Positions 1-64,000 of a stretch of DNA of 64,000 nt are shown here, one piece after another. Positions within the stretch are counted from its first letter, which is position 1. Each line of letters opens with the position of its first letter. Below the pieces are notes generated by a model, which saw only the letters and a list, made by a program, of their open reading frames with translations, was not told where the DNA came from and did not search any database. Origin of the DNA: an uncultured Acidimicrobiaceae bacterium (GTDB lineage: Bacteria; Actinomycetota; Acidimicrobiia; Spongiisociales; UBA5794); contig CAZONX010000003.1 of the NCBI GenBank assembly GCA_964581295.1, forward strand, positions 2,406 to 66,405. Reading direction: 5' to 3'. Both the position numbers and the translations under genes were made by a program.

Positions 1-744
1 GCCGGCTGGACGTTCGACCATCTCGACCCCATTTTCAACGACGCTCCGGGTCCGGTGTTCGAGGGATGGACGATGCTCGCGGCGTTGAGTGGCATCGTCC
101 AGCGGGTGCGGCTCGGCATCCTCGTGACCGGCAACACCTACCGCCATCCGGCCGTCCTCGCCAACATGGCGGCAACGCTCGACGTTGCATCGGGTGGCCG
201 GCTGGAGATTGGTCTCGGCACCGGGTGGGTCGAGGACGAGCACCGTGCATACAGCATTGCACTGCCTTCATGGAAGGAACGCTTCGACCGACTCGAAGAG
301 ACCTGCGAGATTCTCCACCTGCTCTTCACACGAGAGACCACCGACTTTGACGGCCCCTTCCACCAGTTGCGTGGGGCACGTGCGCTCCCGAAGCCGATCC
401 AACAGCCGCACCCGCCCATCGCGATCGGCGGAGTTGGAGAGAAGCGCACACTGCGCATCGCAGCAATGTGGGCCGATCACTGGAACCTGCCGGGCGGCGA
501 TCCCGAGATCTTGAAACACAAAGTCGAGGTGCTCCATCAGCACTGCGCCGACGTTGGCCGGGATCCGGCAGAGATCGAAGTGTCGGCCAAGATCATGGCA
601 GACGGTGACCCCGGAGCCCTCGCAGACTTGGTTGGCCGATTCCGAGAAGCCGGCGCTGACCACATCATCGCGCTGTTCGAAGCGCCGTTCGATCCGGCAA
701 GACTCGGCACCGTCGCCGACCGGCTCGCCCCCGTCATCGCCTGA
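1..744 (+). CDS. LLM-class (luciferase-like) F420/flavin-dependent oxidoreductase, 5'-partial (continues upstream of window)
   Basis: ORF 55..744 stays open in frame to base 1. The translation is a typical luciferase-like monooxygenase / LLM F420-dependent oxidoreductase (…GNTYRHPAVLANMAATLDVASGGRLEIGLGTGW…EAGADHIIALFEAPFD). No start codon in the window. Confidence 0.75.
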   Translation, partial: AGWTFDHLDPIFNDAPGPVFEGWTMLAALSGIVQRVRLGILVTGNTYRHPAVLANMAATLDVASGGRLEIGLGTGWVEDEHRAYSIALPSWKERFDRLEETCEILHLLFTRETTDFDGPFHQLRGARALPKPIQQPHPPIAIGGVGEKRTLRIAAMWADHWNLPGGDPEILKHKVEVLHQHCADVGRDPAEIEVSAKIMADGDPGALADLVGRFREAGADHIIALFEAPFDPARLGTVADRLAPVIA

Positions 745-794
745 GTAGGACGGCTCGGGGCTCGACGGTCGCATCGTCGCCTGAACGCGGCCAC

Positions 795-1841
795 TCAGGG
801 CTCGATGATCACCTTGAGTGCGCCGTCGCGCCGTTCATTGAAGGTGTCGATCGCTTCGCGGAAGTCTGCGAGGGGAAATGTGTGGGTGTGGAGCTCGTTC
901 ACCCGAATGCGACCGTCCGACACCAGCGGCATCGCTCGGCGCATACCGCCAGCCGTGGCACGCACGCCAACCAGCTCCTTCTCGTAGAGCACCAACTCTT
1001 GGAGCGACAGCGACACGTCCTCGACCGGGATACCCACCGAGGCACAACGCCCGCCCTTGTGCAGCATGGCGAGCGCCCAACGGTACGAATCGGGTACACC
1101 GGCACAGTCGAGCGCCACGTCGGGGCCGATGTCTTCGGTCATTGCTCGGACTGCTTCAACCGGATCGACCACGGTGTAGTCCACTGTCTCGTGTCCGAGC
1201 TCTGCCGCCTTCGCGAGGCGCTCTCCGCGGCCGACCACGATCACCCGACCAGCGCCAAGCGCACGGGCCGCGTCGGCCGCCAGCAGTCCAACCGGGCCTG
1301 GGCCGAGCACCACGACGGTGGCTCCGGAGCTGATGTTCCCGCGCTCGGCGGTGTGCAGAGCGATCGCCGCCGGATCGAGAAGCGCCCCTTCGTGGAAGCT
1401 CATCTCGTTCGGCAGGTGAAACACCGATTTGACTCCGTGGACGACATACTCGGCGAAGGCCCCCTGCCAGTTGTGGCCGTATTGGCGATGCACGTCGGTG
1501 TTGCCGTAGTTCTCGCACAGGTTGTATCGACCTTCCACGCACTTCTTGCAGAAGCCGCACGCGTCGTGCGAGGTGCCAGCCACCCGGTCACCGACGGCGA
1601 ATCCGAGCGCAGCGGCACCCTCGCCGAGTTCGCAGACCACCCCGGACCACTCGTGCCCGGGAATGAACGGATACGCGGGCGGCCAGAAGCCCGGGTAGTC
1701 GCCCCGAAGCAGGTGGGCGTCGGTGCCGCAGATCGTGATCGCCTTGACGCGACAAAGGACCTCCTGTGTCCCTGGAACGGGCTTGTCGACTTCCTCGATC
1801 GAGAACTCGCTCGGACCGGTGAGCACCAGAGCCTTCATGGG
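795..1841 (-). CDS. Zn-dependent alcohol dehydrogenase (MDR superfamily)
   Basis: Classic MDR motifs (CGTDAHLL…GHEWSGVV, structural Zn Cys cluster CGFCKKCVEGRYNLC, Rossmann VLGPGPVGLLAADAARALGA). Start chosen at MKALVL (ATG ~1841) with AGGAGA RBS. Last gene of the minus-strand Mo-hydroxylase operon. Confidence 0.85.
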   Translation of the reverse strand, partial: PMKALVLTGPSEFSIEEVDKPVPGTQEVLCRVKAITICGTDAHLLRGDYPGFWPPAYPFIPGHEWSGVVCELGEGAAALGFAVGDRVAGTSHDACGFCKKCVEGRYNLCENYGNTDVHRQYGHNWQGAFAEYVVHGVKSVFHLPNEMSFHEGALLDPAAIALHTAERGNISSGATVVVLGPGPVGLLAADAARALGAGRVIVVGRGERLAKAAELGHETVDYTVVDPVEAVRAMTEDIGPDVALDCAGVPDSYRWALAMLHKGGRCASVGIPVEDVSLSLQELVLYEKELVGVRATAGGMRRAMPLVSDGRIRVNELHTHTFPLADFREAIDTFNERRDGALKVIIEP

Positions 1842-1851
1842 GTGTCTCCTC

Positions 1852-2742
1852 TCAGAGCATCGCCAGCGGATCAACCATCGAGCCCGTCGCACCCCGGATC
1901 TTGAGCGGGAGCATCACGAAGAGGAACTCGTACACCTTGTCGCGAGCGATGTCCTCGAGGTAGATGCTCTCAAGGAGGTAGATCCCGTTCTCGATGAGCA
2001 GTTTCGTATGCACCGGCTGCGGGTTCGCAGGCGACCCGCGGTCGGGCGTCGGCATGACCTCATAGGTCTCGGTGTCGGTGCCGGTTGCGACGACACCCTT
2101 CTCCAACAGCCACTCGGCGGCCGAGAGATCGGGCCCGGCCGTCTTGTGTTCTGCCATCGCATCGGCATCGGGCCAGTACTTCAGATACCCGGTGCGAATG
2201 AGCACAACATCCCATGGCCGGACCTCGACACCTTGGGCTTCTGCGATCGCCTGCAACTCGTCTGCACCGACCGGCTCGCTCGATGGGAGAGCGTCGACGC
2301 CGCGGAACGCGGGCGGATCGAGCAGGACGCCCCTCGTGAAGAACGGCGGGAGGTGCGAGGCGTCGCCGACGATCGGTCCGTGGTCCGTGAGGTGCTCGGC
2401 GGTGTTGCCCCCGCCGTACCAGTGGTTGTCGTCCCCGATCGTCATATGACCGAGACCGTCGATGTGCGCCCCGGAATGCGAGCACGCCATCACGTACTCC
2501 GCCATATACCCGAGGCCGACCTCGTTGGGCGGTCCCCACGGCTGCACGTTGCCGGCCTTGATCCCGGGGGGCGTGCGATAGTTCAACACCTGGAACGGGG
2601 GATGGCCGGGGAACAGCGGCATCCCGGTGAAGCGTGGAACCGACAGCGAATAGGAGCGGCCCTCCTTCACCATTTGTGCGGCTTCGACCACCTTGCTGGC
2701 CGGCATGTCTCTCACCGGGCCGACGTGTTGGATCTCGCTCAT
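1852..2742 (-). CDS. cyclase-family protein (kynurenine formamidase-like metal-dependent hydrolase)
   Basis: Putative-cyclase / KynB-like fold motifs (HSGAHIDGLGH…, DHGPIVGD…). Start at MSEIQH (ATG 2742) forms an ATGA overlap with the stop of the upstream Mo-subunit gene (2739). Confidence 0.75.
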   Translation of the reverse strand: MSEIQHVGPVRDMPASKVVEAAQMVKEGRSYSLSVPRFTGMPLFPGHPPFQVLNYRTPPGIKAGNVQPWGPPNEVGLGYMAEYVMACSHSGAHIDGLGHMTIGDDNHWYGGGNTAEHLTDHGPIVGDASHLPPFFTRGVLLDPPAFRGVDALPSSEPVGADELQAIAEAQGVEVRPWDVVLIRTGYLKYWPDADAMAEHKTAGPDLSAAEWLLEKGVVATGTDTETYEVMPTPDRGSPANPQPVHTKLLIENGIYLLESIYLEDIARDKVYEFLFVMLPLKIRGATGSMVDPLAML

Positions 2743-4988
2743 GCCTGCTCCCTCATTGCTTCCCAGACGCGTTGTGGCGTGAGCGGCAGGTCGCGTATCA
2801 CCAACCCGGTGGCGTCGCGTACCGCGGCGCCGACGGCAGGAGCCGTGCACAGCAGGCTCCCCTCGCTCACACCCTTGACTCCGTACGGACCGGGTCCGTC
2901 GTGGTTCTCGATGCTCTCGCTGATCAACTCGGTCGGTAGGTCCTTGCTGGTAGGAATCCGGTAGTCGATCGCTCCGAGGTTCCTGACGCGGCCTTCCTCA
3001 TCGAGGATGTAGCCCTCCATCAGCGAATGCCCAAGGCCCATGATTGCGGCGCCGTCGTCCTGCCCGTGCACCTGCTGCGGGTTGAGGGCGGTGCCGATAT
3101 CACCGACGGTGACGTGCCGGATAATGGTGATCTCTCCGGTCTCGCCGTCGACCTCCGCCTCGATCGCAGTGCAGTTGAATTCGAAGAATGCTGCCGACCC
3201 GGCGAGCGGATGGCTCGGCACCTTGTCTTTGCGCATCTCACCGTTGCCGATGACTTCGCCGCCGAGCGGAGCGAGCGCCTGCTGCACTACCTCCACGATC
3301 GGCAGGTCTTCGCCTGCGAGACGCACAACGCCGCCGTCAACTTCGATGTCGTCTTCGTCTACGCCGTGGACTCGAGCGGCCATGGCCTTGACCTTGCCGT
3401 GAATGTCCTTGCAGGCGCGGTACACCGAGGTGCCCATGAGCACGGTCGAGCGACTGGCCGATGTCTGCTGGTCGTATGGCACCGTCGCGGTGTCACCCAT
3501 GATCACGTTGACACGTTCGATGGGGATGCCCATCTCCTGTGCAACGATCTGAGCGAACACGGTCCTCGCGCCCTGGCCCATGTCGGACGTCCCACTGAAG
3601 AGGATTGCGCTGCCGTCGTTGAGCAGCCGCACCGTCGAGTAGGACAGTCCGGTCGTCGGCCCCGACTTGAGACCGAGGGCAATGCCCCGGCCGCGACCCT
3701 CCGGAAGCGGCTTGTCCCATCCAATTAGCTCGGCGGCCTTGTCGATTGTCTCGACCCAATTGCCGTCGGCCGGCGTGTCCCCCGGCACGAATTCGTAGCC
3801 CGGCTCCGGCAGATTCCGCTTCCTGATCTCGAGCCGGTCGATCCCCAGCTCGATCGCAGCCTCGTCGAGCGTGGACTCACGCGCCCAGGTGATCTGGGGA
3901 ACACCGAACCCGCGGAACGCGGTCGTGGGCGTGGTGTTCGACAGAATTGTGCGACCCATGATCTTGACGACCGGCACCTTGTAGGGACCGGCCGCGACAT
4001 ACGACGACTTGGCCGCCACTCGATCAGCGATATCGACGTATGCACCGATGAGATAATTGGTCTCGATATCGTTGTAGATCAGCGTGCCGTCGAGCGTCAT
4101 GCCCATCTTCACCCGAACGCGGGTCGACGGGCGACGGACGGCCTGGAACGTCTCTTCGAGCGACATGATCAGACGCACCGGTCGCCCGGTTGCGAGCGCC
4201 ATGTAGCACACGAGCGGTTCGAGCTTCGGGTGCTGTTTGCCGCCGAAGCCCCCGCCGGGGTCCGGAGCGAACACCCGCAACTTCGAGAGCGGGATATCGA
4301 GCAGGCCGGCGAGCGTCTTCTGGAGCTGGAACGGATGCTGAATCGTGCTCCACACGTTGAGTTCGTGACCGTCCGGTTGCGCGATGAACGCGTGCGGCTC
4401 GATTGCGAAGTGCGTGATCATCGGGAATTCGTACTCCCGCTCGATCACGTATTCGGCGTCGCCTTCCACGGCCTCGACGTCGCCCCAACCGAACTTGATC
4501 TCGCTCTTGATGTTGGTGTTAGCGAACGGCTCGCCCTGCCGCAGCGACGGATCCTGAACGAGCGACGCTCCGGGATCGAGGGCAGCATCGATGGAGAAGA
4601 CGGCGGGGAGCACCTCATACTCGATCTCGACGAGGGCGGCAGCCTCTTCGGCGATCTCTTTCGTCTCGGCTGCGACGGCCGCAACCGGTTCACCGTGGTA
4701 GTTCACCGTGTCAACCGCGAGGACCGGGCGGTCCGCGTACTGCGGGCCGAACCGAGGCATCGGCTTCGGCAGGTCGTCCGCCGTCATGATCAGCCGGACC
4801 CCAGGGACTTGCTCAGCCTTCGTGGTGTCGATAGAGATGATGCGCGCACGCGACTCGTCGATCTTGACGAGCTTGGCGTGCAATTCGTCGACGAGATGGA
4901 TGTCTGCGACGTATTGCTGGGCGCCGGTGACACGATCTCTTCCGCCGACACGGTTTGGTGAGGCTCCGACGAGCTCGTTGGCAGTCAT
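2739..4988 (-). CDS. molybdopterin-dependent hydroxylase large subunit (xanthine dehydrogenase / aldehyde oxidase family, CoxL/XdhA-like)
   Basis: 749 aa. Aldehyde-oxidase/XDH a/b-hammerhead plus MoCo-binding domains (GGGFGGK, FRGFGVPQ, …SGTSDMGQGARTVFAQIVAQEMGIP…). Lacks the CODH VAYRCSFR loop. Start at MTANEL (ATG 4988) overlaps the small-subunit stop (ATGA). Confidence 0.9.
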   Translation of the reverse strand: MTANELVGASPNRVGGRDRVTGAQQYVADIHLVDELHAKLVKIDESRARIISIDTTKAEQVPGVRLIMTADDLPKPMPRFGPQYADRPVLAVDTVNYHGEPVAAVAAETKEIAEEAAALVEIEYEVLPAVFSIDAALDPGASLVQDPSLRQGEPFANTNIKSEIKFGWGDVEAVEGDAEYVIEREYEFPMITHFAIEPHAFIAQPDGHELNVWSTIQHPFQLQKTLAGLLDIPLSKLRVFAPDPGGGFGGKQHPKLEPLVCYMALATGRPVRLIMSLEETFQAVRRPSTRVRVKMGMTLDGTLIYNDIETNYLIGAYVDIADRVAAKSSYVAAGPYKVPVVKIMGRTILSNTTPTTAFRGFGVPQITWARESTLDEAAIELGIDRLEIRKRNLPEPGYEFVPGDTPADGNWVETIDKAAELIGWDKPLPEGRGRGIALGLKSGPTTGLSYSTVRLLNDGSAILFSGTSDMGQGARTVFAQIVAQEMGIPIERVNVIMGDTATVPYDQQTSASRSTVLMGTSVYRACKDIHGKVKAMAARVHGVDEDDIEVDGGVVRLAGEDLPIVEVVQQALAPLGGEVIGNGEMRKDKVPSHPLAGSAAFFEFNCTAIEAEVDGETGEITIIRHVTVGDIGTALNPQQVHGQDDGAAIMGLGHSLMEGYILDEEGRVRNLGAIDYRIPTSKDLPTELISESIENHDGPGPYGVKGVSEGSLLCTAPAVGAAVRDATGLVIRDLPLTPQRVWEAMREQA

Positions 4989-5461
4989 TCCTTCCCCACC
5001 TTCGCTGCCGTGAGCACGGCCTCGGTGATCTGGAGATAGCCGGCGCATCGGCAGAGATTCCCACCGAGGGCCTCATGCACGTCGTCGATCGTCGGGTCGG
5101 GATTGCTTTGCAGAAGTGCATGCGCAGACATCAACTGACCCGGGATGCAGAATCCGCACTGCGGCGCACTGAGGTCGAGGAAAGCCTGCTGGAGGGCATT
5201 CAGGTGCCCGTCCGCCGCCAGGCCTTCCACACTCGTCACGTCTCGCCCGTCGATCTCGACGGCGAGCATCAGGCAGGAGTTCATCGGAATGCCATCGACG
5301 ACCACGGTGCACGCACCGCATTCGCCAACGACGCAGCACTCCTTGGTCCCGGTGAGCCCGAGTTGATCGCGCAGAACGTCGAGCAAGGTGTGGTTCGCGG
5401 CGACGTCGAACGCACGATCGCGACCGTTGATGGTTGCTTCGATGTGGACCGTTTCGCTCAT
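4985..5461 (-). CDS. (2Fe-2S)-binding small subunit of Mo-hydroxylase (CoxS/XdhC-like)
   Basis: 158 aa with both [2Fe-2S] cysteine clusters (GTKECCVVGECGACTV… and …CGFCIPGQ…CRCAGY). ATGA overlaps on both sides. Confidence 0.9.
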   Translation of the reverse strand: MSETVHIEATINGRDRAFDVAANHTLLDVLRDQLGLTGTKECCVVGECGACTVVVDGIPMNSCLMLAVEIDGRDVTSVEGLAADGHLNALQQAFLDLSAPQCGFCIPGQLMSAHALLQSNPDPTIDDVHEALGGNLCRCAGYLQITEAVLTAAKVGKE

Positions 5462-6330
5462 GACACTCCTTGCAGTTCTTGCAGGCGCGAAATCGCCCGC
5501 TCCACGGCGCGCGCACCGAGCACCCGCAGCATCGCCCGGCGATAGTCTGGACTCGCGCGCATGGATCGAACCGACGGGCTGGCGTCGGCGAAGATCTCCT
5601 CGAACACCGCAGCCTTGGCGTCGGCAGACGCGTCGGGGTCGGCAAGAACACCGGTGTCGTCCGTTCGCAGCCAGGCACGAGGCCCAACGCTTCCGAAGGC
5701 GACCTGCGTGACGCCCGCATCATCGACCGTGGCTGCAAGCGTGACCGAAGCCAGGTCGGTGCCCTTGCGTCGGGTCATCCTTTCGTACGCGGCGCCGATC
5801 GGGCGCGACGGCACGGTCAATTCGAGGGCGAAACCGATCTCGCCGTCGCGAAGATCGACCGTGCCAGGGCCAACGATGAAGTCGTCGATGGGGACCCTCC
5901 GGAGGCCTTCGGGTCCGGCGGCGATGACGATGGCGTCGTAGGCCAACAGCGGTGGTGCCGTGTCGGCGGCTGGCGATCCGTTGCAGATGTTGCCGAGCAC
6001 CGTGGCTCGATTCCTGATTTGCACCGAACCCACCACCACGGCGGCCTCGACCAGCGCAGGAAAGTGCTGGTTGATCCGCTCATCGACGACGACCTGGGTC
6101 ATGGTGGCCGCAGCGCTGAGCGTCACGGTGTCTCCATCCCAGGCCAACGCCGGATACAACTCGGCGACGCGCTTGAGATCGACCACCACCTTCGGCTGCT
6201 TCCACCGATCCCGCATGGCGATCACCAGATCGGTACCGCCGGCGAGGATCTCGGTCTCCGAGCCGCTTGTAGCGAGCACCTGAAGCGCTTCGTCAAGCGA
6301 CTCAGGACGTTCGTAGGAGAACTCCTTCAT
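5458..6330 (-). CDS. FAD-binding subunit of Mo-hydroxylase (CoxM/XdhB-like, FAD_binding_5 + CO_deh_flav_C)
   Basis: 290 aa, MKEFSYERPESLDEAL…AGGTDLV…RATVLGNICNGSPAADTAPPLLAYDA…. First of the three redox subunits. 21-bp gap to the upstream gene. Confidence 0.85.
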   Translation of the reverse strand: MKEFSYERPESLDEALQVLATSGSETEILAGGTDLVIAMRDRWKQPKVVVDLKRVAELYPALAWDGDTVTLSAAATMTQVVVDERINQHFPALVEAAVVVGSVQIRNRATVLGNICNGSPAADTAPPLLAYDAIVIAAGPEGLRRVPIDDFIVGPGTVDLRDGEIGFALELTVPSRPIGAAYERMTRRKGTDLASVTLAATVDDAGVTQVAFGSVGPRAWLRTDDTGVLADPDASADAKAAVFEEIFADASPSVRSMRASPDYRRAMLRVLGARAVERAISRLQELQGVS

Positions 6331-6351
6331 GTCGTCACGCTCTCTTGATCG

Positions 6352-7239
6352 CTAGATGACCTTGTCTGCCTCGTCCATGATTGCCTGCGGGTTCGCTGCA
6401 CGAATCATGTAGAACGAGCGCGGTCCGCAGAAGCTCTCGGTGAAGTCGGCGCGTGACTGACGCAGCGCTTCGGTATCGGTCAGTGGCATCGTGTGCCCAG
6501 GAGCGAGCAACTCGTTCGTGAGGAAGTAGTTCTGGAGCGAATGGAAGTTCTGGAACTGCGCCTCGAACTGACCGAGTTCGGTCGTCGTCGGGTCGAAGTT
6601 GCCGTCGATGGCGGGAACGATCACGACGTCGACGTTGCTCGGCTCGTCGTAGTCCTCCCACGTCGGCATCTCGTCACCGAAGAAGATCTGCGCGCCGCGC
6701 TCGGGAGCAGCCTTGTCGGCCCGCTCGGTTCCCTTGGCACGGCTCTTGATGAAGACCGTCTTGGATCCCATGATCACGGTGCCCGAATCGTCGATGACCG
6801 TGGTCTCGGTCGAGACGAGCTTGCCACCGCGCCGGCACGCCTCGATCTGGCACATGCTCTTGCCATGGTTGGATTCGCCACCGAGGAACAAGACGGTCTT
6901 GCCCTTGTAGCGCACGGCCGATGAATGGAACGGATGCAGGCCCTTGGCCTCCATGCGCAACGCCAGCACGGTCACGATCGCCTTCTGGATCGGACCCTCG
7001 GCCCAGTCGCCGTTGAAGCGCATCGTGGTGCCGTCCCAGGCCACCGACTTCTCTGCCACGTCGCGGTCCCAGACCAGGTCGGGCTCGCTCAGCGTGACGT
7101 CCGACTCCAGCTGCACGGATGCGAGGCGGTAATTCATGAAGTCCATGTTCTGGAGCACGTGCTCGGGAACCTCGACGCCGATGACGTCGATCCGGATCCT
7201 TGCGCCGGCTGCCGACATTTCTTCGGTAAGCGTGGCCAT
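6352..7239 (-). CDS. HPr kinase/phosphorylase C-terminal-domain-like P-loop protein (function unknown), first gene of Mo-hydroxylase operon 1
   Basis: The internal segment GKTVLFLGGESNHGKSMCQIEACRRGGKLVSTETTVID matches the HprK C-domain P-loop pattern (G-x-S-x-x-GKS…L-E-x-x-x-RG-x-x-LV-x-D). Start at MATLTEEM (ATG 7239) with a strong GAAGGAGA RBS. The longer track ORF 6352..7437 has an Arg-rich, implausible N-terminus. Confidence 0.5.
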   Translation of the reverse strand: MATLTEEMSAAGARIRIDVIGVEVPEHVLQNMDFMNYRLASVQLESDVTLSEPDLVWDRDVAEKSVAWDGTTMRFNGDWAEGPIQKAIVTVLALRMEAKGLHPFHSSAVRYKGKTVLFLGGESNHGKSMCQIEACRRGGKLVSTETTVIDDSGTVIMGSKTVFIKSRAKGTERADKAAPERGAQIFFGDEMPTWEDYDEPSNVDVVIVPAIDGNFDPTTTELGQFEAQFQNFHSLQNYFLTNELLAPGHTMPLTDTEALRQSRADFTESFCGPRSFYMIRAANPQAIMDEADKVI

Positions 7240-7369
7240 GGTTGTTTCTCCTTCGTCTGTTGGTCGTTCTTGATTCTGTCGGCGCGTCGAGCCGCGCCCG
7301 ACGCGTTGGCGTTCGTTCACGGGGCTCCGGCGCCTGCCGCCGCTGCGGCCCTCGTGATCTCTGTTGTTG

Positions 7370-8098
7370 CTAGCCCTCGGCAGCCTCCTCGGAGACCGCC
7401 TCCGAAACCGCTTCGGCAAGGCCTTCGCGCACCTCATCGAGCCCTTCGATTAGGAGGGCCGCCTCGGCCGCATGCGTACGGCTCCGTTCGGCGGCAAGCT
7501 CGGGGTCCTGGTCGCGAATCGCGGCGAGGAGTGGTTCGTGTCGGAGCGAAAGCCAGTGCAGGTCCACACCGGGGGTCGACGCTGTGACGTAGGTTCGCGA
7601 GAACGGCTCGAGCATCGACCACTGGCGTGCCAGAGTCTCGTTGTGCGCGGCGGCAACGATCCGCGCGTGGAACTTCGTGTTGTGGATGGCCTGGTCGTGC
7701 GCGTCGCCGCGAGCAGCGGCCTCTTTCATCGCCACATAGAGGGCTTCAAGATCGGCGATGCACTGTTCGGTTCGCCGCTCAGCCGCCAGCCTTCCGGCCA
7801 GCGCCTCGAGCTCGGCGCGCACCTCGATCGCTTCTGTGAGCTCTTGCCTCGTCGGCTTGCGCACTCGCGCACCCTTGTGGGGCTTCATCTCGACGAAGCC
7901 AAGGATTGCGAGGTCCCGCAGTGCTTCGCGCACCGGTGCCTGGCTGACACCGAGGTCGCGAGCCACCCGGGTCTCGACGATGCGAGACCCGGGCTCCAGC
8001 TCTCCTTCGAGAATCCACGTGAGAATGCGGTCCTTCACCCGCTCGGAGAGAACTTCTCTCTCCATGGGTTCCGGTTGCGTCTCTTGTCGATTCGTCAT
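7370..8098 (-). CDS. GntR-family transcriptional regulator (FadR subfamily, FCD C-terminal domain)
   Basis: N-terminal wHTH (…ETRVARDLGVSQAPVREALRDLAILGFVEMKPHKGARV) plus FCD-type helical effector domain. Start could be 8098 (MTNRQ) or 8065 (MEREV). Confidence 0.85.
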   Translation of the reverse strand: MTNRQETQPEPMEREVLSERVKDRILTWILEGELEPGSRIVETRVARDLGVSQAPVREALRDLAILGFVEMKPHKGARVRKPTRQELTEAIEVRAELEALAGRLAAERRTEQCIADLEALYVAMKEAAARGDAHDQAIHNTKFHARIVAAAHNETLARQWSMLEPFSRTYVTASTPGVDLHWLSLRHEPLLAAIRDQDPELAAERSRTHAAEAALLIEGLDEVREGLAEAVSEAVSEEAAEG

Positions 8099-8106
8099 AT
8101 CAGTGT

Positions 8107-8125
8107 TGGGCCCTCGGAGGGCCCA
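8107..8125. promoter_or_regulatory. 19-bp perfect palindrome TGGGCCCTCgGAGGGCCCA between the PpsA-like stop and the GntR start (terminator hairpin and/or operator)
   Basis: Seen directly. 9-bp arms, 9 nt upstream of the GntR ATG at 8098. Confidence 0.45.
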
Positions 8126-8134
8126 CTCCTATCC

Positions 8135-9886
8135 CTAGAGGATCTCGACTACGCCGTTGGTCCCGTCGACCCGCAGGCGGTCGCCAGTCTTGATCTCACG
8201 AGTGGCAACGCCGGTGCCGGTGACGCCGGGAATGCCGAACTCGCGAGCCATGACTGCGGGGTGCGCAACCATGCCGCCGGCATCGCAGACGATGCCGCCG
8301 ATGATGGCGAACAACGGTGTCCACGCCGGGTTCGTCATCTGGCAGACCAGAATGTCGCCGCCCTTGACCTCGTCGAACTCGGCAGGCGAAGAAACGACCT
8401 TCGCCGTGGCTTCGATGACGCCAGGCGACACGCCGATACCTTCGATCCTGCCCTTGGTCTCCGTGTCGAAGTGCAGCTTCTCAGGGAAGCCCCACAGATT
8501 GAGATACGGGAACGCGAGCTGGTCTTCGGTCGCCGTGCCGATGAAGTCCGGCGGGCGGATCTTCTCTTGCTCGGCCCGGGTCGCACGCCGCTCGGCGACA
8601 ATGCTCTTGGCGTCGTAGCCCTCGGGATCACCCATCAAGTAGCGCAGTTCGTTGTAGCGCAAGTAGATCGTGTCGTCCGGCTCGTCCAACGCGCCCATCT
8701 CGACCAGCTTCCGGCCGATGCAGATCAGCACCACCCGAGCGTGCTGGTGCGTGCCCTGGTCGATATAGAAGTGGTGGTCGGGCGTGAGCGGGGCCATCTT
8801 CAGGTTGATCTCATTGGCTGCCTTCAGCGCCTCGAGGGCGTCGCCCTCTTCGATGCCTTCGAGCAACTCAACGGCTGCAGCCTGAATGTCCGTCTCGAGG
8901 TGGGCGACGACCGGCCGGTGGTCATAGTCCGAGTCCAGGTATCCCTTGATCACGTCAAGGACCGGTTCCGGTGTCTCGAATCGCGACGGGTAGATGAACT
9001 CGTGGCTCCACACGGCGTGCCAGCCGAACTCACGCTGGTAGGCCTTCAGGCCCTCGGCGATGAACCGGCGGCCGCGCTCGGTGCCCTCGAGAGCCGCCAA
9101 GATGTCGGCGCCGTTCTCGTTGACGAAGGCCGCCATGAGGACGTCGTCTTCCTTGATCTCGTCCTTCAGCGCCACCAGCAACTCGATCGCGTCCCAGTTG
9201 CGGTCGGCGTAGGAGTTCTGCAATCGGCCGAGGATTTCCTCGTGCTTCTGGGTGATCTCGCCGCCGAGCGCCTCTTCGAGCGTTGCTCGCAGCGCCAGGG
9301 TCGACGACAGCTGGGCGAAGTTGAGCATCCAGTGGATCTTCCAGTGACGATCGAGCATGTCGATCGCGTCCTCGAGGATCACGGCCCACTCCATGAGCGA
9401 GATGTTCTCGTAGTCGTCAATCTTCTCTTCGAGATAGGCGAGGTTTCCCGCCATTTCGGGCACGAGGCGATCCCTCCACCAATCGGGGAAGTTCGCTCCG
9501 TAGACCGGGAGCACGGCGCCGAGATAGGCGCCGATCTTCTCGGCGTAGTCCGGGTCGGCGTCCGTGGGCACCCGGGAGTCGTAGTGGAACCCGAGTTGTT
9601 CGCTGGGCACGGCCATATCCGGGTCCGGCGGGATCGCGGCCGTGAAGAGGTATCCGTTGACGACCTTGCCGACCCAGTCGGTCGCGAACGGCGTGCCGAA
9701 GCGACGGAACATGTGGTCGCACGTGAGCACCCAGTTGCCGATATCGTTGTACATCGGCGAGACGGGGCGCGGGCAGTGCAGGTCGTCGTAGACCCAGAAC
9801 AGCTTCTTTTCCTTCTCCGATTCCCACTCGACCGGGAAGCTCTCGTCTCCGAAGAACTCCGCCACAACCTTGCTGGTATCTACCAT
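8135..9886 (-). CDS. PEP-utilizing-enzyme mobile (phosphohistidine swivel) domain protein with large unknown N-terminal domain; PpsA (phenylphosphate synthase) / rifampin-phosphotransferase-like architecture
   Basis: The C-terminal ~90 aa is the PEP-utilizers phosphohistidine domain (…GGMVAHPAVMAREFGIPGVTGTGVATREIKTGDRLRVDGTNGVVEIL). The N-terminal ~490 aa matches nothing I recognise. No ATP-grasp domain in this protein. Start at MVDTSKVV (ATG 9886) with an AGGAAGGAGA RBS. The track's GTG 9913 is less likely. Confidence 0.7.
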   Translation of the reverse strand: MVDTSKVVAEFFGDESFPVEWESEKEKKLFWVYDDLHCPRPVSPMYNDIGNWVLTCDHMFRRFGTPFATDWVGKVVNGYLFTAAIPPDPDMAVPSEQLGFHYDSRVPTDADPDYAEKIGAYLGAVLPVYGANFPDWWRDRLVPEMAGNLAYLEEKIDDYENISLMEWAVILEDAIDMLDRHWKIHWMLNFAQLSSTLALRATLEEALGGEITQKHEEILGRLQNSYADRNWDAIELLVALKDEIKEDDVLMAAFVNENGADILAALEGTERGRRFIAEGLKAYQREFGWHAVWSHEFIYPSRFETPEPVLDVIKGYLDSDYDHRPVVAHLETDIQAAAVELLEGIEEGDALEALKAANEINLKMAPLTPDHHFYIDQGTHQHARVVLICIGRKLVEMGALDEPDDTIYLRYNELRYLMGDPEGYDAKSIVAERRATRAEQEKIRPPDFIGTATEDQLAFPYLNLWGFPEKLHFDTETKGRIEGIGVSPGVIEATAKVVSSPAEFDEVKGGDILVCQMTNPAWTPLFAIIGGIVCDAGGMVAHPAVMAREFGIPGVTGTGVATREIKTGDRLRVDGTNGVVEIL

Positions 9887-10233
9887 TCGGCAAATCTCCT
9901 TCCTCAACGCCACAGCGCCGGGACCGTCCCTTGCGTGGAACGACCTGATTCCGGCACCCTTTCTCGTCCGTCAGTCCTTCGTCGTGTCGTCCTACTCCTC
10001 TCCCGAGGCCGGTCGAACCGGCCCGGTGCGAACCACACAATGTGTGCATCGCACACGAGCCTTCAGTGCTTGCGGCGCAACGAAGATGGAGCAAGCTGCG
10101 GTCATGCTCTCAACCCCGGGACCGCGGGAAGATCGTTCGTGTCAAGGGGTGAATACGGTGTGGACACCGGCGCAATCGTACGAGATATCAGCATTTCGTT
10201 GACATCCAATGGCATCGGCACGGCGTATCCTCG

Positions 10234-10245
10234 ATAATCGATTAC
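10234..10245. promoter_or_regulatory. palindromic motif ATAATCGATTAc (site 1 of 3), ~350 nt upstream of the PpsA-like gene
   Basis: Extended match ATCCTCGATAATCGATTA is shared with site 3. Confidence 0.55.
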
Positions 10246-10298
10246 CCGCAGTTTACGAGTGCCGTCCCGTGTCCGTCAACTTTGCGAACGGTGTCGGA

Positions 10299-12605
10299 TC
10301 AGGTCGAGGGTTTCTCACCCGGCGGTAGGTCGGCCAATGCAGCAAGAACCTTCTCCGGGGTGACCGGCAGATCCCGAATACGAACGCCGATCGCGTCATA
10401 GAGCGCATTGGCGATCGCAGGCGGCGTCGCCGCGGCAGCCGGCTCTCCGACACCCTTGGCACCGAACGGGGCCTCCTCATGCACCGACTCGACGATGATC
10501 GGCACGATTTCCGGGAGATCCTGGATCGTCGCCACCTTGTAGTCGGCGAGGTTGCCGTTCTCGATGCGTCCGTCGCGAATAGAGAAGTGCTCGAGGATCC
10601 CATTTGAGAGGCCCATCACCACACCGCCCTCGATCTGCTGCTCGACCGTCATCGGATTGATGGCCTTGCCGACGTCGGCAGCCGCGGCCACCTTGACCAC
10701 GCTGATCACGCCGGTCTCGATGTCGACCTCGATCTCTGCGGCCTGGGTGCACAGCATCCAGAAGATGCTGCTCATCCACTCCTCACCGGGGTCGGCCTTG
10801 AGCAACGGCGACCGAGCTGACGAGAACCGCGATCCGGCCGTCATCGAGTAGCCCTCCCCCGCGAACTTCGCGAGCAGATCCCCAAGGGTGATCTTGACTT
10901 CATCGTCCAGGTCGTAGATGGAGCCGTTGCGAAGATCCAGGTCCTCCGCATCGACCTCGAGTACCTCGGCGGCCAGGCCCAGGATCTCCTCGCGGATCTC
11001 CGCGCCGGCAGCGACGATGGCGTTGCCCATGTGATAGGTGGTCCGACTCGAAGCGACCGGGCCGTTGTATGGCGTGAGCGCGGTGTCGGTGGCTGGCACC
11101 GACACGTGCTCGAGCGGGACACCAATCGCGTCCGCGGCCATCTGGGCGAGGACGGTGTCCTGCCCTGCGCCGATCTCCGGCGCCGCGCAGATCACCAGCA
11201 CACGACCGTCTTGTTCCATGTTGATCACGACGTTCGAACTCGACGGCGTCATCGTCGGCTTGATCATCGTGGCGATGCCCTTGCCGCGGCGCAGGTGCGG
11301 CGCCGGTTCGCGCTCGACCGATCCCCAGCCGATTTCGGCAGCCGTTCGTTCGATGGTCTCGGTGAGGCCGACGCTGTGCATGATCTGGCCGTTGAGGTAG
11401 GAATCGCCTTCCACGTATCCGTTCTTCAGTCGGATTTCGACCGGATCGAGATTCAGCTGCGCGGCGATCTCGTCCATCTGCGTCTCACACGCCCACGTCA
11501 CTTGGGTCGTGCCGTAACCGCGGTAGGAACCGGTGATCGCCTTGTTGGTGTAGACCTGCCGCGACAGGATTTCGATATTGGGGATGCGATACGGCCCGAC
11601 GATCGTCTGCGAGCCGCGGATGGCGACGCCGACGGTGTAGGCCGTGTAAGCCCCGCTGTCCCAGAGCACTTCGGCGCTCCTGGCGATCATCAGGCCGTCG
11701 CTGTTCACCCCGGTCTTCAGCTTCATGATCGCCGGCACGCGAAGCTGCGAGGCGATGAGGCACTCCTCGCGGGTGAACTCGACGCGGACCGGACGACCGC
11801 CGGAATTGCGCGCCAGGACGACCGCGATGGCCTCGGCGATTGGGACACCCTTGCCACCGAACGACCCACCGACCTGCGCAACGATCAGCCGGACCTGGGT
11901 GCTGGAGACGCCCAACCCTTCTGCGAGCTCGTTGCGGAGCAGGAATGGGCGATCGGTCGATACCCACAGGGTGTAGCCACCCGAACCCGCGTCGTACTCG
12001 GCGATCGCGGTGTGGACCTCGAGTGCGACATGGCTGATCGCGTGCGCCGAGTACTCCCCTTCGACCACCAGATCGGCGGCGGCGAAACCTTCCTCGACAT
12101 CGCCGCGCGAATACCGATAGAGCGTGTTGATATTGGTGTGGGGCACGATCTCATGCCCACCACGCTTGTAGGTGTGGAGATCAGGATGCACGAGTGGCGC
12201 GTCGGGATCGAGGGCGGCGCGCATGTCGACGATCGCCGGCAACTCCTCGTAGTCCACCGCAATGAGGTCGAGCGCCTCCTGTGCCTGCGCCTCGGTGGTC
12301 GCCGCGACCGCAACGACCGGTTCGCCGACATAGCGGACGCGGTCGATCGCGAGAAACGGTTGATCCTTGATCGCAGATCCGAACAACAGCGGGAAGTCGT
12401 TTCCCGTGACGACTGCCTCCACTCCCGGAGCCGACCGGGCGCGCGCTACGTCGATCGACACGATCCTGGCGTGTGGGTGTGGGCTTCGTAGAACCGCGCC
12501 GTGCAACATGCCAGGCATGGACAGGTCGACGGCGTAGACCGCGCTGCCTGTCACCTTGTCGACTGAGTCAACGCGTGGTGCCCGCGTGCCTACATACGTC
12601 GTCAT
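10299..12605 (-). CDS. molybdopterin-dependent hydroxylase large subunit, paralog 2 (XDH/aldehyde oxidase family)
   Basis: 768 aa, same domain architecture as 2739..4988 (…VVGGSFGGKG…, YRGYGTTQ, …AAPEIGAGQDTVLAQMAADAIGVP…). Start at MTTYVGT overlapping the stop of the 2Fe-2S gene (ATGA). Confidence 0.9.
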   Translation of the reverse strand: MTTYVGTRAPRVDSVDKVTGSAVYAVDLSMPGMLHGAVLRSPHPHARIVSIDVARARSAPGVEAVVTGNDFPLLFGSAIKDQPFLAIDRVRYVGEPVVAVAATTEAQAQEALDLIAVDYEELPAIVDMRAALDPDAPLVHPDLHTYKRGGHEIVPHTNINTLYRYSRGDVEEGFAAADLVVEGEYSAHAISHVALEVHTAIAEYDAGSGGYTLWVSTDRPFLLRNELAEGLGVSSTQVRLIVAQVGGSFGGKGVPIAEAIAVVLARNSGGRPVRVEFTREECLIASQLRVPAIMKLKTGVNSDGLMIARSAEVLWDSGAYTAYTVGVAIRGSQTIVGPYRIPNIEILSRQVYTNKAITGSYRGYGTTQVTWACETQMDEIAAQLNLDPVEIRLKNGYVEGDSYLNGQIMHSVGLTETIERTAAEIGWGSVEREPAPHLRRGKGIATMIKPTMTPSSSNVVINMEQDGRVLVICAAPEIGAGQDTVLAQMAADAIGVPLEHVSVPATDTALTPYNGPVASSRTTYHMGNAIVAAGAEIREEILGLAAEVLEVDAEDLDLRNGSIYDLDDEVKITLGDLLAKFAGEGYSMTAGSRFSSARSPLLKADPGEEWMSSIFWMLCTQAAEIEVDIETGVISVVKVAAAADVGKAINPMTVEQQIEGGVVMGLSNGILEHFSIRDGRIENGNLADYKVATIQDLPEIVPIIVESVHEEAPFGAKGVGEPAAAATPPAIANALYDAIGVRIRDLPVTPEKVLAALADLPPGEKPST

Positions 12606-13069
12606 CTGCGGACTCCTTTGATCTCTGCGACCGCTTCGAGGATCTTGGGATAGGCGCCGCATCGGCAGAGGATGCCGCTGAGCGCCTTCTTCACGTCCTC
12701 GATCTCCGGTTCATCGTCCCTTCTGAACATAGCAGTGGCTGTCAAGACCATGGCAGGGGTGCAGAACCCGCATTGGAACGCCCCGGTGTCGATGAATGCC
12801 TGCTGCACGTCGTTGAGTTCGCCGTCCTCGGCGAGGCCCTCCACGGTCTCGATGCTGGCACCGTCCGCGTCGCCGGCCAACACCAGGCACGAGGTGACCG
12901 GTTCACCGTCCGCGAGCACCACGCAGGTGCCGCACTCGCCGACTCCGCAGCCTTCCTTCGTCCCGGTGAGGAACACCTGCTCGCGTAGGACCTCGAGAAG
13001 AGTGAGGCGCGGATCGGTCGTGAGTTGGCGGGAAACTCCGTTCACCGTGACGTCGATAGTGATCGTCAT
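12602..13069 (-). CDS. (2Fe-2S)-binding small subunit, paralog 2
   Basis: MTITIDVTVNGV… with GTKEGCGVGECGTCVV and CGFCTPAM…CRCGAY cysteine clusters. True start at M82 of the track ORF (ATG 13069), ATGA-overlapping the FAD-subunit stop. Confidence 0.9.
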   Translation of the reverse strand: MTITIDVTVNGVSRQLTTDPRLTLLEVLREQVFLTGTKEGCGVGECGTCVVLADGEPVTSCLVLAGDADGASIETVEGLAEDGELNDVQQAFIDTGAFQCGFCTPAMVLTATAMFRRDDEPEIEDVKKALSGILCRCGAYPKILEAVAEIKGVRR

Positions 13070-13956
13070 GCCGCCACCTCCACACCCGCGGATTGCACGG
13101 CGGCACGAAGGGCCCGCAACGTGAGCACCCTCGCAAGCGTCGTGCGATACGACGCGCTGGCGCGCATGTCGCCGATCGGCTTCGCCTCGCCGGCGGCGGA
13201 CTGGGCGACAGCGGCGAGTGCCGCCTCCACTGGAATCTCCGAGCGAAGCAGCGCTTCGCTGGCAACCGCGCGAAATGGGGTCGGCCCGAGCGAGGCAAGG
13301 GCGATCATGCATTCGAGGACGCGGCCGTCGACGCCGAGAACCACACTCGCCGATACCCCTGCAAGAGCGATGTCGGTCCCGCTCCCCCGCTTGCCCAGCT
13401 TCACGTGCGCCGAGCCGAAACCCGCAGGCGGATCGGGGAGGAAGATCGACGTGATGATGTCGGACGACGCAAGCGTCGTCGCTCCCGGGCCCGAGTACAG
13501 ATCCTCCACCAAATCATCGCGAGCGCCGTCACGCCCCTCGATGGTGGCGACCGCCCGATGGACGATCAGCGCCGGTCCGAGATCGGATGCCGGCGACGCG
13601 CGACCCACATTGCCGCCGATCGTCGCCAGCGCCCGCACCGGCGGCGACGCAAGGATGGACGCGGCCTGAGCGAGTCCGGGGCAGCTCTCCTGCACGAGCG
13701 ATGACTGCTCGACGAGGGTCACCTTGGTCAGGGCTCCGATACGGATGCCTCCCTCGGCCGCTTCGATTCCGGTGAGGCCTGGCACGCGTTTGAGGTTCAC
13801 AACCGTCGACGGACGCATCCGGCCCGTCTTCATGTCGACGATGAGATCGGTCCCGCCGGCGAGCACGCGGGCGTCGTCCGGAGCGTCGGCGAGAACGTCG
13901 ATCGCTTCAGCCAGCGACGTCGGTTCGTGGTAGTCGAATGCGCGAAGTCGCTTCAC
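13066..13956 (-). CDS. FAD-binding subunit of Mo-hydroxylase, paralog 2 (CoxM-like)
   Basis: 296 aa, MKRLRAFDYHEPTSLAEAIDVLA…AGGTDLIVDMK…ATIGGNVGRASPASDLGPALIV…. Confidence 0.85.
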   Translation of the reverse strand: MKRLRAFDYHEPTSLAEAIDVLADAPDDARVLAGGTDLIVDMKTGRMRPSTVVNLKRVPGLTGIEAAEGGIRIGALTKVTLVEQSSLVQESCPGLAQAASILASPPVRALATIGGNVGRASPASDLGPALIVHRAVATIEGRDGARDDLVEDLYSGPGATTLASSDIITSIFLPDPPAGFGSAHVKLGKRGSGTDIALAGVSASVVLGVDGRVLECMIALASLGPTPFRAVASEALLRSEIPVEAALAAVAQSAAGEAKPIGDMRASASYRTTLARVLTLRALRAAVQSAGVEVAA

Positions 13957-13978
13957 CGATCATCCTTCGTGTTGGTGG

Positions 13979-14368
13979 TCATCCGGTCTGATGCAGCAGT
14001 TCGAGCGTAACGCCGTCTGGTGTCTCGACGAAGGCGATCTCATAGCCGCCGGGTCCCGGGCGTCGCTCGTAGATCTTGAGACCCTGCTCAGCGAAGCGCT
14101 CGAGGTCGGCGTCGAGATCGTCCGTCTCGATCCCGACGTGTTCGAGCCCGAGGTAGGGGATCGGCGGCGGGTCGTTGATGGTGTCGTCTTCGCCGGGCGC
14201 CGGCGTGGTGATGTTGAGACGGACGCCGTCGAACTCGACAGGAACGAAGAGCATCGTCTTGAACTGAATCTCGGGGAGCAACGTGCCCCCGAACATGTCG
14301 ATCCACCATGCCGCGCTGGCGCGGGGATCTCTCGATTTGATGTGGATGTGGTGGAGGACGTGTGCCAT
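13979..14368 (-). CDS. VOC-family (glyoxalase/bleomycin-resistance/dioxygenase fold) protein
   Basis: ~130 aa from MAHVLHHIHIKSRD…GLEHVGIETDDLDADLERFAEQGLKI…. The upstream part of track ORF 13979..14521 is Arg/Pro-rich and unlikely to be coding. First gene of Mo-hydroxylase operon 2. Confidence 0.65.
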   Translation of the reverse strand: MAHVLHHIHIKSRDPRASAAWWIDMFGGTLLPEIQFKTMLFVPVEFDGVRLNITTPAPGEDDTINDPPPIPYLGLEHVGIETDDLDADLERFAEQGLKIYERRPGPGGYEIAFVETPDGVTLELLHQTG

Positions 14369-14549
14369 GGCTCTCCTTGTCTTCGGTCGTTCCCCGCGTA
14401 CGATCGCGAGTCGACGACCCCGCTGCGGACGATCGGTTTCGGTCGCCGACGTTAGCCAGCCGGGCGCGCCCGGCCGAAAGGGGTCTGCCGAAGATCGGCT
14501 CATCACCGTCGCCGACGGCATGAATTGACGGACGGCAATTCTATTTCAT

Positions 14550-14561
14550 ATAATCGATTAT
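14550..14561. promoter_or_regulatory. perfect palindrome ATAATCGATTAT (site 2 of 3) in the divergent VOC-Mo-hydroxylase / Liv-ABC intergenic region, overlapping a TATAAT -10 hexamer
   Basis: TTGACG(14525-14530)-N18-TATAAT(14549-14554) on the plus strand. The palindrome begins inside the -10. Confidence 0.6.
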
Positions 14562-14727
14562 CAATGAAAGATTATTCCGTCGCAAGCATCGCGACACGCC
14601 GGGCGGACGATGCTGCACCTTCGTGTTCATGCCGTCGCATACACGGCATCGGTTCCGGCGTGGTATCTAGCGTGATTCAGCCGCTGGAGCCAACGGCTCC
14701 ACGTGGACGAGAAGAGGCCAGGGGCTG

Positions 14728-15600
14728 ATGGACATCATCTCCGACTCAATCGTTATTGGCCTGACGGAGCAGGCGCCCCTCATCCTCGCCGCCATGGGCT
14801 TCGCACTCCTCTACCGACTCACGGGCCTCATCAACGTGGCGTACTCGGAGACGATCACGCTCGGCGCCTACATGGGGATGTGGATCAACACCACGTTCGA
14901 GCTCAACTTCTACACCATCCTGATCCCGACCGGGATTGCCGCAGGGCTGATCAGCGTCGCCACCTACTTCGCGGTCTTCCGTCCGGCCAAGCTTCGCAAC
15001 GTCGGCGCCCTCGAAATGATCATCATCTCGTTCGGGCTGTCCGTGTTCCTCCGTCACGGCCTGCAGTTCATCTTCGGCTATCCGGTTCGGTTCTTCGATG
15101 TCCCGGCCCCGGACACGATCTTCGTACTGGGCGTCGGCGTGTCATCTTTCCGCCTCGTCGCCGTCGCCAGCGTCTTCATCCTCGCCTTCGGGCTCTACTG
15201 GTTCATCCAGAAGACGAGCTACGGGCTTCAGATCCGGGCCCTGGCGAGCGATGAGGATCTGGCGCAGGTCAGCGGAATCCGGCCAATGGCCGTGACCGTT
15301 CTCATTTGGTTCCTCGCCGGTGTCGCCGGTGGCCTCGCCGGTGCCTTCTACGGCGTCGGCTCTTCGGTCGCCCCGCTGCTCGGATGGCGCCAGTTCCTGT
15401 TCATCCTGCTGGTCGTCCTGGTCGGCGGGGCCAAGAACATCGGCGGCGTCATCATCGCCGGCGCGGTGACCGCCATCTCACTGACGTTCATGACGCTCCA
15501 GTTCGGCCAGGCGCTGTACGGCCAGATGATCCTCATCGTTGTGTTTGTCATCATCTTGAAGGTCCGCGGCACACGGTCGGCCGAAGCGGGGAAGGTGTAG
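14728..15600 (+). CDS. branched-chain-amino-acid-type ABC transporter permease (LivH-like)
   Basis: 290 aa polytopic membrane protein with typical LivH/BPD_transp_2 sequence. Follows a TTGACG-N18-TATAAT promoter-like element. Confidence 0.85.
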   Translation: MDIISDSIVIGLTEQAPLILAAMGFALLYRLTGLINVAYSETITLGAYMGMWINTTFELNFYTILIPTGIAAGLISVATYFAVFRPAKLRNVGALEMIIISFGLSVFLRHGLQFIFGYPVRFFDVPAPDTIFVLGVGVSSFRLVAVASVFILAFGLYWFIQKTSYGLQIRALASDEDLAQVSGIRPMAVTVLIWFLAGVAGGLAGAFYGVGSSVAPLLGWRQFLFILLVVLVGGAKNIGGVIIAGAVTAISLTFMTLQFGQALYGQMILIVVFVIILKVRGTRSAEAGKV

Positions 15601-15604
15601 CGCC

Positions 15605-16555
15605 ATGAATCTGGACTGGCTCGACGCATTCCTCGTCTACGGACTCTTCTCAGTCGTCATGGTGATCGGCCTGGCGCTGCTGCTTCACCTGCAACTCGGG
15701 CTCGCCCGCATCGCCAACTTCGGCATCGTGGGCTTCTGGGGCCTCGGGATGTACTCATTCGGCGTTCTGTTCGTCAAGGTCGATTGGCCGTTCGGAGAGA
15801 TCTGGGCGTTCCTGATCTCGATTGCCTTCGCGACACTCGTTGCCGGACTCGCCGGACTCGCCGTTGGATGGGTGATTGCCGACCTCGATATCGACGGTGT
15901 GCTGGTCGGCACGCTCGGCTTCGCTACGTGCGTAGCTCTCTTTGCGACGGCCGAACAGGACCTGACCGGCGGAGCCCTCGGTATGGGCGGACTCGGATTC
16001 CCCTACGACATTGGCAGCGTCAAGGCGAACGAGACGTTGTGGCTGGTCATCTTGACTGTCGTCGTTGGCTTGATCCTCTACTACGTGTCTCGCGTCCACA
16101 GGTCGCCATACGGTCGGTTGCTCATCGCGATCGGAGACAACGAGCCGCTGGCCCGCAGCCTCGGCAAGCAGTCGTTCCGGACGAAGCTGTGGTTGTTCGC
16201 AGGAAGCTCGGCGGTCATGGGTCTCCTTGGGGCGATGTTCGGCGTGATGGAGCGTTTCCTCGACATCGGCAACCTCGGCATCGACATCACCCTGGCAGTC
16301 ATGGTGGGGTTGGTGCTCGGTGGCGTCACCCGAACCTGGGGAGCCGTCGTCGGCGTCGTACTCACCGTGGCCGTATTCGACATTCTCCTTCAGTCCTACC
16401 TGCCGCTCCCCCAGTCGTGGTACGGCCAGGCAATCCCGAACCTTCGGGAGATGACGTTCGGCGCCGCACTCATTCTGGTGCTCATGTTCCGACCGTACGG
16501 CGTGCTCGGCCAGATGCGAAGAGACAAGCTGATGCGGAGGTTGCATGGTGGGTGA
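15605..16555 (+). CDS. branched-chain-amino-acid-type ABC transporter permease (LivM-like)
   Basis: 316 aa polytopic permease. 4-bp gap from the previous permease. Confidence 0.85.
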   Translation: MNLDWLDAFLVYGLFSVVMVIGLALLLHLQLGLARIANFGIVGFWGLGMYSFGVLFVKVDWPFGEIWAFLISIAFATLVAGLAGLAVGWVIADLDIDGVLVGTLGFATCVALFATAEQDLTGGALGMGGLGFPYDIGSVKANETLWLVILTVVVGLILYYVSRVHRSPYGRLLIAIGDNEPLARSLGKQSFRTKLWLFAGSSAVMGLLGAMFGVMERFLDIGNLGIDITLAVMVGLVLGGVTRTWGAVVGVVLTVAVFDILLQSYLPLPQSWYGQAIPNLREMTFGAALILVLMFRPYGVLGQMRRDKLMRRLHGG

Positions 16556-17372
16556 CATGGACAACACCGCGCCCGCAGAAGAGCCCGTGAGCGACCACCC
16601 GAGTTCGCGCCCGACCGTTCGTGTGCAGGGCGCCATCAAGAGCTTCGGTGGGCGAGTCGTGGTCGACGTCGAAGACCTGACGCTGGGGACGCATTCCATC
16701 GAAGGGCTGATCGGCCCGAACGGAGCGGGCAAGACGACACTGCTGCGCATGATCATGCACGCCATCTCCCTCGACGAGGGAACGGTCGTGCTCTCATCCA
16801 ACGGCAATGGCGACGAGACCATTCTCTCGAACCTGCCGGCCAGCAGCATGGCCCGCAACGGCATCGTGAAGACCAACCAGGTCATCACCGACTTCGAACA
16901 ATTGACCATCCTCGACTCGATGCTGCTCGCGGTCGACCAGCCATCCGACGAGCGTTCCTTCGCCATCTATCGCGAGTCGGGCCTCTACGCCGACCACATC
17001 GGTGAGATCCAGTGGTATCTCGACCAATTCGACTTCGAGGACCCCTACGGGTTCGCAAACTCCGCCGGTGAGAAGAAGCTGCTCGACATTATTCGATGTC
17101 TGCTGCTCAAGCCTCGCGTCCTGCTTCTCGACGAACCGACCGCAGGTCTCCCCGATGACATCCGCGATCAGATCATGGAACTGATCAAGCAGAAGGCCGC
17201 CAAGGAGAATATGGCCGTGGTGATCGTGGAGCACGACCTGCACGTCATCTGGAGCATGTGCGAATACGTTCACTTCATGGCGGAGGGGAGCGTTGTGTTG
17301 CAGGGCGAGCCCGCATTTATCCGAGATCATGAGACAGTGGTGGAGCAATACTTGGGAAGCGGCCATGTTTGA
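16545..17372 (+). CDS. ABC transporter ATP-binding protein (LivG-like)
   Basis: Walker A GPNGAGKTT, ABC signature, Walker B LLLDEPTAGL. Overlaps flanking genes. Confidence 0.85.
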   Translation: MVGDMDNTAPAEEPVSDHPSSRPTVRVQGAIKSFGGRVVVDVEDLTLGTHSIEGLIGPNGAGKTTLLRMIMHAISLDEGTVVLSSNGNGDETILSNLPASSMARNGIVKTNQVITDFEQLTILDSMLLAVDQPSDERSFAIYRESGLYADHIGEIQWYLDQFDFEDPYGFANSAGEKKLLDIIRCLLLKPRVLLLDEPTAGLPDDIRDQIMELIKQKAAKENMAVVIVEHDLHVIWSMCEYVHFMAEGSVVLQGEPAFIRDHETVVEQYLGSGHV

Positions 17373-18057
17373 AGCCACAGGTATCCAGAGCGGCTATACC
17401 GGCGTGACGGTGATCAAGGACCTCGACCTCGACGTAGAGCACGAGATTTTCGCGGTGCTCGGCGCCAACGGGGCAGGCAAAACAACTCTGCTCGCGACGC
17501 TGGCCCGGCTCATCCCGCTGACCGCCGGACAGATGACGTTCGATGGACAAGACATCACGACGGCCCACCCGTGGAACACGGCCGCGCTCGGTCTCGGCTA
17601 CGTGCCCCAGGAGAAGGGCGTCTTCGCCGATCTGACGGTGTTGGAGAACCTCCAGATCGGATCCATGATCGGCGACCGGAGTCAACAAGAACGGATCGAC
17701 GAGATCGTCGAACTCTTCCCCGACATCGGCAAGCGCCAGTCACAAATGGCCGGCACCCTCAGTGGCGGGGAGTCGCGCATGGTCGCCTGCGGACGAGCCT
17801 TGATGCAGGACCCAAAGATGCTTCTGCTGGACGAGCCAACCGCCGGGCTCTCGCCGCTCTACGTAGATACGTTCTTTGAAAAGATTCGCGAGATCCACGA
17901 GACGAAGGACGTCAGCATCATCCTGGCGGAACAGAACGCCACGAAGGCGCTCGAGATCTCAGATCGCGTCATGGTGCTGAGCCTCGGAGAGGCATCCGAA
18001 GTGCTCGATGCCGGTGAATGGACCACCGACAAGCTCAAGGAGGGTTACCGGATCTGA
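17365..18057 (+). CDS. ABC transporter ATP-binding protein (LivF-like)
   Basis: Start at MFEATGIQ (ATG 17365) overlapping the LivG stop as ATGTTTGA. Walker A GANGAGKTT, signature LSGGE, Walker B LLLDEPTAGL. Confidence 0.85.
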   Translation: MFEATGIQSGYTGVTVIKDLDLDVEHEIFAVLGANGAGKTTLLATLARLIPLTAGQMTFDGQDITTAHPWNTAALGLGYVPQEKGVFADLTVLENLQIGSMIGDRSQQERIDEIVELFPDIGKRQSQMAGTLSGGESRMVACGRALMQDPKMLLLDEPTAGLSPLYVDTFFEKIREIHETKDVSIILAEQNATKALEISDRVMVLSLGEASEVLDAGEWTTDKLKEGYRI

Positions 18058-18103
18058 TCGCTGTACGGCGATCCGAATGGAGGAAGAGAAAGGGAAGGGA
18101 CGA

Positions 18104-19585
18104 ATGCGAATACGTTCAAAGAGGTTTGCTAGCGGATTGATCTTGTTGTTCGTGCTTGCGCTGGTCGCCGCTGCTTGTAGCAGTGACAGCGACAGCGGAG
18201 ACAGCGACACGACCGCAGCACCTGAAACAACGACCGCCGCAGCGGGCGACACGACAACGACCGCCGCAGCGGGCGACACGACAACGACCGCCGCAGCGAC
18301 CGAAACGACGGAGGCCATGTCAACGGAGCCAGTGATCGTTTGCGAACTCGCATACTTCACGGGCGAGTTTGCGGCCTACGGACCGTCACTGACGGCGGAT
18401 GTTGAGTTCCCGATCAGCCAGATCATCAACAATGATCCGCCGCTCGGGCGCGAATGGCAGCTCATCTCCGAAGACATCGGTACGCCGGGTGAGGCTCAGG
18501 CAGCTCGTATCTGTCTCGAGCAGCACAACGCCGACATAATGGTCAGCCAGGCGCACGGCTATCGCCAGTACCGCGACTTCATGCTGGAGTATCTTGCCGA
18601 GAACGACAAGCCGCTCGGGCCAACGGTGCACGGCGGGAGCATCCCTGGGAACCTCGGCGGTGTTGGCTCTGAGCCGCTCTTCCGCGCACAGGGACTCGAC
18701 GAGGCGCTTGGCATGACCGGAGCCCTTGCGGCTCAAGATGCCGGCGCCACCTCGGTCGTGATCTTCGCGACCCAGGTCGAGGGTTTCCAGCTCGCGGCGA
18801 ACGCGGCTGAGACCACAGCTGAGGAGTTGGGATTGGAGGTCCTTGACCGGATCGACGTTCCCGCCGAGCAGCCGTCGTACGCAGCTGAAGCCCAACGCAT
18901 CGCCGATCTCGCACCGGATGCTGTGATCGTGCAGGCGGGCTCGGTGGAGTCGGCCACGCTGATCAAGCAGTCCTCTGAGGCCGGCTTGTCCCTCGACTGG
19001 ATCGGTGAGACGGGCTGGATTCAGCCGGAGTTCATCGATACGTTGGGCACGGAGCCCATCGCCAGCCAGAAGAGCGTCGGCTATGCGGCCTTCGCCTACA
19101 ACGACACGACCCCAGCATGGGCGTTCTTCGAGCCGCTGTGGGACGACACTGCCGGATACGGCGACCTGTACGGTCCGGCAACGGACCAGTACCACTTCTC
19201 CACGTACGACCTGATGACGCATACGGCGCTTGCCGTTGAGTACGCAGGCTCGTATGCGGCGAGTGCTTGGGCACCGGCCATGATCGAAGTTGGCAACCCG
19301 CCGGGCACGATGTGCTACACCTACCCGGAGTGCTTGGAACTCATCAGGGCCGGCGAAGACATCGACTACGAGGGTGTCACCGGACCGGGCCTCTACAGCA
19401 AGGGTGGCGTGAACGCACTCGTGCAGTCGTTCACCCCGTTCAATGACGACGGCACTGTCGGAGCGCCGGTCCTCCTCGATCCGGCGCTCGCGTTGGAGGT
19501 TCTCAGCATCATCGCCGTCCAGGCGGAGTGCGAGACCCCGAACCCGGCAGGGACGAACCCGGCATCACCAGGATGTGAGTGGTAA
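18104..19585 (+). CDS. ABC transporter substrate-binding lipoprotein (type-I periplasmic binding fold, Liv/amide-urea-like) with Thr/Ala-rich linker
   Basis: Start at MRIRSKRF (ATG 18104) behind GGAGGAAGAGAAAGGGAAGGGA. Signal peptide plus lipobox-like LVAAAC. Low-complexity SDSDSGDSDTT + (AGDTTTTAA)x2 linker, then a PBP type-I domain. Last gene of the operon. A strong terminator follows. Confidence 0.8.
   Translation: MRIRSKRFASGLILLFVLALVAAACSSDSDSGDSDTTAAPETTTAAAGDTTTTAAAGDTTTTAAATETTEAMSTEPVIVCELAYFTGEFAAYGPSLTADVEFPISQIINNDPPLGREWQLISEDIGTPGEAQAARICLEQHNADIMVSQAHGYRQYRDFMLEYLAENDKPLGPTVHGGSIPGNLGGVGSEPLFRAQGLDEALGMTGALAAQDAGATSVVIFATQVEGFQLAANAAETTAEELGLEVLDRIDVPAEQPSYAAEAQRIADLAPDAVIVQAGSVESATLIKQSSEAGLSLDWIGETGWIQPEFIDTLGTEPIASQKSVGYAAFAYNDTTPAWAFFEPLWDDTAGYGDLYGPATDQYHFSTYDLMTHTALAVEYAGSYAASAWAPAMIEVGNPPGTMCYTYPECLELIRAGEDIDYEGVTGPGLYSKGGVNALVQSFTPFNDDGTVGAPVLLDPALALEVLSIIAVQAECETPNPAGTNPASPGCEW
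18242..18295 (+). repeat. 27-bp tandem duplication (GCGGGCGACACGACAACGACCGCCGCA x2) encoding (AGDTTTTAA)x2 in the SBP linker
   Basis: Direct repeat seen in the DNA and in the translation. Confidence 0.6.
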
Positions 19586-19617
19586 CACCCAGCCAGGCAA
19601 GTAGGAGCAAACAAACA

Positions 19618-19655
19618 AGAGGAGCGGCAGCGGGTCATCCCGCTGCCGCTCCTCT
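19618..19655 (+). terminator. intrinsic terminator hairpin after the ABC operon (17-bp perfect stem AGAGGAGCGGCAGCGGG / CCCGCTGCCGCTCCTCT, loop TCAT, then CTTCGT)
   Basis: Seen directly in the sequence 31 nt after the SBP stop. Perfect inverted repeat with a 4-nt loop followed by a T-containing tail. Confidence 0.7.
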
Positions 19656-19697
19656 TCGTACGGAGTCTTCAGGACACCCGTCTGGCTTCGATCCTCG

Positions 19698-19709
19698 ATA
19701 ATCGATTAT
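19698..19709. promoter_or_regulatory. perfect palindrome ATAATCGATTAT (site 3 of 3) upstream of the AhpD-like-PTP-PPDK-like-UPF0261 operon, overlapping a TATACT -10-like hexamer
   Basis: Context gATCCTCGATAATCGATTATACTgc, 75 nt upstream of the AhpD-like start codon. Confidence 0.6.
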
Positions 19710-19782
19710 ACTGCATCTGTCTCGCCCGTCCCGGGACGGATTCGCATTTGTCGAGTCCACAGCAACACACGGAGGACCACCC

Positions 19783-20400
19783 ATGTCCCGACTCGACAAC
19801 ATCTCCCTCGACGGCATCGAGGAGCTCGACGGTGTCGAGGAGATGTACGAAACGGTGTTTGGGTTCGTCCCCAACGGCGTGCGCATCATGGCCCGGCGTC
19901 CCGGCATCGTTCAGGGATTCCTCCACTTGCGCCGCTCGGTCTTCGACCCCGCCACGAGCGAGGTACCGCTCGAGTTGAAGAGCCTCGTCGGACACATTGC
20001 CAGCAAGACGGCCGGCTGCCGCTATTGCCAAGCCCACGCGATCTACGGCTCCGATCGCTCGGGGACCGACCGTGCCCGACTCGAAGCCCTGTGGGATTTC
20101 GAGACCAGCGATCTTTTCGACGAATCGGAACGCGTCGCTCTGCGGTTCGCGGTGTCGGCGGCGGCGTCGCCCAACGGGGTAACCGACGAAGACTTCGTGC
20201 GGATGTCCGAGTACTGGGATGACGGGCAGATCGTCGAGATCCTTGCGGTCGTGGCGCTCTACGGCTTCCTCAATCGGTGGAACGACTCGCTGGCCACCAC
20301 CCTCGAAGAACCGTCGCAGACCGTCACCGAGGAAGTCCTCGGTTCGAAGGGCTGGGACGTTGGCAAGCATCGGCGAGACGGGGTCACCAACGTTGACTAG
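19783..20400 (+). CDS. carboxymuconolactone decarboxylase-family / AhpD-like protein
   Basis: 205 aa. AhpD-core-like CxxCxxxH (AGCRYCQAH). RBS ACGGAGGA. Preceded by the ATAATCGATTAT palindrome. Confidence 0.75.
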   Translation: MSRLDNISLDGIEELDGVEEMYETVFGFVPNGVRIMARRPGIVQGFLHLRRSVFDPATSEVPLELKSLVGHIASKTAGCRYCQAHAIYGSDRSGTDRARLEALWDFETSDLFDESERVALRFAVSAAASPNGVTDEDFVRMSEYWDDGQIVEILAVVALYGFLNRWNDSLATTLEEPSQTVTEEVLGSKGWDVGKHRRDGVTNVD

Positions 20401-21193
20401 CGACATCCGCTCCCCCGGTGAGGCCGCCGCTGTCGATGGAGCACCGAACTTTCGCGACATCGGCGGATACGAGACTTCCGACGGTCGCCGAGTCCGCTCC
20501 GGCAGGTTCTTCCGCTCTGGGATGCTGGCCGGGGTCACCGACGAAGGCGTCGCTACGCTCAGCGCCCTCGGGATCCGAACGGTCGTCGATCTGCGCACCC
20601 AGGTGGAGGTCGACGCATTCGGCCCGGACCGCCTACCGGACGACACCCGCGTGGTGCAGATCCGGGTCCCCAGTGCCGGTGCCGACCCGATGGTCGCTGA
20701 GGCGCTCAAGACCGGTCACTTCCCCTACCTGCCGAATCTCATATCGGTGAACCGTGCCTACATCACCGACGACGCCACCCAGTTCGGCGAACTCCTCACG
20801 CTCCTGGCCGATCCGGCCAACGTTCCCGTCGTGATCCACTGCCTCGGAGGGAAGGACCGGACGGGAGTGAGTACGGCGCTGCTGCTCACGATCCTCGGCG
20901 TCCCTTGGCCGACCGTACGCGACGATTACCTCCGCTCCAACGAGTACTTCGCAAGAGCCGTCGACGATGAGTCGGACTCGCTGAGCCGAGCCATGGAGGA
21001 CGGCCTCGGCCGGGCCCCGGACTACGGCGATGAAGCGTCGAAGAAGGAGTTCTTCGTGCTCCGCCCCGAGTACATCGATGTTGTGCTCGACGAAATCACG
21101 GAGAACGGCCGCACGATTGAAGAGTTCGTTAAGAGCGAACTTCAGCTTTCTGACATGACCGTGGAACGACTCCGCGAGGAGTTCCTGGAGTGA
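20393..21193 (+). CDS. protein-tyrosine phosphatase-family protein (Y_phosphatase3-like, CX5R active site)
   Basis: HCLGGKDRTG P-loop (CX5R). Track ORF 20219..21193 overlaps the upstream gene by 180 nt, so the true start is probably the TTG at ~20393 (GGAGAC upstream). Start uncertain. Confidence 0.65.
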   Translation: MTSDIRSPGEAAAVDGAPNFRDIGGYETSDGRRVRSGRFFRSGMLAGVTDEGVATLSALGIRTVVDLRTQVEVDAFGPDRLPDDTRVVQIRVPSAGADPMVAEALKTGHFPYLPNLISVNRAYITDDATQFGELLTLLADPANVPVVIHCLGGKDRTGVSTALLLTILGVPWPTVRDDYLRSNEYFARAVDDESDSLSRAMEDGLGRAPDYGDEASKKEFFVLRPEYIDVVLDEITENGRTIEEFVKSELQLSDMTVERLREEFLE

Positions 21194-21256
21194 CCGAAGG
21201 GCACGGCACCCAGACGTGCGAAACGAACAAGAAGATCGATCGAGGAGACTGATGAG

Positions 21257-23395
21257 ATGACCTACGTCTACGCATTCGACCACCGGCACGAGGGATCGCT
21301 CGACGAGACCAAGGCGCTGGTCGGGGGCAAGGGCGCGAACCTTGCGGTGATGACAAGCGATCTTGGTCTCCCGGTGCCGCCGGGGTTCACGATCTCGACC
21401 GAGGCCTGCCTGGCCTACCTCGCAGACGGATGGCCGGCCGGACTCGACGCGGAATTGCGAGGCCACATCGGCCGGGTCGAACAGACCGTTGGTCGGCGAT
21501 TCGGTGATCCCGCGAACCCGCTGCTCGTCAGTGTCCGGTCCGGCGCGCCGGTGTCCATGCCGGGAATGATGGACACAATCCTCAACCTGGGTATCAACGA
21601 GGCCACCGAACAGGGCCTTGTTGCGCTCTCCGGTGAGCCAGCGTTCGTCACCGCGTGCCGGGACCGGTTCATCTCTACCTACCGCGAGATCGTCGGCGTC
21701 GACGTCGTTCCAGAGGATCCATACGATCAACTCAAGGGAGCGGTCGAAGCCGTGTTCCGGTCGTGGAATGGCGATCGGGCGCGCAGCTACCGTTCACACG
21801 AAGGAATCTCCGAAGATCTCGGCACGGGCGTCACCGTGCAGGCAATGGTCTTCGGCAACAGCGGGCCCGATTCGGCCACGGGCGTGGTCTTCACGCGTAA
21901 CCCTGCCTCCGGTGAGCGAGTGCTCTACGGCGACGTCCTCTTCAACGCCCAAGGCGAAGACGTCGTTGCCGGCACCCATGCCACCGAGCCGATCTCTCAT
22001 CTCGATGAGCGGTCACCGGGTATCGCTGAGGAACTCAAGGCTCACTCCGACCGCCTCGAGCGTCACTACGCCGACGTCTGTGACATCGAGTTCACCATCG
22101 AATCCGGGAAGCTCTGGATGCTCCAGACGCGCGTCGGCAAGCGTTCTCCCGAGGCTGCCGTGCGTATTGCCGTGGACATGGCAGAGGACCCGGACTTCCC
22201 ACTCTCACGCGAGGACGCCGTGCACCGTGTCATGAATCATCTCGTCTCACCGCCCACTGCGGCAGCGAGGCTCGATGGGAACGCGCAACCCGTCACGACC
22301 GGTCTTGCCGCATCACCCGGTCTCGCGGCAGGTGCGATCGTGACGACTCCGGATGCCGCAGTTGCCGCCGCCGCCGAAGGCCGGTCGGTCATCCTCGTCC
22401 GCAAGGAGACGTCGCCGGATGATGTGCACGGCATGGCGGCTGCCGCGGGCATTCTCACGACAACCGGCGGTCTCGCCTCCCACGCTGCGGTGGTCGCACG
22501 AGGCTGGGGTATCCCAGCAGTTGTCGGTGCAGACACCATCACGATCGGCGAGTCCAGCGTGACGATCGGCGACGAAGCGGTCGCCATCGGTGAGTCGCTC
22601 ACCATCAACGGCGGTACCGGAAATGTCTTCCTCGGCGAGCTCGTCGGCGAGACGGTTGTTGTGCCCGAGGCCGCGCAGCTCTTGGCATGGGCAGACGAAC
22701 TCGGAATCGAGATCGCTGCGGAGGCCGACGACGCGCCAGCCCCGACGGAGGCCGGCGACGCGCCCGATGACAGAACGGCCAATACGGAGTCGATGATCCG
22801 ACTGCTCAGCATCAAGGGATTCTCAACGCCCGACGCAGCCGCCGCTGCACTCGACACAACGGAGGAGAACGCTTCCGGCATCCTCGACACGATGACCGCC
22901 GACGGTCTCGTCACGATGATGGGCACCATGTTCAGCCTCTCGGATGACGGCAAGTCGGTCGCCGCAGAGTTCCTCGCCGTCGACCGCGAGGACTGGGGGG
23001 CGGAACGCGCCGCGGCGGGACTCGATGGCTTCATCCCGCTGGACCAGCGGATGAAGGTGATTGTCACGGCGTGGCAAATGATGGAGGTCGACGGAGCACC
23101 CGTTCTCAACGACCACAACGACGTCGACTACGACACTGCGGTCCTCGCGGACCTCGCGGCGCTCCATTTCGACGCCGCCGCCTGGCTCGCCGACCTCCAC
23201 GACGAGCTCCCCCGCCTTATCTCGTACACGGAGAGGCTCGGACGAGCTGCCGACCTCGTGCAGAGCGGTGACCACGACTACATCGCCTCTCCGCGGCTCG
23301 ACAGCTACCACAACGTATGGTTTGAGTTGCATGAGGACCTCATCCTGCTCGCCGGCCGCACCCGTGAAGACGAGGTAGCGTCCGGGCGCGCGTAG
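21257..23395 (+). CDS. pyruvate-phosphate-dikinase N-terminal-like protein: ATP-grasp nucleotide-binding domain + phosphohistidine domain, lacking the PEP/pyruvate TIM-barrel, with an unknown C-terminal domain
   Basis: The N-terminus matches the PPDK start closely (MTYVYAFDH…LVGGKGANLAVMTSDLGLPVPPGFTISTEAC…). The His domain is TTGGLASHAAVVARGWGIPAVVG at ~aa 400. The last ~240 aa do not resemble the PPDK/PEPS C-terminal barrel. A wHTH-like segment (IRLLSIKGF…GILDTMTADGLVTMMGTMFSLSDDGKSVAAEF) is visible. RBS GAGGAG. Confidence 0.75.
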   Translation: MTYVYAFDHRHEGSLDETKALVGGKGANLAVMTSDLGLPVPPGFTISTEACLAYLADGWPAGLDAELRGHIGRVEQTVGRRFGDPANPLLVSVRSGAPVSMPGMMDTILNLGINEATEQGLVALSGEPAFVTACRDRFISTYREIVGVDVVPEDPYDQLKGAVEAVFRSWNGDRARSYRSHEGISEDLGTGVTVQAMVFGNSGPDSATGVVFTRNPASGERVLYGDVLFNAQGEDVVAGTHATEPISHLDERSPGIAEELKAHSDRLERHYADVCDIEFTIESGKLWMLQTRVGKRSPEAAVRIAVDMAEDPDFPLSREDAVHRVMNHLVSPPTAAARLDGNAQPVTTGLAASPGLAAGAIVTTPDAAVAAAAEGRSVILVRKETSPDDVHGMAAAAGILTTTGGLASHAAVVARGWGIPAVVGADTITIGESSVTIGDEAVAIGESLTINGGTGNVFLGELVGETVVVPEAAQLLAWADELGIEIAAEADDAPAPTEAGDAPDDRTANTESMIRLLSIKGFSTPDAAAAALDTTEENASGILDTMTADGLVTMMGTMFSLSDDGKSVAAEFLAVDREDWGAERAAAGLDGFIPLDQRMKVIVTAWQMMEVDGAPVLNDHNDVDYDTAVLADLAALHFDAAAWLADLHDELPRLISYTERLGRAADLVQSGDHDYIASPRLDSYHNVWFELHEDLILLAGRTREDEVASGRA

Positions 23396-23436
23396 GTTCA
23401 AGCGCGGCAACCCGCGAACCCGAAGGAGCCTGACCA

Positions 23437-24675
23437 ATGGCCACCGTTGTGCTACTCGGAGCGCTCGACACCAAGGGCAACGAGTATGCGTTCCTCAGGG
23501 ATCGGGTGATCGACGCCGGCTGTGACGTCCTCATGGTCAACGCCGGTGTGCTTGGTGATCCCGACTACCCCGTCGACTTCGGCCGAGCGGAAGTCGCGAG
23601 CGAGGCCGGCGCCGACATCGATGCCCTGGTGGCAGCTGGGGATCGCGGTGCCGCCGTGACCGCCATGGCCGAGGGCGCGGCTGCCCTGATTCTGCACCTC
23701 TGTGAGCAGGGAAAGATCCACGGCATTCTCGGCATGGGGGGATCCGGCAGTTCCTCGATCATCAGCCACGCCATGAGAAGGCTGCCGATCGGGTTCCCGA
23801 AGCTCCTCGTGTCGACCATGGGTGCGGGCGATGTGAGCGCGTTCGTCGGAACCTCCGACATCGCCATGATGTACTCGGTGGTCGACATCGCGGGGATCAA
23901 CGCCGTGTCCTCGAACATCCTCGGGAACGCCGCAGCAGGTTTGTCCGGCATGGCGAAGGCCTTCGAGGTTCGCGACGCGTCCGTCGACGGTCGGCCCCTC
24001 ATCGGGGCCACGATGTATGGAACGACGACGCCGTGCGTCGACCGGGCCCGCGCCACGCTCGACGCATTGGGGTACGAGGTTCTGGTCTTCCACGCCACAG
24101 GCACCGGGGGTCGCTCCATGGAGGCCTTGGTCAACAGCGGCTACATCACCGGCGTGCTCGACGTGACGACGACCGAACTCGCCGACGAGATCGCCGGCGG
24201 CACCCTCACGGCCGGCCCCGACCGCCTCGAAGCAGCGGGAGCCCTCGGCCTCCCACAAGTGGTATCGATCGGCGCCGTCGACCAGATCACGTTCACGCCG
24301 CAGTCGGCGGTTCCGGCCGAGTACCGAGATCGCAACGTCTACGACCACAATCCGAGCATCTCGCTCGTGCGTACCAACGCAGAGGAGAGCGCCAAACTGG
24401 GCCGCATGCTCGCTGAGAAGCTGAACCAGGCTGCCGGGCCAGTCTCGCTCTTCGTCCCGCTCCAGGGCGGATCGTCGTATGCCATCAAGGGCGCGGTCTT
24501 CCATGATCCAGAGGCCGACGCGGCTCTCGTTGAGAGCATTCGCGCTCACCTCGATCCGAAGGTGGAACTGGTCGAGATGGACACCGACATCAATGACCCC
24601 ACCTTTGCCGACGCCATGGCACGACGCCTCGACGAGCACTACCGCGCCTGGGCAAGCGGGCAGTCACACCGCTAG
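23437..24675 (+). CDS. UPF0261-family protein (Tm-1 N-terminal-domain-like)
   Basis: 412 aa, MATVVLLGALDTKGNEYAFLRDRVIDAGCDVLMVNAGVLG… is typical of UPF0261. RBS GAAGGAG. Follows the PPDK-like gene by 41 bp. Confidence 0.75.
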   Translation: MATVVLLGALDTKGNEYAFLRDRVIDAGCDVLMVNAGVLGDPDYPVDFGRAEVASEAGADIDALVAAGDRGAAVTAMAEGAAALILHLCEQGKIHGILGMGGSGSSSIISHAMRRLPIGFPKLLVSTMGAGDVSAFVGTSDIAMMYSVVDIAGINAVSSNILGNAAAGLSGMAKAFEVRDASVDGRPLIGATMYGTTTPCVDRARATLDALGYEVLVFHATGTGGRSMEALVNSGYITGVLDVTTTELADEIAGGTLTAGPDRLEAAGALGLPQVVSIGAVDQITFTPQSAVPAEYRDRNVYDHNPSISLVRTNAEESAKLGRMLAEKLNQAAGPVSLFVPLQGGSSYAIKGAVFHDPEADAALVESIRAHLDPKVELVEMDTDINDPTFADAMARRLDEHYRAWASGQSHR

Positions 24676-24708
24676 CGTTCCCTTCGGAGCCAATGCAGCG
24701 AGCGAATC

Positions 24709-25716
24709 ATGTCAAACGGTGACTCTGCACAGGGGCCGGCGGCCAACCGGCCGATCTACGTCGAGCGGGTGAACGCCGTCATCGACTACATCGAGTTCCA
24801 CCTGGCCGACGATCTCGACCTCGAGACGTTGGCCGACGTGGCGCACTTCTCCCCCTATCACTTCCATCGGATCTTCACCACGATGGTGGGCGAGACCTTG
24901 AGTCGCTTCATTGCACGGGTCCGCGTCGAGCGAGCCGCGACCCTGCTGATCCAGCACCCCGAACGGTCGGTCACCGAGACTGCCGTGGCGTGCGGGTTCA
25001 CCAACCCGTCGTCGTTCGCGAGAGCGTTCAGGGAGGCCTTCGGGATGAGTGCATCCGCATGGAGGACAGAAGGGTTCGCGGACTACGAGCGGGAACCGGG
25101 CGAGACCATCCATGATGTGATCGGTAATGTCGGGCGAATCGACGAGGCGTACGGTGTTCTCGAAACCGCGTTCGACCCCACCACCGGGGCCGTCGCCTGG
25201 ACGGTCGGCGCCGGGTCGCTCGGGCCGGTCAGTGTGACCATCGAACGCATGCCTGCGATGCATGTCGCCTACGTGCGCCACACCGGTCGCTATCAGGGCC
25301 TCGGCGAAGTATTCGCGGATCTCTTCACCCGCCTCATGGCGTGGGCGCAGCCCCGAGGATTCGTCACCCCGCAGGCCTCGCTGCTCTCGGTGTATCACGA
25401 CAATCCGAGCATCACCGAAGACGACCGGCTGCGCGTCAGCGTATGCATCGCCGTGCCCGAGGAAACCGAGGCGTCTGGCGGCATCGGGCGCATGGAAGTC
25501 GAGGGAGGCACATTCGCAGTCGGGCATTTCGAACTCGGCGAGCATGACTACCCCGAGGCCTGGTACACCATCGCCGGCGGCTGGTTACCCGAGAGCGGCT
25601 ACGAACCCGACGATCGACTCCCGTTCGAGCGCTTCCCGATTGGCCACACCGCGGCAGATCTCGACAACCACGTTGTCGAGATCTGGCTGCCGGTGCGGCC
25701 GCTCCGGCGCTACTGA
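24709..25716 (+). CDS. AraC-family transcriptional regulator with C-terminal GyrI-like effector-binding domain
   Basis: N-terminal AraC HTH pair (…LADVAHFSPYHFHRIFTTMVGETLSRFIARVRVERAATLL…CGFTNPSSFARAFREAFGMSASAWR). C-terminal GyrI-like small-molecule-binding domain. Confidence 0.8.
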   Translation: MSNGDSAQGPAANRPIYVERVNAVIDYIEFHLADDLDLETLADVAHFSPYHFHRIFTTMVGETLSRFIARVRVERAATLLIQHPERSVTETAVACGFTNPSSFARAFREAFGMSASAWRTEGFADYEREPGETIHDVIGNVGRIDEAYGVLETAFDPTTGAVAWTVGAGSLGPVSVTIERMPAMHVAYVRHTGRYQGLGEVFADLFTRLMAWAQPRGFVTPQASLLSVYHDNPSITEDDRLRVSVCIAVPEETEASGGIGRMEVEGGTFAVGHFELGEHDYPEAWYTIAGGWLPESGYEPDDRLPFERFPIGHTAADLDNHVVEIWLPVRPLRRY

Positions 25717-26198
25717 GCGTTCTCGAACACGGCACCCCAGTCGAACGTCGCCGAGTCCTCGTACCACTGAGGCCACGTGGCACACCACGCCGGGGTTCGG
25801 ACCTCACGGATGCGGTCGGTTGCTGGGTGGTAGGGCTTGATGTCGAGAATCGGCGTGCCGTCCTCGGCGTCAAGGTAGGGAATCGTCACGACCCCGCGTT
25901 CGATGTCGACGGAAAGCACGGCGACCGCCGTGACCGCGATCGGATTGGGGCGAGCCGGTGAGCGCGTCGCGAAGATCCCGATCTGCTCGGGAGCGTCGCG
26001 GTAGGCCCGCTCGGCGATGGTCATCTCGCGGAACGTCGGGTCATCGAGCAGGTGGGCCCACCAGAGCACGTTGATGTGGCTGAAGCCCTCCAACTCGGTG
26101 AGCGCCGGTCGGTAGGCCTCGTCGATCGACAGGGCGAATCCCTCCTCATCGACGACAACCCGACCGATTGGGTGCACGGTGTAGTGCGTATCCGCCAT
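25710..26198 (-). CDS. TsaA/YaeB-like SAM-dependent methyltransferase (TrmO family)
   Basis: MADTHYTVHPIGRV…EGFSHINVLWWAH…IFATRSPARPNPIAVTAV…ILDIKPY. Start ATG 26198 with a GAGGAGG RBS. Convergent with and overlapping the AraC gene end. Confidence 0.75.
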   Translation of the reverse strand: MADTHYTVHPIGRVVVDEEGFALSIDEAYRPALTELEGFSHINVLWWAHLLDDPTFREMTIAERAYRDAPEQIGIFATRSPARPNPIAVTAVAVLSVDIERGVVTIPYLDAEDGTPILDIKPYHPATDRIREVRTPAWCATWPQWYEDSATFDWGAVFENAQ

Positions 26199-26359
26199 GT
26201 TGGCCTCCTCGGCTCGCTGCATGCCGGTCAACGTACGTCAGAACCACGAGCCGCGCTTTTCCCATCTTGCGGCGGGATGTGCCGATCTTGCGCGACTCTT
26301 CGCCTCCCGCTCACTTCGTGCGAGGGAGACAAGAGACGAGGGTGCCCGATAGTCGTCGA

Positions 26360-26866
26360 TCAACCCAGATGACGGGGCTTCGAAACGAGAGATCCACCGT
26401 GCTGTTGGAGGACGTCGAGCATCTCGTCGGGGTGACCATGGTCGGCGACCACAACCAGCACTTGGCCGGGCTGGAGAGGAATCCGCTCCCAGTCCCACTC
26501 TTCGTCCAACACGTGTTCCTCGGACGCAAGGCCGAGCAGAGCGCCCAGGAAGGTTCCCGCGAGCGCTCCGGTGAGACCACCGGCCGCCAGGATTCCTCCC
26601 ACCCCCAGGATTCCCACGCCGGGGATGGCGAGGGCCAGCATGGCGATACCCGCGACCGCTCCTACTGGTGCGCCGACGGCGATCCCCTTCTCGATGCCGT
26701 GGGCGATGTCGGCCTCGACGTCCTCCTCGAACACGTAACCGTCCGGCTGGCGCATCGCTATCCCGAGGTGATTGTCGGCCATGCCCCGTTTCCGGAGGTC
26801 CACCACCGCCGCCTCGGCAGCCGCGTGATCGGCAAATACGGCTCCGATGTGTGTTGGGTCGCTCAT
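26360..26866 (-). CDS. glycine-zipper membrane protein (general-stress-protein-like, function unknown)
   Basis: 168 aa. The central segment is GxxxG-rich (…GAPVGAVAGIAMLALAIPGVGILGVGGILAAGGLTGALAGTFLGALLGLA…). RBS GGGAGA. Confidence 0.5.
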   Translation of the reverse strand: MSDPTHIGAVFADHAAAEAAVVDLRKRGMADNHLGIAMRQPDGYVFEEDVEADIAHGIEKGIAVGAPVGAVAGIAMLALAIPGVGILGVGGILAAGGLTGALAGTFLGALLGLASEEHVLDEEWDWERIPLQPGQVLVVVADHGHPDEMLDVLQQHGGSLVSKPRHLG

Positions 26867-26999
26867 GGCTCTCCCATCTCACGCCTCACCAATGAAATCC
26901 GTTCCTCCTTCAGATCCTAGGCGGCGCCGACCGACCCAACGCCCCGGCATTGCGGCGATCCAGCGGACGTATGCTGGAACCGTCGAGAGGAGAACTCGA

Positions 27000-27797
27000 A
27001 TGCTCGAAGCCTCATTCGTTGGAAGCGAAGGCCGGATCTTCTACCGAAGGTGGAACCCACCAGGAGAGCCACTACGCATCGTGCAGATCGTCCACGGGTA
27101 CGCCGAGCATGGCGGCCGCTATGGGCACGTCGCAGCGGCCCTCGCCGACGACGGCGCCGTCGTGTATGCCAACGATCACATCGGTCACGGACGATCGGAC
27201 GGTGAGCGAGCCGTCATCGGCGATTTTGAACATGCCGTCGACGATCTCCATATGCTCTCCGCCATCGCCCGCGATGACTACCCGAACCTCCCGTTCGTTC
27301 TCGTTGGACATTCCATGGGTGGCCTCCTGTCCGCGCGCTATGCCCAGCGCTGGCCCGACGACGTCGCCGGCGTTGCCTTCTGTGGCGCCGTGATCGGCGA
27401 CTGGCAGTGGGCACGCGATGTGCTCGCCGAACCCGAACTCCCCCACGTCCCATACGACCCCGACGCCATCTCGCGCGATCCCGCGACCGGCATCTCCTAT
27501 GCCGAGGATCCGCTCGTCTACCACGGTCAGTACAAGAGAGCCCTCCTCGTCTCAGAGGTCGCCGGACTCGACGCATACGCGCGAGATCTCGACCGGCTCA
27601 CCATGCCGGTCCTGCTGCTCCATGGAACGGAGGATCCCTTCGTCCCGTACGAGCGATCACTTGAGGCCATCCAGGACATGCCTACCGAAGACACCACCCT
27701 TCATCTCTACGAGGGTGGCCGCCACGAAGTCCTCAACGAGTCCAACCGGCAGGAGGTCATCGGTGACCTCGCTGCTTGGATTCGTCGCGTCGCATGA
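27000..27797 (+). CDS. alpha/beta-hydrolase (lysophospholipase / monoacylglycerol-lipase-like)
   Basis: Start MLEASF behind GAGAGGAG. HG oxyanion motif (IVHGYAEHGGRY), nucleophile elbow GHSMGG, catalytic His near the C-terminus (GGRHEV). Confidence 0.8.
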   Translation: MLEASFVGSEGRIFYRRWNPPGEPLRIVQIVHGYAEHGGRYGHVAAALADDGAVVYANDHIGHGRSDGERAVIGDFEHAVDDLHMLSAIARDDYPNLPFVLVGHSMGGLLSARYAQRWPDDVAGVAFCGAVIGDWQWARDVLAEPELPHVPYDPDAISRDPATGISYAEDPLVYHGQYKRALLVSEVAGLDAYARDLDRLTMPVLLLHGTEDPFVPYERSLEAIQDMPTEDTTLHLYEGGRHEVLNESNRQEVIGDLAAWIRRVA

Positions 27798-28789
27798 TTG
27801 TGCACGAGGCCGTGGAGCCCCCGGCGCTGGTGTTCGGACCGGTTCCGTCGCGGCGCCTCGGACGCAGTATTGGGATCAACAACATCCCGCCCAAGGTCTG
27901 CTCGTTCGCCTGTGTGTACTGCCAGGTGGGTCCAACGCTCGATCGAGCGATCGAGCCGCAACCGTTCTATGAGCCACAGCGCGTCGCGAACGTCGTAGCG
28001 AGACACGTCAAGCAGGTCAAGAGTCGTGGAGAGAGCATCGACTACCTCACCTTCGTTCCGGACGGTGAACCGACTCTGGATGCTGCCCTCCGCGAAACGA
28101 TCCGACTGCTTCGCCCGCTCGGAATCGACATCGCTGTCATCACCAACGGCTCGTTGTTGTGGCGGACCGATGTCCGGGAATCCCTCGGCGACGCCGATTG
28201 GGTCTCCGTGAAGGTCGACGCCGCGGACCGCGACACATGGCGGAGGGTCAATCGGCCACACCCCGACCTCGCGTATGACACGGTCTCTGAAGGCATCGCT
28301 CGGTTCGGCGATTCATTCGGCGGAGACCTCGTCTCAGAGACCATGCTGGTTGCGGGAATCAATGACGGGGCGGAGACCGTTCGGACGGTCGGTCGATTCC
28401 TGAGCAGCGCCGGGTTCGCCAAGGCATTCCTCTCGATCCCGACGCGACCTACTCCGTATGCCGCGATCACTGCGCCAGACGAACAGGCCGTGGGCCTCGC
28501 CTATCACGTCCTCGCCGAGCACGTGGCTCACGTCGAGTATCTCGTCGGCTATGAGGGGGATGCGTTCGCCACCAGCGGTGATCCCCGAGCGGACCTCCTC
28601 AGCGTCACCGCCGTGCATCCCATGCGGGCCTCAGCCGTGCGTGACCTCCTCGAACAATCCGGTGCCGACTGGCGTGTCGTCGACGGTCTCATCGCTGATG
28701 GCGACCTGGTCGAGACCAACTACCGAAACGACACCTTCTACGTGCGGCGGTTCGCGGTCCCGCTCCGAGCGAGGACCGCCGAAGACTGA
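27794..28789 (+). CDS. radical SAM protein (CX3CX2C), subfamily not assignable
   Basis: Start MIVHEA, ATGA-overlapping the hydrolase stop. Motif …GPVPSRRLGRSIGINNIPPKVCSFACVYCQVGPT… gives the CX3CX2C cluster. No SPASM-type extra Cys clusters seen. Confidence 0.75.
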   Translation: MIVHEAVEPPALVFGPVPSRRLGRSIGINNIPPKVCSFACVYCQVGPTLDRAIEPQPFYEPQRVANVVARHVKQVKSRGESIDYLTFVPDGEPTLDAALRETIRLLRPLGIDIAVITNGSLLWRTDVRESLGDADWVSVKVDAADRDTWRRVNRPHPDLAYDTVSEGIARFGDSFGGDLVSETMLVAGINDGAETVRTVGRFLSSAGFAKAFLSIPTRPTPYAAITAPDEQAVGLAYHVLAEHVAHVEYLVGYEGDAFATSGDPRADLLSVTAVHPMRASAVRDLLEQSGADWRVVDGLIADGDLVETNYRNDTFYVRRFAVPLRARTAED

Positions 28790-28802
28790 CGCAGGGGCAG
28801 CG

Positions 28803-29255
28803 CTACTTCTCCGTCGGCTCTCCGAGCCGCTTGTAGAGCACCTGGAAGAGCCGGCGGGTGATCATCAGAGCGAGCACGAGTGCCACGACCTCGATGAAGT
28901 GTCCCAACTCGACGTGATCGCCGAATACGAAGTTCACGACCTCGAGAATGAGGAGCTTCCCAAGGAACAGGATGGCGAAGAGCGAGATGGTGCCAAGAAT
29001 CTTGGCGGACGCTCCCTCCTTCTGCGCGAAGAAGTGGTGAACGCCGTGTTCGAATCGCATCACGATATCGAGGAGGATCTTCAGGAGGACGGCGGTGAGT
29101 ATCGAGATCGTGAACGAATCGATGACCACTGCATCCACGTACTCCACGAACAAGTTGAGGACGACCGTGTAGATGAGCACGTCCGACATCCAGGAGAAGA
29201 AGATGTCCTGTTTCCTGGTTATGGAGACGGTTCGGGTGTTGTCTTCTGATGTCAT
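28803..29255 (-). CDS. small hydrophobic membrane protein (unknown function), lower-GC gene
   Basis: ~150 aa from MTSEDNTRTV…, 4 predicted TM helices. Locally lower GC than its neighbours. ATGA-coupled to the upstream oxidoreductase gene. The upstream part of track ORF 28803..29663 is Arg-rich junk. Confidence 0.5.
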   Translation of the reverse strand: MTSEDNTRTVSITRKQDIFFSWMSDVLIYTVVLNLFVEYVDAVVIDSFTISILTAVLLKILLDIVMRFEHGVHHFFAQKEGASAKILGTISLFAILFLGKLLILEVVNFVFGDHVELGHFIEVVALVLALMITRRLFQVLYKRLGEPTEK

Positions 29256-30070
29256 TCGTGTCCCTCTCTGAGCAGACGACGGTTCACGTCCTCGACCGAC
29301 GACTGATCGACGCCCCTGAGGTCGGAGAGGCGATGGTAGATCTCGCGCGCCGCGTCGTGAAAGCCGGCGGGGAGCCCGACGGCACGCATCGCCGTCGCGA
29401 TCTCCGCCATTTCGCCTTCGAATCGCCAGGCCTTGCGGCCGATGCGACCGGCGGTTCCCTCTGCCCGATCGGCCAGGCCGGGAATCGAGGTTTCCCACTC
29501 CGCGATGATCTCGTCGCCCAACCCATTGGCTTCCGCATAGGCGCGAATAGCGAGGAGCAGGGCCGTGCTCCCCTTCGTCCAACCCGCATAGGCGGCCTTG
29601 AGGGCAGAAGCCGAACCGATATCCCCGTGGAGAATGCGAGCGTCGAGGTTCGAGCCGACCCACAATGCCGCGACCGTCGTTGCTTCGGGTCCCGCGAGAT
29701 ACAACCGCGTCAGGCCGGGCTCCGTCGGCGGCGGTCCAACGATCCCCCCGTCCACGAATCGGTCGAATCGGGATGCGATCTTCTTCACGGTCTCCGGGGC
29801 CACGGCATTGGCGTCGACGTAGATGCCGTCGAAGCCGAGCCGTTTCACTTCTTCAGCCACGTCGATGGCTGCATGAGGCGGACACACGGAGATCACGATG
29901 TCGGAACTGTCAACAAGGTCGGCGACAGAGCCCCGATCGACAAGGCGGTGAAGTTCGGCCCGCTCGAGCGTCTCTGCAGAGCGCCCTTCGCTCGCCCACA
30001 TCACCGAGCCGGAGGCGTCGCCGGCCAACACGGCGCCCATGGCGCCCGGATGAAGGATCCCGATCTGCAT
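29252..30070 (-). CDS. NAD(P)-binding oxidoreductase (6-PGDH-like NAD-binding domain + DUF1932-like C-terminus)
   Basis: Start MQIGILHPGAMGAVLAG (Rossmann GxGxxG). 272 aa. The remainder of track ORF 29252..30955 is non-coding. Confidence 0.6.
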   Translation of the reverse strand: MQIGILHPGAMGAVLAGDASGSVMWASEGRSAETLERAELHRLVDRGSVADLVDSSDIVISVCPPHAAIDVAEEVKRLGFDGIYVDANAVAPETVKKIASRFDRFVDGGIVGPPPTEPGLTRLYLAGPEATTVAALWVGSNLDARILHGDIGSASALKAAYAGWTKGSTALLLAIRAYAEANGLGDEIIAEWETSIPGLADRAEGTAGRIGRKAWRFEGEMAEIATAMRAVGLPAGFHDAAREIYHRLSDLRGVDQSSVEDVNRRLLREGHE

Positions 30071-30148
30071 GCCGGTCACCCTAGGCATCGCTGAGGAGGC
30101 CCAATCCCCAATGTCGCATTCGCCGGCGACCCGCAATAGTCTCGGGTC

Positions 30149-31210
30149 ATGGAAACTCGAACTGTCCGTCGGATCCTGATCGCCACCGCCGCTGTCGGCG
30201 TCGTCGCAACTGCCGTGATCCTCTACCGCCGCAGACAGCCCCACTTGCCGGCGCACATCGTTGGCAGAACGAAATCGAAACAGCCCTTCCTCATCGTCAA
30301 CCCCCACAGCGGGAGTGGCAAGGCCCAGAAGTACGGATTGGTCGACGCAGCAAACGCCCTCGGCATCGAAAACGTCCAGGGCCGCGGTCACAAGCACCTC
30401 AAGAAGCTGGCCAAGAAGGCGATCAAGGCCGGGTGCGATCATCTCCTCGTCGGTGGAGGCGACGGCTCTCTCGCTGCCGTCGCTGGTGTGGCGATCAAAC
30501 ACGGTGTCCCCATGTCGGTCGTACCGGTCGGCACGAGGAACCATTTCGCCATGGACCTCGGTCTTGACCGCAGCAATCCGCTGGAGGCGCTCCAAGCGGC
30601 GTTCGACGGTCCAGAGGTGAGGATCGACGTCGGACGCATCGGCAAGAAGCTCTTCCTGAACAACGTGTCGTTTGGGCTCTACGCCGAGGCCATCGCCGAC
30701 CCGGCCTATCGCAGTCATAGAACCGAGAGCGTTACCGAAGCAACAATCGACACGGTCGAACATCCGGACACGGGGCTCTCCGTCGACGGCCCGGACGGCA
30801 CGAGACACAGCGAGATCGAGATGCTCCTCGCCTCGAACAACCCCTACTCCTTCATCGGTGCACCTGACTACGCGGGGCGTGCTTCGCTCGACACCGGGAC
30901 CCTGGGAGTGATTCTCGCTGCTCGAACCGGAGACGACGAGAGCCGCCGCGGCCACACTGGAATGACGCGGTGGGATGCCGCAACGATCACGGTGACCTCC
31001 GATACACCAACCGTTCCCGTCGGCGTTGACGGCAGCCTTCGTACGTTCGAATCCCCGGTGAAGGTCAGGGTCGACACCGCAGCGTTGCGCGTCGTGCTAC
31101 CCCGAAGTGTCGTTGCCCGCGAGCTTCGCGATCAGCCGGAGCACGCCACGCCCGATGCGCTCGAGCACCTGAGCACCGTCCGCGCATTGGGACAGGCCGA
31201 TGACGACTGA
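30149..31210 (+). CDS. diacylglycerol-kinase-catalytic-domain lipid kinase (DAGK_cat / YegS/LCB5-like) with N-terminal TM helix
   Basis: LLVGGGDGSL motif and NAD-kinase-like fold. N-terminal hydrophobic helix RILIATAAVGVVATAVILY. Confidence 0.8.
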   Translation: METRTVRRILIATAAVGVVATAVILYRRRQPHLPAHIVGRTKSKQPFLIVNPHSGSGKAQKYGLVDAANALGIENVQGRGHKHLKKLAKKAIKAGCDHLLVGGGDGSLAAVAGVAIKHGVPMSVVPVGTRNHFAMDLGLDRSNPLEALQAAFDGPEVRIDVGRIGKKLFLNNVSFGLYAEAIADPAYRSHRTESVTEATIDTVEHPDTGLSVDGPDGTRHSEIEMLLASNNPYSFIGAPDYAGRASLDTGTLGVILAARTGDDESRRGHTGMTRWDAATITVTSDTPTVPVGVDGSLRTFESPVKVRVDTAALRVVLPRSVVARELRDQPEHATPDALEHLSTVRALGQADDD

Positions 31211-31817
31211 ACCGTCGCTGCTGCAACGCGCGGAGAACCTGGACGACGAGGTGTTCGACCTCGTTGCCGGGTGGACGTCACCGTTCCTCGATCGCGCAAT
31301 GCCGAAGCTCTCGCTTACAGCGTCGTATTCGCGGATCTGGATCGGACTCGCAGCGATGCTCGCGATCTTCGGAGGCCCGAAGGGTCGCCGGACGGCTGTG
31401 GAGGGGCTCGCAGCCGTCGGCGTCACCTCATTCCTCGCGAACGTCGTCCTGAAGGGAGTCACCCGAAGGAAACGGCCAACCGATCCGGTGCCGTCCGATC
31501 GGAGCCTCCCCAAGCCCGACTCATCATCGTTCCCGTCCGGCCATACGGCATCCGGTGCTGCGTTCTCCGGCGTGGTGGGCAAGGCGTATCCCGCCCTCTG
31601 GCTTCCGCTCAATGCATTGGCGGCGACGATCGGACTTTCGCGCGTTTACACCGGCGTCCACTACCCCGGCGACGTCCTGGGCGGATGGCTGCTCGGCAAG
31701 GGCGTCGCTTCCGCAACGCTGCACATCTCCCCACGACTCGAGTCGCGCCTCAAGGGACGTTGTAGCGGCAACACGGTCGAGGACACGCCTTCGCACTCCT
31801 CCCCTGGACCTGGCTAA
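31200..31817 (+). CDS. PAP2-family (phosphatidic-acid-phosphatase type 2) membrane phosphatase
   Basis: All three PAP2 motifs are present: KRPTDP…R, PSGH, SRVYTGVHYPGD. Overlaps the DAGK-like gene by 11 nt. Confidence 0.8.
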   Translation: MTTEPSLLQRAENLDDEVFDLVAGWTSPFLDRAMPKLSLTASYSRIWIGLAAMLAIFGGPKGRRTAVEGLAAVGVTSFLANVVLKGVTRRKRPTDPVPSDRSLPKPDSSSFPSGHTASGAAFSGVVGKAYPALWLPLNALAATIGLSRVYTGVHYPGDVLGGWLLGKGVASATLHISPRLESRLKGRCSGNTVEDTPSHSSPGPG

Positions 31818-31856
31818 CCCGCCGTCGCAGAGCCGGACCGCGCCGAGCGCCGGTTG

Positions 31857-33125
31857 CTACGGCGGGTCGCGGCTCGTGACGTAGGTGTGGCCGAGAGCGC
31901 TGGTCCAATGGTGGCTGCCATCGGGGAGCATCCGGTAGCTCCAGCCGGCTTGGTGCTTGATGCAGTGGTCGCGCCGGCAGAGGGGGTCGCCGTTGGCTTC
32001 CGTGGTCTCTCCCCCTTCGGCGTACGACACCCGGTGATCGAAATCGGAGCCGACCGCGGGCACACGACAGCCGGGGAAGACACAGACGGGACTGCGTGCT
32101 TCGACCGCGCGGCGGGTGGCTGCCGACGGTCGGCGGCGGGTGATATCGGTGTAGACGGGTTGGCCGGTGGCGGGGTCGGTGACGGTGTAGCGCCACTCGG
32201 CGTCGGGTTCACACACGGCGACGTTGCGGGCGATATCCGCGATGACGGGCCCGTAGCCGGCCAACTCGCCGGGTCGGTTGTTCAAATCGGCGAGCGTGTC
32301 GAGGTCGACTCGGATGTCGACCACACCGCGCCCGGTGCCGGTGTGGTTCGTGCCGCACAGCAGGTCGAGGTAGACGTCGGCACGGAGCTGGTCCATGGTG
32401 CGTGCCTCTCCCCCGCTCCGCAGGGATCGGGCGATCTGGTTGATTCGGTTCGTTGCGGCTGAGACCCGATCGGGGGGCAGGTCCACACCGGTGAGGTTCG
32501 CCGCCCCGTCGTCGGTAGGTTCCGCGATCACGCGACGTTGGTCGATGGCGTCGTCGTAGCGGCGCCCGGCATCATCCGGATCGACCTCAACACAGAGCCG
32601 GCGTAGCCGTGCCCGTAGCTGGCCCGTCGTCAACTCCGGCGCCTCATCGGCCACCCGATCGACCACGCGCCGCGCCGCTGCATCGTCGAGGTGCTCAGTG
32701 CCAGAGATCAACACCCGCGCCCTGCGAGCGTCGAGGCTCCCCGACGCCAACATCGCATGCACCTTTGGCAAGCGAGAACGCAACTCCAACGCGGTAGCGA
32801 GTTCAACATCGGCGCCCCGCCGCGTCAGATGCAACGCGGCGCGAATCTCCGCAGCCGCGGACTCCGCGGCATCCCAATGCGGAGAGTCGTTGTGCTCGTC
32901 GAGCGCATCGACCACCGCTGCCATGTCCTCATACAACAACGCCGTGTAGTGCGAGATCAGGCGCTGATGCGCCCGCAACACCACGACCCGGTCATAGCCG
33001 GAGATGCGCCCCACGTCGATATGGAACACAATCGCCGCCAACTCAGGCCCGGGCGGGACCTCATCAAGACCCTGCGGCACCCACGGAGCATCCTCATCGG
33101 CAGCAACATCACACAAATCCAGCAT
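31857..33125 (-). CDS. DUF222 + HNH endonuclease domain protein (REP13E12-like)
   Basis: C-terminal HNH motif (…CVFPGCRVPAVGSDFDHRVSYAEGGETTEANGDPLCRRDHCIKHQAGW…). N-terminal DUF222-like helical region. Start uncertain (33125 or 33173). Confidence 0.75.
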   Translation of the reverse strand: MLDLCDVAADEDAPWVPQGLDEVPPGPELAAIVFHIDVGRISGYDRVVVLRAHQRLISHYTALLYEDMAAVVDALDEHNDSPHWDAAESAAAEIRAALHLTRRGADVELATALELRSRLPKVHAMLASGSLDARRARVLISGTEHLDDAAARRVVDRVADEAPELTTGQLRARLRRLCVEVDPDDAGRRYDDAIDQRRVIAEPTDDGAANLTGVDLPPDRVSAATNRINQIARSLRSGGEARTMDQLRADVYLDLLCGTNHTGTGRGVVDIRVDLDTLADLNNRPGELAGYGPVIADIARNVAVCEPDAEWRYTVTDPATGQPVYTDITRRRPSAATRRAVEARSPVCVFPGCRVPAVGSDFDHRVSYAEGGETTEANGDPLCRRDHCIKHQAGWSYRMLPDGSHHWTSALGHTYVTSRDPP

Positions 33126-33235
33126 GGAGACAACGTACCGCCCCGATGTGACACAAAACATCCCGCCAAACACCCAACTCGGCCATCAGCGACGTACTGT
33201 CCCACAAGCGAAATGCCGATACCTATGGTTGGTCG

Positions 33236-34483
33236 ATGCGCCGCTTCAGCTTTCTCCTCGCCGCAATCGCCATCGCTGGTGCCGGGTGTGTGAACGGGTC
33301 GGAGGAGGCGTCGACCACGACCACGGCAGCCACGACCACCACCATGGCACCTTCACCGGTCGACGACCGGCTCGTGATCCTGGCCGCGGACGCAACGGTC
33401 GTGGTGCTCGATGACACGCTCGAGGAGATCACCTCGATCGCGCCACCCGAGGGTTCGCGGTACCGCCAACCGATCTGGTTCGACACCGAAACGATCGTCT
33501 TCTCCGAGGAGCTCGCCGACGGCAGCGGCGCCCTCATCGCGGCCGACGCCACGACCGGGACCATCTCCTGGCGGGTGGAGCTGTCGAGTTCTCCGTTCTA
33601 CTTCGACCAATCACCCGACGGGTCGGCAACGACATCGCTGCGCAACAACAACGCGGAGGGTGGCCTGATTGCCGAACTGGTCTCGCGAGACGGCGAAGTG
33701 ACCCCACTGAATGACCGATCCCCGTTCTACTCGGCGTGGTCTCCCGACGGTTCGGCGTTGGCCACCCATGTTGGTCAGCAGACGCTCGCCGTGGTCGAAG
33801 ACGGAGTGGTCGAGGCGATCTCGGATTCGACCGGTAGCTTCCAGGCCCCATCGTGGACGCCGGACGGCCTATTCACGCTTCGGTCGAGCGAGCAGTCGCA
33901 GACCCTCGCCGTTTGGGACGGTTCGGCGTTCACCGACCTTGCTCGTGTCGCGGGGCCCGTCCAGTTCGTGGCCAGCGGCGATCGGGTGGCCATCCAATCG
34001 ACATCTGCGGACGGGACAACCGGCATCGCCGCCGCATTTCGAGCACAAGTGGTCCCGAGGGTCCCGGGCGGGCGCCTTGTCGTGTTTGACACGAGCTCGG
34101 GCTCGTTCGCAACAGTGTCCGAGCGGTTCGCGCCGTTCTTCCAATGGGATCCGACCGGTGAACGGCTGCTCTATGCGGCATTCGACGAGCAACCTTCGGT
34201 GGATGTCACATGGGCGATCTGGGAAGGCGGGGAGGCAACCGAGTACGGCCCGTTCACGCCACAGCCGGAGTGGTTTGGCGAAGTCGTGCCGTTCTTCGAC
34301 CAGTACGCCCACTCGTTGTCGTATTGGTCCGCCTCTGGTGATGCCTTCGCGTATCCGGCGGTCGGAGACGCCGGGCCCATCGTGAAAGTGCAGCCGACGG
34401 ACGGATCAGCAACGAGCACCGTCGACGACGCGGTCTGGGTCTCCTGGAGCCCACCAATCGGCCAGGCACTGTTGGTGCCGTAG
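33236..34483 (+). CDS. secreted/lipoprotein beta-propeller protein (TolB/PD40-like repeats)
   Basis: Signal peptide MRRFSFLLAAIAIAGAGC, Thr-rich linker, then repeated W/F-x-PDGS motifs (WSPDGSALA, WTPDGLFT, WDPTGERL, SWSP). Confidence 0.6.
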   Translation: MRRFSFLLAAIAIAGAGCVNGSEEASTTTTAATTTTMAPSPVDDRLVILAADATVVVLDDTLEEITSIAPPEGSRYRQPIWFDTETIVFSEELADGSGALIAADATTGTISWRVELSSSPFYFDQSPDGSATTSLRNNNAEGGLIAELVSRDGEVTPLNDRSPFYSAWSPDGSALATHVGQQTLAVVEDGVVEAISDSTGSFQAPSWTPDGLFTLRSSEQSQTLAVWDGSAFTDLARVAGPVQFVASGDRVAIQSTSADGTTGIAAAFRAQVVPRVPGGRLVVFDTSSGSFATVSERFAPFFQWDPTGERLLYAAFDEQPSVDVTWAIWEGGEATEYGPFTPQPEWFGEVVPFFDQYAHSLSYWSASGDAFAYPAVGDAGPIVKVQPTDGSATSTVDDAVWVSWSPPIGQALLVP

Positions 34484-34485
34484 AT

Positions 34486-35160
34486 TCAGCCTGAATCCCG
34501 CATGATTCGATACATCGTCGCCGTGTCCTCGATGTAGCGATTCATGAGCGCCCCAAAGCGATCGGCCTCGTCGGTGGCACCGGTGCGGAGTCCCATCGCC
34601 TGCGAGGCGAACTTGGCTCCCCGGAAGTAGGCGCGCAGGTCGCCGAATGGCATTGCACTCGGACCCGGCTCGGGGAATCCCGGCGTAGGCGGAGGCTGCT
34701 CCACAGGGGAGAGACCGAGAAGGCGCAGCGCGTCGAGCGCCGCATCCTCGGAAGGTCGGTCGGCGAAGTCCCGACTCACCAGGCGCTCGATCTCGTCGCC
34801 GTTCGGATCGATCACCACGGTTGCGGGGATTGCCACACCACGGGGGTCGGCTTCATTCCTCAGGCCGTAGGGGCCAATCGCTCGGCTCCGATCGGGATCC
34901 GACAGCATTGGAAACGGCAGGTTCAGCTTCTCGACCATAGCGGCGTGCTGGCCGGGCGAGTCGACGTCGATCGCGATGACCACCGCCCCCGCCTCCACAA
35001 ACTCACGATGCCGCAATGCCACGCTGACCAGCTGGCCGTTGCAGTACGGTCACCAATCGCCCCGGAGGAACAACACGACCACCCCATGCTTGCGATGGTC
35101 CGACAGCGACCATGGTTCGCCCGCCTGGTCGAGCAGCGTGAAGTCGTGCGCCGGTTTCAT
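34486..35160 (-). CDS. peroxiredoxin-like (AhpC/TSA-redoxin family) protein with in-frame TGA at the redox-active Cys position: candidate selenoprotein (or TGA-disrupted pseudogene)
   Basis: My own translation of the minus strand from ATG 35160 gives MKPAHDFTLLDQAGEPWSLSDHRKHGVVVLFLRGDW-TGA-PYCNGQLVSVALRHREFVEAGAVVIAIDV…. This continues in frame into track ORF 34486..35022. The TGA (35050-35052) replaces the first Cys of the W-C-P-x-C redoxin motif. A SECIS-like hairpin follows (separate feature). Confidence 0.55.
35010..35045 (-). ncRNA. bacterial SECIS-like stem-loop immediately 3' of the in-frame UGA (apical loop GGUC)
   Basis: mRNA: UGA-CCGUACUGCAACG-GCCAGC-UGGUC-AGC(G)UGGC-AUUGC. A 7-bp stem (GCCAGC… / …AGCGUGGC with one bulged G) has a GGUC apical loop starting 20 nt after the UGA. 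A 4-bp lower stem (GCAA/UUGC) is also possible. Confidence 0.45.
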
Positions 35161-35309
35161 CAGCCCAACCTAGGGGCATCTGGATTCCCCGTCGACCGGG
35201 GGCGCGCCTCGACACCTGCAGGTTCCGCCGTTCTTGCAGAGCCTGCCCACCCGGAGCCGTCCTAGATTCTGAGGATGAAGACCACGCCGGTGCCGCCACG
35301 AGTGCTGCC

Positions 35310-36418
35310 GTGACCGACCTCCAGCGTCTGATCTCCGGGTTCTACTTCGTCTACTACGCATCCGCAGCGGTCCTCATCCCTAACCTGCCGTTGATCTTCG
35401 ACGATGCCGGCTATAGCGGGAGCCAGATCGGCTGGCTGCTGGCCCTTCCTCCGGTGATGTCGATCGTCGCGGCACCAACCTGGGGCGCACTCGCCGACGC
35501 GACCGGTCGCGGCCGCACGCTTCTCGCGATCGCTCTCATTGGCGCCGGCGCCTCCGCCCTGGCGCTCGGGGTGAGTTCGACCTACATGGCAACCGTCGCC
35601 GTCATGGTCGTGTTCGCCCTCACGCTCGCACCGGTGGTGCCGTTCACCGATGCGGCGTCCATCGAAGCCATTGACGACAGCAGCCGGTACGGGAGACTGC
35701 GTCTCTGGGGGGCAGTCGGATGGGCCATCGACCGCACGAGCCTCGCCCTGGCCCTGTGCTGTTCGCCGCAGGCATGGTGATCCTCCTCGCCATGACTCGG
35801 CCGATGCCAATGGCCAGCCGCCACCCCCGCCTTGCCGGGGCGCTGGGTCGAGCCCTCTCGAACTCGAGAGCGTGGGCTCCGCTTCTCGGCGGTGCCCTCG
35901 TCGCCGGCATCACCGCGGGAACGATCATCGGCTACCTCTTCCTCCCCCTTCGATCGCTCGGCGCATCCGCATTGACGATGGGGCTGGCGCTCGTGATCGC
36001 CACGGCCAGCGAGATCGTCGCGTTTTCGATGGCCGATCGCGTCATTCGCCGGCTGGGGATCGGTAGAACGCTGCTGCTCGGGATCGGTGCGGGAGTTGTC
36101 CGCCTGTTGATCTTTGGCTTGGTCCCAACAATCGGATGGGCGCTGGTAACCCAGTTGCTGCACGGCTTCACCTTCTCTCTCCCCCTCTCTGCGGGGGTGA
36201 TGGGCGCAGCGAAGCTCTCTCCGAAAGGGCTCGGTACCACCGGCCAAGGCGTCTTCTCCGCTGTCTTTCTCGGTCTCGGACCAACCGTCGGGGTGATCCT
36301 GGCCGGCTACCTGCTCGGCCAGACGTCCGAGCAGACAATGATGCTCACGATGGCCATCGTCGTGCTGGTCGCGGGAGCGATCGTCGCTCTCCCGTTGCTG
36401 CGCTCGAGCGAACTCTGA
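35310..36418 (+). pseudogene. MFS transporter split by a -1 frameshift near 35750 (pseudogene or sequencing error)
   Basis: Track ORFs 35310..35780 (N-terminal 5-6 TM) and 35720..36418 (C-terminal 6 TM) are the two halves of one MFS protein in different frames. Joining at …SLALAL|VLFAAGMVILLAM… restores a plausible TM6. Confidence 0.55.
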
Positions 36419-36513
36419 GATCGCTCTCGTCGCCCGACCACGGGAACTGCGAGGACATCCGCGCCGCGCGGCGATTCAGTCGCTAGCGTTGGACGGGGGA
36501 ACGGTGTTCGAGG

Positions 36514-38007
36514 ATGCTACGCAACGACGGATCCCAGGACGAAGCCACCGTTATCGACCTCATCGGTGATGGTCAGCGAGGTGGCGCACCTGCGACCCAA
36601 GCCCGCATCCGCCACTCGTTCGAACACCTGTTGGATGCGTTCGCAGCGTTCACCGCAGTGCGCGACAAGACCGGTCGAATCGTCGACTTCCGTGTGGACT
36701 ACGCGAACGATGCGGCCCGTTTCGTCACCGATGAAACTGCCCACCGACCGGGAGCCGAAGAGCCTGGTGAGTCGCTTGTCGATCACTACAAGCGGGAGCT
36801 GTTCGACGAATTCTGCGACGTCGTGGAGACGGGCGACCCGCTGGCAACACAGTCGTTGGATCACATCGACTCCCGGGACGGCGACAGGCGCGTGCTGCGT
36901 GCATTCGAGGTCCGTGCCGAACGGGTGGGCGACGGGTTGGCAGTTGTGTGGCGGGACGTGACCGCACATGTGCTCCTGGAAGTGGAACTCGGGCGGCGCA
37001 ATCGGGAACTGACTCTGGTCGGCGAGATGGTCGAATATCTCCAGGCGGCAGAATCGTCGGAAGAGGTGTTTGAGGTCGCGGCGAGCTTCGGTGCGCGGTT
37101 GTTCGGGGACTTCCCGGGTGGGCTGCTCGTGCAGAACGAGTCGGGAACCGCCGTGGAGGCCGCTGCCTCGTGGGGAGAGAGCATCTGGGGAGACCAGGTG
37201 TTTGAACCGGGACGCTGCTGGGCGCTGCGACGCGGCCGGCGGCACGGAAGTCTCGTCCGAACCGAACCCTTGCGCTGTGCTCACGCGGCGAACACCAAGG
37301 ACGCCGTGTTGTGCATCCCGCTGATCGCCCAGGGAACGGCGATCGGCCTGCTCGTGCTTTCAGCGCTTGCCGGTGCCGGCCGGGCTGCGGCGGCACCCTC
37401 GGCAACGGCAACCGAGGCCCTCGCTCTCTCGGTGTGCGAGCACCTTGGGTTGGCCCTCACGAACATTCGTCTGCGCGAGACCCTGCGTAACCAGTCGATC
37501 AGAGATCCCCTCACCGGCCTCTTCAACCTCCGCTACCTCGAAGAGACGCTCGAACGAGAGATCAGCCGGTGTGAGCGCAGCGACAAGCCGCTCGGATTGA
37601 TGATGATAGATATCGACAACTTCAAGGCGTTCAACGACACGTTCGGGCACCCGGGTGGCGATGCATTGCTGGTTGAACTCGGCGCACTGCTCGATCGGGT
37701 CACGCGGGTCGAGGATGCGGCGTGCCGCTACGGCGGAGACGAGTTCGTCGTGCTGCTTCCGGAAAGCACCCTCGAGGTGACGCTCCGCCGGGCCGAGGAT
37801 ATCCGACGAGCCGCGGACCGGTTCAGCATCGCTCATGACGGCTCCGTCCTGAGCGCGGTGTCTCTCACGGTCGGGGTCGCGATGTATCCCGATCATGGGG
37901 CCGACATGGCCGAACTGCTCCGCGCGGCCGACGAGGCGCTGTACGAGGCCAAGCACGCAGGCGGCGACCGCGTGCAGGTCGCTCAGGCGCCGGCCGACGA
38001 CTCGTAG
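36514..38007 (+). CDS. diguanylate cyclase (GGDEF) with N-terminal PAS-like and GAF sensor domains
   Basis: C-terminal GGDEF domain (…RDPLTGLFNLRYLEETLE…MIDIDNFKAFNDTFGHPGGDALL…RYGGDEFVVLL…). A GAF-like region precedes it (…LIAQGTAIGLLVLSA…). N-terminal PAS-like segment. Confidence 0.85.
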   Translation: MLRNDGSQDEATVIDLIGDGQRGGAPATQARIRHSFEHLLDAFAAFTAVRDKTGRIVDFRVDYANDAARFVTDETAHRPGAEEPGESLVDHYKRELFDEFCDVVETGDPLATQSLDHIDSRDGDRRVLRAFEVRAERVGDGLAVVWRDVTAHVLLEVELGRRNRELTLVGEMVEYLQAAESSEEVFEVAASFGARLFGDFPGGLLVQNESGTAVEAAASWGESIWGDQVFEPGRCWALRRGRRHGSLVRTEPLRCAHAANTKDAVLCIPLIAQGTAIGLLVLSALAGAGRAAAAPSATATEALALSVCEHLGLALTNIRLRETLRNQSIRDPLTGLFNLRYLEETLEREISRCERSDKPLGLMMIDIDNFKAFNDTFGHPGGDALLVELGALLDRVTRVEDAACRYGGDEFVVLLPESTLEVTLRRAEDIRRAADRFSIAHDGSVLSAVSLTVGVAMYPDHGADMAELLRAADEALYEAKHAGGDRVQVAQAPADDS

Positions 38008-38158
38008 GTCCGGCACGCTCACGCAGGCGATCCCGCGACGTGGCACGCGCCCTCGTCGCTCAAGATGCGGAGCCTGAACGCTGGTTGCCGAGATCACCGG
38101 GCAGAGGTACTCGAACCGACGAGCGCAGTCGGCTGTCGAACGGCTCGAGCGAGACCGC

Positions 38159-39313
38159 TCAGGGCTGCGCGGGAAGCACCCTTCGTACGAACCGGTCGAA
38201 GTGGGGGATGGCGAACTCCACCCATCCATAGCGGGGGGCGTATATCAGGCCCTCGTCAATCAGCCGATCTCGGAATGCTGCCACCTGCGGAGTCGACTTG
38301 CCACCAGCGGCGGCAACTTCCCCCGACCGGTGCGGGCCGGCGCCGAGCGACGCCAGCCCCTGCACGTAGGCGACTTCCGAAGCCGGGATGCGTGCGATTC
38401 GAGCGGCAAAGAACGAAGAATCAAGGGCGTGGTCGACGTTCGGCTCGGCTCGCTCTACGTCGGCAGCCGAGATCGGATCGCCGATGGCGGCGTTCCAGGT
38501 GTGATAGGCCCACGTCTGGACGAAGAAGGGGAAGCCATCCGAGTGGTCGACGATCAGCTCGGTCGCCTCGAGAGACCAGGACACCCCGATCTCTTCGGCT
38601 GGCTCGACGATCGCCTGAACCACCTGATCCGGCGTGAGCGGCCCGAGATCAGCGACGGTGAACATCCGCTCGGCGTACGTCGCCGCTTTGGCCACCTCGC
38701 CGATCAGATTGGGGAGTCCTGCGAGGAGGAAGTACAACGGGAGACCGTCCTGGCTGCATCGGTGCACCCCGGCGAGCAGCCGCCGCAGGTCGTGGCGGTC
38801 GAGCATCTGGGCCTCGTCGATGGCCAGCATCACACCAAGGCCCTCGTCTGCCGCCACCGCGGCGAGATCGACCAGAACGTCGGCGAGGGCCTCCCGGTCG
38901 GAGCGGCCGACCCGCCGCTCAACGGCGACACCGGTGCCGACGACCGTGAGCGAGACCGACTCGATCGAGCGCAGAGCTCGACCGACCTTCGCACCACCGT
39001 CGAACTCGTCAACGATGCGGCGAGCCTGACGCAGAATGCTCCGAATGGTGTCGTCACCGCCAACGGCTTCGACACGAATGACCCGATAGCCAACGTGCTC
39101 GCCGACGGCCGCCAGTTTGCCGAGCAACACCGTCTTGCCGACGCCGCGCAACCCGGTGATGAGCATGTGCTGGCTGGCGCGAGCCGACTTCAGGCGGCGC
39201 AGACCGACGTTGGCGATACCAATAATCTGGTCGCGGCCAACGAGCGCGGGCGGAGGAGTCCCCGCCCCCGGTGCGTAGGGGTTCGCGACCGGGTCGTACA
39301 GTTCACCTGACAT
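38159..39313 (-). CDS. AAA+ ATPase (AAA_16 / Arch_ATPase-like ATP-binding protein)
   Basis: Walker A GLRGVGKT, Walker B MLAIDEAQ, ~384 aa. Confidence 0.7.
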   Translation of the reverse strand: MSGELYDPVANPYAPGAGTPPPALVGRDQIIGIANVGLRRLKSARASQHMLITGLRGVGKTVLLGKLAAVGEHVGYRVIRVEAVGGDDTIRSILRQARRIVDEFDGGAKVGRALRSIESVSLTVVGTGVAVERRVGRSDREALADVLVDLAAVAADEGLGVMLAIDEAQMLDRHDLRRLLAGVHRCSQDGLPLYFLLAGLPNLIGEVAKAATYAERMFTVADLGPLTPDQVVQAIVEPAEEIGVSWSLEATELIVDHSDGFPFFVQTWAYHTWNAAIGDPISAADVERAEPNVDHALDSSFFAARIARIPASEVAYVQGLASLGAGPHRSGEVAAAGGKSTPQVAAFRDRLIDEGLIYAPRYGWVEFAIPHFDRFVRRVLPAQP

Positions 39314-39759
39314 GCCGCCACTTTAACAACATCTGTCAAACATGAGGCGGTTCCGTTGAACCTGGTGCGCACGTACCTCGTCGCATCCCGCGTACTACGG
39401 ATTCCGGTAGTGGATGAGGTGACTCCCGCGTCCGGCATCACCGTGGCAATGGCGGAACGGCTAGGAGGTCGGCATGGTTCGGTGGTTGATGCATCTTGCG
39501 GTCTTTGAGGTCGTCGAAGGGGCAGGCGCCGGGGTCTCCGCCACAGCAGGGGCGACGGTTGGCAGCGTTGCAGTCTCGACCTCCAGCACGACATCAGCTG
39601 CGGGGCTCGCAACGGTAGACGGTGCAGTAGCAATCACGATGGCGGCGGCTTGGCCTTTGAGACGGTCGATGGGGGGCGTATCCGGGTATCTTCAGCAGGT
39701 CGAAGGCGGATCGCCACGTGTGGACATCACGCCCCTGGATGTCACACAGCCACGATGAC

Positions 39760-41034
39760 ATGGAGCCGCCGTTGAGTATCGACTTCCTGACCAGAAACAA
39801 GACCTTCTTCGGCTGGCGCATGGTCGCGCTTGCCGCCGTCACGGGGGCGCTGACCGGTCCGGGTCAGACCATCGGTGTCAGCGTCTTCATCGATCACTTC
39901 ATCGCGGATCTCGGGATCACCCGATCCGGGGTGTCGATGGCCTACCTCATCGGCACGCTCGGAGCAGCCCTCGTGCTGCCAATGATCGGCAACCGCATCG
40001 ACCGGGTCGGTGTGCGGCGAGCGATGACGATGATCGCCATCGTGTTCGGCATCGCGCTCGTCGGCATGGCCGGCGTCAACGGACTCGTCGCTTTGACGGT
40101 CGGGTTCTTCGCCATTCGCCTCTTCGGACAAGGATCCCTCTCGCTCGCCAGCACCCTTGCGGTCACACACTGGTTCGAGGCCAAGCGCGGCCTGGCCCTC
40201 GGGATCGCGGCAACGGGTATGGGCATCCTGATGAGCCTCGTTCCCGTGGTCCTCAATGTCGTCATCGAGGCATACAGTTGGCGAACGGCATGGATCGTGG
40301 CAGCCGTGCTGGTGTGGGTGATCGTGATCCCGATCGCCCAGTGGGGTCTCATCGACCGCCCGTCGGACGTCGGCCAGTATCCCGATGGCGTGGCGCCAAA
40401 CACCGATGACGGGAACCCTGCCGCAACAGAGCCATCGGCCACGCGCGGAGAAGCGATCAGGACCTCCCGGTTCTGGATCGTTGCAATCTCCTCAGCCACC
40501 GGCGGCCTGCTGTCGACCGCCTTGAACTTCCACCAGATCTCAATGCTCGGCGATGCCGGGCTGAGTGCCACCGAGGCCGCCGCGATGTTCCTCCCGCAAG
40601 TCATCGGAACTGCGATCGCCGGCGTGCTCTTTGGGTATCTGGCCGACCGACTCACAGGACGCATCCTCATCCCCCTGGTGATGGGCATGCTCGTGCTCAG
40701 CCTCCTGCTCACCCTGGTGCTTGCGCCCGGCACTGCCGTAATCCTCTATGCCATCACCCTCGGTGCCGCCGGCGGCGCATCGCGCACCGTGACCGCGACA
40801 CTGCTCCCCCGGTGGTTCGGTGTCGGCCACATCGGAGCAATCCAGGGCACGGCGACACTCATCGCGGTCGCATCGACGGCTGTTGGGCCGGTGATGTTCT
40901 CAATCGCCAGGGACACCACGGGCAGCTACGGAGTCGCGGCGGCCTGGTTCGCTCTGATTCCCATCGCTGTCGCCATCCTCGCGACGACGATGAAACCGGT
41001 CCCGATCGATCGTCACCACGCTGAGACCTCGTAG
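39760..41034 (+). CDS. MFS transporter (12 TM)
   Basis: Hydropathy and MFS-like motifs (…GNRIDRVGVRRAM…). Start uncertain: 39718, 39739 or 39760. Confidence 0.75.
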   Translation: MEPPLSIDFLTRNKTFFGWRMVALAAVTGALTGPGQTIGVSVFIDHFIADLGITRSGVSMAYLIGTLGAALVLPMIGNRIDRVGVRRAMTMIAIVFGIALVGMAGVNGLVALTVGFFAIRLFGQGSLSLASTLAVTHWFEAKRGLALGIAATGMGILMSLVPVVLNVVIEAYSWRTAWIVAAVLVWVIVIPIAQWGLIDRPSDVGQYPDGVAPNTDDGNPAATEPSATRGEAIRTSRFWIVAISSATGGLLSTALNFHQISMLGDAGLSATEAAAMFLPQVIGTAIAGVLFGYLADRLTGRILIPLVMGMLVLSLLLTLVLAPGTAVILYAITLGAAGGASRTVTATLLPRWFGVGHIGAIQGTATLIAVASTAVGPVMFSIARDTTGSYGVAAAWFALIPIAVAILATTMKPVPIDRHHAETS

Positions 41035-41170
41035 CCACAGAGTCGCGGAGCGCGGATCCGAGGTCGCAGTACGTCCGATGGCCGAGCGCCCGATTCGGCG
41101 ATGCGAATTTGGAATAGTCGGGACAGCTATGCATGTCGACCGTGATCTCTGAAGAACGAGGCTTGACACG

Positions 41171-41186
41171 GAGTGAACGTTCACTC
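41171..41186. promoter_or_regulatory. 16-bp perfect palindrome GAGTGAACGTTCACTC, candidate TetR operator, overlapping a TTGACA -35-like hexamer (41162-41167) upstream of the SDR-TetR operon
   Basis: Read directly from the sequence. Lies 18-33 nt upstream of the SDR start codon. Confidence 0.5.
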
Positions 41187-41203
41187 ACAAGGAGTCACCC
41201 ACC

Positions 41204-42151
41204 ATGGCATGGACCGCAACCGACATCCCCGACCTGACGGGGAAGATCGCCGTTGTCACCGGAGCAAACGGGGGCCTCGGCCTCGAGACCGCCAAGGCAC
41301 TGGCCGGCGCCGGCGGCCACGTTGTCATGGCCGTCCGCAACCAGGAGAAGGCACAGGCGGCCTTCGACGAGATCAAGGCCAGCTACCCCGATGCATCCCT
41401 CGAGATCGTTGAACTCGACCTCGGATCTCAGGAATCAACGAAGGCTGCGGCCGAGACGATCGCTAAACGGCACCCCACCGTCGACCTTCTCATCAACAAC
41501 GCCGGCCTGATGGCCATGCCCGAGCGCCGCACGGAAGACGGCTTCGAAATGCAGTTCGGCGTCAACCATCTCGGTCACTGGACGTTCACCGCTGGGCTGC
41601 TCCCCTCCCTGCTCGCGGCTGATTCCGCCCGGGTCGTGACGGTCACGAGCACCGCGCATCACATGGGCCGTGCGGTGGATCCCGACAACGTCAATATGGA
41701 CGACAAGTACTCGGCATGGGGCGCCTACGGCCGCGCCAAACTCGCCAACTACGACTTCGGTATCGGTCTCCAGCGCGAGTTTGCCACGCGGGGGTTGAAA
41801 GCACAGAGCCTCATCGCCCACCCGGGTCTCTCGCATACGAACCTGCAGGTCCACACGGTCGAGCAAGGCGGCGGTGGTGCTACGGGGTCGTTCTGGGCGT
41901 GGATGGCTGAGCACACCGGCATGTCGGCGGCAGACGGGGCCCTCCCCCAGCTGATGGCCGCCACGGATCCCGACGCAGACGGTGGGGAGTTCTACGGACC
42001 ACGCTGGGTCAACAACGGCGCCCCGGTCCGCAAACCGGTCCTCCGCCGAGGCACCGACTCGCGCATCGAAACGCTCTGGGCGGTCTCGGAGCGCGAGACC
42101 GGCGTGACACTCGACTTCGGAGACGCCGGGGAGGCCGGGGAGGCCACATGA
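41204..42151 (+). CDS. SDR-family oxidoreductase (classical short-chain dehydrogenase, retinol-DH/WW-domain-oxidoreductase-like)
   Basis: TGANGGLG cofactor motif, NNAG, catalytic Y-x3-K (YGRAK). RBS AAGGAG. Confidence 0.85.
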   Translation: MAWTATDIPDLTGKIAVVTGANGGLGLETAKALAGAGGHVVMAVRNQEKAQAAFDEIKASYPDASLEIVELDLGSQESTKAAAETIAKRHPTVDLLINNAGLMAMPERRTEDGFEMQFGVNHLGHWTFTAGLLPSLLAADSARVVTVTSTAHHMGRAVDPDNVNMDDKYSAWGAYGRAKLANYDFGIGLQREFATRGLKAQSLIAHPGLSHTNLQVHTVEQGGGGATGSFWAWMAEHTGMSAADGALPQLMAATDPDADGGEFYGPRWVNNGAPVRKPVLRRGTDSRIETLWAVSERETGVTLDFGDAGEAGEAT

Positions 42152-42705
42152 CACCCGCCATGGATCGTCCTGCGGCCATTCGGCGGGCGCTCCGCGACCT
42201 CGTGGCGGAGCGGGGCTTCCACGGGGCCTCCATGGGGGCCGTTGCAAAGGAAGCAGGAGTCGCGACCGGCACTGCCTACGTCCACTACGAGTCGAAGGAC
42301 GAGCTCGTCTTCGCGACGTACCTCGAGATCAAGGCCTCGTTGGGTGAGGTTGTCCTCGAGGGATTCGACAGCGAGGCGGTCCCGGAAGAGAAGTGGAGCC
42401 ACCTGCTCAACGCGGCATACCGCTTCTTCGAGGAAGAGCCAGAGCGCGCACGGTTCCTCACGCAACTCGAGGAGTCGCCGTACTACGAGGAGGCCCACGC
42501 TCGCCATCTGGCGTCGGGCGACCCGCTGTCAGCCGCCGTTCAGAGCGAGGAGTTCATGGAACTCATCGTTGATCTGCCCGGCGAGGTCATCTACGCCCTC
42601 TCCCTGGGAGTGGCCGTGCGCCTCGTAGCCGCAGGCACACGGCTGAAGGACGAAGAACTCGACACCCTCGTCACCGCCACCTGGCGGGCCGTAACCCGTC
42701 CATAG
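42148..42705 (+). CDS. TetR/AcrR-family transcriptional regulator
   Basis: N-terminal HTH (…ERGFHGASMGAVAKEAGVATGTAYVHYESKDEL…). ATGA-coupled to the SDR gene. Confidence 0.85.
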   Translation: MTPAMDRPAAIRRALRDLVAERGFHGASMGAVAKEAGVATGTAYVHYESKDELVFATYLEIKASLGEVVLEGFDSEAVPEEKWSHLLNAAYRFFEEEPERARFLTQLEESPYYEEAHARHLASGDPLSAAVQSEEFMELIVDLPGEVIYALSLGVAVRLVAAGTRLKDEELDTLVTATWRAVTRP

Positions 42706-43002
42706 GACGACAACAACTGTTCGGGGGGGTATTGCCGCCCGTATCTGAACGCAGGGACGACTAGCTGGAGGTAGCTGATTCCTCTACGACCTCCACCTCG
42801 GACGCGATGGCTTCGGGGGTGATCGCGAGACCTTCAACTTCTTCGATCCGACCCAGTGGCTGAACTTCGACAATGACGTGTGGCGGTGTTCGCTTCCGAA
42901 GAACTCGAAGTAGGCAGAAGGAACAACCGGTGCCGACAAGTGGCACCGCGTTGGCCGTGGCAGGTTTGTGCTCATCGGTCAGGAAACGACCGAGCCGGCC
43001 GG

Positions 43003-43698
43003 CTACCCGCTGCCTGGTGTTGCCTCGGCTGGTTGGAGTTCGCCATCGAGAATCTCGACGGTTCGGTCGGTGTATTCGACCATCCTCAAGTCATGGGTGA
43101 CCATGATCCCGGCCTTGCCGCGGCTCTTGATCTCGGATGCGAGGAGCTTCACCACCTGGGTACCGAGCTCCGTATCCAGCGAAGCCGTCGGTTCGTCCAC
43201 GAGAATGAGGTCGGGATCGGTCACCAGCGCCCGCCCAATCGCCACTCGCTGGCGTTCGCCACCGGAGAGTTGTTCCGGGAGGTTGTCGCTGCGGTCGCTC
43301 AGTCCAAGTTCGTCGAGTAGCTGGTCGGCTCGTTGCCCGATCTCGTCTCGACCGGCATCAGATATCGACGCCATCACGGTCATGTTCTCTCGGGCGGTCA
43401 GGAACGGGACCAGATTGAAGCCCTGGAACACGAATCCGACCCGATTGGCCCGAAACCGCGTCTGGTCCTTCTTTGAGAGGTCGGTCAGCAGGGTGTTCCC
43501 GATGGTCACCGTTCCCGAGGTCGGGGCAAGCAGACCGCCGATGACCGAAAGCAGCGTGGTCTTGCCCGAGCCGGATGGTCCCAGGAGCGCCAGGAATTCG
43601 TTGTCGTAGAGCTCGAGGCTGGCATCGCACAGGGCCCTCACCCGCGTGCGGCCCTCTCCGTACACCTTGGTGACATCGTTGACGGTCATGGCGTTCAT
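43003..43698 (-). CDS. ABC transporter ATP-binding protein (MacB/LolD/FtsE-like)
   Basis: Walker A GPSGSGKTT, signature LSGGERQR, Walker B LILVDEPTASLD. Confidence 0.85.
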   Translation of the reverse strand: MNAMTVNDVTKVYGEGRTRVRALCDASLELYDNEFLALLGPSGSGKTTLLSVIGGLLAPTSGTVTIGNTLLTDLSKKDQTRFRANRVGFVFQGFNLVPFLTARENMTVMASISDAGRDEIGQRADQLLDELGLSDRSDNLPEQLSGGERQRVAIGRALVTDPDLILVDEPTASLDTELGTQVVKLLASEIKSRGKAGIMVTHDLRMVEYTDRTVEILDGELQPAEATPGSG

Positions 43699-44819
43699 GC
43701 CTCACCTCCGAGAGCGGCTGCGGGATCAATTCGAATAATGCGCCGGAACGAGAAGAGCGCCCCGACGGCGCCCATCAGAATGGTTGCAGCAAAGAGCGAT
43801 AGTGCAGTTCCTGTGAGGAACTCGACGGGAACGGAGGCGGGAAGGGCAAGAGCGAGAAGACGCGACAGCGCCCAGCCGACAACGTACCCGGCCACGGTGG
43901 CAATGATCGCCTGGACGAGAACTCCTTGGAGGAGGAAGCGGTTTGATGAGCCAATCGCCTTGAGAATCGCGAACTGGCCTCGCTTCTCGAGGGTGATCAG
44001 TGCGAAGAAGAGGGCGATCACGATGCCTACAACAACGAAGCTGACGACGATGATCGCGGTGAACGTCGACCGCTGCTGGTCGACCCCCGGCAGCGACAGG
44101 ACGGCCTCATCCTTCGAGACAGTTTCGGTCGTCCCGAGTGCCTCGTCGATGGCGGTGCCGACGGACGCGACGGTCATGTCTGGTTCCAGGAGAATCGGAA
44201 AGGCCTGAGCAACCGGGCCCCGTCCGATCGTTTCGGGACGTACTTCGAGTCGGAGGGACTGCCACGTCTCCAGGGGAACCCAGACGGTTGCAGCCAAGAG
44301 ATACCGTGCGTTTTCGACGAAACCGACGATCTCGACTGGCTGCGACGAATCCGTGAGTGTGACCGAGTCACCCAGCGAAATGCCTTGATCCCGAAGGGAG
44401 ACGTCGGCAACCGCGACGAACGGTTCGTCGGGAGCCGGGCGCCGGCCTTCGACCAGCTGGGTCGGCTCGCCAGCGTGACCAGGAATGTGGCCCATCACGG
44501 CAATGTCAAACGCATCGCCGTCGGCGGCCGCGGTCGCCAGGAGGACACCAAGCGCCCCGACGTCGGCAACCCCATCGACCGCTGCTACCTCGGCAAGGTC
44601 GGACAGCGGCAGTTCGCTCCGCACGAGAGAGCGGCGACCGTCGATCGAGTACACGAGTGCATCAGAGTCTCCCGTCTGCAGGGCGCCTGCCGTGCCGACG
44701 AAGAGGCCGTCGGCAAGTGCAGCGAGGACGAGAACGAGGAACACGATGAAACCGACCGCACCAATGACCGATCCCCAGCGACTCCGTCTACGGCGGATCT
44801 CGGCGAGAGCGAGTTCCAT
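43695..44819 (-). CDS. ABC transporter permease (FtsX-like/MacB-type, 4 TM with periplasmic domain)
   Basis: N-terminal TM, large extracytoplasmic domain, C-terminal 3 TM. Overlaps the ATPase gene by 4 nt. Confidence 0.75.
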   Translation of the reverse strand: MELALAEIRRRRSRWGSVIGAVGFIVFLVLVLAALADGLFVGTAGALQTGDSDALVYSIDGRRSLVRSELPLSDLAEVAAVDGVADVGALGVLLATAAADGDAFDIAVMGHIPGHAGEPTQLVEGRRPAPDEPFVAVADVSLRDQGISLGDSVTLTDSSQPVEIVGFVENARYLLAATVWVPLETWQSLRLEVRPETIGRGPVAQAFPILLEPDMTVASVGTAIDEALGTTETVSKDEAVLSLPGVDQQRSTFTAIIVVSFVVVGIVIALFFALITLEKRGQFAILKAIGSSNRFLLQGVLVQAIIATVAGYVVGWALSRLLALALPASVPVEFLTGTALSLFAATILMGAVGALFSFRRIIRIDPAAALGGEA

Positions 44820-45928
44820 CAGTGGGTCCCCTGTGCTGCCGCAGCCGGTTCAGCCCGAGCAATCCGGCGGATCGAAAGCAGCCCGGCCAGAATCGAGAAG
44901 ACGAGAACGGCGAGAGTCACAGTGAACACGAGTCTCGTATCGACCGACAAAGGAAACGCGGGATTCGAGCCCAGCGTGGCGATCCATAGCGCCGCCGTTG
45001 CAAGCAGCGAACCGAGCAACACGAGGATCACGATCTGAAGGATCAATGACCACGCCAGGTAGCCGATCCCGGCGCCGATCGCACGCAGCGTCGTGAAGCT
45101 GCGCATCTTCTGGACCGTCAGGATCAGGAAGAAGAACCCGACAACGAGGACCACAATTCCGAAGGTGATACCGACGATCAGGGCGAAGCTTTGACTGATC
45201 GACTCCACTCCGGGGGTTCCCGCTGCGGCAACCTCGCGATCGAGGCCTTCGACACCGTCAACGGATGCGGTGATGCGGTCGCCCACTGCTCCGGAATCTT
45301 CACCAGGGTCCGTGTCTGCGCCCACCAGCGACAACGGAACGTACGGCGTTCCTGGGAACTCAGCTTCGTAAACGGCCGCCCACTCCTCAAAGCTGAGGTA
45401 CGCCGTCGCGATCACGGCGTATCTCACGTCTTCGGCATAGCCGACGATCTCGAGTTCGGTGCCGCTCGGCACCAGCGTGATCGTTTCGCCGATTTCGAAC
45501 CCTTCAGACACTCCGGACTCGTCTACCACCACCTCACCCCTGCCGGGAGAGCGGCCCTCTACGATTGGTTCGGGCCTTCCGGGCCCATTGAAATCGACCC
45601 CCCAGAGCGAGACATCAGTGAGGCTTCCACCCACCTCGGCAGTGAGGGTCAGCTCGCCTATCGGAGCCGCTGCAGACACGCCCGGCACGGCTGCCACCTG
45701 GTCGACGACGGATTGGTCGAGCCGGCTCGCCTGCAGGTTTCTTCTCGCCGTGTCCTCGTACACCAGGACTTCGGCTGAGTTGTTCTCGATCGCTCCAACG
45801 AAGAACCCGAGCAACGTTGCCGAAAGCGTGTTGAGAAACAGCAGGAGAAACACGAGGAGCGCGATCGCTCCGGCCAGCAGGCCGAAGCGCAGTTTCGAAC
45901 GCCAAAGATCTCGGAGAGCAACGAACAT
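44819..45928 (-). CDS. ABC transporter permease (FtsX-like), paralog
   Basis: Same architecture as the previous gene. Stop overlaps the next start by 1 nt (TGATG). Confidence 0.75.
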   Translation of the reverse strand: MFVALRDLWRSKLRFGLLAGAIALLVFLLLFLNTLSATLLGFFVGAIENNSAEVLVYEDTARRNLQASRLDQSVVDQVAAVPGVSAAAPIGELTLTAEVGGSLTDVSLWGVDFNGPGRPEPIVEGRSPGRGEVVVDESGVSEGFEIGETITLVPSGTELEIVGYAEDVRYAVIATAYLSFEEWAAVYEAEFPGTPYVPLSLVGADTDPGEDSGAVGDRITASVDGVEGLDREVAAAGTPGVESISQSFALIVGITFGIVVLVVGFFFLILTVQKMRSFTTLRAIGAGIGYLAWSLILQIVILVLLGSLLATAALWIATLGSNPAFPLSVDTRLVFTVTLAVLVFSILAGLLSIRRIARAEPAAAAQGTH

Positions 45929-45997
45929 AGGACTCCATGGTATGGAGCTATTCGGCCGAACCGATCAGGTGGCGCCCGGATCTCAACTGTTCAGGCA

Positions 45998-46116
45998 CGC
46001 CAACGCAAGGACCCCTTGCACAGCAAGGGGTCTCGGCGTGCTCCTTCGGAGTCCGTTGCACGCCCGAAGTAACCCGACCCTGTCGCTTTGCGACAGACCC
46101 CATCCTCTTGATCCGT
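45998..46116. repeat. ~118-bp three-hairpin intergenic element, copy 1
   Basis: ~85% identical to 63735..63851. Conserved hairpins GACCCCTTG-(loop)-CAAGGGGTC, CTCC-TTCG-GGAG and GTCGC-TTT-GCGAC. Differences are concentrated in loops and linkers. Confidence 0.6.
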
Positions 46117-46355
46117 AGTCACACAACCCTCATGCCAAACCGTACCGCCCAGTGCTGTCACGTCATACCCAGTACGGGCTTCCGCTGGTCGCTGTACCGC
46201 CCCGTACCACGCCGTTGGGTTGCAGATCGGGTTGCGGAACGTAGCGCGGCCCGAGACCAGATCTCGTCGGTTGGAGCCCCGTCAGAGGTGGCACCGCAAG
46301 ACCTGTCGTGGCGTGCCAGGGAACACACCGAGCCACCGCTCCGAGCGTTCGCCCG

Positions 46356-48299
46356 TCAGGGGGTGACGATGTTGAACCAGAAGTTCGATCCAAGATCGTC
46401 GAGCGAACCCAGCAGCTCTCCGAGCTCTTCCCGGCTTCCGTCGACCTGAACAGTGCCATTCTCGATCTCTGTGTCCACATCGGATTGACCGGCAAGAATC
46501 TTGTTCAGAGTCGCACGGTCCAGGGTCACCGTGGCATCGGCCGTCGGTTCCGAGTAATCGGACCAATGGTTCAACACCGAGTTCTCGAGGAAGAGAGTGT
46601 GCTTCTCCTTGATATCCGGGAGATTGAAATTGATCGCCAGGGTCTTGCCCTCTGCCCGCTTCGCATTCAGCTGAACGCCCATGTAACCGAAAACGAGCTT
46701 CAGAGACATGTTCGCGATGATGTCGGGCGAGGTCGTGTTCGGGGTGGGTAGCTCCATCACGCCATTTCGTAGCTCACTGGCGCCGGCGAGATAGAAGTTC
46801 CGCCACGGCCCGCTCTCTGCCTGATACCCCATCTGCTCGAGTGCATCGGCCTGCAGACTCCTCGCCTCCTGATTGTCGGGCTGAGCGAAGACAAGATGAT
46901 TGATGAGCTCGGCAGCCCAGCGATACTCTCCCTGTGCGATCGCTTCGGTGCCGATCTCGAGCACTCGCGCTGCTCCACCCATCGCCGTCACGTATTTCAG
47001 ACCCACCTCTACTGGTGGTAGTGGATCCAAATGCGCCGGGTTTCCATCGAAGTAACCCAGATAGAAGTTGTACACGGCGCGGACGTTGTGACTCTGGGAG
47101 CCGTAGTAGCCGTGCGTCGACCATTGCTCAATGAGCGATTGCGGAATCTCGACGAGATCCGGCAACTCGTTCATCGTGTAACCCATATTGGCAAAGTGCA
47201 GCGTCTGGTCGTGTAGGTACTTGTAGATATCGCGCTGTGCCTTGATGTGGTCGACGACTTCCTCGTTCCCCCAGGTTGGCCAGTGATGCTGGGCGATCTC
47301 GACCTCGACTTCGCCGCCGTACGTCTTCAAGACCTCATTCAGATAGCCCGGCCACTTCTGCGCGTCCCGCGTTTTCGCGCCGCGGAGCGTGTAGAGATTG
47401 TGCATGTTGTGCGTCGAGTCTTCGGCCATATTGAGCATCTTGAACTTCGGCATGTACCACATCATCTCCGAGGGAGCCTCGGAGCCTGGCGCCATGACAA
47501 ATACGTGCTCGATCCCGTCAATCGTGTGTCTCTCGCCGGTCTTCTCGATGAGATGCGTGGGTGCGATCACCGTTGTCTCTCCCGACGAAGTCGTGATTCC
47601 GAGACCGGCGGTCATCTGCCCCGTCGGGCCCTTCGGAAGCAGATTGCCGTACATGTAGCTTGCGCGGCGCCCCATTGCGGTCCCCGCGTATACGTTCTCC
47701 TCGATCGCGTCGTCAAGGAAGCCTGAGGGCGCGAAGATCGGCACCTCGCCCGCGTCCACCGCTTCCTCATCGACGATGCCCCGGACTCCCCCGAAATGAT
47801 CGATGTGCGAATGGGTGTAGATCACGGCCGTGACGGGTTTCTTGCCGCGCTCGGCGCGGTAGAGCGCGAGTGCGTATCTCGCTGTCTCCTTGGAGATCAG
47901 AGGGTCAACGATGATGATGCCCTTGTCGCCTTCGACGATCGTCATGTTCGAGAGGTCCGCACCTCGAACTTGATAGACCCCTTCGACGACCTCGAACAAG
48001 CCGCTGTGCATCAGGAGCTGGGCCTGGCGCCACAGACTCGGATTCGCCGTCTTGGGCGCGGCCGCTTCATCCTTGATGAACGCGCGGAACGCATCGAGAT
48101 CCCAGACGACATTTCCGTCGGAGTCCTTGACCACGCCCTTGTTCGGGAGCTTGGCGATCAGGCCACGTTTGGCGTTCTCAAAGTCCCGGCTGTCGTTGAA
48201 AGGCAGAATCGAACGCAGTGCGTTGTTTGCTCTTCTTGTGACGGCTGAGGCGGGCTTCGACTCCGCGCTGGCGATCGCTGCGGGCTTTGCGTCGGTCAT
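46356..48299 (-). CDS. alkyl/aryl-sulfatase (SdsA1/BDS1-like: MBL-fold + SCP2-like + C-terminal domain)
   Basis: MBL motif THSHIDHFGG and alkyl-sulfatase dimerisation/C-terminal domains. 647 aa. Confidence 0.8.
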   Translation of the reverse strand: MTDAKPAAIASAESKPASAVTRRANNALRSILPFNDSRDFENAKRGLIAKLPNKGVVKDSDGNVVWDLDAFRAFIKDEAAAPKTANPSLWRQAQLLMHSGLFEVVEGVYQVRGADLSNMTIVEGDKGIIIVDPLISKETARYALALYRAERGKKPVTAVIYTHSHIDHFGGVRGIVDEEAVDAGEVPIFAPSGFLDDAIEENVYAGTAMGRRASYMYGNLLPKGPTGQMTAGLGITTSSGETTVIAPTHLIEKTGERHTIDGIEHVFVMAPGSEAPSEMMWYMPKFKMLNMAEDSTHNMHNLYTLRGAKTRDAQKWPGYLNEVLKTYGGEVEVEIAQHHWPTWGNEEVVDHIKAQRDIYKYLHDQTLHFANMGYTMNELPDLVEIPQSLIEQWSTHGYYGSQSHNVRAVYNFYLGYFDGNPAHLDPLPPVEVGLKYVTAMGGAARVLEIGTEAIAQGEYRWAAELINHLVFAQPDNQEARSLQADALEQMGYQAESGPWRNFYLAGASELRNGVMELPTPNTTSPDIIANMSLKLVFGYMGVQLNAKRAEGKTLAINFNLPDIKEKHTLFLENSVLNHWSDYSEPTADATVTLDRATLNKILAGQSDVDTEIENGTVQVDGSREELGELLGSLDDLGSNFWFNIVTP

Positions 48300-48574
48300 G
48301 GTGTCTCCTCTATCTGAAACCGGTCACTCTGGAGTTCGCTACGGACGAACTCTACGGATCGCTGGTTGGAAGCAATGCCAACCCAGAAACTCTCTCCGCA
48401 GACGCACCTCGGCGGATCACTCCACGGATCGACTATCGGAACGCCTCAACGGTGGTGTGGTTCGAATCTCCATTGGCGCATCAGACTCTCACGGTCCAAG
48501 TGCCCCGTAAACCAACGCAACCCTCGAATGCCGAACGAGCCACGCCGCGATCATGACGCAGCTCCGGCAATCGA

Positions 48575-48817
48575 CTACTCGTCCTGCTTGCTCTCTTCTT
48601 GGATGAGGGCTCGCAGCGTGTCGAAGAGTTCGGGAGGCGGTTGGGTGCGGCCTCGTTCGCGAATCACGCCCTTGAGTTTCGTCTCGAATTCAAAGGCGCT
48701 CATGCACGACGAGCAGCGTCTGAGGTGGAGCTTGATCCGGGAGGAATGGACGACCGAGATCTCATCATCCAGGTACTGGTAGATATATTCGATGGCGTGG
48801 TCACAACCGCTACTCAT
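48575..48817 (-). CDS. zinc-binding anti-sigma factor (ZAS family, RsrA-like)
   Basis: 80 aa. C5-x-H7 plus H-x3-C-x2-C (HLRRCSSC), characteristic of RsrA-type anti-sigma factors. Overlaps the sigma-factor gene by 8 nt. Confidence 0.75.
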
Positions 48818-49376
48818 GCGCCTGTCCTGTGATTCCGTGCTGCTCTGCCAGGTCCCACAACTTCTTCTGAAGCGCTTTTCTTCCCCGATGCAACCGAGAC
48901 ATCACGGTGCCGATCGGGATATCGAGGATCTCGGCAATCTCCTTGTATGAGAATCCTTCGACGTCGGCGTACAGCACCGGCATCCGAAACACTTCGGGAA
49001 GCGCCTCCAGCGCATCAGTGATATCCGTATCAACGAACGCATCGAGCATGTCCGCTTCGGCGCTCGGAGCCGCACCCGACACCTCACCGAGACGCTTGTA
49101 TAGGTACAGATCCTGGAGCTCACCCAACTCCACCTCGGACGGACGACGCTGCGCCTTGCGATACGTATTGATGTACGTGTTCGTCAAGATCCGATACAGC
49201 CACGCCTTGAGATTCGTGCCTTCTGTGTAGGAGTGATAGGCCCGATACGCCTTGAGGAACGTCTCCTGCACGACGTCTTGTGCATCAGCCGGGTTTCGTG
49301 TCATGCGCAACGCCGCCGAATACAACTGGGGCGCGTACTGCATCGCATCCCGCTCAAAGTCCGCCTGATCCGCCAC
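48810..49376 (-). CDS. ECF RNA polymerase sigma factor (SigR/SigE-like, sigma-70 regions 2 and 4)
   Basis: Region 2 (…[16 protein letters not shown]…[13 protein letters not shown]) and region 4 (…[28 protein letters not shown]). GTG start 49376 behind GGAGGGAG. Confidence 0.85.
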
Positions 49377-49482
49377 GGCGCTCCCTCCTAGGAGGCATGT
49401 ACTTTAGAGCGCAACCACATGCATCAGGCTCTGCGATCGCCCTGCCGCCCGGTCGGCACAAGCCGGTGTCTACGCTCAGGCC

Positions 49483-51441
49483 GTGATCTCGTATGTGCCC
49501 TCAACCATGCCTATCGTCGATCCGTCCCCGGTCATCGAGCGCGAGTGGATCGTCACCAACGGGATCGGCGGATACTCCTCGGGAACCATTGCAGGCGTGC
49601 TGACGCGGCGATACCACGGGCTATTGGTGGCCGCTCTCGATCCACCTCTCCGACGTACTGTCCTCGTCGCTAAACTCGACGACTCCGTCTCTTTCGGCGA
49701 AGATCCGGCACCTCTGTTCGCCAACCAATGGGGCGATGCGCAAGCACCGGTCGAGCCAAACGGGTTTCGGCACCTCATCCGATTCGATCTCGAGGGCACG
49801 ACGCCGGTGTGGTCGTACGAGATCGACGGCGCAGTACTCGAGAAGCGAGTCTGGATGACACCCGGTGCCAACACCACGTACGTTCGGTACGACTACCAGT
49901 CCGGTCCGCGCACCCTCCGTCTCGGAGCGAAGGTCTTGGTGAACCACCGCGACTTCCACCAGGCGACGCACTCCGGTGATTGGCGCATGGCGGTCCGAGA
50001 TGTCGCCCACGGCGTCAGAGTCGACGCTTTCGACGGCGCTGCACCCATCCACCTGCTCAGCGACGGTGCGTCGATCGAGCCGCGTCACGAGTGGTATCGA
50101 GACTACTTCTTGAGCGTTGAAGCATTCAGGGGTCTCGACGCGCTCGACGACAATCTGTACGCAGCCTACGTCGAAGCAACCCTCGAACCCGGCGAATCGG
50201 TCACCCTGGTAGCAAGCACCGAGCCGACGCCGTTGCTCGACGGTGCGGAAGCGCTGGCCGTGCGCACGCGATACGAGGCCGCCCTCATCGAGGTGGCCTC
50301 CGTCAACGGCGATGACCTCCTTGAGCGCCTGGTTCTGGCGGCCGACCAGTTCATCGTACGGAAATCATCCGATGGGGAGGAAGGCAGGACGGTGATCGCC
50401 GGGTACCACTGGTTCGGAGACTGGGGGCGAGACACGATGATTGCCCTTCCCGGGTTGAGACTGGCCACGGGGCGTCTCACCGAGGCCGCCCAGATTCTGC
50501 GCACGTTCGCTCGTCACGTTGATCGCGGGATGCTCCCGAACCGTTTCCCCGATGACGGCGACCTCCCCGAGTACAACACGATCGATGCGACGCTGTGGTT
50601 CTTCGAAGCGATCCGAGCCTTCCACGCCGTCGCCGACGACGTCGGATTGGTCGCCGACCTCTTCCCAGTGCTCGCGGACATCATCAGATGGCATCAGAAG
50701 GGGACTCGCTACGGGATTCGCGTCGACCCGGCCGATGGACTGCTCGCCGGCGGCGAACCGGGAGTTCAGTTGACATGGATGGACGCGAAGGTCGGCGATT
50801 GGGTAGTGACGCCGCGTATCGGCAAACCCGTCGAGATCAATGCCCTGTGGTACAACGCCCTCCGCATCATGGCCGATTTCGCTCGGACCCTCGGCGAGGA
50901 CCCGACACCGTACGACGCTGCGGCCGACACGGCGCAGAACGGTTTTGGGCGTTTCTGGAACGAAGAAAGAGGCTTCTGCTTCGACGTCATCGGCGGCCCG
51001 AACGGCGACGACGCGGCGCTCCGACCCAACCAACTGTTCGCCGTGTCGCTTTTTCACAGTCCGCTTCCCCCCGACCGTCAGCGCTCCGTGGTCGACGCCT
51101 GTGCTGCCTCGCTGCTGACGCCGCTCGGGCTTCGCACCCTCGGTCCGGACGAACCGGCGTATCGGGGTCGCTACGGCGGTGGACCGGTTGAACGCGACGG
51201 TGCATACCACCAGGGAACGGTGTGGCCGTGGCTCATCGGTCCGTTCGCCGATGCTCATCGGCGCGTCTACGACGACCCGGACGCCATCGAGAGCTTCCTT
51301 GATCCGCTCATCGCACACCTCGATGAATACGGCATGGGCAGCATCGCAGAGTGTGCCGAAGGAGATCCGCCACACGATCCACGAGCCACGATCGCCCAGG
51401 CATGGAGTGTCGCGGAAGTCTTGCGCGTGTTGCGGCGTTGA
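49483..51441 (+). CDS. glycogen-debranching-enzyme-type amylo-alpha-1,6-glucosidase (GDE_N_bis + GDE_C domains)
   Basis: 652 aa, …GYHWFGDWGRDTMIALPGL… (alpha/alpha)6-barrel GDE_C signature. Start could be GTG 49483 or ATG 49507. Confidence 0.8.
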   Translation: MISYVPSTMPIVDPSPVIEREWIVTNGIGGYSSGTIAGVLTRRYHGLLVAALDPPLRRTVLVAKLDDSVSFGEDPAPLFANQWGDAQAPVEPNGFRHLIRFDLEGTTPVWSYEIDGAVLEKRVWMTPGANTTYVRYDYQSGPRTLRLGAKVLVNHRDFHQATHSGDWRMAVRDVAHGVRVDAFDGAAPIHLLSDGASIEPRHEWYRDYFLSVEAFRGLDALDDNLYAAYVEATLEPGESVTLVASTEPTPLLDGAEALAVRTRYEAALIEVASVNGDDLLERLVLAADQFIVRKSSDGEEGRTVIAGYHWFGDWGRDTMIALPGLRLATGRLTEAAQILRTFARHVDRGMLPNRFPDDGDLPEYNTIDATLWFFEAIRAFHAVADDVGLVADLFPVLADIIRWHQKGTRYGIRVDPADGLLAGGEPGVQLTWMDAKVGDWVVTPRIGKPVEINALWYNALRIMADFARTLGEDPTPYDAAADTAQNGFGRFWNEERGFCFDVIGGPNGDDAALRPNQLFAVSLFHSPLPPDRQRSVVDACAASLLTPLGLRTLGPDEPAYRGRYGGGPVERDGAYHQGTVWPWLIGPFADAHRRVYDDPDAIESFLDPLIAHLDEYGMGSIAECAEGDPPHDPRATIAQAWSVAEVLRVLRR

Positions 51442-51477
51442 CCCAGGGAAGCATCACCCAACGGAGCCACACGAACC

Positions 51478-54141
51478 ATGACGACCGCCGAACACGCCAG
51501 ACTCGCGGACGATGCCGCGAACAATGCAGAGTGGAAGAACTGGGGCCCGTATCTGAGCGAACGGGCGTGGGGAACCGTGCGCGAGGACTACAGCGAGCAC
51601 GGAACGGCGTGGGATGCGGTTCCGCATGATCACGCCCGAAGCCGGGCGTATCGATGGAATGAGGACGGTCTCGCCGGCATCAGCGACCGTCGCCAGTACC
51701 TCTCCTTCTCCGTAGCTCTCTGGAACGGTGAGGACTCGATTCTCAAGGAGCGTCTCTTCGGTCTTTCGGGGCCGGAAGGCAACCACGGTGAGGACGTCAA
51801 AGAGGCGTACTACTACCTCGATGCCACGCCGACCCACAGCCATATGCAGATGCTCTACAAGTATCCCCAATCCGCGTTCCCCTACGACGAGCACGTCGCA
51901 GAGAATGGCAGGCGAGGGGCGGATGATCCCGAGTACGAACTGATCGACACCGGCGCCTTCGACGACGGGCGATACTTCGACGTCGACGTCTCGTATGACA
52001 AGGCCGGCCCGAACGACATGCTCATTCAGATCATGGTCACGAACCGTGGACCCGATGCCGCTCCGTGTGTTGTGCTCCCCACCCTCTGGTTTCGCAACAC
52101 GTGGAGTTGGGGCTACGAAGCGGGCCCGATGGCCGACGTGCCGGAGCGTCCGGAGATGCACGCGGCGCCGTTCATCAACGGTACGTCCACCATCGTCGCG
52201 GAGCACCCAGTCCTCGGCACCTACATCCTCTACGCCGAGGATGCTGGTGACCTGCTCTTCACTGAGAACGATACGAACAGCAAGCGGCTCTTCGCTTGGC
52301 CGCTCGCGACGCCGTACGTCAAGGACTCCTTCCACCGGTTCATCGTCGATGGAGAGACCGACGCCGTGAACCCGGCCCAGACCGGCACAAAAGCCGCAGC
52401 GGTCCATCGACTCGACCTCGACGCGGGTGAGACGAAAACGATCCGTCTCCGCCTCAGCAGCACAGCCCACGAAGCACCGTTCGACGACTTCGGCGAACTC
52501 GAATCTCTCCGTCGCGCCGAGGCCGACGAGTTCTATGGCACCGTCCTGAACGCAAGCCTCGATGCAGAGGAACGATTGGTCCAGCGACAGGCACTCGCGG
52601 GGATGATCTGGTCGAAACAGATGTACTACTACGACGTACGACAGTGGCTCCATGGCGATCCATCGGGTCCGAAGCCGCCGGAGAGCCGGCGATGGGGCAG
52701 GAACCGAGACTGGGAGCACCTGAACAACTTCGACATCATCTCCATGCCGGACGCCTGGGAGTACCCGTGGTTCGCGGCGTGGGATCTTGCGTTCCATACC
52801 GTGCCGCTGGCACTGGTTGACCCGGAGTTCGCCAAGCGCCAACTCCGGCTGATGACCCGCGAGTGGTATATGCATCCCAACGGGCAGATCCCCGCCTACG
52901 AGTGGGCATTTGGTGACGTCAACCCGCCCGTCCATGCCTGGGCGACTCGGCGCGTGTTCGAGATCGAAGCCGAGCAGACCGGTACGAGGGACACCGCATT
53001 CCTCAAGACGGTCTTTCACAAACTGCTCCTCAACTTCACGTGGTGGGTCAACATGAAGGACACCGATGGGAACAACGTGTTCCAGGGCGGCTTCCTTGGG
53101 TTGGACAACATCAGCGTCTTCGACCGCAGCGCCGCGCTCCCAACCGGCGGGCACATCGACCAATCTGACGGCACCGCTTGGATGGGGTTCTTCACGCTCG
53201 AAATGCTGAAGATCGCACTCGAGCTCTCGAAGGACGATCCGGTTTACCAGGACCTCGCCACGAAGTTCTTCGAACACTTCCTAGCGATCGCCGGCGCCAT
53301 GGCGGACGTGGGGGGTAGCCACGGCCTCTGGGATCCGGAAGACGGCTTCTACTACGACGTGCTCCATCTGCCCGACGGTTCGTCGACCCAACTGAAGGTG
53401 CGCTCGCTCGTGGGACTGATGCCGCTCCTCGCCGTCGATGTCGTTGGACACGATCGGGTCGAAGGCCTGACAGCGTTCACCCGGCGCACGCGCTGGTTCC
53501 TCGAGAACCGTCCCGAGATGCGACAGCACCTCACTGTGGAACTGGGAAAGGGATCGGATGGGCGCTATCTCGTCTCGATCCTCTCGAAGGAGCGAGTTGT
53601 TGCTCTCCTGAAGTACATGCTGGATGAGGATGAATTCCTCTCGCCGTACGGGATCCGGTCGCTGTCAAAGGTCCACGAAGCCAACCCATACCGCCTGAGT
53701 TTCGCCGACGAAACGTTCGAAATCGGCTACGAGCCGAACGAATCCACAGCGGACCTGTTCGGCGGCAATTCGAACTGGAGGGGACCAGTTTGGTTCCCGA
53801 TCAACTTCCTTCTCATCGAGGCACTCCGAGAGATCCACCGTTACTACGGCGATGATCTCCGTGTCGAGATGCCCACCGGATCTGGGGTAGTGATGAACCT
53901 CGCCGATGTCGCCGATGACTTGTCGCGACGCCTCATCGCTCTTTTCCTCCCAAGCGCCGAGGGGGACCGACCCGCCCACGGCGGCGTCGACCGATACCGG
54001 GACGATCCGAATTGGAACGACCTCGTACTGTTCTACGAGTACTTCTCCGGAGATACCGGAGCCGGACTCGGAGCCAGTCACCAGACGGGTTGGACGGGCC
54101 TCGTCGCCACGCTGCTGCAAGGCCAAGGAGAAGAACGATGA
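51478..54141 (+). CDS. GH63-like (MGH1-like) glycoside hydrolase, large form
   Basis: 887 aa. N-terminal beta-sandwich plus C-terminal (alpha/alpha)6 barrel with processing-alpha-glucosidase-I-type motifs (…WEYPWFAAWDLAFH…, …NWRGPVWFPINFLL…). Confidence 0.75.
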   Translation: MTTAEHARLADDAANNAEWKNWGPYLSERAWGTVREDYSEHGTAWDAVPHDHARSRAYRWNEDGLAGISDRRQYLSFSVALWNGEDSILKERLFGLSGPEGNHGEDVKEAYYYLDATPTHSHMQMLYKYPQSAFPYDEHVAENGRRGADDPEYELIDTGAFDDGRYFDVDVSYDKAGPNDMLIQIMVTNRGPDAAPCVVLPTLWFRNTWSWGYEAGPMADVPERPEMHAAPFINGTSTIVAEHPVLGTYILYAEDAGDLLFTENDTNSKRLFAWPLATPYVKDSFHRFIVDGETDAVNPAQTGTKAAAVHRLDLDAGETKTIRLRLSSTAHEAPFDDFGELESLRRAEADEFYGTVLNASLDAEERLVQRQALAGMIWSKQMYYYDVRQWLHGDPSGPKPPESRRWGRNRDWEHLNNFDIISMPDAWEYPWFAAWDLAFHTVPLALVDPEFAKRQLRLMTREWYMHPNGQIPAYEWAFGDVNPPVHAWATRRVFEIEAEQTGTRDTAFLKTVFHKLLLNFTWWVNMKDTDGNNVFQGGFLGLDNISVFDRSAALPTGGHIDQSDGTAWMGFFTLEMLKIALELSKDDPVYQDLATKFFEHFLAIAGAMADVGGSHGLWDPEDGFYYDVLHLPDGSSTQLKVRSLVGLMPLLAVDVVGHDRVEGLTAFTRRTRWFLENRPEMRQHLTVELGKGSDGRYLVSILSKERVVALLKYMLDEDEFLSPYGIRSLSKVHEANPYRLSFADETFEIGYEPNESTADLFGGNSNWRGPVWFPINFLLIEALREIHRYYGDDLRVEMPTGSGVVMNLADVADDLSRRLIALFLPSAEGDRPAHGGVDRYRDDPNWNDLVLFYEYFSGDTGAGLGASHQTGWTGLVATLLQGQGEER

Positions 54142-54875
54142 TTCCTAGCGCCACCTCCGCCGAGGTTCCGTATCTCACCACCGATCAGATGATCGAGGTT
54201 GACCGAGCCATGATGGAGGACTACCGAATCGACCTGGTCCGAATGATGGAGAATGCCGGGAGGAACCTGGCTCACCTCGCACGGGAACGGTTCCTTGGTG
54301 GCGACCCACGAGGACTTCGGGTCGTCGTGCTCGCCGGGACCGGAGGAAACGGCGGTGGTGCTCTCGTCGCTGCCCGCCGACTTCACAACTACGGGGCCAT
54401 CGTCCGCGTCCTTGTGACGAAGCCCATCGACGAGTTCGCGCCCGTGCCCGGGCGACAGTTCGACCTCCTGCACCGCATGGGGCTCACCATCGGATCATCC
54501 AGCGATGTGGAGTCGGTCGGAACGCTGGACGTCGTCCTCGACGGCGTAATCGGATACAGCCTCCAAGGCGCACCGCGGGGTGAGGCGGAAACGCTGATCC
54601 GCTGGGCGAATGAACAAGCAGCTCCCGTCCTCTCCCTCGACGCGCCATCCGGTGTCGACACAACGACCGGGACCGTGTTCGAACCTGCAATTCGGGCCGC
54701 GGCGACGATGACGCTCGCTCTCCCCAAGGAAGGGCTCAGAGCGCCCGGCGTTGAGACCCATGTTGGTGAGTTGTACCTCGCCGACATCAGCGTGCCGCCC
54801 GAGCTGTACGCCAGATTCCTCGGAATCGACGTAGGTCCAATCTTCGCCGAGGGCGACATCGTCCGGCTTGTGTAG
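54138..54875 (+). CDS. NAD(P)H-hydrate epimerase (YjeF N-terminal domain)
   Basis: Start MIPSAT, ATGA-overlapping the GH63 stop, RBS AAGGAG. YjeF_N motifs (…VVVLAGTGGNGGGALVAARRL…DGVIGYSLQG…). Confidence 0.75.
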   Translation: MIPSATSAEVPYLTTDQMIEVDRAMMEDYRIDLVRMMENAGRNLAHLARERFLGGDPRGLRVVVLAGTGGNGGGALVAARRLHNYGAIVRVLVTKPIDEFAPVPGRQFDLLHRMGLTIGSSSDVESVGTLDVVLDGVIGYSLQGAPRGEAETLIRWANEQAAPVLSLDAPSGVDTTTGTVFEPAIRAAATMTLALPKEGLRAPGVETHVGELYLADISVPPELYARFLGIDVGPIFAEGDIVRLV

Positions 54876-54964
54876 AGACAACCAAGAACCAAGACATGCG
54901 AGAGCCGGATCCCGGCTCTCAGCTTTCTCTGCTGGCTCGTTGGTCGGAACTGGCGACTTCCTGA

Positions 54965-56413
54965 TCAGTCTCCCGTCCAGGCCTTGCCTCCCAGCGCCAG
55001 GCGCTGATCCATCGCGGCGGGGCCCCAGGTACCGGCTTCGTAGCGGTGCGGCTCCGGGCGGTAGTCGAGGAGCGGGTCGTAGAGGCGCCATGATGCGGCC
55101 ACTTCGTCGGCTCGCACGAACAGAGTCTGGTCGCCTTCGATGACATCGAGGATCAAGGCCTGGTAGGCGTCGGGGAGCCTCCCGTAGACGTCGTCATGGC
55201 TGAAGTCCAGAGCCTGTGAGTCGAGCATGAGGGACTCTCCAGGCGCTTTCACGTTGAATTGCAGCGTGAAGCCTTCATCAGGTTGCAGGGTGATCAAGAG
55301 CACGTTCGGTTTCAAGACACACGCATCTCGATGTCCGTGAAAGATGCACAGTGGCGGACGCTGAAACGTGACGGCAATCTGAGTCAGTCGCTTCGGAAGA
55401 CGCTTGCCCGTTCGGAGGTAGAACGGCACACCCCGCCACCTCCACGTATCGACCTCGAGCCGAAGGCCGACGAACGTCGGCGTTCGCGAGTCGACAGCGA
55501 CATTGTCCTCGTCGCGATAGCCGGGGACCGCGATGCCGTCGATCGATCCGGCGTCGTACTGGCCGAATACGACGTTCTCGCGTCGGATCGGTGCGATCGC
55601 TTCGATCACCTTGACCTTTTCGTTGCGGATCCGCTCGGCGTCGAACGAGCTCGGCGGCTCCATGGCCACCAGTGCAAGGACCTGGGTGAGGTGGTTTTGC
55701 ACCATGTCGCGAAGGGCCCCAGCCGTTTCGTAGTATCCGGCCCGCGTCCCAATCCCGAGGTCTTCGCCGACGGTGATCTCGACGGACTCCACGCGCTCTC
55801 GGTTCCACACGCTCTCGAACATCGGATTCGCGAACCGGAACGCCAATAGGTTCTGCACCGTCTCCTTGCCCAGATAGTGATCAATCCGGTAGACCTGCGT
55901 CTCGTCGAAGGAATCATGCACCAGAGCGTTTAGCTCGCCTGCGGATTCCAGATCGGTCCCGATCGGCTTCTCGATTACGAGGCGGGTCCATCCAGGGCTC
56001 TCGTTCAGTCCGGCTTCTCCGAGACCTGTGATGGCGGAAGGAAATACCGCAGGGGGGAGGGCCAGATAGAAGGCTCGGTTCCCTGGGAGATCGCGGTCCG
56101 CTTCGATCGTTTCGATGCGGTGGCGCAGCCTTTCGTACGATCCCGGGTCCCGGTCGAGCGTTTGGTAGAAGACGTTCTCGTCGCACCACGCTTCGAGATC
56201 GTCGTCGCCGAGACCCGCTTCCTCCAGTGCTGAACGAGCCCACGACCGGTAGGCGTCATCGTTGAGATCGTTCGGGGCGACTCCCAGCAGAATGCACCGG
56301 CCGTCGATACCGTTCTCCGTGATGAGACGGTAGAGCGACGGGATCAATTTGCGGCGCGCAAGATCACCCGTCCCACCGAAGATGACGAAGACATGGCGCT
56401 CGACCTCAGCCAT
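54965..56413 (-). CDS. zwf: glucose-6-phosphate dehydrogenase
   Basis: FVIFGGTGDLARRKL NADP-binding motif, RIDHYLGKE active-site motif, 482 aa from MAEVERHV. The track ORF's upstream extension is Arg-rich and non-coding. Confidence 0.9.
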   Translation of the reverse strand: MAEVERHVFVIFGGTGDLARRKLIPSLYRLITENGIDGRCILLGVAPNDLNDDAYRSWARSALEEAGLGDDDLEAWCDENVFYQTLDRDPGSYERLRHRIETIEADRDLPGNRAFYLALPPAVFPSAITGLGEAGLNESPGWTRLVIEKPIGTDLESAGELNALVHDSFDETQVYRIDHYLGKETVQNLLAFRFANPMFESVWNRERVESVEITVGEDLGIGTRAGYYETAGALRDMVQNHLTQVLALVAMEPPSSFDAERIRNEKVKVIEAIAPIRRENVVFGQYDAGSIDGIAVPGYRDEDNVAVDSRTPTFVGLRLEVDTWRWRGVPFYLRTGKRLPKRLTQIAVTFQRPPLCIFHGHRDACVLKPNVLLITLQPDEGFTLQFNVKAPGESLMLDSQALDFSHDDVYGRLPDAYQALILDVIEGDQTLFVRADEVAASWRLYDPLLDYRPEPHRYEAGTWGPAAMDQRLALGGKAWTGD

Positions 56414-56415
56414 CG

Positions 56416-57324
56416 TCACGACTCCTGCTTGACGGCGTGTCCGCCGAACTGATTGCGCATCGCAGAGAGCAGCCGATCCGCGTAGTCCACCTCGTCGCGG
56501 GATCCGATCCGACGCATGAGGGACAGGGTGATCACCGGGGCGGAAACGTCCAGGTCGATCGCCTCGAACACGGTCCAGCGACCCTCGCCAGAGTCCGGGA
56601 CCCACGGCGCAATCCCTGCCATGGTCGGATTCTCGGAGAGCGCATTGGCGGTGAGGTCGAGCAGCCACGAGCGAACGACACTGCCGTCCTGCCAAATCGC
56701 GGCGATCTGGGAGAGATCAAAGCCGAATTCGTCCTTCGCCTCCATCAAGGCGAAACCTTCTGCGTATGCCTGCATGAGGCCGTACTCGATTCCATTGTGG
56801 ACCATCTTGACGTAGTGCCCTGCTCCAGAGTCTCCGGTGCGTCCCCATCCCTTGTCGGCAGCCGGTGCGAGCGTCTCGAAGATCGGCCGGAGGCGCTCTA
56901 CGACATCGACGTCGCCACCGACCATCATGGAGTAGCCCTCGGCAAGTCCCCAAACGCCGCCGCTGGTACCGACGTCGACGAAGTGGTGGCCGGAATTGCG
57001 GCACGTGGCGGCTCGGCGCAGCGTGTCCTTGTAGTTCGAGTTGCCGCCGTCGATGAGCGTGTCCCCCTCCTCGAGGTGGGGAAGGAGTGCCTCGATCGTG
57101 GCGTCGACGGGCTGACCAGCCGGCACCATGATCCAGATAGTGCGAGGTGACGGCAGTGCGGACACCAACTCCTCGAGTGTTCCGACTCCTTCGGCGCCGA
57201 TGTCGACGACTCCCTGAACCGAGTCGGGGTTGAGGTCGAAGCCGACCACGCGGTGCCCGCCGTTGACGAGCCGCTGGGTCATGTTGGCGCCCATCTTTCC
57301 CAGACCAATCATTCCGAGTTCCAT
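56416..57324 (-). CDS. gnd: 6-phosphogluconate dehydrogenase, decarboxylating, short (~300 aa) form
   Basis: MELGMIGLGKMGANM… Rossmann fold plus 6PGD C-terminal motifs (…GHYVKMVHNGIEYG…). RBS AAGGGAGAAC. Confidence 0.85.
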   Translation of the reverse strand: MELGMIGLGKMGANMTQRLVNGGHRVVGFDLNPDSVQGVVDIGAEGVGTLEELVSALPSPRTIWIMVPAGQPVDATIEALLPHLEEGDTLIDGGNSNYKDTLRRAATCRNSGHHFVDVGTSGGVWGLAEGYSMMVGGDVDVVERLRPIFETLAPAADKGWGRTGDSGAGHYVKMVHNGIEYGLMQAYAEGFALMEAKDEFGFDLSQIAAIWQDGSVVRSWLLDLTANALSENPTMAGIAPWVPDSGEGRWTVFEAIDLDVSAPVITLSLMRRIGSRDEVDYADRLLSAMRNQFGGHAVKQES

Positions 57325-57338
57325 GTTGTTCTCCCTTG

Positions 57339-57950
57339 TCATACGGCCACACCCAGCTCCCTGAGCGAGGTGCGCAATTGATCGGCGTTCTTGAAGTGGA
57401 TTGTTTGGATACCGGCCCGGTCTGCACATTCCAGGTTGAGTTCTCGGTCGTCGATGAACACGTACTGCTCGGGGCGGTGCTGGGTGATGTCGACGGCGAG
57501 GCGAAAGATGTGCTCTTCGGGTTTCTTGATTCCGAGGTAGCACGAAGACATGAACACTGAGAAGTGCTCTCGCAATCCGAATGTCTCGATCCGGTGGTCG
57601 TTCAGCTCTCTCGACTCGTTGTTCAGCGTTGCGAGCACGTATTCACCTGAGGCCGTGAGGTCGGCGAGTAGCGCCAGCGACTCCGGCATCGCCTCGGACT
57701 GGCCTTTCATGAAATCGATGAACTCGCCTTCGGTGAACGGCCGCTCTCGGTAGAAGACCGTCCGACGCAGGTACTCCGTGATGGTGAGTTTCCCGGTCTC
57801 GAAGTCCGGGGCAACGAACTCGTGTCGGTCCTGGAAGTCCTCCCAATCGAGATCGAACCGTTGGCAAGCCAGGCGTCGTGCTTCGCGGTCCCAGCCGTTC
57901 GTGAGGAGTACGCCTCCCACGTCGAAGAGCAGCACCTTGACATCAGGCAT
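57339..57950 (-). CDS. HAD-superfamily hydrolase (phosphatase, HAD-IA-like)
   Basis: N-terminal DxG motif (LLFDVGGVL), C-terminal FIDDRELNLECA (motif IV). Confidence 0.75.
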   Translation of the reverse strand: MPDVKVLLFDVGGVLLTNGWDREARRLACQRFDLDWEDFQDRHEFVAPDFETGKLTITEYLRRTVFYRERPFTEGEFIDFMKGQSEAMPESLALLADLTASGEYVLATLNNESRELNDHRIETFGLREHFSVFMSSCYLGIKKPEEHIFRLAVDITQHRPEQYVFIDDRELNLECADRAGIQTIHFKNADQLRTSLRELGVAV

Positions 57951-60687
57951 TCAGCACCTCCTCGAGCACGGCCAGTCCCCTGGCGGGGTCGTCGCTCAGG
58001 TTCACGCGCAGCACCCGACGTTCACGGGCAGTCAGCGCCTGATAGTCGCCGACCGCCTGCGCAACAATGAGCTCGCCGAACGTGTAGTCGGTACCGGGCA
58101 CTTCGAGGTCATCCGGTGTGTCATCCACGAGCTGGAGGAACATGCCACTGTTGGGGCCGCCCTTATGGAACTGGCCGGTCGAGTGCAGGAAGCGAGGACC
58201 GTAGCCGACCGTCGTCGCGACATGCAGTCGATCCCGCAGACCTAGTCGGATCCTCTGGAGGGCCTCGGTCGTTGGGCTATCGGGTCGGAGGTATGCCTGT
58301 ATCGACACATAGTCACCCGGGTGCGCTTCCTCCAGCCAATCAAGAACCGCATTGTTGAGTACGTCCTGCTCGTGGACGTCTACCTCCTCGAGGCCGTCTG
58401 TATCGAGGTCTCCTGCCATCGCGCGACGTGCGAGTTCCTTGGCGTGCTGGACGTCGGGCTGGTTGAACGGGTGGATGCCCATGGCGGCGCTCGCGGCAGC
58501 GACCGCGAGCTCGGCACGGAAGATCTCCGCTCCCATGTCCTCTCTCTCGTAGAGGCGAATGCGAGCAACGGGGCAACCCGAGGCCTCGAGAGCATCAACC
58601 TGCGCCGACTGCTCGTCATCGTGGTCACCAACGTATGAAAGGTAGACAAAGAAGCGATCGTCGCCGTAGACGTCGGGCGGGCCGACCGGCTCATCGGCTA
58701 CGGGGAGGATGCCGGCGTCGTCCTTGCCGGTGCTCTCGGCGACGAGCTGCTCCAACCAACTGGGGAAGGCGGCGAGGGACGGGGAGACCAGGAACGTCAC
58801 CTTGTCGACTCCGTCGAGCGCAAGTTCGCCGAGTGCTGCTCCAAGCCGAAGCGCAGGACTGTAGGGCTCGGGGACACAGACCGCCGATGCTTCCGCCATG
58901 CGCCATGCGCGATCAGTGAGCCGATGAACATCGACGCCGATCAGGGCTGCCGGCACAAGCCCGAATGCGGTCAGCGCGGAATAGCGCCCGCCGACATCGG
59001 GGGTGGCTTCGATCACTCCGCGGAAGCTGTGCTCCCTGGCGAGGTCGATCAATGAGGTTCCCGGGTCGGTGATTGCGATGAAGTGATCGCCGGGACGATT
59101 GGTGACAGCAGATACTTGATCCCAGAAGTAGCGGAAGAACGAGAGTGGCTCGATCGTGTCGCCCGACTTGCTGGCGACGACGAACAGGGTCGTTGCCGGA
59201 TCGATGAGGTCGTGTATTGCCCGTACGGCTCCGGGGTGGGTGCTGTCGAGTGTGATGAGTTCGGGATAGCCGGATCGATTGCCGAAGGTGCGTTGGTAGA
59301 CCTCCGGGGCAAGACTCGACCCACCCATGCCGAGGAGGACAACGCGTTCGATTCCGTCGCGCCGTACCTGTTCGGCAAGCGCGACGTAGTCGTCGAGGAC
59401 TTCCTGCATGGTTTCGGGAAGGGTGAGCCAGCCGAGCCGGTCGACGATCTCCGGTTGAGGCTGCTCGCTCCACAAACGGTGGTCCTTGGACCAGAGTCCA
59501 AGTGAGAACCCGGTCCGGGTCCAGTCTTCCAGCCGGTCCTGGACGGCTGAGCCATACGACCCGAGGCTGAGCGTCTGATCGTTGGGGATCTGGCCGCGCA
59601 ACTTGGAGCTCTTCTCATGCAGAGCGTGCAGGAGTTGGTGGAACGACTCAGTGAATGCCGCGAGACCCTGGTCTTGGAGATCGTCGGTGATGTCTTGAAG
59701 ATCCATGCCTAGGGCGGCAAGGCTCGCGAGCGCGATGTCGGCATCTGCGACGTCTTCGGTAAGCGTCGATCCGTGCGGCAAGCCGTGGTGCTGGAACGCT
59801 GCCAAGGTTGCCGGGGGAACGGTATTAACGGTGTTGGGACCAACCAACTCCTCGACGTACAGGACGTCCGAGTACGAGGGATTCTTCGTTCCGGTGCTCG
59901 CCCACAACACACGCTGGGGTCGACCGCCGCGGGAGCGGAGGGCGTCGAATCCGGGACCTTCGAAGAGTTCCTGATAGCGGCGGTAGGCCACCTTGGCGTT
60001 CGCCACCGCGATCTTTCCCTTCAGGTCGAGCGCTGCGGCGCTGCCGATGGCCTCCAACTGGCGGTCCACGGCGGTGTCGACACGGCTCACGAAGAACGAG
60101 GCGACCGAGGCGACTCGGGACGGGTCGGCAGCGCGTTCGAGACCGCGGAGGTAGGCACCAGCGACCTGCTCGTAGTGCTCGAGCGAGAACAGGAGTGTCA
60201 CATTGACGTTGATGCCTTCAGCGATCAGCTGTTCGACGGCGGATATTCCCTCGGTGGTCGCCGGTACCTTGATCATGAGATTGGGCCGGTCGACGACACG
60301 CCACAGGCGCCTGGCCTCCTCAACGGTCGCTTCGGTCTCCCGAGCAAGGTCCGGTGACACTTCGAGACTGACGTAGCCGTCTGCGCCGTCGGTAGCGTCG
60401 TAGACAGGTCGCAGTGTGTCCGCTGCTCGTTGAATGTCGTCGACGGCAATGCGGTCGAAGAGGCTCGAGGGTGCGATGCAGGCGTCGGCCTCGATGTAGC
60501 GGGCGAGGTCGGCGTCGTAGTCCTGGCTTCCGGCGATCGCCTTCTCGAAGATGGACGGGTTGCTTGTGACGCCACGGATGCCCTGGCCGATGAGGCGATC
60601 GAGTTCGCCGCTGCTGAGGAGTTCGCGGCGGATGTAGTCGAGCCAGATGGACTGGCCGGCGTCTTGGAGTGCCGTGATCGGATTCAT
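57943..60687 (-). CDS. bifunctional transaldolase / glucose-6-phosphate isomerase fusion
   Basis: 914 aa from [11 protein letters not shown] (RBS GAAGGAGAC). N-terminal ~360 aa is transaldolase (…[12 protein letters not shown]…). C-terminal ~550 aa is a PGI/SIS domain (…[15 protein letters not shown]…). The upstream part of the track ORF is non-coding. Confidence 0.85.
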
Positions 60688-61163
60688 GCTTGTGTCTCCT
60701 TCTTCGAGTCGTGTTGTCCTGTCTCTATCGCCCGCACCTTGGCGAGGCGTCGGAGGTGGCGTTCTTCGCCTGAGAAGACTGCGTTGCTGAACGCCGAGGC
60801 CAACTCCCTGGCGACCGCCTGGCCGATCACGCGGCCGCCAAGTACAAGGACGTTCATGTCGTCGTGTTCGACCCCTTGCCGGGCCGAGTAGGTGTCGTGA
60901 GCCAAGCCGGCACGGATCCCTGTGAGCTTGTTCGCCGCGACGGAAGCACCGACACCGCTGCCACACACGATGATGCCGCGGTCGGCTCTGCCATCGAGGA
61001 CCGCTCTGCCTACGGCCTCGGCGAAGTCGGGATAGTCGACCGGCTCGGGACCGTGTGTTCCAAGGTCGACGATGACGTGACCCTGCCCATCGAGGAGAGC
61101 GATGAGGTCGTCCTTGATCTCATAGCCGGCATGGTCTGCGCCGAGGGCGAAGCGCATCGTCAC
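60684..61163 (-). CDS. rpiB: ribose-5-phosphate isomerase B
   Basis: [16 protein letters not shown]…[19 protein letters not shown] overlaps on both sides. Confidence 0.85.
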
Positions 61164-63154
61164 GACCTCCCGACGAGTGCCGTTGCTCGCTCCACGACGT
61201 GATCCACGGTGAATCCCAAATCGGCGTAAACGTCCGGACCGGGTCCCGATGCTCCGAATCGATCGATCGAGATGACTTCGCCGCTGTCGCCGACGAACTC
61301 ATGCCACCCCATGCTGTGAGCAGCCTCGATCGCCAGTCTGGGCACGCCGACGGGCAACACAGATTCGCGGTACTCGTCTGACTGCTCGCGAAAGATCTCC
61401 CACGACGGCAACGAAACGACCCGGGCAGCAATACTCATGTCGGCAAGACGATCCGCAGCGTCGAGGGCAAGGCTCACCTCCGAACCTGTGGCGATGAGAG
61501 TCACCTGGGGGCTCTCACGGTCGGCCCCCCGAATGACGTAGCCACCGCTGGGGACTCCTTCGCTCACGGGATAATGATCGGTTGCGAGCACCGGCAGCTT
61601 CTGGCGGGTGAGGACAAGCACCGTGGGTCCCGGCCGTTCAACCGCGATTCGCCATGCTGCGACCGTCTCGTTCGCATCGGCGGGTCGCAGGACCACGATC
61701 CCCGGGATCGACCGCAGGCTCGCAAGGTGTTCGACCGGCTGGTGGGTCGGCCCGTCTTCGCCGACCGCGATGCTGTCGTGGGTGAACACGTAGACCGCGT
61801 GGGTCTGCATCACTGCCGAGAGGCGGAGGGCAGGACGCAGATAGTCGGCAAACACGAAGAACGTCGCGCCGAAGGGCAGAACGCCGCCGTGCAGCGCCAT
61901 CCCGTTGATGATGGCGCCCATGGCGTGCTCTCGAATGCCGAAGTGGATATTGCGGCCGGAACCGTTGTCGAGCCCGAAGTCTCCAAGCCCGATCAGCTCG
62001 GTCTTCGTCGATGGATTCAGATCTGCGGAGCCGCCGATGAAGGTCGGGTAGCCGCGAGCAATACCGTTCATCACCGCGCCGGAGGCGTCGCGGGTCGAGA
62101 CGGGTCCCCCGTCCGGATCGAATGCGGGGATCTGCCCGGCCCATCCCTCTGGCGCGCGCCCCTCAACGGCTTCGTCGAACTCTGCTGCGAGCTCGGGGTA
62201 CTCGTTGCGGTAGCGTGCGAGAAGACGAGTCCATGCCGCATTACGATCGCTGCCTTCGTCCCGTGATCGTACGAAGTGGGCGGCGGCCTCGTCGGGAACG
62301 AAGAAGGACGGTTCGGTCGGCCATCCGAGCGCCTCCTTGGTGGCTGCGACGCCGTCGGCGCCGAGCGGCTCCCCGTGAACCGCCGCTGTGTCCTGGCGCG
62401 GGCTGCCGAAACCGATGTGGTTCCTGACCATGATCAACGACGGGCGCTGGCTGGCTCTGGCTGCCTCGATTGCACCCTCGATCGCATCGAGGTCGGTGCC
62501 GTCGGCGACTCGGAGGACCTGCCATCCGTAGGCCTCGAATCTGCGTTCGACGTCTTCGCGGAAGGCGAGGTCGGTGTCGCCTTCGATCGAGATGTGGTTG
62601 TCGTCGTAGAGGTAGATCAACTTGCCGAGACCGAGTGTTCCTGCCAGTGAAGCCGCTTCGGATGAGATGCCTTCCATGAGGTCGCCATCCGAGACGATTG
62701 CATACGTGGTGTGGTCCACGATTGGGAAGTCGGGGCGGTTGAAGTGGGATGCGAGGAAGCGTTCGGCGATAGCCATGCCGACCCCCATGGCGAATCCCTG
62801 ACCAAGGGGCCCGGTCGTGGCCTCGACGCCGGCAGTGTGTCCGTACTCGGGGTGTCCCGGTGTCGCGCTGCCGGTCTGGCGGAAGCGGCGGACCTCGTCC
62901 ATGTGAAGTCCGTACCCGTAGACGTGGAGGAGCGCGTAGAGCATCGCCGAACCATGACCGGGTGACAGGACGAATCGGTCTCTGTTGAACCATGAGGGAT
63001 CTGTAGGGTCGTGGCGGAGGAAGCGGTCCCATAGCGTGTAGGCCATCGGCGCTGCACCGAGGGGCAGACCCGGGTGCCCGGAGTTGGCTTGTTCCACCGC
63101 GTCGACGGCGAGAAAGCGGATCGTGTTGACGTTGATCTGATCGAGGTCGGTCAT
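61160..63154 (-). CDS. tkt: transketolase
   Basis: 664 aa, …[19 protein letters not shown]… ThDP motif plus Pyr and C-terminal domains. RBS AAAGGA. First gene of the tkt-rpiB-tal/pgi-HAD-gnd-zwf operon. Confidence 0.9.
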
Positions 63155-63734
63155 GGGGGTCCTTTGGGTTGGTTAGCCGATCGCCGGAGTCGTGAGCTTG
63201 CGAAGTGGTTCCGGGACTCTCAGTAGGTCAAGCGAGGGACCGGTCCAAATATGCCCGAGTTGCCTCGCGTCAAGACCACAGCCACACCATTGGGCCCAAC
63301 CGATCCGCCCCACGTGGCCACTCGACCGGCTCCACGTCGCGCGACGAGGAGCGCGAGTCGATACAGGCGACTGCCGATGACGTTCGCCATCTCGAACAGT
63401 GCCTCGGCCAGCCAACCGTCCGACGCGGGGCTTTGCGGATGGAGTGTCGGCTAGCGGGTCCGCGGATGCAATACCTGTCGCTCACCCAGCGGTCCGACCG
63501 AGCGCGGATCCGATCAGCAGCCCCTTCCCCGGTCGGGACGCTGGCTTGCTCCCGGCTCTGGCTGTGGTCGCGACTTCTCGTCCTCGCCGGAATCAACCCC
63601 CCGAGGCTCTAAGCGGAACTGACCCGTTGACCCGTTGGCAGCGAGTCAATCACCATTCTCGGCAATCACCGGCAAACGCGGCCGACCAAGATACAACCGA
63701 GAAATCCGCAGGCCAGACACAGCAGTTCGGGAGC

Positions 63735-63851
63735 GCCAATGCAAAGACCCCTTGCACGACAAGGGGTCTTTGCATACTCCTTCGGAGTCCGTTGCACGCC
63801 CAGCGGAACTCGACCCTGTCGCTTTGCGACGGGCCCCATCCTCCTGATCCG
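63735..63851. repeat. ~118-bp three-hairpin intergenic element, copy 2
   Basis: Matches 45998..46116. Here the first hairpin extends to a perfect 15-bp stem (TGCAAAGACCCCTTG / CAAGGGGTCTTTGCA). Confidence 0.6.
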
Positions 63852-64000
63852 CAAATCTCCAAGGGGTGTCCACAGGCGTCCAGAGCTATTGGCTCCCAGC
63901 GAGGGCACTGGCCAGAGCAGTGCGGCAGGAGTACATGCTTCCGCAGCGACCCATACATGGCCCGGAACGTCTGCAGGGCAAGGATTATCGGTTGCGGGAT

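Follow-up and report, generated by a model that had tools for sequence, protein, structure and literature searches.

A conserved, probably co-regulated gene island in an uncultured Acidimicrobiaceae bacterium combines molybdenum hydroxylases with phosphotransfer proteins, one of an undescribed family

Characterised dikinases acting on small molecules form the background to the locus reported here. HpeH, which has exactly the architecture of the swivel protein described below, moves phosphate onto phenols. Phenols, rifampin and pyrrole aldehydes, but not sugars, are the substrates of all characterised relatives of the RPH-type substrate domain; the partners of characterised phenolic dikinases are grasp-only, PEP-synthase-like proteins (PMC12167813). 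Of the UPF0261 enzymes, only MarK, an aromatic kinase, has been characterised (PMC12624787).

The stretch of DNA analysed here (64,000 nucleotides; hereafter the window) contains a conserved, probably jointly regulated island of molybdenum-dependent oxidising enzymes and several phosphotransfer proteins, one of them from an undescribed family (Table 1). This combination suggests an unstudied breakdown route in which a compound is first tagged with phosphate. We tentatively read it as a GntR-controlled catabolic regulon, spanning about 0.8-25.7 kb, that would phosphorylate, oxidise and dephosphorylate a small hydroxylated substrate in a Cre/Hpe-like manner. All the genes named in an earlier note on this DNA were found on the minus strand in the order it gave, with correct domain calls. 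Start and stop codons overlap within CoxM1-CoxS1-CoxL1 (2739..6330, minus strand), and a gap of 412 bp separates CoxL2 from the swivel gene. The hairpin reported between the swivel and GntR genes does exist as a perfect 8-bp GC stem, although it has no T-run and the z-score of the 56-nt fold is only -1.5.

Table 1. Features of the island and its surroundings, in window coordinates
Feature	Position	Strand	Basis or remark
Zn-ADH (Zn-dependent alcohol dehydrogenase)	795-1841	-	Pfam + NCBIfam; end of core operon
Cyclase-family (PF04199) metal hydrolase	1852-2745	-	Pfam + NCBIfam; end of core operon
CoxL1	2739-4988	-	Pfam
CoxS1	4985-5461	-	Pfam
CoxM1	5458-6330	-	Pfam
P-loop protein (PCKl), 295 aa	6352-7239	-	PEPCK/HprK fold
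GntR/FCD transcriptional regulator	7370-8098	-	PF00392 + PF07729
PEP-utilizers swivel protein, 583 aa from ATG	8135-9886	-	PF00391 at C-terminus
Palindrome copy 1	10231..10248, core 10235-10244		412-bp gap upstream of swivel gene
CoxL2	10299-12608	-	Pfam
CoxS2	12602-13069	-	Pfam
CoxM2	13066-13956	-	Pfam
VOC	13979-14371	-	Pfam
Palindrome copy 2	14547..14564, core 14551-14560		Between divergent VOC-CoxMSL2 and Liv ABC operons
Liv-type ABC importer: 2 permeases, 2 ATPases, Peripla_BP_6 binding protein	14728..19585	+	Pfam
Palindrome copy 3	19695..19712, core 19699-19708		Upstream of CMD-phosphatase-PPDK-like-UPF0261 row
CMD/AhpD-like protein	19783-20400	+	5' of phosphatase gene
Y_phosphatase3 Cys-type (PTP-like) phosphatase	about 20420-21193	+	Same row as PPDK-like gene
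PPDK-like ATP-grasp protein, 712 aa	21257-23395	+	PF01326 + PF00391
UPF0261 (Tm-1/MarK-type) ATP-binding protein	23437..24675	+	PF06792 + PF23189

An 18-bp operator-like palindrome of the form TCGrTAATCGATTATCGA recurs in the window, where its core, TAATCGATTA, has three exact copies, all intergenic, against 0.29 expected. In 88 related loci the core occurs 52 times (0.2 expected), mostly just upstream of swivel, UPF0261, PPDK-like, Liv or VOC genes, the distance to the PPDK-like gene being about 27 bp. Copy 1 is adjoined by a promoter-like site (10279-10250), while copy 2 overlaps a TATAAT box. Since the palindrome is shared and so far above expectation, the operons it marks are probably one GntR regulon, with the GntR protein (7370..8098) as the presumed ligand of the palindrome. 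The P-loop gene had been described as opening the first operon, which is probably not the case, because it is the swivel gene that the operator and the promoter-like site precede.

The gene arrangement is conserved far beyond chance. In 40 related genome loci flanked by 8 kb or more on either side (full loci), the swivel gene precedes the P-loop gene in 38, with GntR between the two in 35; the P-loop gene, which directly precedes coxM in 39 of these bacterial loci, is followed by CoxS and CoxL in all 40 and by CoxM in 39, and the cyclase and Zn-ADH are found in 29 and 28, respectively. The core order swivel–GntR–P-loop–CoxMSL(–cyclase–ADH) is kept across Acidimicrobiia and Chloroflexota and is partly seen in Dormibacterota and Methylomirabilota. 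The Liv-type importer is also a recurrent neighbour, together with the operator. Across phyla, the P-loop gene is tightly linked to a Mo enzyme and a dikinase. It adjoins Mo/W-pterin enzymes of the XDH, AOR and DMSO-reductase types, tungsten AOR-family genes taking the CoxMSL position in clusters of distant lineages, and its product is invariably accompanied by His-swivel or ATP-grasp proteins. Comparative genomics strongly supports the earlier suggestion of a phosphorylation step tied to the Mo-hydroxylase.

The 583-aa protein is predicted to be the substrate-binding and His-swivel half of a small-molecule dikinase of the RPH/HpeH/CreH/PpsA type, in agreement with the PpsA-like (or rifampin-binding plus His) architecture first attributed to it. 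Its swivel domain, confined to residues ~508-578, carries the motif GGMVAH, whose H542 is invariant among homologues and aligned to the catalytic His of RPH. Furthermore, phmmer aligns the protein with residues 681-866 of RPH-Lm (E 2.5e-26, His aligned), PF27448 (Rph_4th) is found in its homologues, and the sole significant Foldseek match is rifampin phosphotransferase RPH-Lm (E 1e-11, ~475 columns). The N-domain is therefore not the PEP/pyruvate TIM barrel that a diverged PEP synthase would contain.

An ATP-grasp domain, stated in the earlier note not to be encoded nearby, is in fact present in the window. The 712-aa protein comprises an ATP-grasp domain, its own His-swivel (GGLASH) and, C-terminally, a domain of 220 aa and of unknown fold; it scores 494 bits with NF004531 (cutoff 456 bits), matches residues 7-540 of PPDK 1ggo (E 1e-118) and is, judged by sequence, a truncated pyruvate-phosphate-dikinase-like protein. 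Because the window yielded no other ATP-grasp or PPDK_N gene, and because in relatives this gene stands beside the cluster (in at least 23 of the 40 full loci, as a full-length homologue) with the same operator upstream, its product is probably the ATP-binding partner of the dikinase. Distant loci, archaeal ones among them, have an HpeI-like gene of the grasp-only kind directly beside the P-loop gene. Unlike the grasp-only partners of characterised phenolic dikinases, the 712-aa protein is of the PPDK type with a swivel of its own, and it might thus be an independent enzyme. Its closest plasmid homologue (50% identity) belongs to a Rhodococcus opacus cluster of P450/Fd/FdR, Zn-ADH, ALDH, an FCD regulator and a PEP-utilizing enzyme; this content, and the dedicated phosphatase in the same gene row of our locus, suggest a Cre-like logic. 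The PTP-like phosphatase is shared with one relative only (L017) and is not conserved beyond the closest relatives. The UPF0261 protein scores 530 bits with NF002674 and matches Tm-1 (E 1e-79) and 9mpy, a 'UPF0261 domain-containing protein' (E 7e-62), in the PDB; in 14 of the 40 full loci, its gene precedes the swivel gene.

The 295-aa P-loop protein represents a tight, previously undescribed family that has the PEPCK/HprK fold and no Pfam model. Alignment with 28 homologues places its start at MATLTEE and rules out an upstream ATG at 7437. No Pfam or NCBIfam match was obtained at E<=0.01, PF01293 (14 bits) and PF07475 (11.8 bits) being sub-threshold. The family counts 2872 homologues, yet only ~160 clusters at 50% identity, and a pattern scan of 185,579 GTDB species genomes located relatives in 481 stretches. 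Walker A (G121-S128, in GGESNHGKS) and the RGGKLV stretch are invariant across the family, and K86, H105, E145 and R263 are conserved, as is the sequence of loop 165-178, a low-confidence part of the AF2 model (pLDDT 86.5). Foldseek matches this model to ATP-PEPCK over most of the chain (E 5e-8) and to HprK/P (E 1e-4), and the profile aligns with E. coli PEPCK 195-258 and with L. casei HprK, sequence similarity to both being weak (E 0.007-0.1). K86, H105, K127 and S128 correspond in the alignment to residues 213, 232, 254 and 255 of E. coli PEPCK, namely two ligands of Mn plus the Lys and Thr of the P-loop; counterparts of K213, H232 and K254 are thus kept. The former label of HprK-like holds for the fold superfamily, whereas the model places the protein nearer to ATP-PEPCK than to HprK/P, and both Pfam profiles stay below threshold.

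A protein kinase/phosphorylase (comparable to HprK/P, which targets HPr, or PDRP, which targets PPDK) regulating the swivel proteins or the Mo enzyme through Ser/Thr phosphorylation, and not a metabolite-directed enzyme, would agree with the significant HprK/P structural match, with the segment after the P-loop (MCQIEACRRGGKLVSTE), which aligns with a 20-letter HprK stretch, and with the constant co-occurrence with His-swivel or ATP-grasp proteins; as PDRP/PpsR shows, swivel enzymes can have P-loop regulators. We nevertheless find this role unlikely: in structure, ATP-PEPCK matches better and over a longer part of the chain, the segment specific to PEPCK that holds the metal-ligand lysine (K86, equivalent to K213) is conserved here and missing in HprK, neither GGLASH nor GGMVAH contains the regulatory Thr of PPDK/PEPS (GGxTSH), and no HPr or PTS gene occurs among the scanned ORFs, which are part of those in the window. 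The ATP-PEPCK match and the aligned PEPCK residues point instead to a small-molecule enzyme.

Pfam recovers all three Mo-hydroxylase subunits (FAD, 2x[2Fe-2S], MoCo). CoxL1 and CoxL2 share 35% identity, contain FRGFG / YRGYG and lack AYRCSFR; the best solved relative of the large subunits is 4-hydroxybenzoyl-CoA reductase (4-HBCR) alpha (346 bits for CoxL1), and not the known aldehyde oxidoreductases. Family, relative and motifs all uphold the previous assignment of both enzymes to the XDH/aldehyde-oxidase family; they are not form-I CO dehydrogenases.

From the domain and fold identities, conserved catalytic residues, synteny and shared operator we infer a substrate class, an order of steps and, for the P-loop protein, a direction and a substrate. 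The substrate, most likely a phenolic or enolic compound, would probably be imported by the Liv-type ABC system. The 712-aa protein would bind ATP and pass a phosphoryl group to His542 of the 583-aa protein, which would bind the substrate through its helical N-domain and phosphorylate a hydroxyl group on it, as in PpsAB, CreHI and HpeHI; the UPF0261 MarK-type kinase may provide a second, ADP-forming route. The phospho-intermediate would then be oxidised, from alcohol to aldehyde by the Zn-ADH and from aldehyde to acid, or by hydroxyl insertion, by CoxMSL1. An aldehyde/acid oxidoreductase role is suggested by the W-AOR genes found in the CoxMSL place, this activity being common to the AOR and XDH families; that the large subunits are nearest to 4-HBCR speaks against it. 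The cyclase-family hydrolase would open or deacylate a product, and phosphate could be taken off by the PTP-like phosphatase and/or the P-loop protein, a putative phosphotransferase between phospho-intermediate and ADP/ATP.

The same proteins could serve a pathway of the non-phosphorylative Entner-Doudoroff type that oxidises sugars, polyols or trioses. In it, glyceraldehyde or another aliphatic hydroxy-aldehyde would be oxidised by the Mo enzyme (or W-AOR), and the dikinase and PEPCK-like protein would phosphorylate the hydroxy- or keto-acid so formed for lower glycolysis, an option that we also hold to be improbable. Archaeal Mo and W enzymes both oxidise glyceraldehyde, and the PEPCK-like fold fits C3/C4 acid chemistry. 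The Zn-ADH has the archaeal glucose-dehydrogenase C-domain PF16912, with best scores for IolM and Tdh, and NCBIfam glyceraldehyde dehydrogenase alpha reaches 358-411 bits, under its cutoff. Moreover, split transketolase, TAL/FSA, GAPDH-like, E1 alpha/beta, lactonase-like MBL/SGL, PGK, G6PD, LarA and a sugar ABC system are recurrent neighbours. These central-metabolism genes, however, lie mostly outside the operator-marked operons and may be mere adjacency, neither a KDG aldolase nor a sugar-acid dehydratase occurs consistently in the related loci, and the characterised relatives of the substrate domain (PMC12167813) and of UPF0261 (PMC12624787) have the non-sugar substrates given above. Aromatic-type neighbours (MIase, MR_MLE, FAH) recur as well as sugar-type ones, so that the phenolic class is not established.

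A pathway along the lines of the earlier note would hydroxylate N-heterocycles (nicotinate, picolinate, quinoline, purine-like): the Mo-hydroxylases would make lactams or hydroxy-heterocycles, a kinase would activate the new oxygen and the cyclase-family amidohydrolase would open the ring. XDH-family enzymes with FRGFG / YRGYG commonly hydroxylate such rings, PF04199 includes kynurenine formamidase and isatin hydrolase, two Mo enzymes are present in the genome, and the next-best solved relatives of the large subunits include quinoline oxidoreductase, 6-hydroxypseudooxynicotine dehydrogenase and nicotinate dehydrogenase. The pathway nevertheless appears distinctly unlikely: known dikinase relatives act on phenols, W-AOR, which replaces CoxMSL in some lineages, has no known heterocycle-hydroxylating activity, the cluster lacks a conserved ring-cleavage dioxygenase, monooxygenase or deaminase, and the cyclase is missing from about a quarter of full loci. 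A role of the phosphotransfer proteins in cofactor handling, activation or repair of the pterin enzymes, in place of one on the pathway substrate, would explain a P-loop gene beside three unrelated Mo/W-pterin families and so regularly just upstream of coxM, but is very improbable given the narrowness of the P-loop family against very widespread pterin enzymes, the small-molecule-binding nature of the RPH-type domain, one archaeal homologue with no pterin enzyme within 10 kb, and Thermomicrobium roseum, in which the dikinase and the same Mo enzyme are clustered but the P-loop protein is missing. The latter is thus dispensable for some versions of the system; T. roseum puts no constraint on its role.

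VOC-CoxM2-CoxS2-CoxL2 (10299..14371, minus strand) is a second, lineage-specific Mo-hydroxylase operon, and CoxMSL2 would be an accessory of that lineage within the proposed phosphorylate-oxidise-dephosphorylate regulon. The pair of flanking paralogous operons described earlier is accordingly not a conserved layout, CoxMSL2 and VOC being limited to the six nearest relatives (L010, L011, L013, L014, L017 and L018).

The dikinase and UPF0261 components of the island, as the cluster of dikinase, P-loop and Mo-enzyme genes is called here, are new members of recently characterised families. The novelty lies in the link between these components and Mo/W pterin enzymes, in an unannotated protein family with a miniature PEPCK/HprK fold that is constantly present, and in a conserved operator; a literature search found no paper describing this gene combination. 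Genes were called from six-frame ORFs with frames chosen by GC3, together with Pfam and NCBIfam scans, and the minus-strand gene order proposed in an earlier note made from the sequence alone proved correct. Start and stop codons overlap from CoxM1 to the cyclase gene, an arrangement that points to translational coupling within one operon. Between the gene of the PEP-utilizers protein (the swivel protein) and the GntR gene, the 36-nt spacer is occupied by a hairpin with a perfect 8-bp GC stem (GGGCCCUC/GAGGGCCC) and a 3-nt loop. Since no T-run follows the stem, a canonical terminator was rejected, and the hairpin may act in mRNA processing or stability. An Rfam scan of the window gave no match. 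Elsewhere in the window, and unrelated to the island, lie genes for an alkyl sulfatase (MBL + Alkyl_sulf) and for GDE glycogen-debranching-type and GH63/MGH1-like proteins.

Features of the island and of its surroundings, in window positions
Feature	Position	Strand	Basis or remark
Zn-ADH	795-1841	-	Pfam/NCBIfam
Cyclase (PF04199)	1852-2745	-	Pfam/NCBIfam
CoxL1	2739-4988	-	Pfam
CoxS1	4985-5461	-	Pfam
CoxM1	5458-6330	-	Pfam
P-loop protein	6352-7239	-	start fixed by homologue alignment
GntR/FCD regulator	7370-8098	-	Pfam
Hairpin	8103-8124	-	
PEP-utilizers (swivel) protein	8135-9886	-	Pfam
412-bp gap			between swivel gene and CoxL2
TAATCGATTA, copy 1	10235-10244		upstream of swivel gene
CoxL2	10299-12608	-	Pfam
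CoxS2	12602-13069	-	Pfam
CoxM2	13066-13956	-	Pfam
VOC	13979-14371	-	Pfam
TAATCGATTA, copy 2	14551-14560		between divergent VOC–CoxMSL2 and Liv operons; overlaps TATAAT box
Peripla_BP_6 binding protein (Liv ABC importer)	18008-19585	+	Pfam
TAATCGATTA, copy 3	19699-19708		upstream of CMD–phosphatase–PPDK-like–UPF0261 row
Y_phosphatase3 phosphatase	~20420-21193	+	PF13350, E 3.5e-59
712-aa PPDK-like protein	21257-23395	+	PPDK_N + second swivel domain
C-terminal domain of 712-aa protein (residues 492-712)	22730-23395	+	
UPF0261 protein	23437-24675	+	412 aa
Alkyl sulfatase, GDE-type and GH63/MGH1-like genes	46356-48299	-	
Same group, continued	49483-54141	+	
zwf, tal-pgi fusion, tkt	54965-63154		

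The 583-aa swivel protein has a single match in the Pfam scan, PF00391 in its C-terminal 70 residues (aa 508-578, E 1e-21), and none to PF02896. Its homologues carry PF27448 'Rph_4th' in precomputed annotation, and NCBIfam models aligning with residues 200-583 are the C-terminal parts of RPH, PigC/RedH and 'PRK08296' hypotheticals, all below cutoff. In a phmmer search of the PDB, residues 384-583 align with the Listeria rifampin phosphotransferase (E 2.5e-26), and GGMVAH542 falls on the catalytic-His motif GGLMTH of RPH-Lm. H542 is invariant in 27 homologues, and this GGxxxH histidine lies within about 50 residues of the C-terminus, as expected of a dikinase component. The AlphaFold model is of moderate confidence (pLDDT 65), with a helical core (130-440) that is mostly well modelled (block means ~57-95). 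Foldseek gives it six significant matches, all of them RPH-Lm structures (~475 columns, E 1e-11, TMq ~0.5, 22-24% identity), so that, as modelled, the N-terminal domain is an RPH-type small-molecule-binding domain. The architecture of PpsA and of part of RPH, which the earlier note had assigned to this protein, is thereby borne out by PF27448, phmmer and Foldseek together, and the PEP/pyruvate-binding fold against which it wanted the N-domain checked is not what Foldseek and the Pfam scan returned. Both the RIF-binding and the swivel domains of rifampin phosphotransferase (RPH-Lm, PDB 5fbs/5fbt/5fbu/5hv1) are matched; however, RPH carries its ATP-grasp fused within one 860-aa chain and serves antibiotic resistance, whereas the ATP-grasp of the island is encoded by a separate gene in a catabolic context.

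The systems to which the island can be compared are PpsAB (phenylphosphate synthase, Thauera), CreHI (4-cresol, Corynebacterium glutamicum), HpeHI (Rhodococcus rhodochrous GD02) and AcvAB (Sphingobium SYK-6). HpeH pairs with the ATP-grasp protein HpeI in a two-component dikinase of phenolics, to which PpsAB and CreHI are related, and the swivel protein resembles HpeH and PpsA in joining an RPH rifampin-binding-like helical domain to a C-terminal His-swivel (PMC12167813). Like these four systems, the island has a separately encoded ATP-grasp protein, here a probable partner, and lies in a catabolic cluster together with a regulator and a dehydrogenase, and in this genome also with a phosphatase. 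It differs from them in the downstream enzymes, where an XDH-family Mo-hydroxylase acts with a cyclase-family hydrolase and a Zn-ADH in place of a UbiD carboxylase (Pps), a P450 and ALDH (Cre) or a biotin carboxylase (Hpe/Acv), and in the probable ATP-grasp partner, which is of PPDK type, 712 aa long, and bears its own swivel domain and a C-terminal domain without family match.

This candidate partner is encoded 11 kb from the swivel gene, and the statement of the earlier note that no ATP-grasp domain is encoded nearby was wrong. The 712-aa protein passes NF004531 'truncated PPDK' (PRK05878; 494.5 bits, cutoff 456) and aligns with PPDK 1ggo only over residues 7-540 (E 1e-118), without the PEP/pyruvate TIM barrel. 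Its C-terminal ~220 aa match no Pfam or NCBIfam family and fall outside every whole-protein PDB match, and relatives retain the whole domain with 53-66% identity; a faint resemblance of this domain to a winged helix (SelB-wing, E 0.037) falls short of significance. Partners of the PpsB/CreI/HpeI type are grasp-only, PEP-synthase-like proteins of about 35-40 kDa whose genes neighbour that of the swivel component. The window contains no further ATP-grasp and no grasp-only gene, and grasp-only partners adjoin in related loci L007, L064 and L090-L093 and in Thermomicrobium roseum. Upstream of the 712-aa gene are a CMD-family gene and, directly 5', the Cys-type phosphatase gene, on which the earlier note was silent and which is common only to the close relative L017. 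Directly downstream is the UPF0261 gene, whose product has both domains of the family (PF06792, E 5e-61; PF23189, E 3e-85), scores 530 bits against NF002674 (cutoff 335), and has Tm-1 and a bacterial UPF0261 protein of solved structure as PDB matches. A UPF0261 member, MarK, is an aromatic kinase, and UPF0261 proteins co-occur with two-component dikinases in ~25% of genomes with aromatic kinases (PMC12624787). The UPF0261 protein of the island likewise shares its cluster with a two-component dikinase, but acvCDEF/hpeCBAD carboxylase genes are absent.

A palindrome, TAATCGATTA, is present in three copies in the window against 0.29 expected, all of them intergenic. The 88 related loci L001-L088 (1.43 Mb) contain 52 exact copies against 0.2 expected, which mostly lie just 5' of swivel, UPF0261, PPDK-like, Liv (ABC importer) or VOC genes, a placement seen across Acidimicrobiia and Chloroflexota. 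The extended consensus is an 18-bp palindrome, TCGrTAATCGATTATCGA. The simplest reading, and a probable one, is that the GntR/FCD regulator of the cluster uses this palindrome as its operator, and sharing of such a putative operator would place the distant kinase genes, the transporter and CoxMSL2 in one regulon with the core.

The P-loop protein is the unannotated component. It is 295 aa long from a MATLTEE start shown by the homologue alignment, and the longer ORF of 361 aa is not the one used. No Pfam or NCBIfam model matches it at E<=0.01, and its thousands of close homologues are all unnamed and without Pfam domain. The family is narrow and strongly conserved (mean column identity 79% in 29 members): an exhaustive search of 1.84 billion cluster representatives returned ~160 matching clusters, mostly fragments, with no grading into annotated families, and only the weakest full-length matches (~30-40% identity over the matched stretch) show sub-threshold or borderline Hpr_kinase_C scores of 20-35 bits. 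No homologue was found in 72,556 plasmids. Some database entries join the protein to FCD, FAD_binding_5 or CoxS/CoxL (P0247, P0356, P0362). Their domain content mirrors the GntR–P-loop–CoxM gene order, and they look like adjacent genes merged in gene calling, or frameshifts, more than true fusions.

The AlphaFold model of the P-loop protein is confident (pLDDT 86.5, pTM 0.85), apart from a loop at residues 165-178 that is conserved in sequence. In Foldseek against the PDB the top 35 matches are ATP-dependent PEP carboxykinases (E 5e-8 to 2e-5, TMq 0.41-0.51), followed by HprK/P (1ko7, 1knx; E ~1e-4), and a profile search of PDB sequences agrees weakly (Thermus thermophilus PEPCK, E 0.007; Lactobacillus casei HprK, E 0.06; Escherichia coli PEPCK, E 0.4). 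Residues 68-131 align without gaps with E. coli PEPCK 195-258, which puts K86, H105, K127 and S128 on residues 213, 232, 254 and 255; in PEPCK, Lys213 and His232 are Mn ligands, and Lys254/Thr255 are the P-loop Lys/Thr. The active-site metal ligands of PEPCK are Lys213, His232 and Asp269 in E. coli numbering; the equivalent of Asp269 falls outside the alignment, and E145 is a candidate. The segments GDWAEGPIQK...FHSSAV...GGESNHGKS, of which the Walker A motif GGESNHGKS is invariant in the family, align with PEPCK GTxYxGExKK...MHxSAN...GLSGTGKT. ATP-PEPCK (PckA; PDB 1aq2, 1j3b) is the best fold match, but the P-loop protein is about half its size (295 vs ~530-540 aa), lacks most of the N-terminal oxaloacetate-binding domain, has S-T-E-T-T where PEPCK has DD after the P-loop, and has no evident carboxylation context around its gene.

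Past Walker A, the sequence tracks HprK instead (RGGKLVSTE vs RGHRLIADD). It has in common with HprK/P (PDB 1jb1, 1ko7, 1knx) the P-loop core and the helix and strand next to it, with H105...GGESNHGKSMCQIEACRRGGKLVSTE aligned, and in the alignment with L. casei HprK E145 falls on the second Asp of the ADD motif while Thr replaces the first; in contrast, the N-terminal half differs and is PEPCK-like. The 'HprK-like' label of the earlier note is thus real at the superfamily level, in fold and P-loop core, but it does not extend to the family, as PF07475 scores 11.8 bits (E 0.18) against a cutoff of 33.3 and PEPCK is closer in Foldseek. With PF01293 at 14 bits, below its 26.5-bit cutoff, neither family threshold is reached, and 'half-size PEPCK/HprK-fold protein' is the better description. 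A rival for its function is an HprK/PDRP-like protein kinase regulating the system, a role that the HprK-like core would fit; however, the protein retains a PEPCK-specific Lys segment absent from HprK, which would favour a small-molecule substrate, and no HPr/PTS genes were found in the ORFs scanned in the window or in the called genes of related loci. None of the Pps, Cre, Hpe and Acv clusters is known to include a PEPCK/HprK-fold protein, whereas it is near-constant in the island. Indeed, there is none among the tabulated Hpe genes (PMC9618137).

CoxMSL1 and CoxMSL2 are, by their domains, three-subunit Mo-hydroxylases of the XDH/aldehyde-oxidase family, both sets containing FAD_binding_5 + CO_deh_flav_C, Fer2 + Fer2_2, and Ald_Xan_dh_C + MoCoBD_1 + MoCoBD_2 at E 1e-8 to 1e-72. 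CoxL1 and CoxL2 are 35% identical, with the active-site loops TAFRGFGVPQ and GSYRGYGTTQ, respectively. Form-I CO dehydrogenase was rejected, as the AYRCSFR loop is absent and TIGR02416 gives 256-283 bits against a cutoff of 991; the earlier note had concluded the same from the absence of that loop. The best solved relative of CoxL1 and CoxL2 is 4-hydroxybenzoyl-CoA reductase (HcrABC, PDB 1rm6; 346 and 392 bits), well ahead of the next, and HcrABC, like PpsAB, belongs to phenol catabolism. Identity with this enzyme was also rejected, since TIGR03194 reaches 463 and 560 bits against a cutoff of 994 and the Fe-S loop is missing. An extra [4Fe-4S] loop is the hallmark of HcrB, and CoxM1 and CoxM2, with only 1 and 2 Cys, do not have it. 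The island cluster has no CoA ligase.

The comparative set was built by looking up homologue-bearing contigs and by scanning GTDB species genomes. The scan placed relatives of the P-loop protein in 481 stretches; the best 80 of these, all from MAGs, belong to Acidimicrobiia, Chloroflexota including Limnocylindria, Dormibacterota and Methylomirabilota. The core order in the fetched loci is swivel–GntR–P-loop–CoxM–CoxS–CoxL(–cyclase–ADH), and the synteny check called for by the earlier note came out positive, with this order kept across Acidimicrobiia and Chloroflexota. In the 40 loci that extend 8 kb or more to either side of the P-loop gene, CoxS and CoxL are present in all 40, CoxM in 39, the swivel protein in 38, GntR in 35, the cyclase in 29 and Zn-ADH in 28; a full-length 712-aa protein occurs in at least 23 of the 40 and UPF0261 in 14. 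The 712-aa gene in relatives is often immediately 3' of CoxL or immediately 5' of the swivel gene. CoxMSL2 with VOC is limited to the six closest relatives, so the layout of two paralogous operons, described in the earlier note, is lineage-specific.

In more distant members of the family, with 35-45% identity to the window protein and Nitrososphaerales and Bathyarchaeia MAGs among them, the association persists with the genes rearranged. One locus (L007) has CoxM–CoxS–swivel–CoxL followed by SCP2, the P-loop gene and a grasp-only gene, along with a second CoxMSL set; another (L090) has grasp-only … swivel–GntR–cyclase–P-loop–CoxMSL, and a third (L092) grasp-only–P-loop–CoxMSL with UPF0261 and PEP_hydrolase near. 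In two distant metagenomic loci, L091 (1589-5848) and L093 (11104-20568), the P-loop, grasp and swivel genes lie beside tungsten AOR-family genes and not CoxMSL, and in L093 a DMSO-reductase-family gene directly follows the P-loop gene. In the archaeal locus L089, where the homologue is shorter (261 aa), no dikinase or pterin enzyme is encoded nearby. Several unrelated lineages have, close to the island, genes for transketolase (often split), TAL/FSA, GAPDH-like, PGK, G6PD, E1 alpha/beta with ALDH, SDR and MBL-fold proteins, and zwf, a 1007-aa tal-pgi fusion and tkt lie ~50 kb from the island in the window.

Phosphorylation-first catabolism by two-component dikinases has been recognised only recently (Cre, Hpe/Acv, MarK; 2016-2025), and its partners known so far are P450, biotin-carboxylase and UbiD enzymes. 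In known pathways of this kind, a phenolic OH is phosphorylated, the side chain of the phospho-intermediate is transformed, and the phosphate is removed last; in Cre, the P450, ADH and ALDH act on the phosphate ester. The Hpe carboxylase takes the phosphorylated substrate only, and HpeD then dephosphorylates the product (PMC9618137). The island matches this logic in having a predicted dikinase, an additional putative kinase of the UPF0261 family, an ADH, a pterin enzyme, hydrolases, an FCD regulator, a transporter and, in this genome, a phosphatase. Some lineages have W-AOR in the place of CoxMSL, and the activity common to both may therefore be aldehyde/acid oxidoreduction. A phosphorylate–oxidise–dephosphorylate pathway akin to Cre and Hpe is the reading we favour, at somewhat less than an even chance. 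The dikinase would phosphorylate a phenolic or other hydroxyl group of the substrate in an ATP- and His-dependent reaction that yields AMP and Pi, the ADH and an aldehyde- or C-H-oxidising pterin enzyme would oxidise the phospho-intermediate, and the phosphate would be removed from the intermediate; the P-loop protein would act as a small-molecule phosphotransferase between the phospho-intermediate and ADP/ATP. A sugar or triose oxidation route is a less likely rival to this pathway, and the recurrent TK, TAL, GAPDH-like, E1 and lactonase-like neighbours point towards it. The N-heterocycle pathway put forward in the earlier note is another less likely rival. The weakest rival is that the phosphotransfer proteins serve the maintenance of the pterin enzymes, next to which their genes stand.

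Within the favoured phosphorylation-first pathway, it is conceivable, and in our view rather improbable, that the P-loop protein is a new phosphotransferase which returns the phosphoryl group of an aryl- or enol-phosphate to ADP, or links the loss of phosphate to a carboxylation, in the way PEPCK acts on PEP, and so forms with the dikinase an energy-saving 'phosphate protecting-group' cycle around the Mo/W-pterin reaction. If this were true, such a cycle would be present in many uncultured Acidimicrobiia, Chloroflexota and Thermoproteota. The island itself is a widespread and tightly conserved version tied to Mo/W pterin enzymes, with an undescribed P-loop family that has no Pfam model, and soil and water harbour its carrier lineages (Acidimicrobiia, Chloroflexota including Limnocylindria, Dormibacterota) in abundance, for the most part as uncultured organisms. 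Furthermore, some of the 'coxL' genes that often serve as CO-oxidation markers in metagenome surveys may belong to a phospho-dependent pathway for organic substrates.

The 18-bp operator and a variant island in the cultured Thermomicrobium roseum DSM 5159 make the question open to experiment. On megaplasmid NC_011961.1 (L094, 45303-74952), VOC and SDR genes are divergent from the row Liv ABC–UPF0261–PEP_hydrolase–GntR–cyclase–grasp-only–hypothetical–CoxM–FAH–ABM–swivel–CoxL–CoxS, in which the FAH-family and ABM genes are insertions. The swivel protein shows 47% identity, and the VOC/Liv intergenic region contains a near-copy of the operator. A P-loop homologue was not found in this variant; its position, between the grasp-only gene and coxM, is taken by a 205-aa hypothetical protein with a weak DUF4202 match, which was rejected as a relative of the P-loop proteins (0.2% probability in hhalign). 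Among plasmid homologues of the 712-aa protein, the best one, 50% identical across residues 4-466, is on pROB02 of Rhodococcus opacus B4 (L095, 114073-133572), next to genes for a P450, ferredoxin, reductase, ALDH, Zn-ADH, FCD regulator, PEP-utilizing enzyme and 'phosphotransferase', a set that presumably resembles a Cre-type 4-alkylphenol cluster. The ATP-binding component there, a truncated PPDK, also bears a swivel domain.

Follow-up and report, generated by a model that had tools for sequence, protein, structure and literature searches.

An AT-rich 12-bp palindrome recurs three times in the window (the whole stretch of DNA analysed here, 64,000 nucleotides from an uncultured Acidimicrobiaceae bacterium). 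The locus raises the question of whether these copies are operators of a single transcription factor and, if so, which protein binds them and which genes it controls.

A repeated 19-bp element

The palindrome ATAATCGATTAT is exact at 14550-14561 and 19698-19709 and occurs in a one-mismatch form, ATAATCGATTAC, at 10234-10245. A preliminary description of the sequence had listed these copies, and we confirm them; by chance 0.01 would be expected per window, and 0 of 100 shuffles gave three or more matches. The 18-nt identity that it reported between sites 1 and 3 is also present (ATCCTCGATAATCGATTA at 10227-10244 and 19691-19708), and the minus strand of site 2 carries the same 18 nt with 3 mismatches. 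The conserved unit is longer than first proposed: the 12-mer palindrome is real, but it makes up two thirds of a 19-bp pseudo-palindrome, ATnATCGATnATCGA(T/G)nAT, and the range originally given for the first copy, 10227-10245, is exactly the 19-bp site 1.

The element is dyad-symmetric and is built from three ATnAT blocks separated by CG, with a 7-bp register. Within the 64-kb window it is found solely at the three sites in Table 1. With ATNATCGATNATCGATNAT as the scoring consensus (16 scored positions, cut-off ≥14/16), no other position in the window reaches 14, and Markov simulations of the window give a mean of 0.03 such positions; the related loci (1.32 Mb) contain 116, compared with 0-1 in simulations. 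The consensus ATnATCGATnATCGAKnAT, from which GT/AC is absent, was obtained both from 188 sites and from unseeded EM, which recovers the 19-bp element from 77 upstream regions. Judged from its letters, the element can be read as two overlapping 12-bp dyads (ATnATCGATnAT) 7 bp apart, and can also be read as a single dyad with an additional half-site; information-content profiles fit an even register (dyad on CG) and an odd register (dyad on the middle ATnAT) alike. Literature searches with the motif strings returned primers and unrelated sequences only, and a search of the whole window against Rfam gave no match.

Table 1. Predicted operators, promoters and genes associated with the repeated element (positions in the window)
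Feature	Position	Strand	Description and basis
Operator O1	10227..10245	-	GTAATCGATTATCGAGGAT on minus strand; 14/16 consensus; predicted
RphL-GntR-unk295-CoxM2S2L2 promoter	10250..10279	-	-35 TTGACG 10279-10274, 18-nt spacer, -10 TAAACT 10255-10250; promoter scan
Operator O2	14550..14568	.	ATAATCGATTATCAATGAA; 14/16; common to two divergent promoters; predicted
Liv-type ABC importer promoter	14525..14554	+	TTGACG, 18 nt, TATAAT; 11/12 consensus matches
Candidate VOC-CoxM1S1L1 promoter	14557..14585	-	TTGCGA, 17 nt, GATAAT; consensus match only, 9/12
Operator O3	19691..19709	+	ATCCTCGATAATCGATTAT; 15/16; predicted
unk295, CoxM2, CoxS2, CoxL2 (Mo-hydroxylase)	2739..7236	-	Distal genes of RphL operon; Pfam
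GntR winged-helix + FCD (FadR subfamily), candidate cognate regulator	7370..8098	-	Pfam, motif co-occurrence, recognition helix
RphL	8135..9886	-	583 aa; Rph_4th and PEP-utilizers (swivelling His) domains; Pfam; start fixed by homologues
VOC-CoxM1-CoxS1-CoxL1 operon	10299..14368	-	Linked to O2; Pfam
Liv-type ABC importer	14728..19585	+	Two permeases, two ATPases, binding protein; linked to O2; Pfam
CMD/AhpD-like, PTP-like phosphatase, PPDK-like (ATP-grasp + His domain), UPF0261 operon	19783..24675	+	Linked to O3; Pfam, NCBIfam
AraC/GyrI-like gene	24709..25716	+	34 nt past UPF0261, same strand; Pfam

Position relative to genes and promoters

With gene starts reset from homologues, all three copies are intergenic, as originally stated. 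Site 1 is flanked by the CoxL1 stop (10299) and the PEP-utilizer gene start (9886), site 2 by the starts of VOC (true start, 14368) and of the permease (14728), and site 3 by the stop of the binding-protein gene (19585) and the start of CMD (19783). Promoter scans and alignments place the operator over, or directly against, -10 boxes or the inferred transcription start. O1 begins 5 nt past the -10 of the RphL operon promoter and thus covers the inferred transcription start. O1 is an invariant block of a 10-sequence alignment (A2), and across these 10 orthologous regions of Acidimicrobiia the TTGAC of the promoter and the TA of its -10 are also invariant, while the spacer is variable. The preliminary description did not include this promoter (TTGACG, 18 nt, TAAACT), which lies directly upstream of O1.

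At O2, the -10 of the ABC importer promoter is the first ATnAT block of the operator, and the -10 of the candidate VOC promoter also falls within it. A weaker copy (13/16) overlaps O2 one 7-bp register further on, at 14557-14575. O2 is kept in L001, L008, L020 and other loci with diverging flanks, and the TTGAC and 18-nt spacer of the ABC importer promoter are kept in L008, L001, L020, L019 and L025; in L005 and L006, TTGAC with an 18-nt spacer likewise precedes the ABC-operon sites, and the VOC gene has a separate operator copy 20-110 nt upstream of its start. At the CMD-PTP-PPDK-like-UPF0261 operon, O3 covers the spacer and runs into the -10 TATACT (19707-19712), of which it takes the first half; it is the sole invariant block of a 6-sequence alignment (A4). 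This -10 was read from the sequence; the promoter scan at O3 found no good -35 and gave a weak match only. The overlap of sites 2 and 3 with -10 hexamers (TATAAT and TATACT, respectively) is as previously described.

Genes and operons linked to the element

Comparative analysis recovers the same four transcription units that had been named from the window. RphL is the first gene of the O1-linked operon, and its C-terminal 200 aa match rifampin phosphotransferase 5fbs. The order RphL-GntR-unk295-CoxM2-CoxL2 is kept in most loci; unk295, a conserved 295-aa protein, has no family match in Pfam or NCBIfam. Upstream of VOC the motif is found in 8 loci, upstream of LivH in 15, and upstream of PPDK, PTP or UPF0261 in 17. 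Homologues indicate that the true VOC protein has 129 aa; an exact-protein lookup of the 180-aa VOC ORF gave no match because that ORF is over-extended. A strong hairpin at 19617-19656 closes the ABC importer operon. The UPF0261 protein belongs to the MarK kinase family (E 7e-62 against MarK, 9MPY), and the AraC/GyrI-like gene that follows may, judging by its placement, be the final gene of the O3 operon, specific to this window. SDR, aldehyde dehydrogenase, transketolase and transaldolase genes are further members of the set in other genomes.

The leader of ~340 nt that separates O1 from the RphL start contains no conserved ORF, folds no better than shuffled sequences (z -0.44) and has a single local hairpin with some covariation; a riboswitch was therefore dropped as a candidate for this region.

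Conservation across related genomes

The element tracks these genes through rearrangements in ~80 loci from Acidimicrobiia and Chloroflexota, all of them from uncultured metagenome-assembled genomes (MAGs). The phylogenetic footprinting suggested in the preliminary description shows the operator conserved at orthologous promoters in related loci, and the motif persists there after changes of gene order (e.g., L005, L006). In three promoter-region alignments the invariant blocks are the operator and the -35/-10 elements only, with diverging flanks, and the motif was not found inside the homologous coding regions of related loci. Several sites carry the variant ATTATCGATAAT (e.g., L005, L006, L080). 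This retention at orthologous promoters, the motif-free coding DNA and the overlap with -10 boxes or transcription starts support the earlier prediction that the element is a repressor operator and defines a small regulon, as far as sequence comparison can carry it.

An anchor-free metagenome scan (633 kb) contained 8 GntR-like ORFs. A motif match lies within 500 nt of 6 of them and within 50 nt of 5, distant homologues on contigs of 48-64% GC among them. The same scan gave 103 matches (of 120) without a regulon gene, many in low-GC DNA, and some matches are 7-mer microsatellites, tandem (ATnATCG)n (L160, L200, L202). The 19-mer alone is thus not diagnostic outside high-GC genomes.

The candidate regulator

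Both GntR(FCD) and AraC/GyrI had been suggested as the cognate regulator, and phyletic co-occurrence strongly supports the former. The GntR has a PF00392 winged helix (E 4.7e-15) and a PF07729 FCD domain (E 1.9e-22), and its start is probably Met12, at 8065. The gene is predicted to share a transcript with RphL and would thus be autoregulated through O1. Its PDB relatives are all GntR/FCD proteins (best 7xp0, E 4e-24), and its best NCBIfam match, phnR_burk, is far under the cutoff. We know of no characterised orthologue, and literature searches for 7XP0 and for the gene combination returned nothing useful.

Among the evaluable loci, 57 have both GntR and the motif, 12 have neither, none has GntR only, and 2 have the motif without GntR nearby (Fisher 7e-12, a value that ignores kinship among loci). 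In the RphL tree, the 12 loci without either fall into at least four separate clades. GntR and motif are both missing from L074, while its sisters L072, L087, L046 and L052 carry the two in the same PPDK<>RphL intergenic region. The 2 loci with the motif alone (L058 and L060) form one clade and have no GntR gene within the available 10-13 kb. The protein encoded by unk295 was also considered as the binder and was rejected, since its gene persists in motif-less loci (L057, L059, L070, L085).

The winged helix of the GntR is more conserved than its FCD domain, and the recognition helix contains an invariant Ser-Gln (SQAPVREAL). Of the five GntR homologues that have the motif within 50 nt, all but L091 share this Ser-Gln, as do the three matches further off, while FadR and the five nearest GntR/FCD proteins of solved structure carry Arg in place of the Gln, with Ser/Thr-Arg in the relatives. 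The Gln-A versus Arg-G preferences described for GntR recognition (PMC4494728) agree with a TnAT half-site instead of the canonical TnGT.

Alternative explanations

The element might be a transcription-factor site bound by the AraC/GyrI-like protein or by an unlinked regulator rather than by the local GntR, which we consider improbable. The AraC/GyrI gene adjoins one of the regulated operons, the motif is without a GntR-type GT/AC core, and there is the clade with the motif and no nearby GntR; but AraC/GyrI is rejected as a conserved regulator because tblastn against the 87 related loci (L001-L087) found no homologue, and GntR and motif were gained or lost jointly in at least four clades. AraC-type sites are usually asymmetric or direct repeats, unlike this dyad-symmetric element, and the anchor-free scan places the motif directly upstream of distant GntR homologues. 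Slightly less probable again is a role of the GntR, once bound to the element, in activation or dual regulation instead of simple repression. Activation occurs in the FadR family (in E. coli, fabA is activated by FadR), and activator-dependent promoters typically have a weak -35, as the O3 promoter does. The usual place of an activator site is at the -35 or upstream of it, however, and here the site lies over the -10 and/or the inferred transcription start at every promoter with readable elements, occupying both spacer and -10 at O3.

That the element is a part of the promoter itself (an extended -10/discriminator or the site of an alternative sigma factor) and no operator is very unlikely: although the ATnAT blocks are -10-like (TATAAT, GATAAT, GATTAT) and one block is the -10 at several promoters, the element is dyad-symmetric, occurs in both orientations and in three registers relative to the -35/-10 (after, over and before the -10), and vanishes along with the GntR gene while the operons remain. 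Least credible of all is an origin of the copies as REP/MITE remnants, clustered ClaI-type ATCGAT methylation sites or chance matches. Conservation is restricted to the 19 bp with unrelated flanks, and copies in the window and in related loci occur only in the promoter regions of a single gene set in two phyla, despite the 18 identical bases at sites 1 and 3, the tandem microsatellites in some metagenome contigs and the fact that ATCGAT is a common restriction/methylation palindrome. Chance is excluded by the 0.01-0.03 copies expected in the window and by the simulated counts for the related loci.

Comparison with known systems

The window GntR shares the winged helix and FCD domain of the FadR-subfamily repressors (E. 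coli FadR, PdhR and LldR; B. subtilis GntR), and as in that subfamily a short, A/T-rich, dyad-symmetric operator is found on the promoters of neighbouring operons for catabolism and transport, the one that encodes the regulator among them. For GntR sites, a single mid-divergon site serving both operons is typical, and further half-site boxes often lie 7-12 nt from the centre (PMC4494728); likewise, O2 lies mid-divergon and the element has an additional half-site box ~7 nt from its centre. The family consensus is NyGTNxACNy (TKGT...ACMA, with a GT-AC distance of 2-3 nt) (PMC4494728). This canonical TKGT...ACMA core is absent here, the half-site being TnAT (or TCGAT), and the architecture T.AT-CG-AT.A parallels the class with 2-nt spacing, with A replacing G. 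Further differences from the FadR subfamily are the Gln in place of the relatives' Arg and the three equally spaced ATnAT blocks, which amount to two overlapping dyads. No ATCGAT-type motif turned up in the available text of the supplementary files of the FadR-subfamily compendium (PMC4494728).

Operators that do not conform to the consensus are nevertheless accepted in the GntR family, as for BioR and NanR (PMC4494728). The BioR box of alpha-proteobacteria, TTATMKATAA, is an AT-rich even palindrome lacking GT/AC and is bound by a GntR/FCD biotin repressor (PMC4494728). Compared by box pattern, TTATCGATAA within the variant ATTATCGATAAT fits TTATMKATAA, but the main form, including the copies in the window, is TAATCGATTA, and only the variant found in some loci fits. 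The element also differs from the BioR box in its 19-bp length with a second overlapping dyad, in its catabolic targets without biotin genes and in its hosts, Acidimicrobiia and Chloroflexota. The likeness is one of resemblance, not of membership.

UPF0261 is the domain family for which kinase activity on aromatic monomers was first shown, and the Acv/Hpe clusters and MarK of Novosphingobium act in phosphorylation-dependent catabolism of aromatic ketones (PMC12624787). The regulon resembles the MarK system in having a full-length UPF0261 protein homologous to MarK, and resembles Acv/Hpe, by enzyme class, in having PEP-utilizer/PPDK-type proteins (the class of the AcvAB/HpeHI dikinases) and a phosphatase. 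In contrast to Acv/Hpe, the regulated units have no biotin-dependent carboxylase (AcvCDE/HpeCBA) according to Pfam, and they contain two Mo-hydroxylases, a VOC protein and an AhpD-like protein.

A model for regulation and its meaning

We consider it quite probable that the three copies are operators of one factor, the FadR-subfamily (FCD) GntR encoded at 7370-8098. Without ligand, one or more GntR dimers would occupy the operator and block RNA polymerase at four promoters. Repression of the regulator's own operon, RphL-GntR-unk295-CoxM2S2L2, would act through the operator over the inferred transcription start; at the back-to-back VOC-CoxM1S1L1 and ABC importer promoters the -10 hexamers would themselves be ATnAT blocks of the operator; and at the CMD-PTP-PPDK-like-UPF0261 promoter the operator would fill the spacer and overlap the -10. 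A substrate or intermediate of the pathway would bind the FCD domain and release the repressor, inducing ~21 genes for uptake and catabolism of a compound, which may be hydroxy-aromatic or hetero-aromatic and activated by phosphorylation.

A wider reading combines a new FCD-GntR specificity class, a two-register operator and an unrecognised phosphorylation-dependent catabolic pathway; we offer this combination tentatively and think it rather doubtful as a whole. The specificity class may be so far undescribed, with a recognition-helix Arg-to-Gln change switching the half-site from TnGT to TnAT, and the array of three ATnAT pentads with a 7-bp period may double as the -10 boxes of the promoters that it controls. 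Its two overlapping registers might be read by two dimers on different helix faces, or by a dimer and an auxiliary subunit. The pathway may employ a MarK-like kinase, a split PEP-utilizer dikinase, a phosphatase and two Mo-hydroxylases in abundant uncultured Acidimicrobiia and Chloroflexota. Otherwise this is a standard regulon prediction by comparative genomics, sound but fairly ordinary.

For the biology of these bacteria, represented here by metagenome-assembled genomes only, the operator gives experiments a concrete point of entry into the regulation of a gene cluster conserved in uncultured Acidimicrobiia and Chloroflexota. It marks genes that belong together, namely those for two Mo-hydroxylases, the UPF0261 kinase, the PEP-utilizer/PPDK-like proteins, a phosphatase and the ABC importer. 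The Arg-to-Gln and G-to-A changes form a natural pair for probing the specificity rules of the GntR family, and the ligand of this GntR would point to the substrate of the pathway.

The 19-bp element and its copies in the window

Pfam and NCBIfam scans, combined with the lengths of homologues, gave the gene order listed below, and sites 1, 2 and 3 (putative operators O1, O2 and O3) all fall between genes, as the preliminary description had stated. The AT-rich palindromic 12-mer that it proposed as the operator of a small regulon was recovered by pattern search (ATAATCGATTAT at 14550-14561 and 19698-19709, ATAATCGATTAC at 10234-10245); 0.01 copies are expected by chance, no shuffle gave three matches, and the 12-mer is conspicuous because the window has ~64% G+C throughout. 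The copies of the 18-nt extension ATCCTCGATAATCGATTA at 10227 and 19691 likewise agree in every base, and site 2 has it on the opposite strand with 3 mismatches.

Features of the window and their coordinates
Feature	Position	Strand	Remark
CoxL2	2739-ca. 4991	-	Mo-hydroxylase subunit
CoxS2	4985-5461	-	Mo-hydroxylase subunit
CoxM2	5458-6330	-	Mo-hydroxylase subunit
Conserved 295-aa protein	6352-7236	-	between GntR gene and CoxM2; no Pfam/NCBIfam match
GntR/FCD regulator	7370-8098	-	
RphL	8135-9886	-	583-aa Rph_4th + PEP-utilizers protein
Site 1 (O1)	10227-10245		
CoxL1, CoxS1, CoxM1	10299-13956	-	
VOC protein	13979-14368	-	129 aa
Site 2 (O2)	14550-14568		
Liv-type ABC importer	14728-19585	+	
Strong hairpin	19617-19656		follows the ABC importer
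Site 3 (O3)	19691-19709		
CMD/AhpD-like, PTP-like phosphatase, PPDK-like (ATP-grasp + His domain), UPF0261	19783-24675	+	
AraC/GyrI	24709-25716	+	

A frequency matrix from 188 unique sites collected around the core and an unseeded EM motif search of 77 RphL upstream regions both returned the consensus (A/G)TnATCGATnATCGA(T/G)nAT. This is a 19-bp pseudo-palindrome of three ATnAT pentads with CG between them or, equivalently, of two 12-bp dyads (ATnATCGATnAT), the second shifted by 7 bp. One of the two dyads is the 12-mer. The conserved unit is 19 bp long, and conservation is stronger in the CGA 3' of the 12-mer than in the first three bases of the 12-mer itself. Only sites 1, 2 and 3 score at least 14/16 in the window (14/16, 14/16 and 15/16, respectively; simulated mean, 0.03 positions). 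At site 2 the 7-bp register runs one unit further (ATAATCG ATTATCA ATGAAAG ATTAT), giving a weaker overlapping copy (14557-14575, 13/16) in the divergent promoter region. In the related loci (1.32 Mb), 116 positions reach 14/16 or more, vs. 0-1 in simulations, and none of them lies within the homologous genes.

The hairpin between the ABC operon and O3 is an 18-bp, perfect, G+C-rich stem 32 nt past the binding-protein gene, with a T-rich tail on the minus strand only. The AraC/GyrI gene starts 34 nt past UPF0261 on the same strand, has no operator of its own and seems to have been added to the O3 operon in this lineage only. The 295-aa protein is present in most related loci of both phyla (57-88% identity), including loci lacking both GntR and the motif; it may serve the Mo-hydroxylase as a hitherto unrecognised accessory protein.

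Position of the element on promoters

Ten aligned Acidimicrobiia RphL promoters share TTGACG, an 18-nt variable spacer, TAnAnT and, after ~5-6 nt, an invariant operator. A promoter scan at site 1 found TTGACG/18/TAAACT (10279-10250, minus strand), and from this layout O1 covers the inferred transcription start. At site 2, the ABC operon has the promoter TTGACG/18/TATAAT (14525-14554, plus strand), and the VOC operon has a candidate promoter on the minus strand, TTGCGA/17/GATAAT (14585-14557). The proposed overlap of operator and -10 box was borne out at both sites for which it was made: both divergent -10 boxes lie inside O2, and O3 overlaps TATACT (19707-19712) in the CMD promoter, where the -35 is weak. 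In relatives, the TTGAC/-10/operator layout is kept at site 2 while all else has diverged, and the operator is the sole invariant block at site 3. Both orientations of the element are found, as are three registers with respect to the promoter; this speaks for a protein-binding site that would occlude RNA polymerase and against a promoter element.

A leader of ~340 nt (9887-10226, minus strand) separates O1 from the RphL start codon. Ten Acidimicrobiia relatives share its 3' part as conserved sequence (GAGAGGAGCAC, GGAGTCGGGAGTCTCAG), and a hairpin (GCGCCGGA...TCCCGGCGC) with compensatory changes at 4 pairs lies just 5' of the ribosome-binding site. The leader matches nothing in Rfam, contains no conserved ORF and, overall, folds no better than shuffles do (z -0.44).

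Conservation in related genomes

Homologues of VOC and RphL come from uncultured Acidimicrobiia. The gene set recurs, partly rearranged, on seven contigs obtained via VOC homologues (72-80% identity), which retain the motif at the same gene junctions. Scanning a genome collection with an RphL alignment as anchor gave 80 loci from Acidimicrobiia MAGs (61-92% identity) and Chloroflexota/Limnocylindria MAGs (58-61%), most of which have the motif. The nearest relatives found are the metagenome contigs L164 (Ga0316197_10012087) and L178, whose Liv, CMD and PTP proteins are 91-95% identical to those of the window and whose O3 is identical; the best GTDB representative, L008 (92% in RphL), is less close. 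Five loci titled Saprospiraceae, Kiloniellales, Acidobacteriota or Steroidobacteraceae (L012, L032, L040, L042, L077) carry an Acidimicrobiia/Chloroflexota-type cluster, and these titles are probably binning or labelling errors in public records.

A metagenome collection was also scanned for ATNATCGATNATCGAKNAT with no gene anchor, returning 120 contigs. Many of these are low-GC contigs lacking any evident link, and in three the match is a 7-mer microsatellite, so the 19-mer alone is unspecific in AT-rich DNA. These low-GC arrays of tandem ATnATCG, with up to 15 units (L200, 1855-1971; L202, 3-98; L160, 1313-1359), match the operator pattern by construction and have no relation to the regulon. 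The high-GC matches again recovered the regulon genes CMD-PTP-PPDK-UPF0261, Liv, RphL and SDR.

The putative regulator

In a tblastn synteny table of all loci, the GntR/FCD gene directly follows RphL in most; in a few it is elsewhere in the locus or divergent. Of the loci that could be evaluated, 57 combine GntR with the motif, none has GntR without the motif, 12 have neither and 2 have the motif without GntR (Fisher's exact test, 7e-12, ignoring kinship of the loci). The two exceptions (L058, L060) belong to one clade and show no GntR within the available 10-13 kb. On a neighbour-joining tree of RphL, loci without GntR and motif fall in at least 4 separate clades; L074, for example, lacks both, while its sisters L072, L087, L046 and L052 have both in the same PPDK<>RphL intergenic context. 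An HMM of GntR orthologues found only 8 GntR-like ORFs on the anchor-free contigs (633 kb), 6 of them within 500 nt of the motif and 5 within 50 nt; all but one of these five are distantly homologous (113-174 bits vs. >340 for orthologues) and lie on contigs of 48-64% GC.

Of the two regulators put forward in the preliminary description, AraC/GyrI is excluded, having no homologue in any related locus; the 295-aa protein is not the binder either, because it is retained in motif-less loci. Co-occurrence and a distinctive recognition helix tie the element to the FCD-type GntR as its putative binder. Conservation across 61 orthologues is higher in the winged helix than in the FCD domain (mean top-residue frequency, 0.79 vs. 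0.61), and the recognition helix reads G-x-S-Q-A-P-V-R-E-A-L. The same Ser-Gln occurs in distant motif-associated homologues (L145, L168, L186, L201, L102), whereas FadR has Thr-Arg at this position and the five closest solved GntR/FCD proteins all have Arg in place of Gln.

FadR-subfamily sites follow the consensus TKGT...ACMA, in which GT and AC are 3 or 2 nt apart, the favoured contacts in GntR motifs are Arg-G and Gln-A, extra half-site boxes often lie 7-12 nt off the site centre, and TTATMKATAA of BioR is a non-canonical exception (PMC4494728). The operator T-n-A-T-C-G-A-T-n-A resembles the 2-nt-spacing class but has A for G and an overlapping second unit 7 bp away; we infer that the Gln would read this A of the half-site. 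The binding register could be either even (T-n-A-T-C-G-A-T-n-A) or odd, centred on the middle pentad (TCGATnATCGA). The portion of the supplementary text of PMC4494728 that was searched contains no ATCGAT-type motif. The system is of a well-known kind; its motif is non-canonical.

Several Chloroflexota loci (L048, 3801; L054, 7007; L061, 5532; L077, 5440) encode a second GntR paralogue (48-53% identity to that of the window) with its own upstream motif, besides the GntR downstream of RphL.

Content and proposed function of the putative regulon

The operator/regulon interpretation is supported and sharpened, with a predicted 19-bp operator at four promoters, conserved across two phyla; through it, GntR would be autoregulated. 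Targets across all loci are the RphL operon (49 sites), Liv importer (15), VOC (8), UPF0261 (7), PPDK-like (7), PTP (3) and GntR paralogues (2). Other genomes add SDR (recurrent), aldehyde dehydrogenase, transaldolase, the N-terminal half of transketolase, a GMC oxidoreductase, an enzyme resembling isocitrate/isopropylmalate dehydrogenase and a protein resembling alanine racemase.

UPF0261 is the MarK family, whose demonstrated activity is the ATP-dependent phosphorylation of aromatic monomers, acetovanillone among them (PMC12624787); the protein of the window matches MarK 9MPY (E 7e-62). RphL matches rifampin phosphotransferase over its C-terminal 200 residues, and the match of the PPDK-like protein to PPDK covers the ATP-grasp and His domains. 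In an Acidimicrobiia clade lacking GntR and the motif (L042; also L040/L041/L056), a stand-alone PPDK_N (ATP-grasp) gene, of 313 aa in L042 (11785-12726), directly follows RphL. This suggests that RphL and stand-alone PPDK_N may form a two-subunit (split) dikinase, like phenylphosphate synthase or AcvAB/HpeHI. Unlike the known Acv/Hpe pathways, the regulon of the window has no biotin carboxylase in the Pfam/NCBIfam-scanned gene set. The MarK, rifampin phosphotransferase and PPDK matches, with the hint of a split dikinase, suggest a putative catabolic route: a hydroxylated compound, aromatic or heteroaromatic, would be imported, phosphorylated, oxidised by the Mo-hydroxylases and later dephosphorylated.

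Follow-up and report, generated by a model that had tools for sequence, protein, structure and literature searches.

A truncated pyruvate, phosphate dikinase fused to a widespread partner module: a possible histidine-phosphoryl donor in a catabolic gene island of an uncultured Acidimicrobiaceae bacterium

The truncated pyruvate, phosphate dikinase (PPDK) VadK of M. tuberculosis (Rv1127c), characterised in 2026, combines a PPDK-derived ATP-grasp domain with a swivel His and has no PEP/pyruvate barrel (PMC13400623). It autophosphorylates on His422, stays with its operonic partner Rv1126c through purification until washed with 2 M NaCl, and pulls down methylcitrate-cycle enzymes and alters flux (PMC13400623). 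HpeHI, CreHI and PpsAB are two-component dikinases that require a separate ATP-grasp component (PMC12167813). Together with rifampin phosphotransferase and AcvAB, they follow a modular logic of ATP-grasp, swivel His and second substrate (PMC12167813). The UPF0261 family is no longer one of unknown function, since its member MarK uses ATP to phosphorylate aromatic compounds (PMC12624787).

The window analysed here, a 64-kb stretch of DNA from an uncultured Acidimicrobiaceae bacterium, encodes on its plus strand a 712-aa protein (21257..23395), whose ATG is preceded by the ribosome binding site GAGGAG. Its best 120 homologues are 62-100% identical and 681-743 aa long, and 118 of these match over the full length; on sequence grounds, the gene is thus real and its homologues are nearly all full-length. 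Pfam identified PPDK_N (2.4e-48) and PEP-utilizers (2.3e-20, aa 377-455) and found no PEP-utilizers_C barrel in the protein, in agreement with the initial annotation, which had described a PPDK ATP-grasp and phosphohistidine domain lacking the barrel. The protein passes the cut-off of the NCBIfam truncated-PPDK family NF004531 (494.5 bits, cut-off 456), which we take to include VadK, and fails that of the true PPDKs, TIGR01828 (546 versus 843).

The alignment to solved PPDKs is close (E about 1e-118) and stops at aa ~491, the point where the PEP/pyruvate barrel would begin. Up to there, the first two domains and both linker segments of C. symbiosum PPDK (1KBL/1DIK) align with the window kinase, which presumably retains the swivelling-domain mechanism; it differs in lacking the TIM-barrel PEP/pyruvate domain and in a shortened ATP-grasp insertion. 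The ATP-grasp nucleotide-binding domain (aa 1-~340, 21257..22276, plus strand), delimited by the PPDK_N match and the C. symbiosum alignment, contains K25, R94, E278, Q290 and R292, all invariant across the family (alignment A3). The swivel domain (aa ~345-468, 22289..22660, plus strand) carries GGLASH at aa 404-409, and the motif GGLASHAAVVARGWGIP at aa 404-420 identifies the catalytic residue as His409 (codon 22481-22483), which is likewise invariant in A3; Ala407 takes the place of the regulatory Thr of PPDK. His409 and Arg94 correspond to the catalytic His and the ATP-binding Arg of VadK.

Behind the kinase part, a disordered Ala/Asp/Pro-rich tether (aa 488-506, 22718..22774, plus strand) is the sole segment with a pLDDT below 50 in the full-length AlphaFold2 model, for which the pTM is only 0.65. 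It is followed by a module of ~200 aa, comprising an acidic winged helix (aa 510-567, 22784..22957, plus strand) and a helical bundle with a β-hairpin (aa 568-712, 22958..23392, plus strand), as delimited by an 87-sequence alignment (A1) and the AlphaFold2 model. The module is predicted confidently (pLDDT 97.5) as all-α plus winged helix and not as a diverged barrel. For residues 480-712, we found no Pfam match above the cut-off, only weak winged-helix matches, and no NCBIfam or PDB sequence match; comparison of the model with PDB structures yielded no counterpart of the whole module. The alignment and the model nevertheless indicate that it is a real, conserved and structured unit. The close match of the ATP-grasp and swivel domains (E 1.6e-118) and the public annotation of the homologues as 'pyruvate, phosphate dikinase' would suit an ordinary PPDK whose barrel has diverged or is supplied in trans. 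However, this reading is refuted by the structure prediction of the C-terminus, and the missing PEP-utilizers_C match, the score below the TIGR01828 cut-off and the failure to find a PEP_hydrolase or barrel homologue within the 64-kb window agree that it is almost certainly wrong. The initial rejection of a central-metabolism PPDK therefore stands.

Conservation within the module is uneven. The winged helix is its least conserved part, while a polar His/Asp/Glu/Arg cluster in the bundle is the most conserved across the 87 sequences. The invariant positions in A1 are W606, Q607, N618, D619, H620, D622, Y625, D626, R653, Y657, R660, D682, S683, Y684, H685, W688, E690, H692, E693 and R703, all in the bundle; in module numbering, W97, N109, H111, G162, W179 and E181 are kept down to 30% identity. 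The module begins at the very point expected for the barrel, follows a flexible tether and offers three Arg suited to phosphate binding within its invariant polar cluster. The protein could thus be a self-contained small-molecule dikinase, the bundle binding the acceptor substrate as a third solution besides the PEP/pyruvate barrel and the rifampin-binding domain, and the RPH-like protein described below acting as an independent enzyme. Some loci with the fused gene indeed have no RPH-like gene in the stretch covered. Yet ~145 aa make a small active-site scaffold, a similar fold occurs in no solved enzyme, and the module is also attached to RPH-like proteins that already possess a substrate-binding region (P0150, P0160, P0264). 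We therefore consider this explanation unlikely.

The module family comprises 1382 representative clusters, and the architecture is encoded in at least 592 genome loci, in the best 80 of which the module is always fused C-terminally to a truncated PPDK (80/80). The C-terminal domain had initially been called novel; judging by these homologues it is unannotated but widespread, and the architecture of the window protein is not unique. Mycobacteria encode the module as a protein of its own (~201 aa), whose gene lies directly 3' of the truncated PPDK gene; in M. branderi, M. avium and M. lentiflavum, it overlaps that gene or follows it after 14 bp. From this analogous gene order and from the length of Rv1126c, which we take to be 201 aa, we infer that Rv1126c is homologous to the module. 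The ~200-aa partner that is physically associated with VadK would then be fused into one polypeptide in the window kinase. Other fusions join the module to an AMP-binding enzyme whose gene is followed by a truncated PPDK, to RPH-like swivel proteins (P0150, P0160), and, in triple fusions, to an RPH-like protein and a truncated PPDK (P0172, P0264). These sequences tie it physically to swivel-His enzymes in several independent arrangements. A fusion to a HAD hydrolase (P0195) exists as well.

We found that the window also holds, collinearly on the minus strand (795-9913), a cluster that travels with the fused kinase across phyla. Its first member is an RPH/HpeH-like 'PEP-utilizing enzyme' of 592 aa (8135..9913), assigned by NCBIfam PRK08296, PigC and RPH C-terminal matches and 60% identical to an Rph_4th+PEP-utilizers gene product of locus L092. 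It combines a substrate-binding region with a swivel His (Pfam PEP-utilizers, aa 517-587) and lacks an ATP-grasp. In the related 22-kb clusters, no second ATP-grasp gene was found. The RPH-like gene lies in tandem with or divergently adjacent to the fused kinase gene in L022, L050, L061, L072 and L076, and one gene away in L043. Next in the window are a GntR/FCD-family regulator (7370..8098; NCBIfam match, 49% identity to the L092 GntR) and a conserved protein of ~290 aa with a GGESNHGKS-like P-loop (6352..7230), found in 25 related loci, for which searches gave no family match and only sub-threshold similarity to PEPCK and HprK. They are followed by a Mo-hydroxylase trio (2739..6330; tblastn 58-67% identity to Pfam-annotated L092 genes), composed of CoxM-like FAD (5458-6330), CoxS-like 2Fe-2S (4985-5461) and CoxL-like Mo (2739-5048) subunits, with 4-hydroxybenzoyl-CoA reductase alpha and XdhA as best NCBIfam matches, below cut-off. 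A Cyclase-family (PF04199) hydrolase (1855-2724) and a Zn-alcohol dehydrogenase (795-1892) complete the cluster; in Chloroflexia, these two genes lie directly 5' of the fused kinase gene. The partners across phyla are the RPH/HpeH-like protein, the GntR regulator, the Mo-hydroxylase trio and the cyclase, and further the Zn-ADH, a metallo-beta-lactamase, an SDR and UPF0261. Shared descent of related Chloroflexota MAGs could account for part of this synteny. In L003 and L094-L096, no Mo-hydroxylase was found within 6-10 kb, which counts against the reading we prefer.

The 712-aa protein is encoded in a separate operon on the plus strand. Its first gene encodes a CMD/AhpD-like protein (19783..20400; Pfam CMD, NCBIfam below cut-off), conserved only in L002, L005 and L006; the AhpD-like assignment was right, and the motif, CRYCQAH, is CxxCxxH instead of the CxxCxxxH first reported. 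The second gene encodes a CX5R phosphatase (Y_phosphatase3, 20393..21193; Pfam 3.5e-59, motif HCLGGKDRTG), as initially annotated. It probably starts at TTG 20393, with an 8 bp overlap with the upstream stop codon that predicts translational coupling to the CMD gene. Downstream of the kinase, 41 bp past its stop codon and with its own ribosome binding site, follows a UPF0261 gene with both Pfam halves (23437..24675), a predicted ATP-dependent kinase of the Tm-1/MarK family according to Pfam, NCBIfam and PDB matches (Tm-1 1e-79; MarK 9MPY 7e-62). Like MarK and Tm-1 (PMC12624787, PDB 9MPY, 3WRY), it has the ATP-site Lys (K13, with D11-T12-K13 aligned to MarK D14-T15-K16), the phenol-contacting Gly and His and the stacking His (G195, H219, H304). 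Where MarK has the ketone-binding His348 and Phe283, it has Tyr and Gln, which makes a different substrate probable. A PEP_hydrolase gene, the usual partner of this family, comes after UPF0261 in seven relatives (L041, L043, L068, L073, L082, L092, L093) and is missing from the window, as had been noticed. The four genes had been regarded as a unit, but they are not the functional unit that is conserved: the order CMD-phosphatase-kinase-UPF0261 is limited to relatives of at least 76% identity. UPF0261 does co-occur with the fused kinase across phyla, at the opposite end of the cluster, and is its immediate neighbour only in close relatives. In L007, L094 and R. opacus pROB02, genes that carry the module have a Y_phosphatase3 homologue as their neighbour. 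Upstream of the operon lies a branched-chain-type ABC transporter with two permeases, two ATPases and one binding protein (14728..19585, plus strand; ORFs, Pfam), conserved in L002, L005, L006 and L096.

A palindrome links these transcription units. Exactly three copies of its core TAATCGATTA are present within the 64 kb, compared to 0.29 expected with one mismatch allowed, and they precede three units. Site C (GATAATCGATTATAC, 19697..19711), already recognised as an operator ahead of the kinase operon, lies 41 bp past a terminator hairpin (19617-19656), with the CMD gene beginning 72 bp further downstream; this position is kept in L002, L005 and L006. Site B (14548..14563) lies between the divergent VOC/CoxM2S2L2 (minus strand) and ABC transporter (plus strand) units, and site A (10233..10247) upstream of the RPH-like/GntR/Mo-hydroxylase operon (minus strand). 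The kinase gene is thus predicted from sequence to share one operator with a 24-kb island of breakdown-pathway genes. In 96 related loci, there are 16 exact copies of the core (0.045 expected), including sites directly upstream of the fused kinase gene in L008, L047 and L095 and a site upstream of the RPH-like gene in L096. The GntR/FCD-family regulator is a candidate binder. However, L095 and L096 have the palindrome and no GntR gene within 10 kb, and the winged helix has a MarR/DtxR-like fold in structure comparison, which agrees with the initial description; stand-alone module homologues are even annotated as MarR regulators. The kinase might hence be a phosphorylation-controlled one-component transcription factor, its winged helix binding TAATCGATTA and its kinase part switching the binding. 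The module nevertheless differs from MarR/DtxR-type regulators in its first 58 residues, as its recognition-helix candidate is acidic without conserved basic residues (mean net charge -1.8 and fewer than one Lys/Arg over 87 sequences; -3 and none in the window protein). In addition, no MarR/HTH family model reaches its cut-off on the poorly conserved winged helix, the bundle is unrelated to the dimerisation and metal domains of MarR or MntR, and the cluster encodes its own GntR regulator. The winged helix is probably non-DNA-binding, and a transcription factor appears very improbable.

An acidic winged helix is also found in protein-binding rather than DNA-binding proteins of this fold, and fusion to unrelated enzymes (AMP-binding enzyme, HAD hydrolase P0195) is adaptor-like. 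The window protein could therefore be a regulatory histidine kinase in the style of VadK, whose autophosphorylated form binds and tunes pathway enzymes and makes no phosphorylated small molecule, the module selecting targets as an adaptor or binding an effector as a sensor. Autophosphorylation, pull-down and flux change of VadK fit such a role, and the VadK study itself favours regulatory protein-protein contacts over a small-molecule product, which speaks against our reading (PMC13400623). VadK is encoded beside prpDC, the window kinase in a Mo-hydroxylase/RPH-like catabolic regulon. Yet the best conserved part of the module is typical of a catalytic or ligand site, fusion and adjacency to RPH/HpeH-like small-molecule kinase components are systematic, and aryl-phosphate-type phosphatases are recurrently associated. 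We regard a purely regulatory kinase as rather unlikely.

Overall, our observations confirm those of the initial annotation and partly support its interpretation as a phosphorelay or small-molecule phosphorylation module, which pointed in the right direction. Our preferred reading, to which we assign a probability of about 0.45, is that the 712-aa protein is a VadK-type truncated PPDK fused to its partner module and, driven by ATP, acts as the His-phosphoryl donor within a multi-component dikinase or phosphorelay that serves (hetero)aromatic catabolism; both the substrate and the role of the module therein we infer. By homology with PPDK and VadK, for which this step was shown, the ATP-grasp domain would bind Mg-ATP and phosphorylate His409. 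The tethered module would then take the place of the barrel, its invariant His/Asp/Glu/Arg/Tyr cluster being the sole candidate for a second site that the swivel domain could reach. Gene fusions, adjacency and the shared operator suggest that the kinase cooperates with the RPH/HpeH-like protein (8135-9913). As in HpeHI, CreHI, PpsAB and AcvAB, components would reside on separate polypeptides in a catabolic setting with a downstream phosphatase. Compared to these systems, the two genes are not always adjacent, the ATP-grasp is PPDK-type, and the kinase has an extra module and its own swivel His; the latter would be superfluous in a simple HpeI-like ATP-grasp donor, which is why we assume a His-to-His relay. 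PTS Enzyme I and HPr offer an analogy, and no more, for such transfer: there, a swivel-His domain has a helical docking subdomain beside it, and the phosphoryl group comes from PEP instead of ATP. Neither in sequence nor in fold did we detect homology between the module and EIN-alpha or HPr. The regulon, with its ABC transporter, two Mo-hydroxylases, VOC protein, cyclase-type hydrolase and dehydrogenases, suggests that the system may phosphorylate a hydroxylated aromatic or heteroaromatic pathway intermediate. The neighbouring CX5R phosphatase would take the phosphate off again, and the MarK-like UPF0261 protein might act as a second, ADP-forming kinase of the pathway.

Four genes lie on one strand in the window, encoding a CMD/AhpD-like protein (19783-20400), a CX5R phosphatase (Y_phosphatase3; start probably the TTG at 20393, with an 8-bp overlap with the upstream stop), a 712-aa kinase-like protein (21257-23395), and a UPF0261 protein (23437-24675). 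An AraC/GyrI-like gene is next (24709-25716). The UPF0261 gene begins 41 bp 3' of the 712-aa ORF, as the initial annotation had stated, and has its own RBS. The motif in the CMD protein is CRYCQAH (CxxCxxH), which has one residue fewer than the AhpD-type CxxCxxxH formerly ascribed to it.

The initial annotation had described the third gene product as a pyruvate phosphate dikinase (PPDK)-like protein with a winged-helix C-terminus in place of the barrel, and Pfam, alignment to PPDK, and AlphaFold2 all bear this out. The Pfam search identified the ATP-grasp nucleotide-binding domain PPDK_N (E 2.4e-48) and the PEP-utilizers swivel domain (E 2.3e-20), and it found no PEP-utilizers_C barrel (PF02896) in the protein. 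Alignment with solved PPDKs, 1GGO among them, extends from the N-terminus to residue ~491 (E 1.6e-118) and stops where the barrel is expected to start. The phospho-acceptor residue, His409 in GGLASH, aligns with the catalytic His of PPDK, and Arg94 aligns with the Arg of the SVRSGA motif; both are invariant in 51 family members. The ATP-grasp site residues K25, R94, E278, Q290, and R292 are likewise invariant in the family, and the regulatory Thr of PPDK is replaced by Ala407. With 546.2 bits, the protein stays below the cut-off of 843.45 of TIGR01828 (canonical PPDK, EC 2.7.9.1). It exceeds the curated cut-off of 456 of NF004531 (PRK05878), a 534-position NCBIfam model of truncated 'PPDK', scoring 494.5 bits over aa 12-480. 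The missing barrel and the score below the TIGR01828 cut-off exclude an ordinary PPDK, in agreement with the earlier view that this is not a PPDK of central metabolism. Truncated PPDKs are already known as a class of kinases. Pfam and NCBIfam searches of the 712-aa protein also revealed no second-substrate domain of the rifampin-binding type, which is found in a separate protein of the window (8135-9913).

Residues 480-712 remained without a Pfam match above cut-off and matched neither an NCBIfam family nor a PDB sequence. The AlphaFold2 model of aa 510-712, based on an 87-sequence alignment, is very confident (pLDDT 97.5, pTM 0.92) and shows a winged helix and, C-terminal to it, a helical bundle that includes one beta-hairpin (together hereafter called the module); a Foldseek search with it returned nothing at E ≤ 0.001. 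In the full-length model (pLDDT 86.3, pTM 0.65), which holds no usable interdomain information, the module is tethered by the single disordered stretch, aa 488-506. A DtxR/MntR-type metal domain was considered and is not supported, since an hhalign comparison with B. subtilis MntR covered the winged helix only.

The putative recognition helix is acidic, with a mean net charge of -1.8 and 0.8 Lys+Arg across the family, and a charge of -3 and zero Lys/Arg in the window protein, which makes DNA binding by the module appear unlikely on sequence grounds. Matches to MarR and HTH family models stayed below cut-off (E 0.003-0.2). A phospho-switched DNA-binding protein is the less likely of the alternatives. 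Stand-alone homologues of the module are listed publicly as 'MarR family transcriptional regulator', probably a mis-annotation, because the recognition helix is acidic and no model matches above cut-off. Among the proteins so named are those at 4890-5492 in locus L086 and 4965-5597 in L088, and many 201-aa Mycobacterium proteins.

In the 87-sequence alignment, the conserved positions cluster in the helical bundle and not in the winged helix. They comprise WQ606-607, NDHxDxxYD618-626, R653, Y657, R660, and DSYHxxWFELHE682-693, which vary little or not at all, even in sequences with identities as low as 30%. Such a cluster might signify a self-contained dikinase, the helical bundle of which would itself bind the substrate. 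We rather favor that the polar cluster of the module serves as the second site for the swivel domain, because a swivel domain needs one and the protein has no other conserved surface.

The best 120 whole-protein matches are 681-743 aa long and 62-100% identical, and 118 of them are full-length. An exhaustive search with the C-terminus yielded 1382 representative clusters, and a genome scan for the module at least 592 loci. The fused arrangement was present in all 80 of these loci that were fetched, one of them lying on a short contig with the module alone; the fused loci belong mostly to the Acidimicrobiia, the Chloroflexota (Limnocylindrales, Chloroflexia), and the Dormibacterota. In M. branderi, M. 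avium, and M. lentiflavum, a truncated PPDK of 522-542 aa is followed, after 14 bp or with an overlap, by a gene for a 200-201-aa homologue of the module (42% identity, 1e-22 to the window module). On a Rhodococcus plasmid, the module is joined to an AMP-binding enzyme with a truncated PPDK next to it. The module is also found fused to RPH-like swivel proteins (P0150, P0160), to a HAD protein (P0195), and, in triple fusions, to an RPH/HpeH-like protein plus a truncated PPDK (P0172, 1049 aa; P0264, 1256 aa). The latter two proteins contain two swivel-His domains in one chain. The module loci of M. lentiflavum and M. vicinigordonae do not lie at the prpDC locus. The M. vicinigordonae locus (L097) has a stand-alone module gene without an adjoining truncated PPDK (8001-8606) in an acyl-CoA dehydrogenase/P450 cluster, which also encodes a protein with epimerase, Rph_4th, and PEP-utilizers parts that resembles NCBIfam PRK05865 (14660-16606).

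The truncated PPDK of M. tuberculosis, Rv1127c or VadK, autophosphorylates on His422 (PMC13400623, 2026), and it is the only one for which ATP- and Mg-dependent autophosphorylation has been demonstrated (PMC13400623). Co-expression with Rv1126c, its 'operonic partner', reportedly improved the solubility of VadK, and the two proteins were separated by washing with 2 M NaCl (PMC13400623). By homology via PPDK, His409 and Arg94 of the window protein would be the equivalents of His422 and Arg106 in VadK. The partner Rv1126c is encoded by a separate operonic gene, whereas the ~200-aa partner of the window protein is fused. The gene order in other mycobacteria, together with its length of 201 aa, suggests that Rv1126c is a homologue of the module. 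A search with the M. branderi homologue returned many 201-aa Mycobacterium proteins, and that of M. tuberculosis was not among the 120 matches listed. Another reading of the 712-aa protein is that of a kinase with a solely regulatory role, which has been proposed for VadK; the natural fusions point to the ~200-aa neighbor protein and to RPH/HpeH-like swivel proteins as the working partners of VadK.

The order CMD-phosphatase-kinase-UPF0261 and the upstream ABC transporter are kept only at 76% identity or more (L002, L005, L006). The grouping from which the initial annotation had argued for a joint function is thus conserved in these close relatives and not in remoter ones. One of them, L006 (CAXMQO010000036.1), labelled 'uncultured Saprospiraceae', has this ABC-CMD-phosphatase-kinase-UPF0261 block as well, 73-83% identical to that of the window, which points to either a recent transfer or an error in binning or labelling.

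Clustering of the neighbors across 85 loci, based on ORFs from a crude ORF caller, showed that in about 60 the fused gene lies immediately 3' of a Mo-hydroxylase set. This set consists of a ~290-aa P-loop protein and CoxM-, CoxS-, and CoxL-like proteins, with a PF04199 cyclase and a Zn-ADH often coming next; of the 85 loci, 47 have an orthologue of a metallo-beta-lactamase and 31 an SDR. The neighbor clusters unk117, unk146, unk148, unk187, and c13 were discarded as Ala/Pro/Ser/Arg-rich shadow ORFs. In at least 25 loci, the gene for the P-loop protein (GGESNHGKS-like; window 6352-7230, minus strand; L092 3452-4339) is placed at the head of the Mo-hydroxylase genes; the protein belongs to no Pfam or NCBIfam family, and has sub-threshold similarity only to the P-loops of PEPCK and HPr kinase. 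Its identity with DUF7065, which is found beside RPH-like genes in M. lentiflavum, was rejected, as the two are unrelated.

With the flanks extended to 10 kb, the gene order of the Chloroflexia cluster is UPF0261 - PEP_hydrolase - RPH-like (no ATP-grasp) - GntR - P-loop protein - CoxM - CoxS - CoxL - cyclase - ZnADH - fused kinase - SDR. A collinear copy, from the RPH-like gene (8135-9913) to ZnADH (795-1892), occupies 795-9913 of the window on the minus strand at 49-68% identity. In most relatives, the equivalent cluster ends with the fused kinase gene. In the window, the genes for the fused kinase and UPF0261 have relocated jointly to 21-24 kb, so that genes from opposite ends of the Chloroflexia cluster adjoin there. 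No homologue of PEP_hydrolase was found in the window, consistent with the earlier remark that the usual partner of UPF0261 is missing. In L022, L050, L061, L072, and L076, the RPH-like and fused genes are neighbors, either in tandem or divergently oriented, and in L007, L094, and R. opacus pROB02 a Y_phosphatase3 gene adjoins a module-bearing one. Phosphotyrosine-type phosphatases thus occur in distant lineages (L090, R. opacus B4 pROB02, 1793-5000; L094, 9123-9788; L007, 1801-2562), and the phosphatase and module-bearing genes of pROB02 overlap by 8 bp. In L095, a low-molecular-weight PTP (LMWPc, 2903-3376) is encoded next to or near a module-bearing gene.

The palindromic operator reported ahead of the operon was confirmed as the 10-bp palindrome TAATCGATTA, site C of which (19699-19708) lies 72 bp before the CMD gene. 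The window contains exactly three copies, compared to 0.29 expected at one mismatch allowed; site A (10235-10244) precedes the RPH-like operon, and site B (14551-14560) lies between the VOC/second CoxMSL set and the ABC transporter. This second CoxL/S/M set behind site B (10299-14521, minus strand), preceded by a VOC/glyoxalase-superfamily gene (13979-14521), is paralogous to the first and ~36-51% identical to it. The palindrome recurs in related loci of two phyla: 96 related loci contain 16 exact copies, compared to 0.045 expected, and 43 with one mismatch, mostly T[C/G]ATCGATTA. In L008, L047, and L095, such a site lies directly 5' of the fused gene; L096 has sites ahead of its ABC transporter and of its RPH-like gene. 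As judged from these copies, the palindrome ties the CMD-phosphatase-kinase operon to a putative operator-linked regulon of ~24 kb, for which the GntR protein of the cluster is the candidate regulator. A hairpin with a perfect 18-bp stem and a 4-nt loop (19617-19656), after the binding-protein gene, stands between the ABC transporter and the operon and was scored by the terminator scan on the minus strand. A search ahead of the operon gave no sigma-70-like promoter.

Both UPF0261 domains (PF06792, PF23189) are present in the window protein. MarK, a member of this family, is an ADP-forming kinase that uses ATP to phosphorylate acetovanillone and other aromatics, and it corresponds in function to the two-component dikinases AcvAB and HpeHI (PMC12624787). 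The ATP-site residue K13 of the window protein aligns with K16 of MarK, and G195, T196, H219, and H304 are kept, among them the phenol-contacting Gly, His, and His. In contrast, the ketone-binding His348 of MarK is replaced by Tyr, Phe283 by Gln, and I285 by Thr.

The RPH/HpeH-like protein of the window combines a substrate-binding region and a swivel His and lacks an ATP-grasp domain, its known relatives require a separate ATP-grasp component (PMC12167813), and the clusters hold no other ATP-grasp gene. The fusions, the adjacency, and the shared operator suggest that the 712-aa protein partners with it. In the best reading of these data, the 712-aa protein would be phosphorylated on His409 in an ATP-grasp-dependent manner, as demonstrated elsewhere, and act as the ATP-driven phosphoryl donor of a multi-component dikinase or relay. 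We infer this role from the kinase homology around His409, the putative second site on the module, and the likely RPH-like partnership. The phosphoryl target may be a hydroxylated intermediate, either aromatic or heteroaromatic, and the CX5R phosphatase and UPF0261 kinase would presumably contribute accessory steps. A wider proposal, to which we give roughly one chance in four, is that the module represents a new partner domain for swivel-His enzymes, a third kind after the PEP/pyruvate barrel and the rifampin-type domain. As such, it would form a docking or transfer station in an ATP-driven, PTS-like His-to-His relay from a PPDK-derived autokinase to an HpeH/RPH-like substrate kinase, which would activate hydroxylated (hetero)aromatics from Mo-hydroxylases, and Rv1126c would by extension be the missing functional partner of VadK.

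The fused partner, the repeated fusions with swivel proteins, and the operator-linked regulon are not mentioned in the papers on VadK, MarK, and HpeHI, the extent of the literature considered on these points. Overall, three unrelated kinase types (PPDK-derived, RPH-like, and UPF0261) and a CX5R phosphatase are tied to one operator-defined catabolic regulon, which is present in Acidimicrobiia and Chloroflexota. Truncated PPDKs are everywhere labelled 'pyruvate, phosphate dikinase', yet they are unable to make PEP. VadK, the only characterised member, is needed for virulence, and the candidate partners provided by the fusions open the question of its acceptor to direct in vitro tests.
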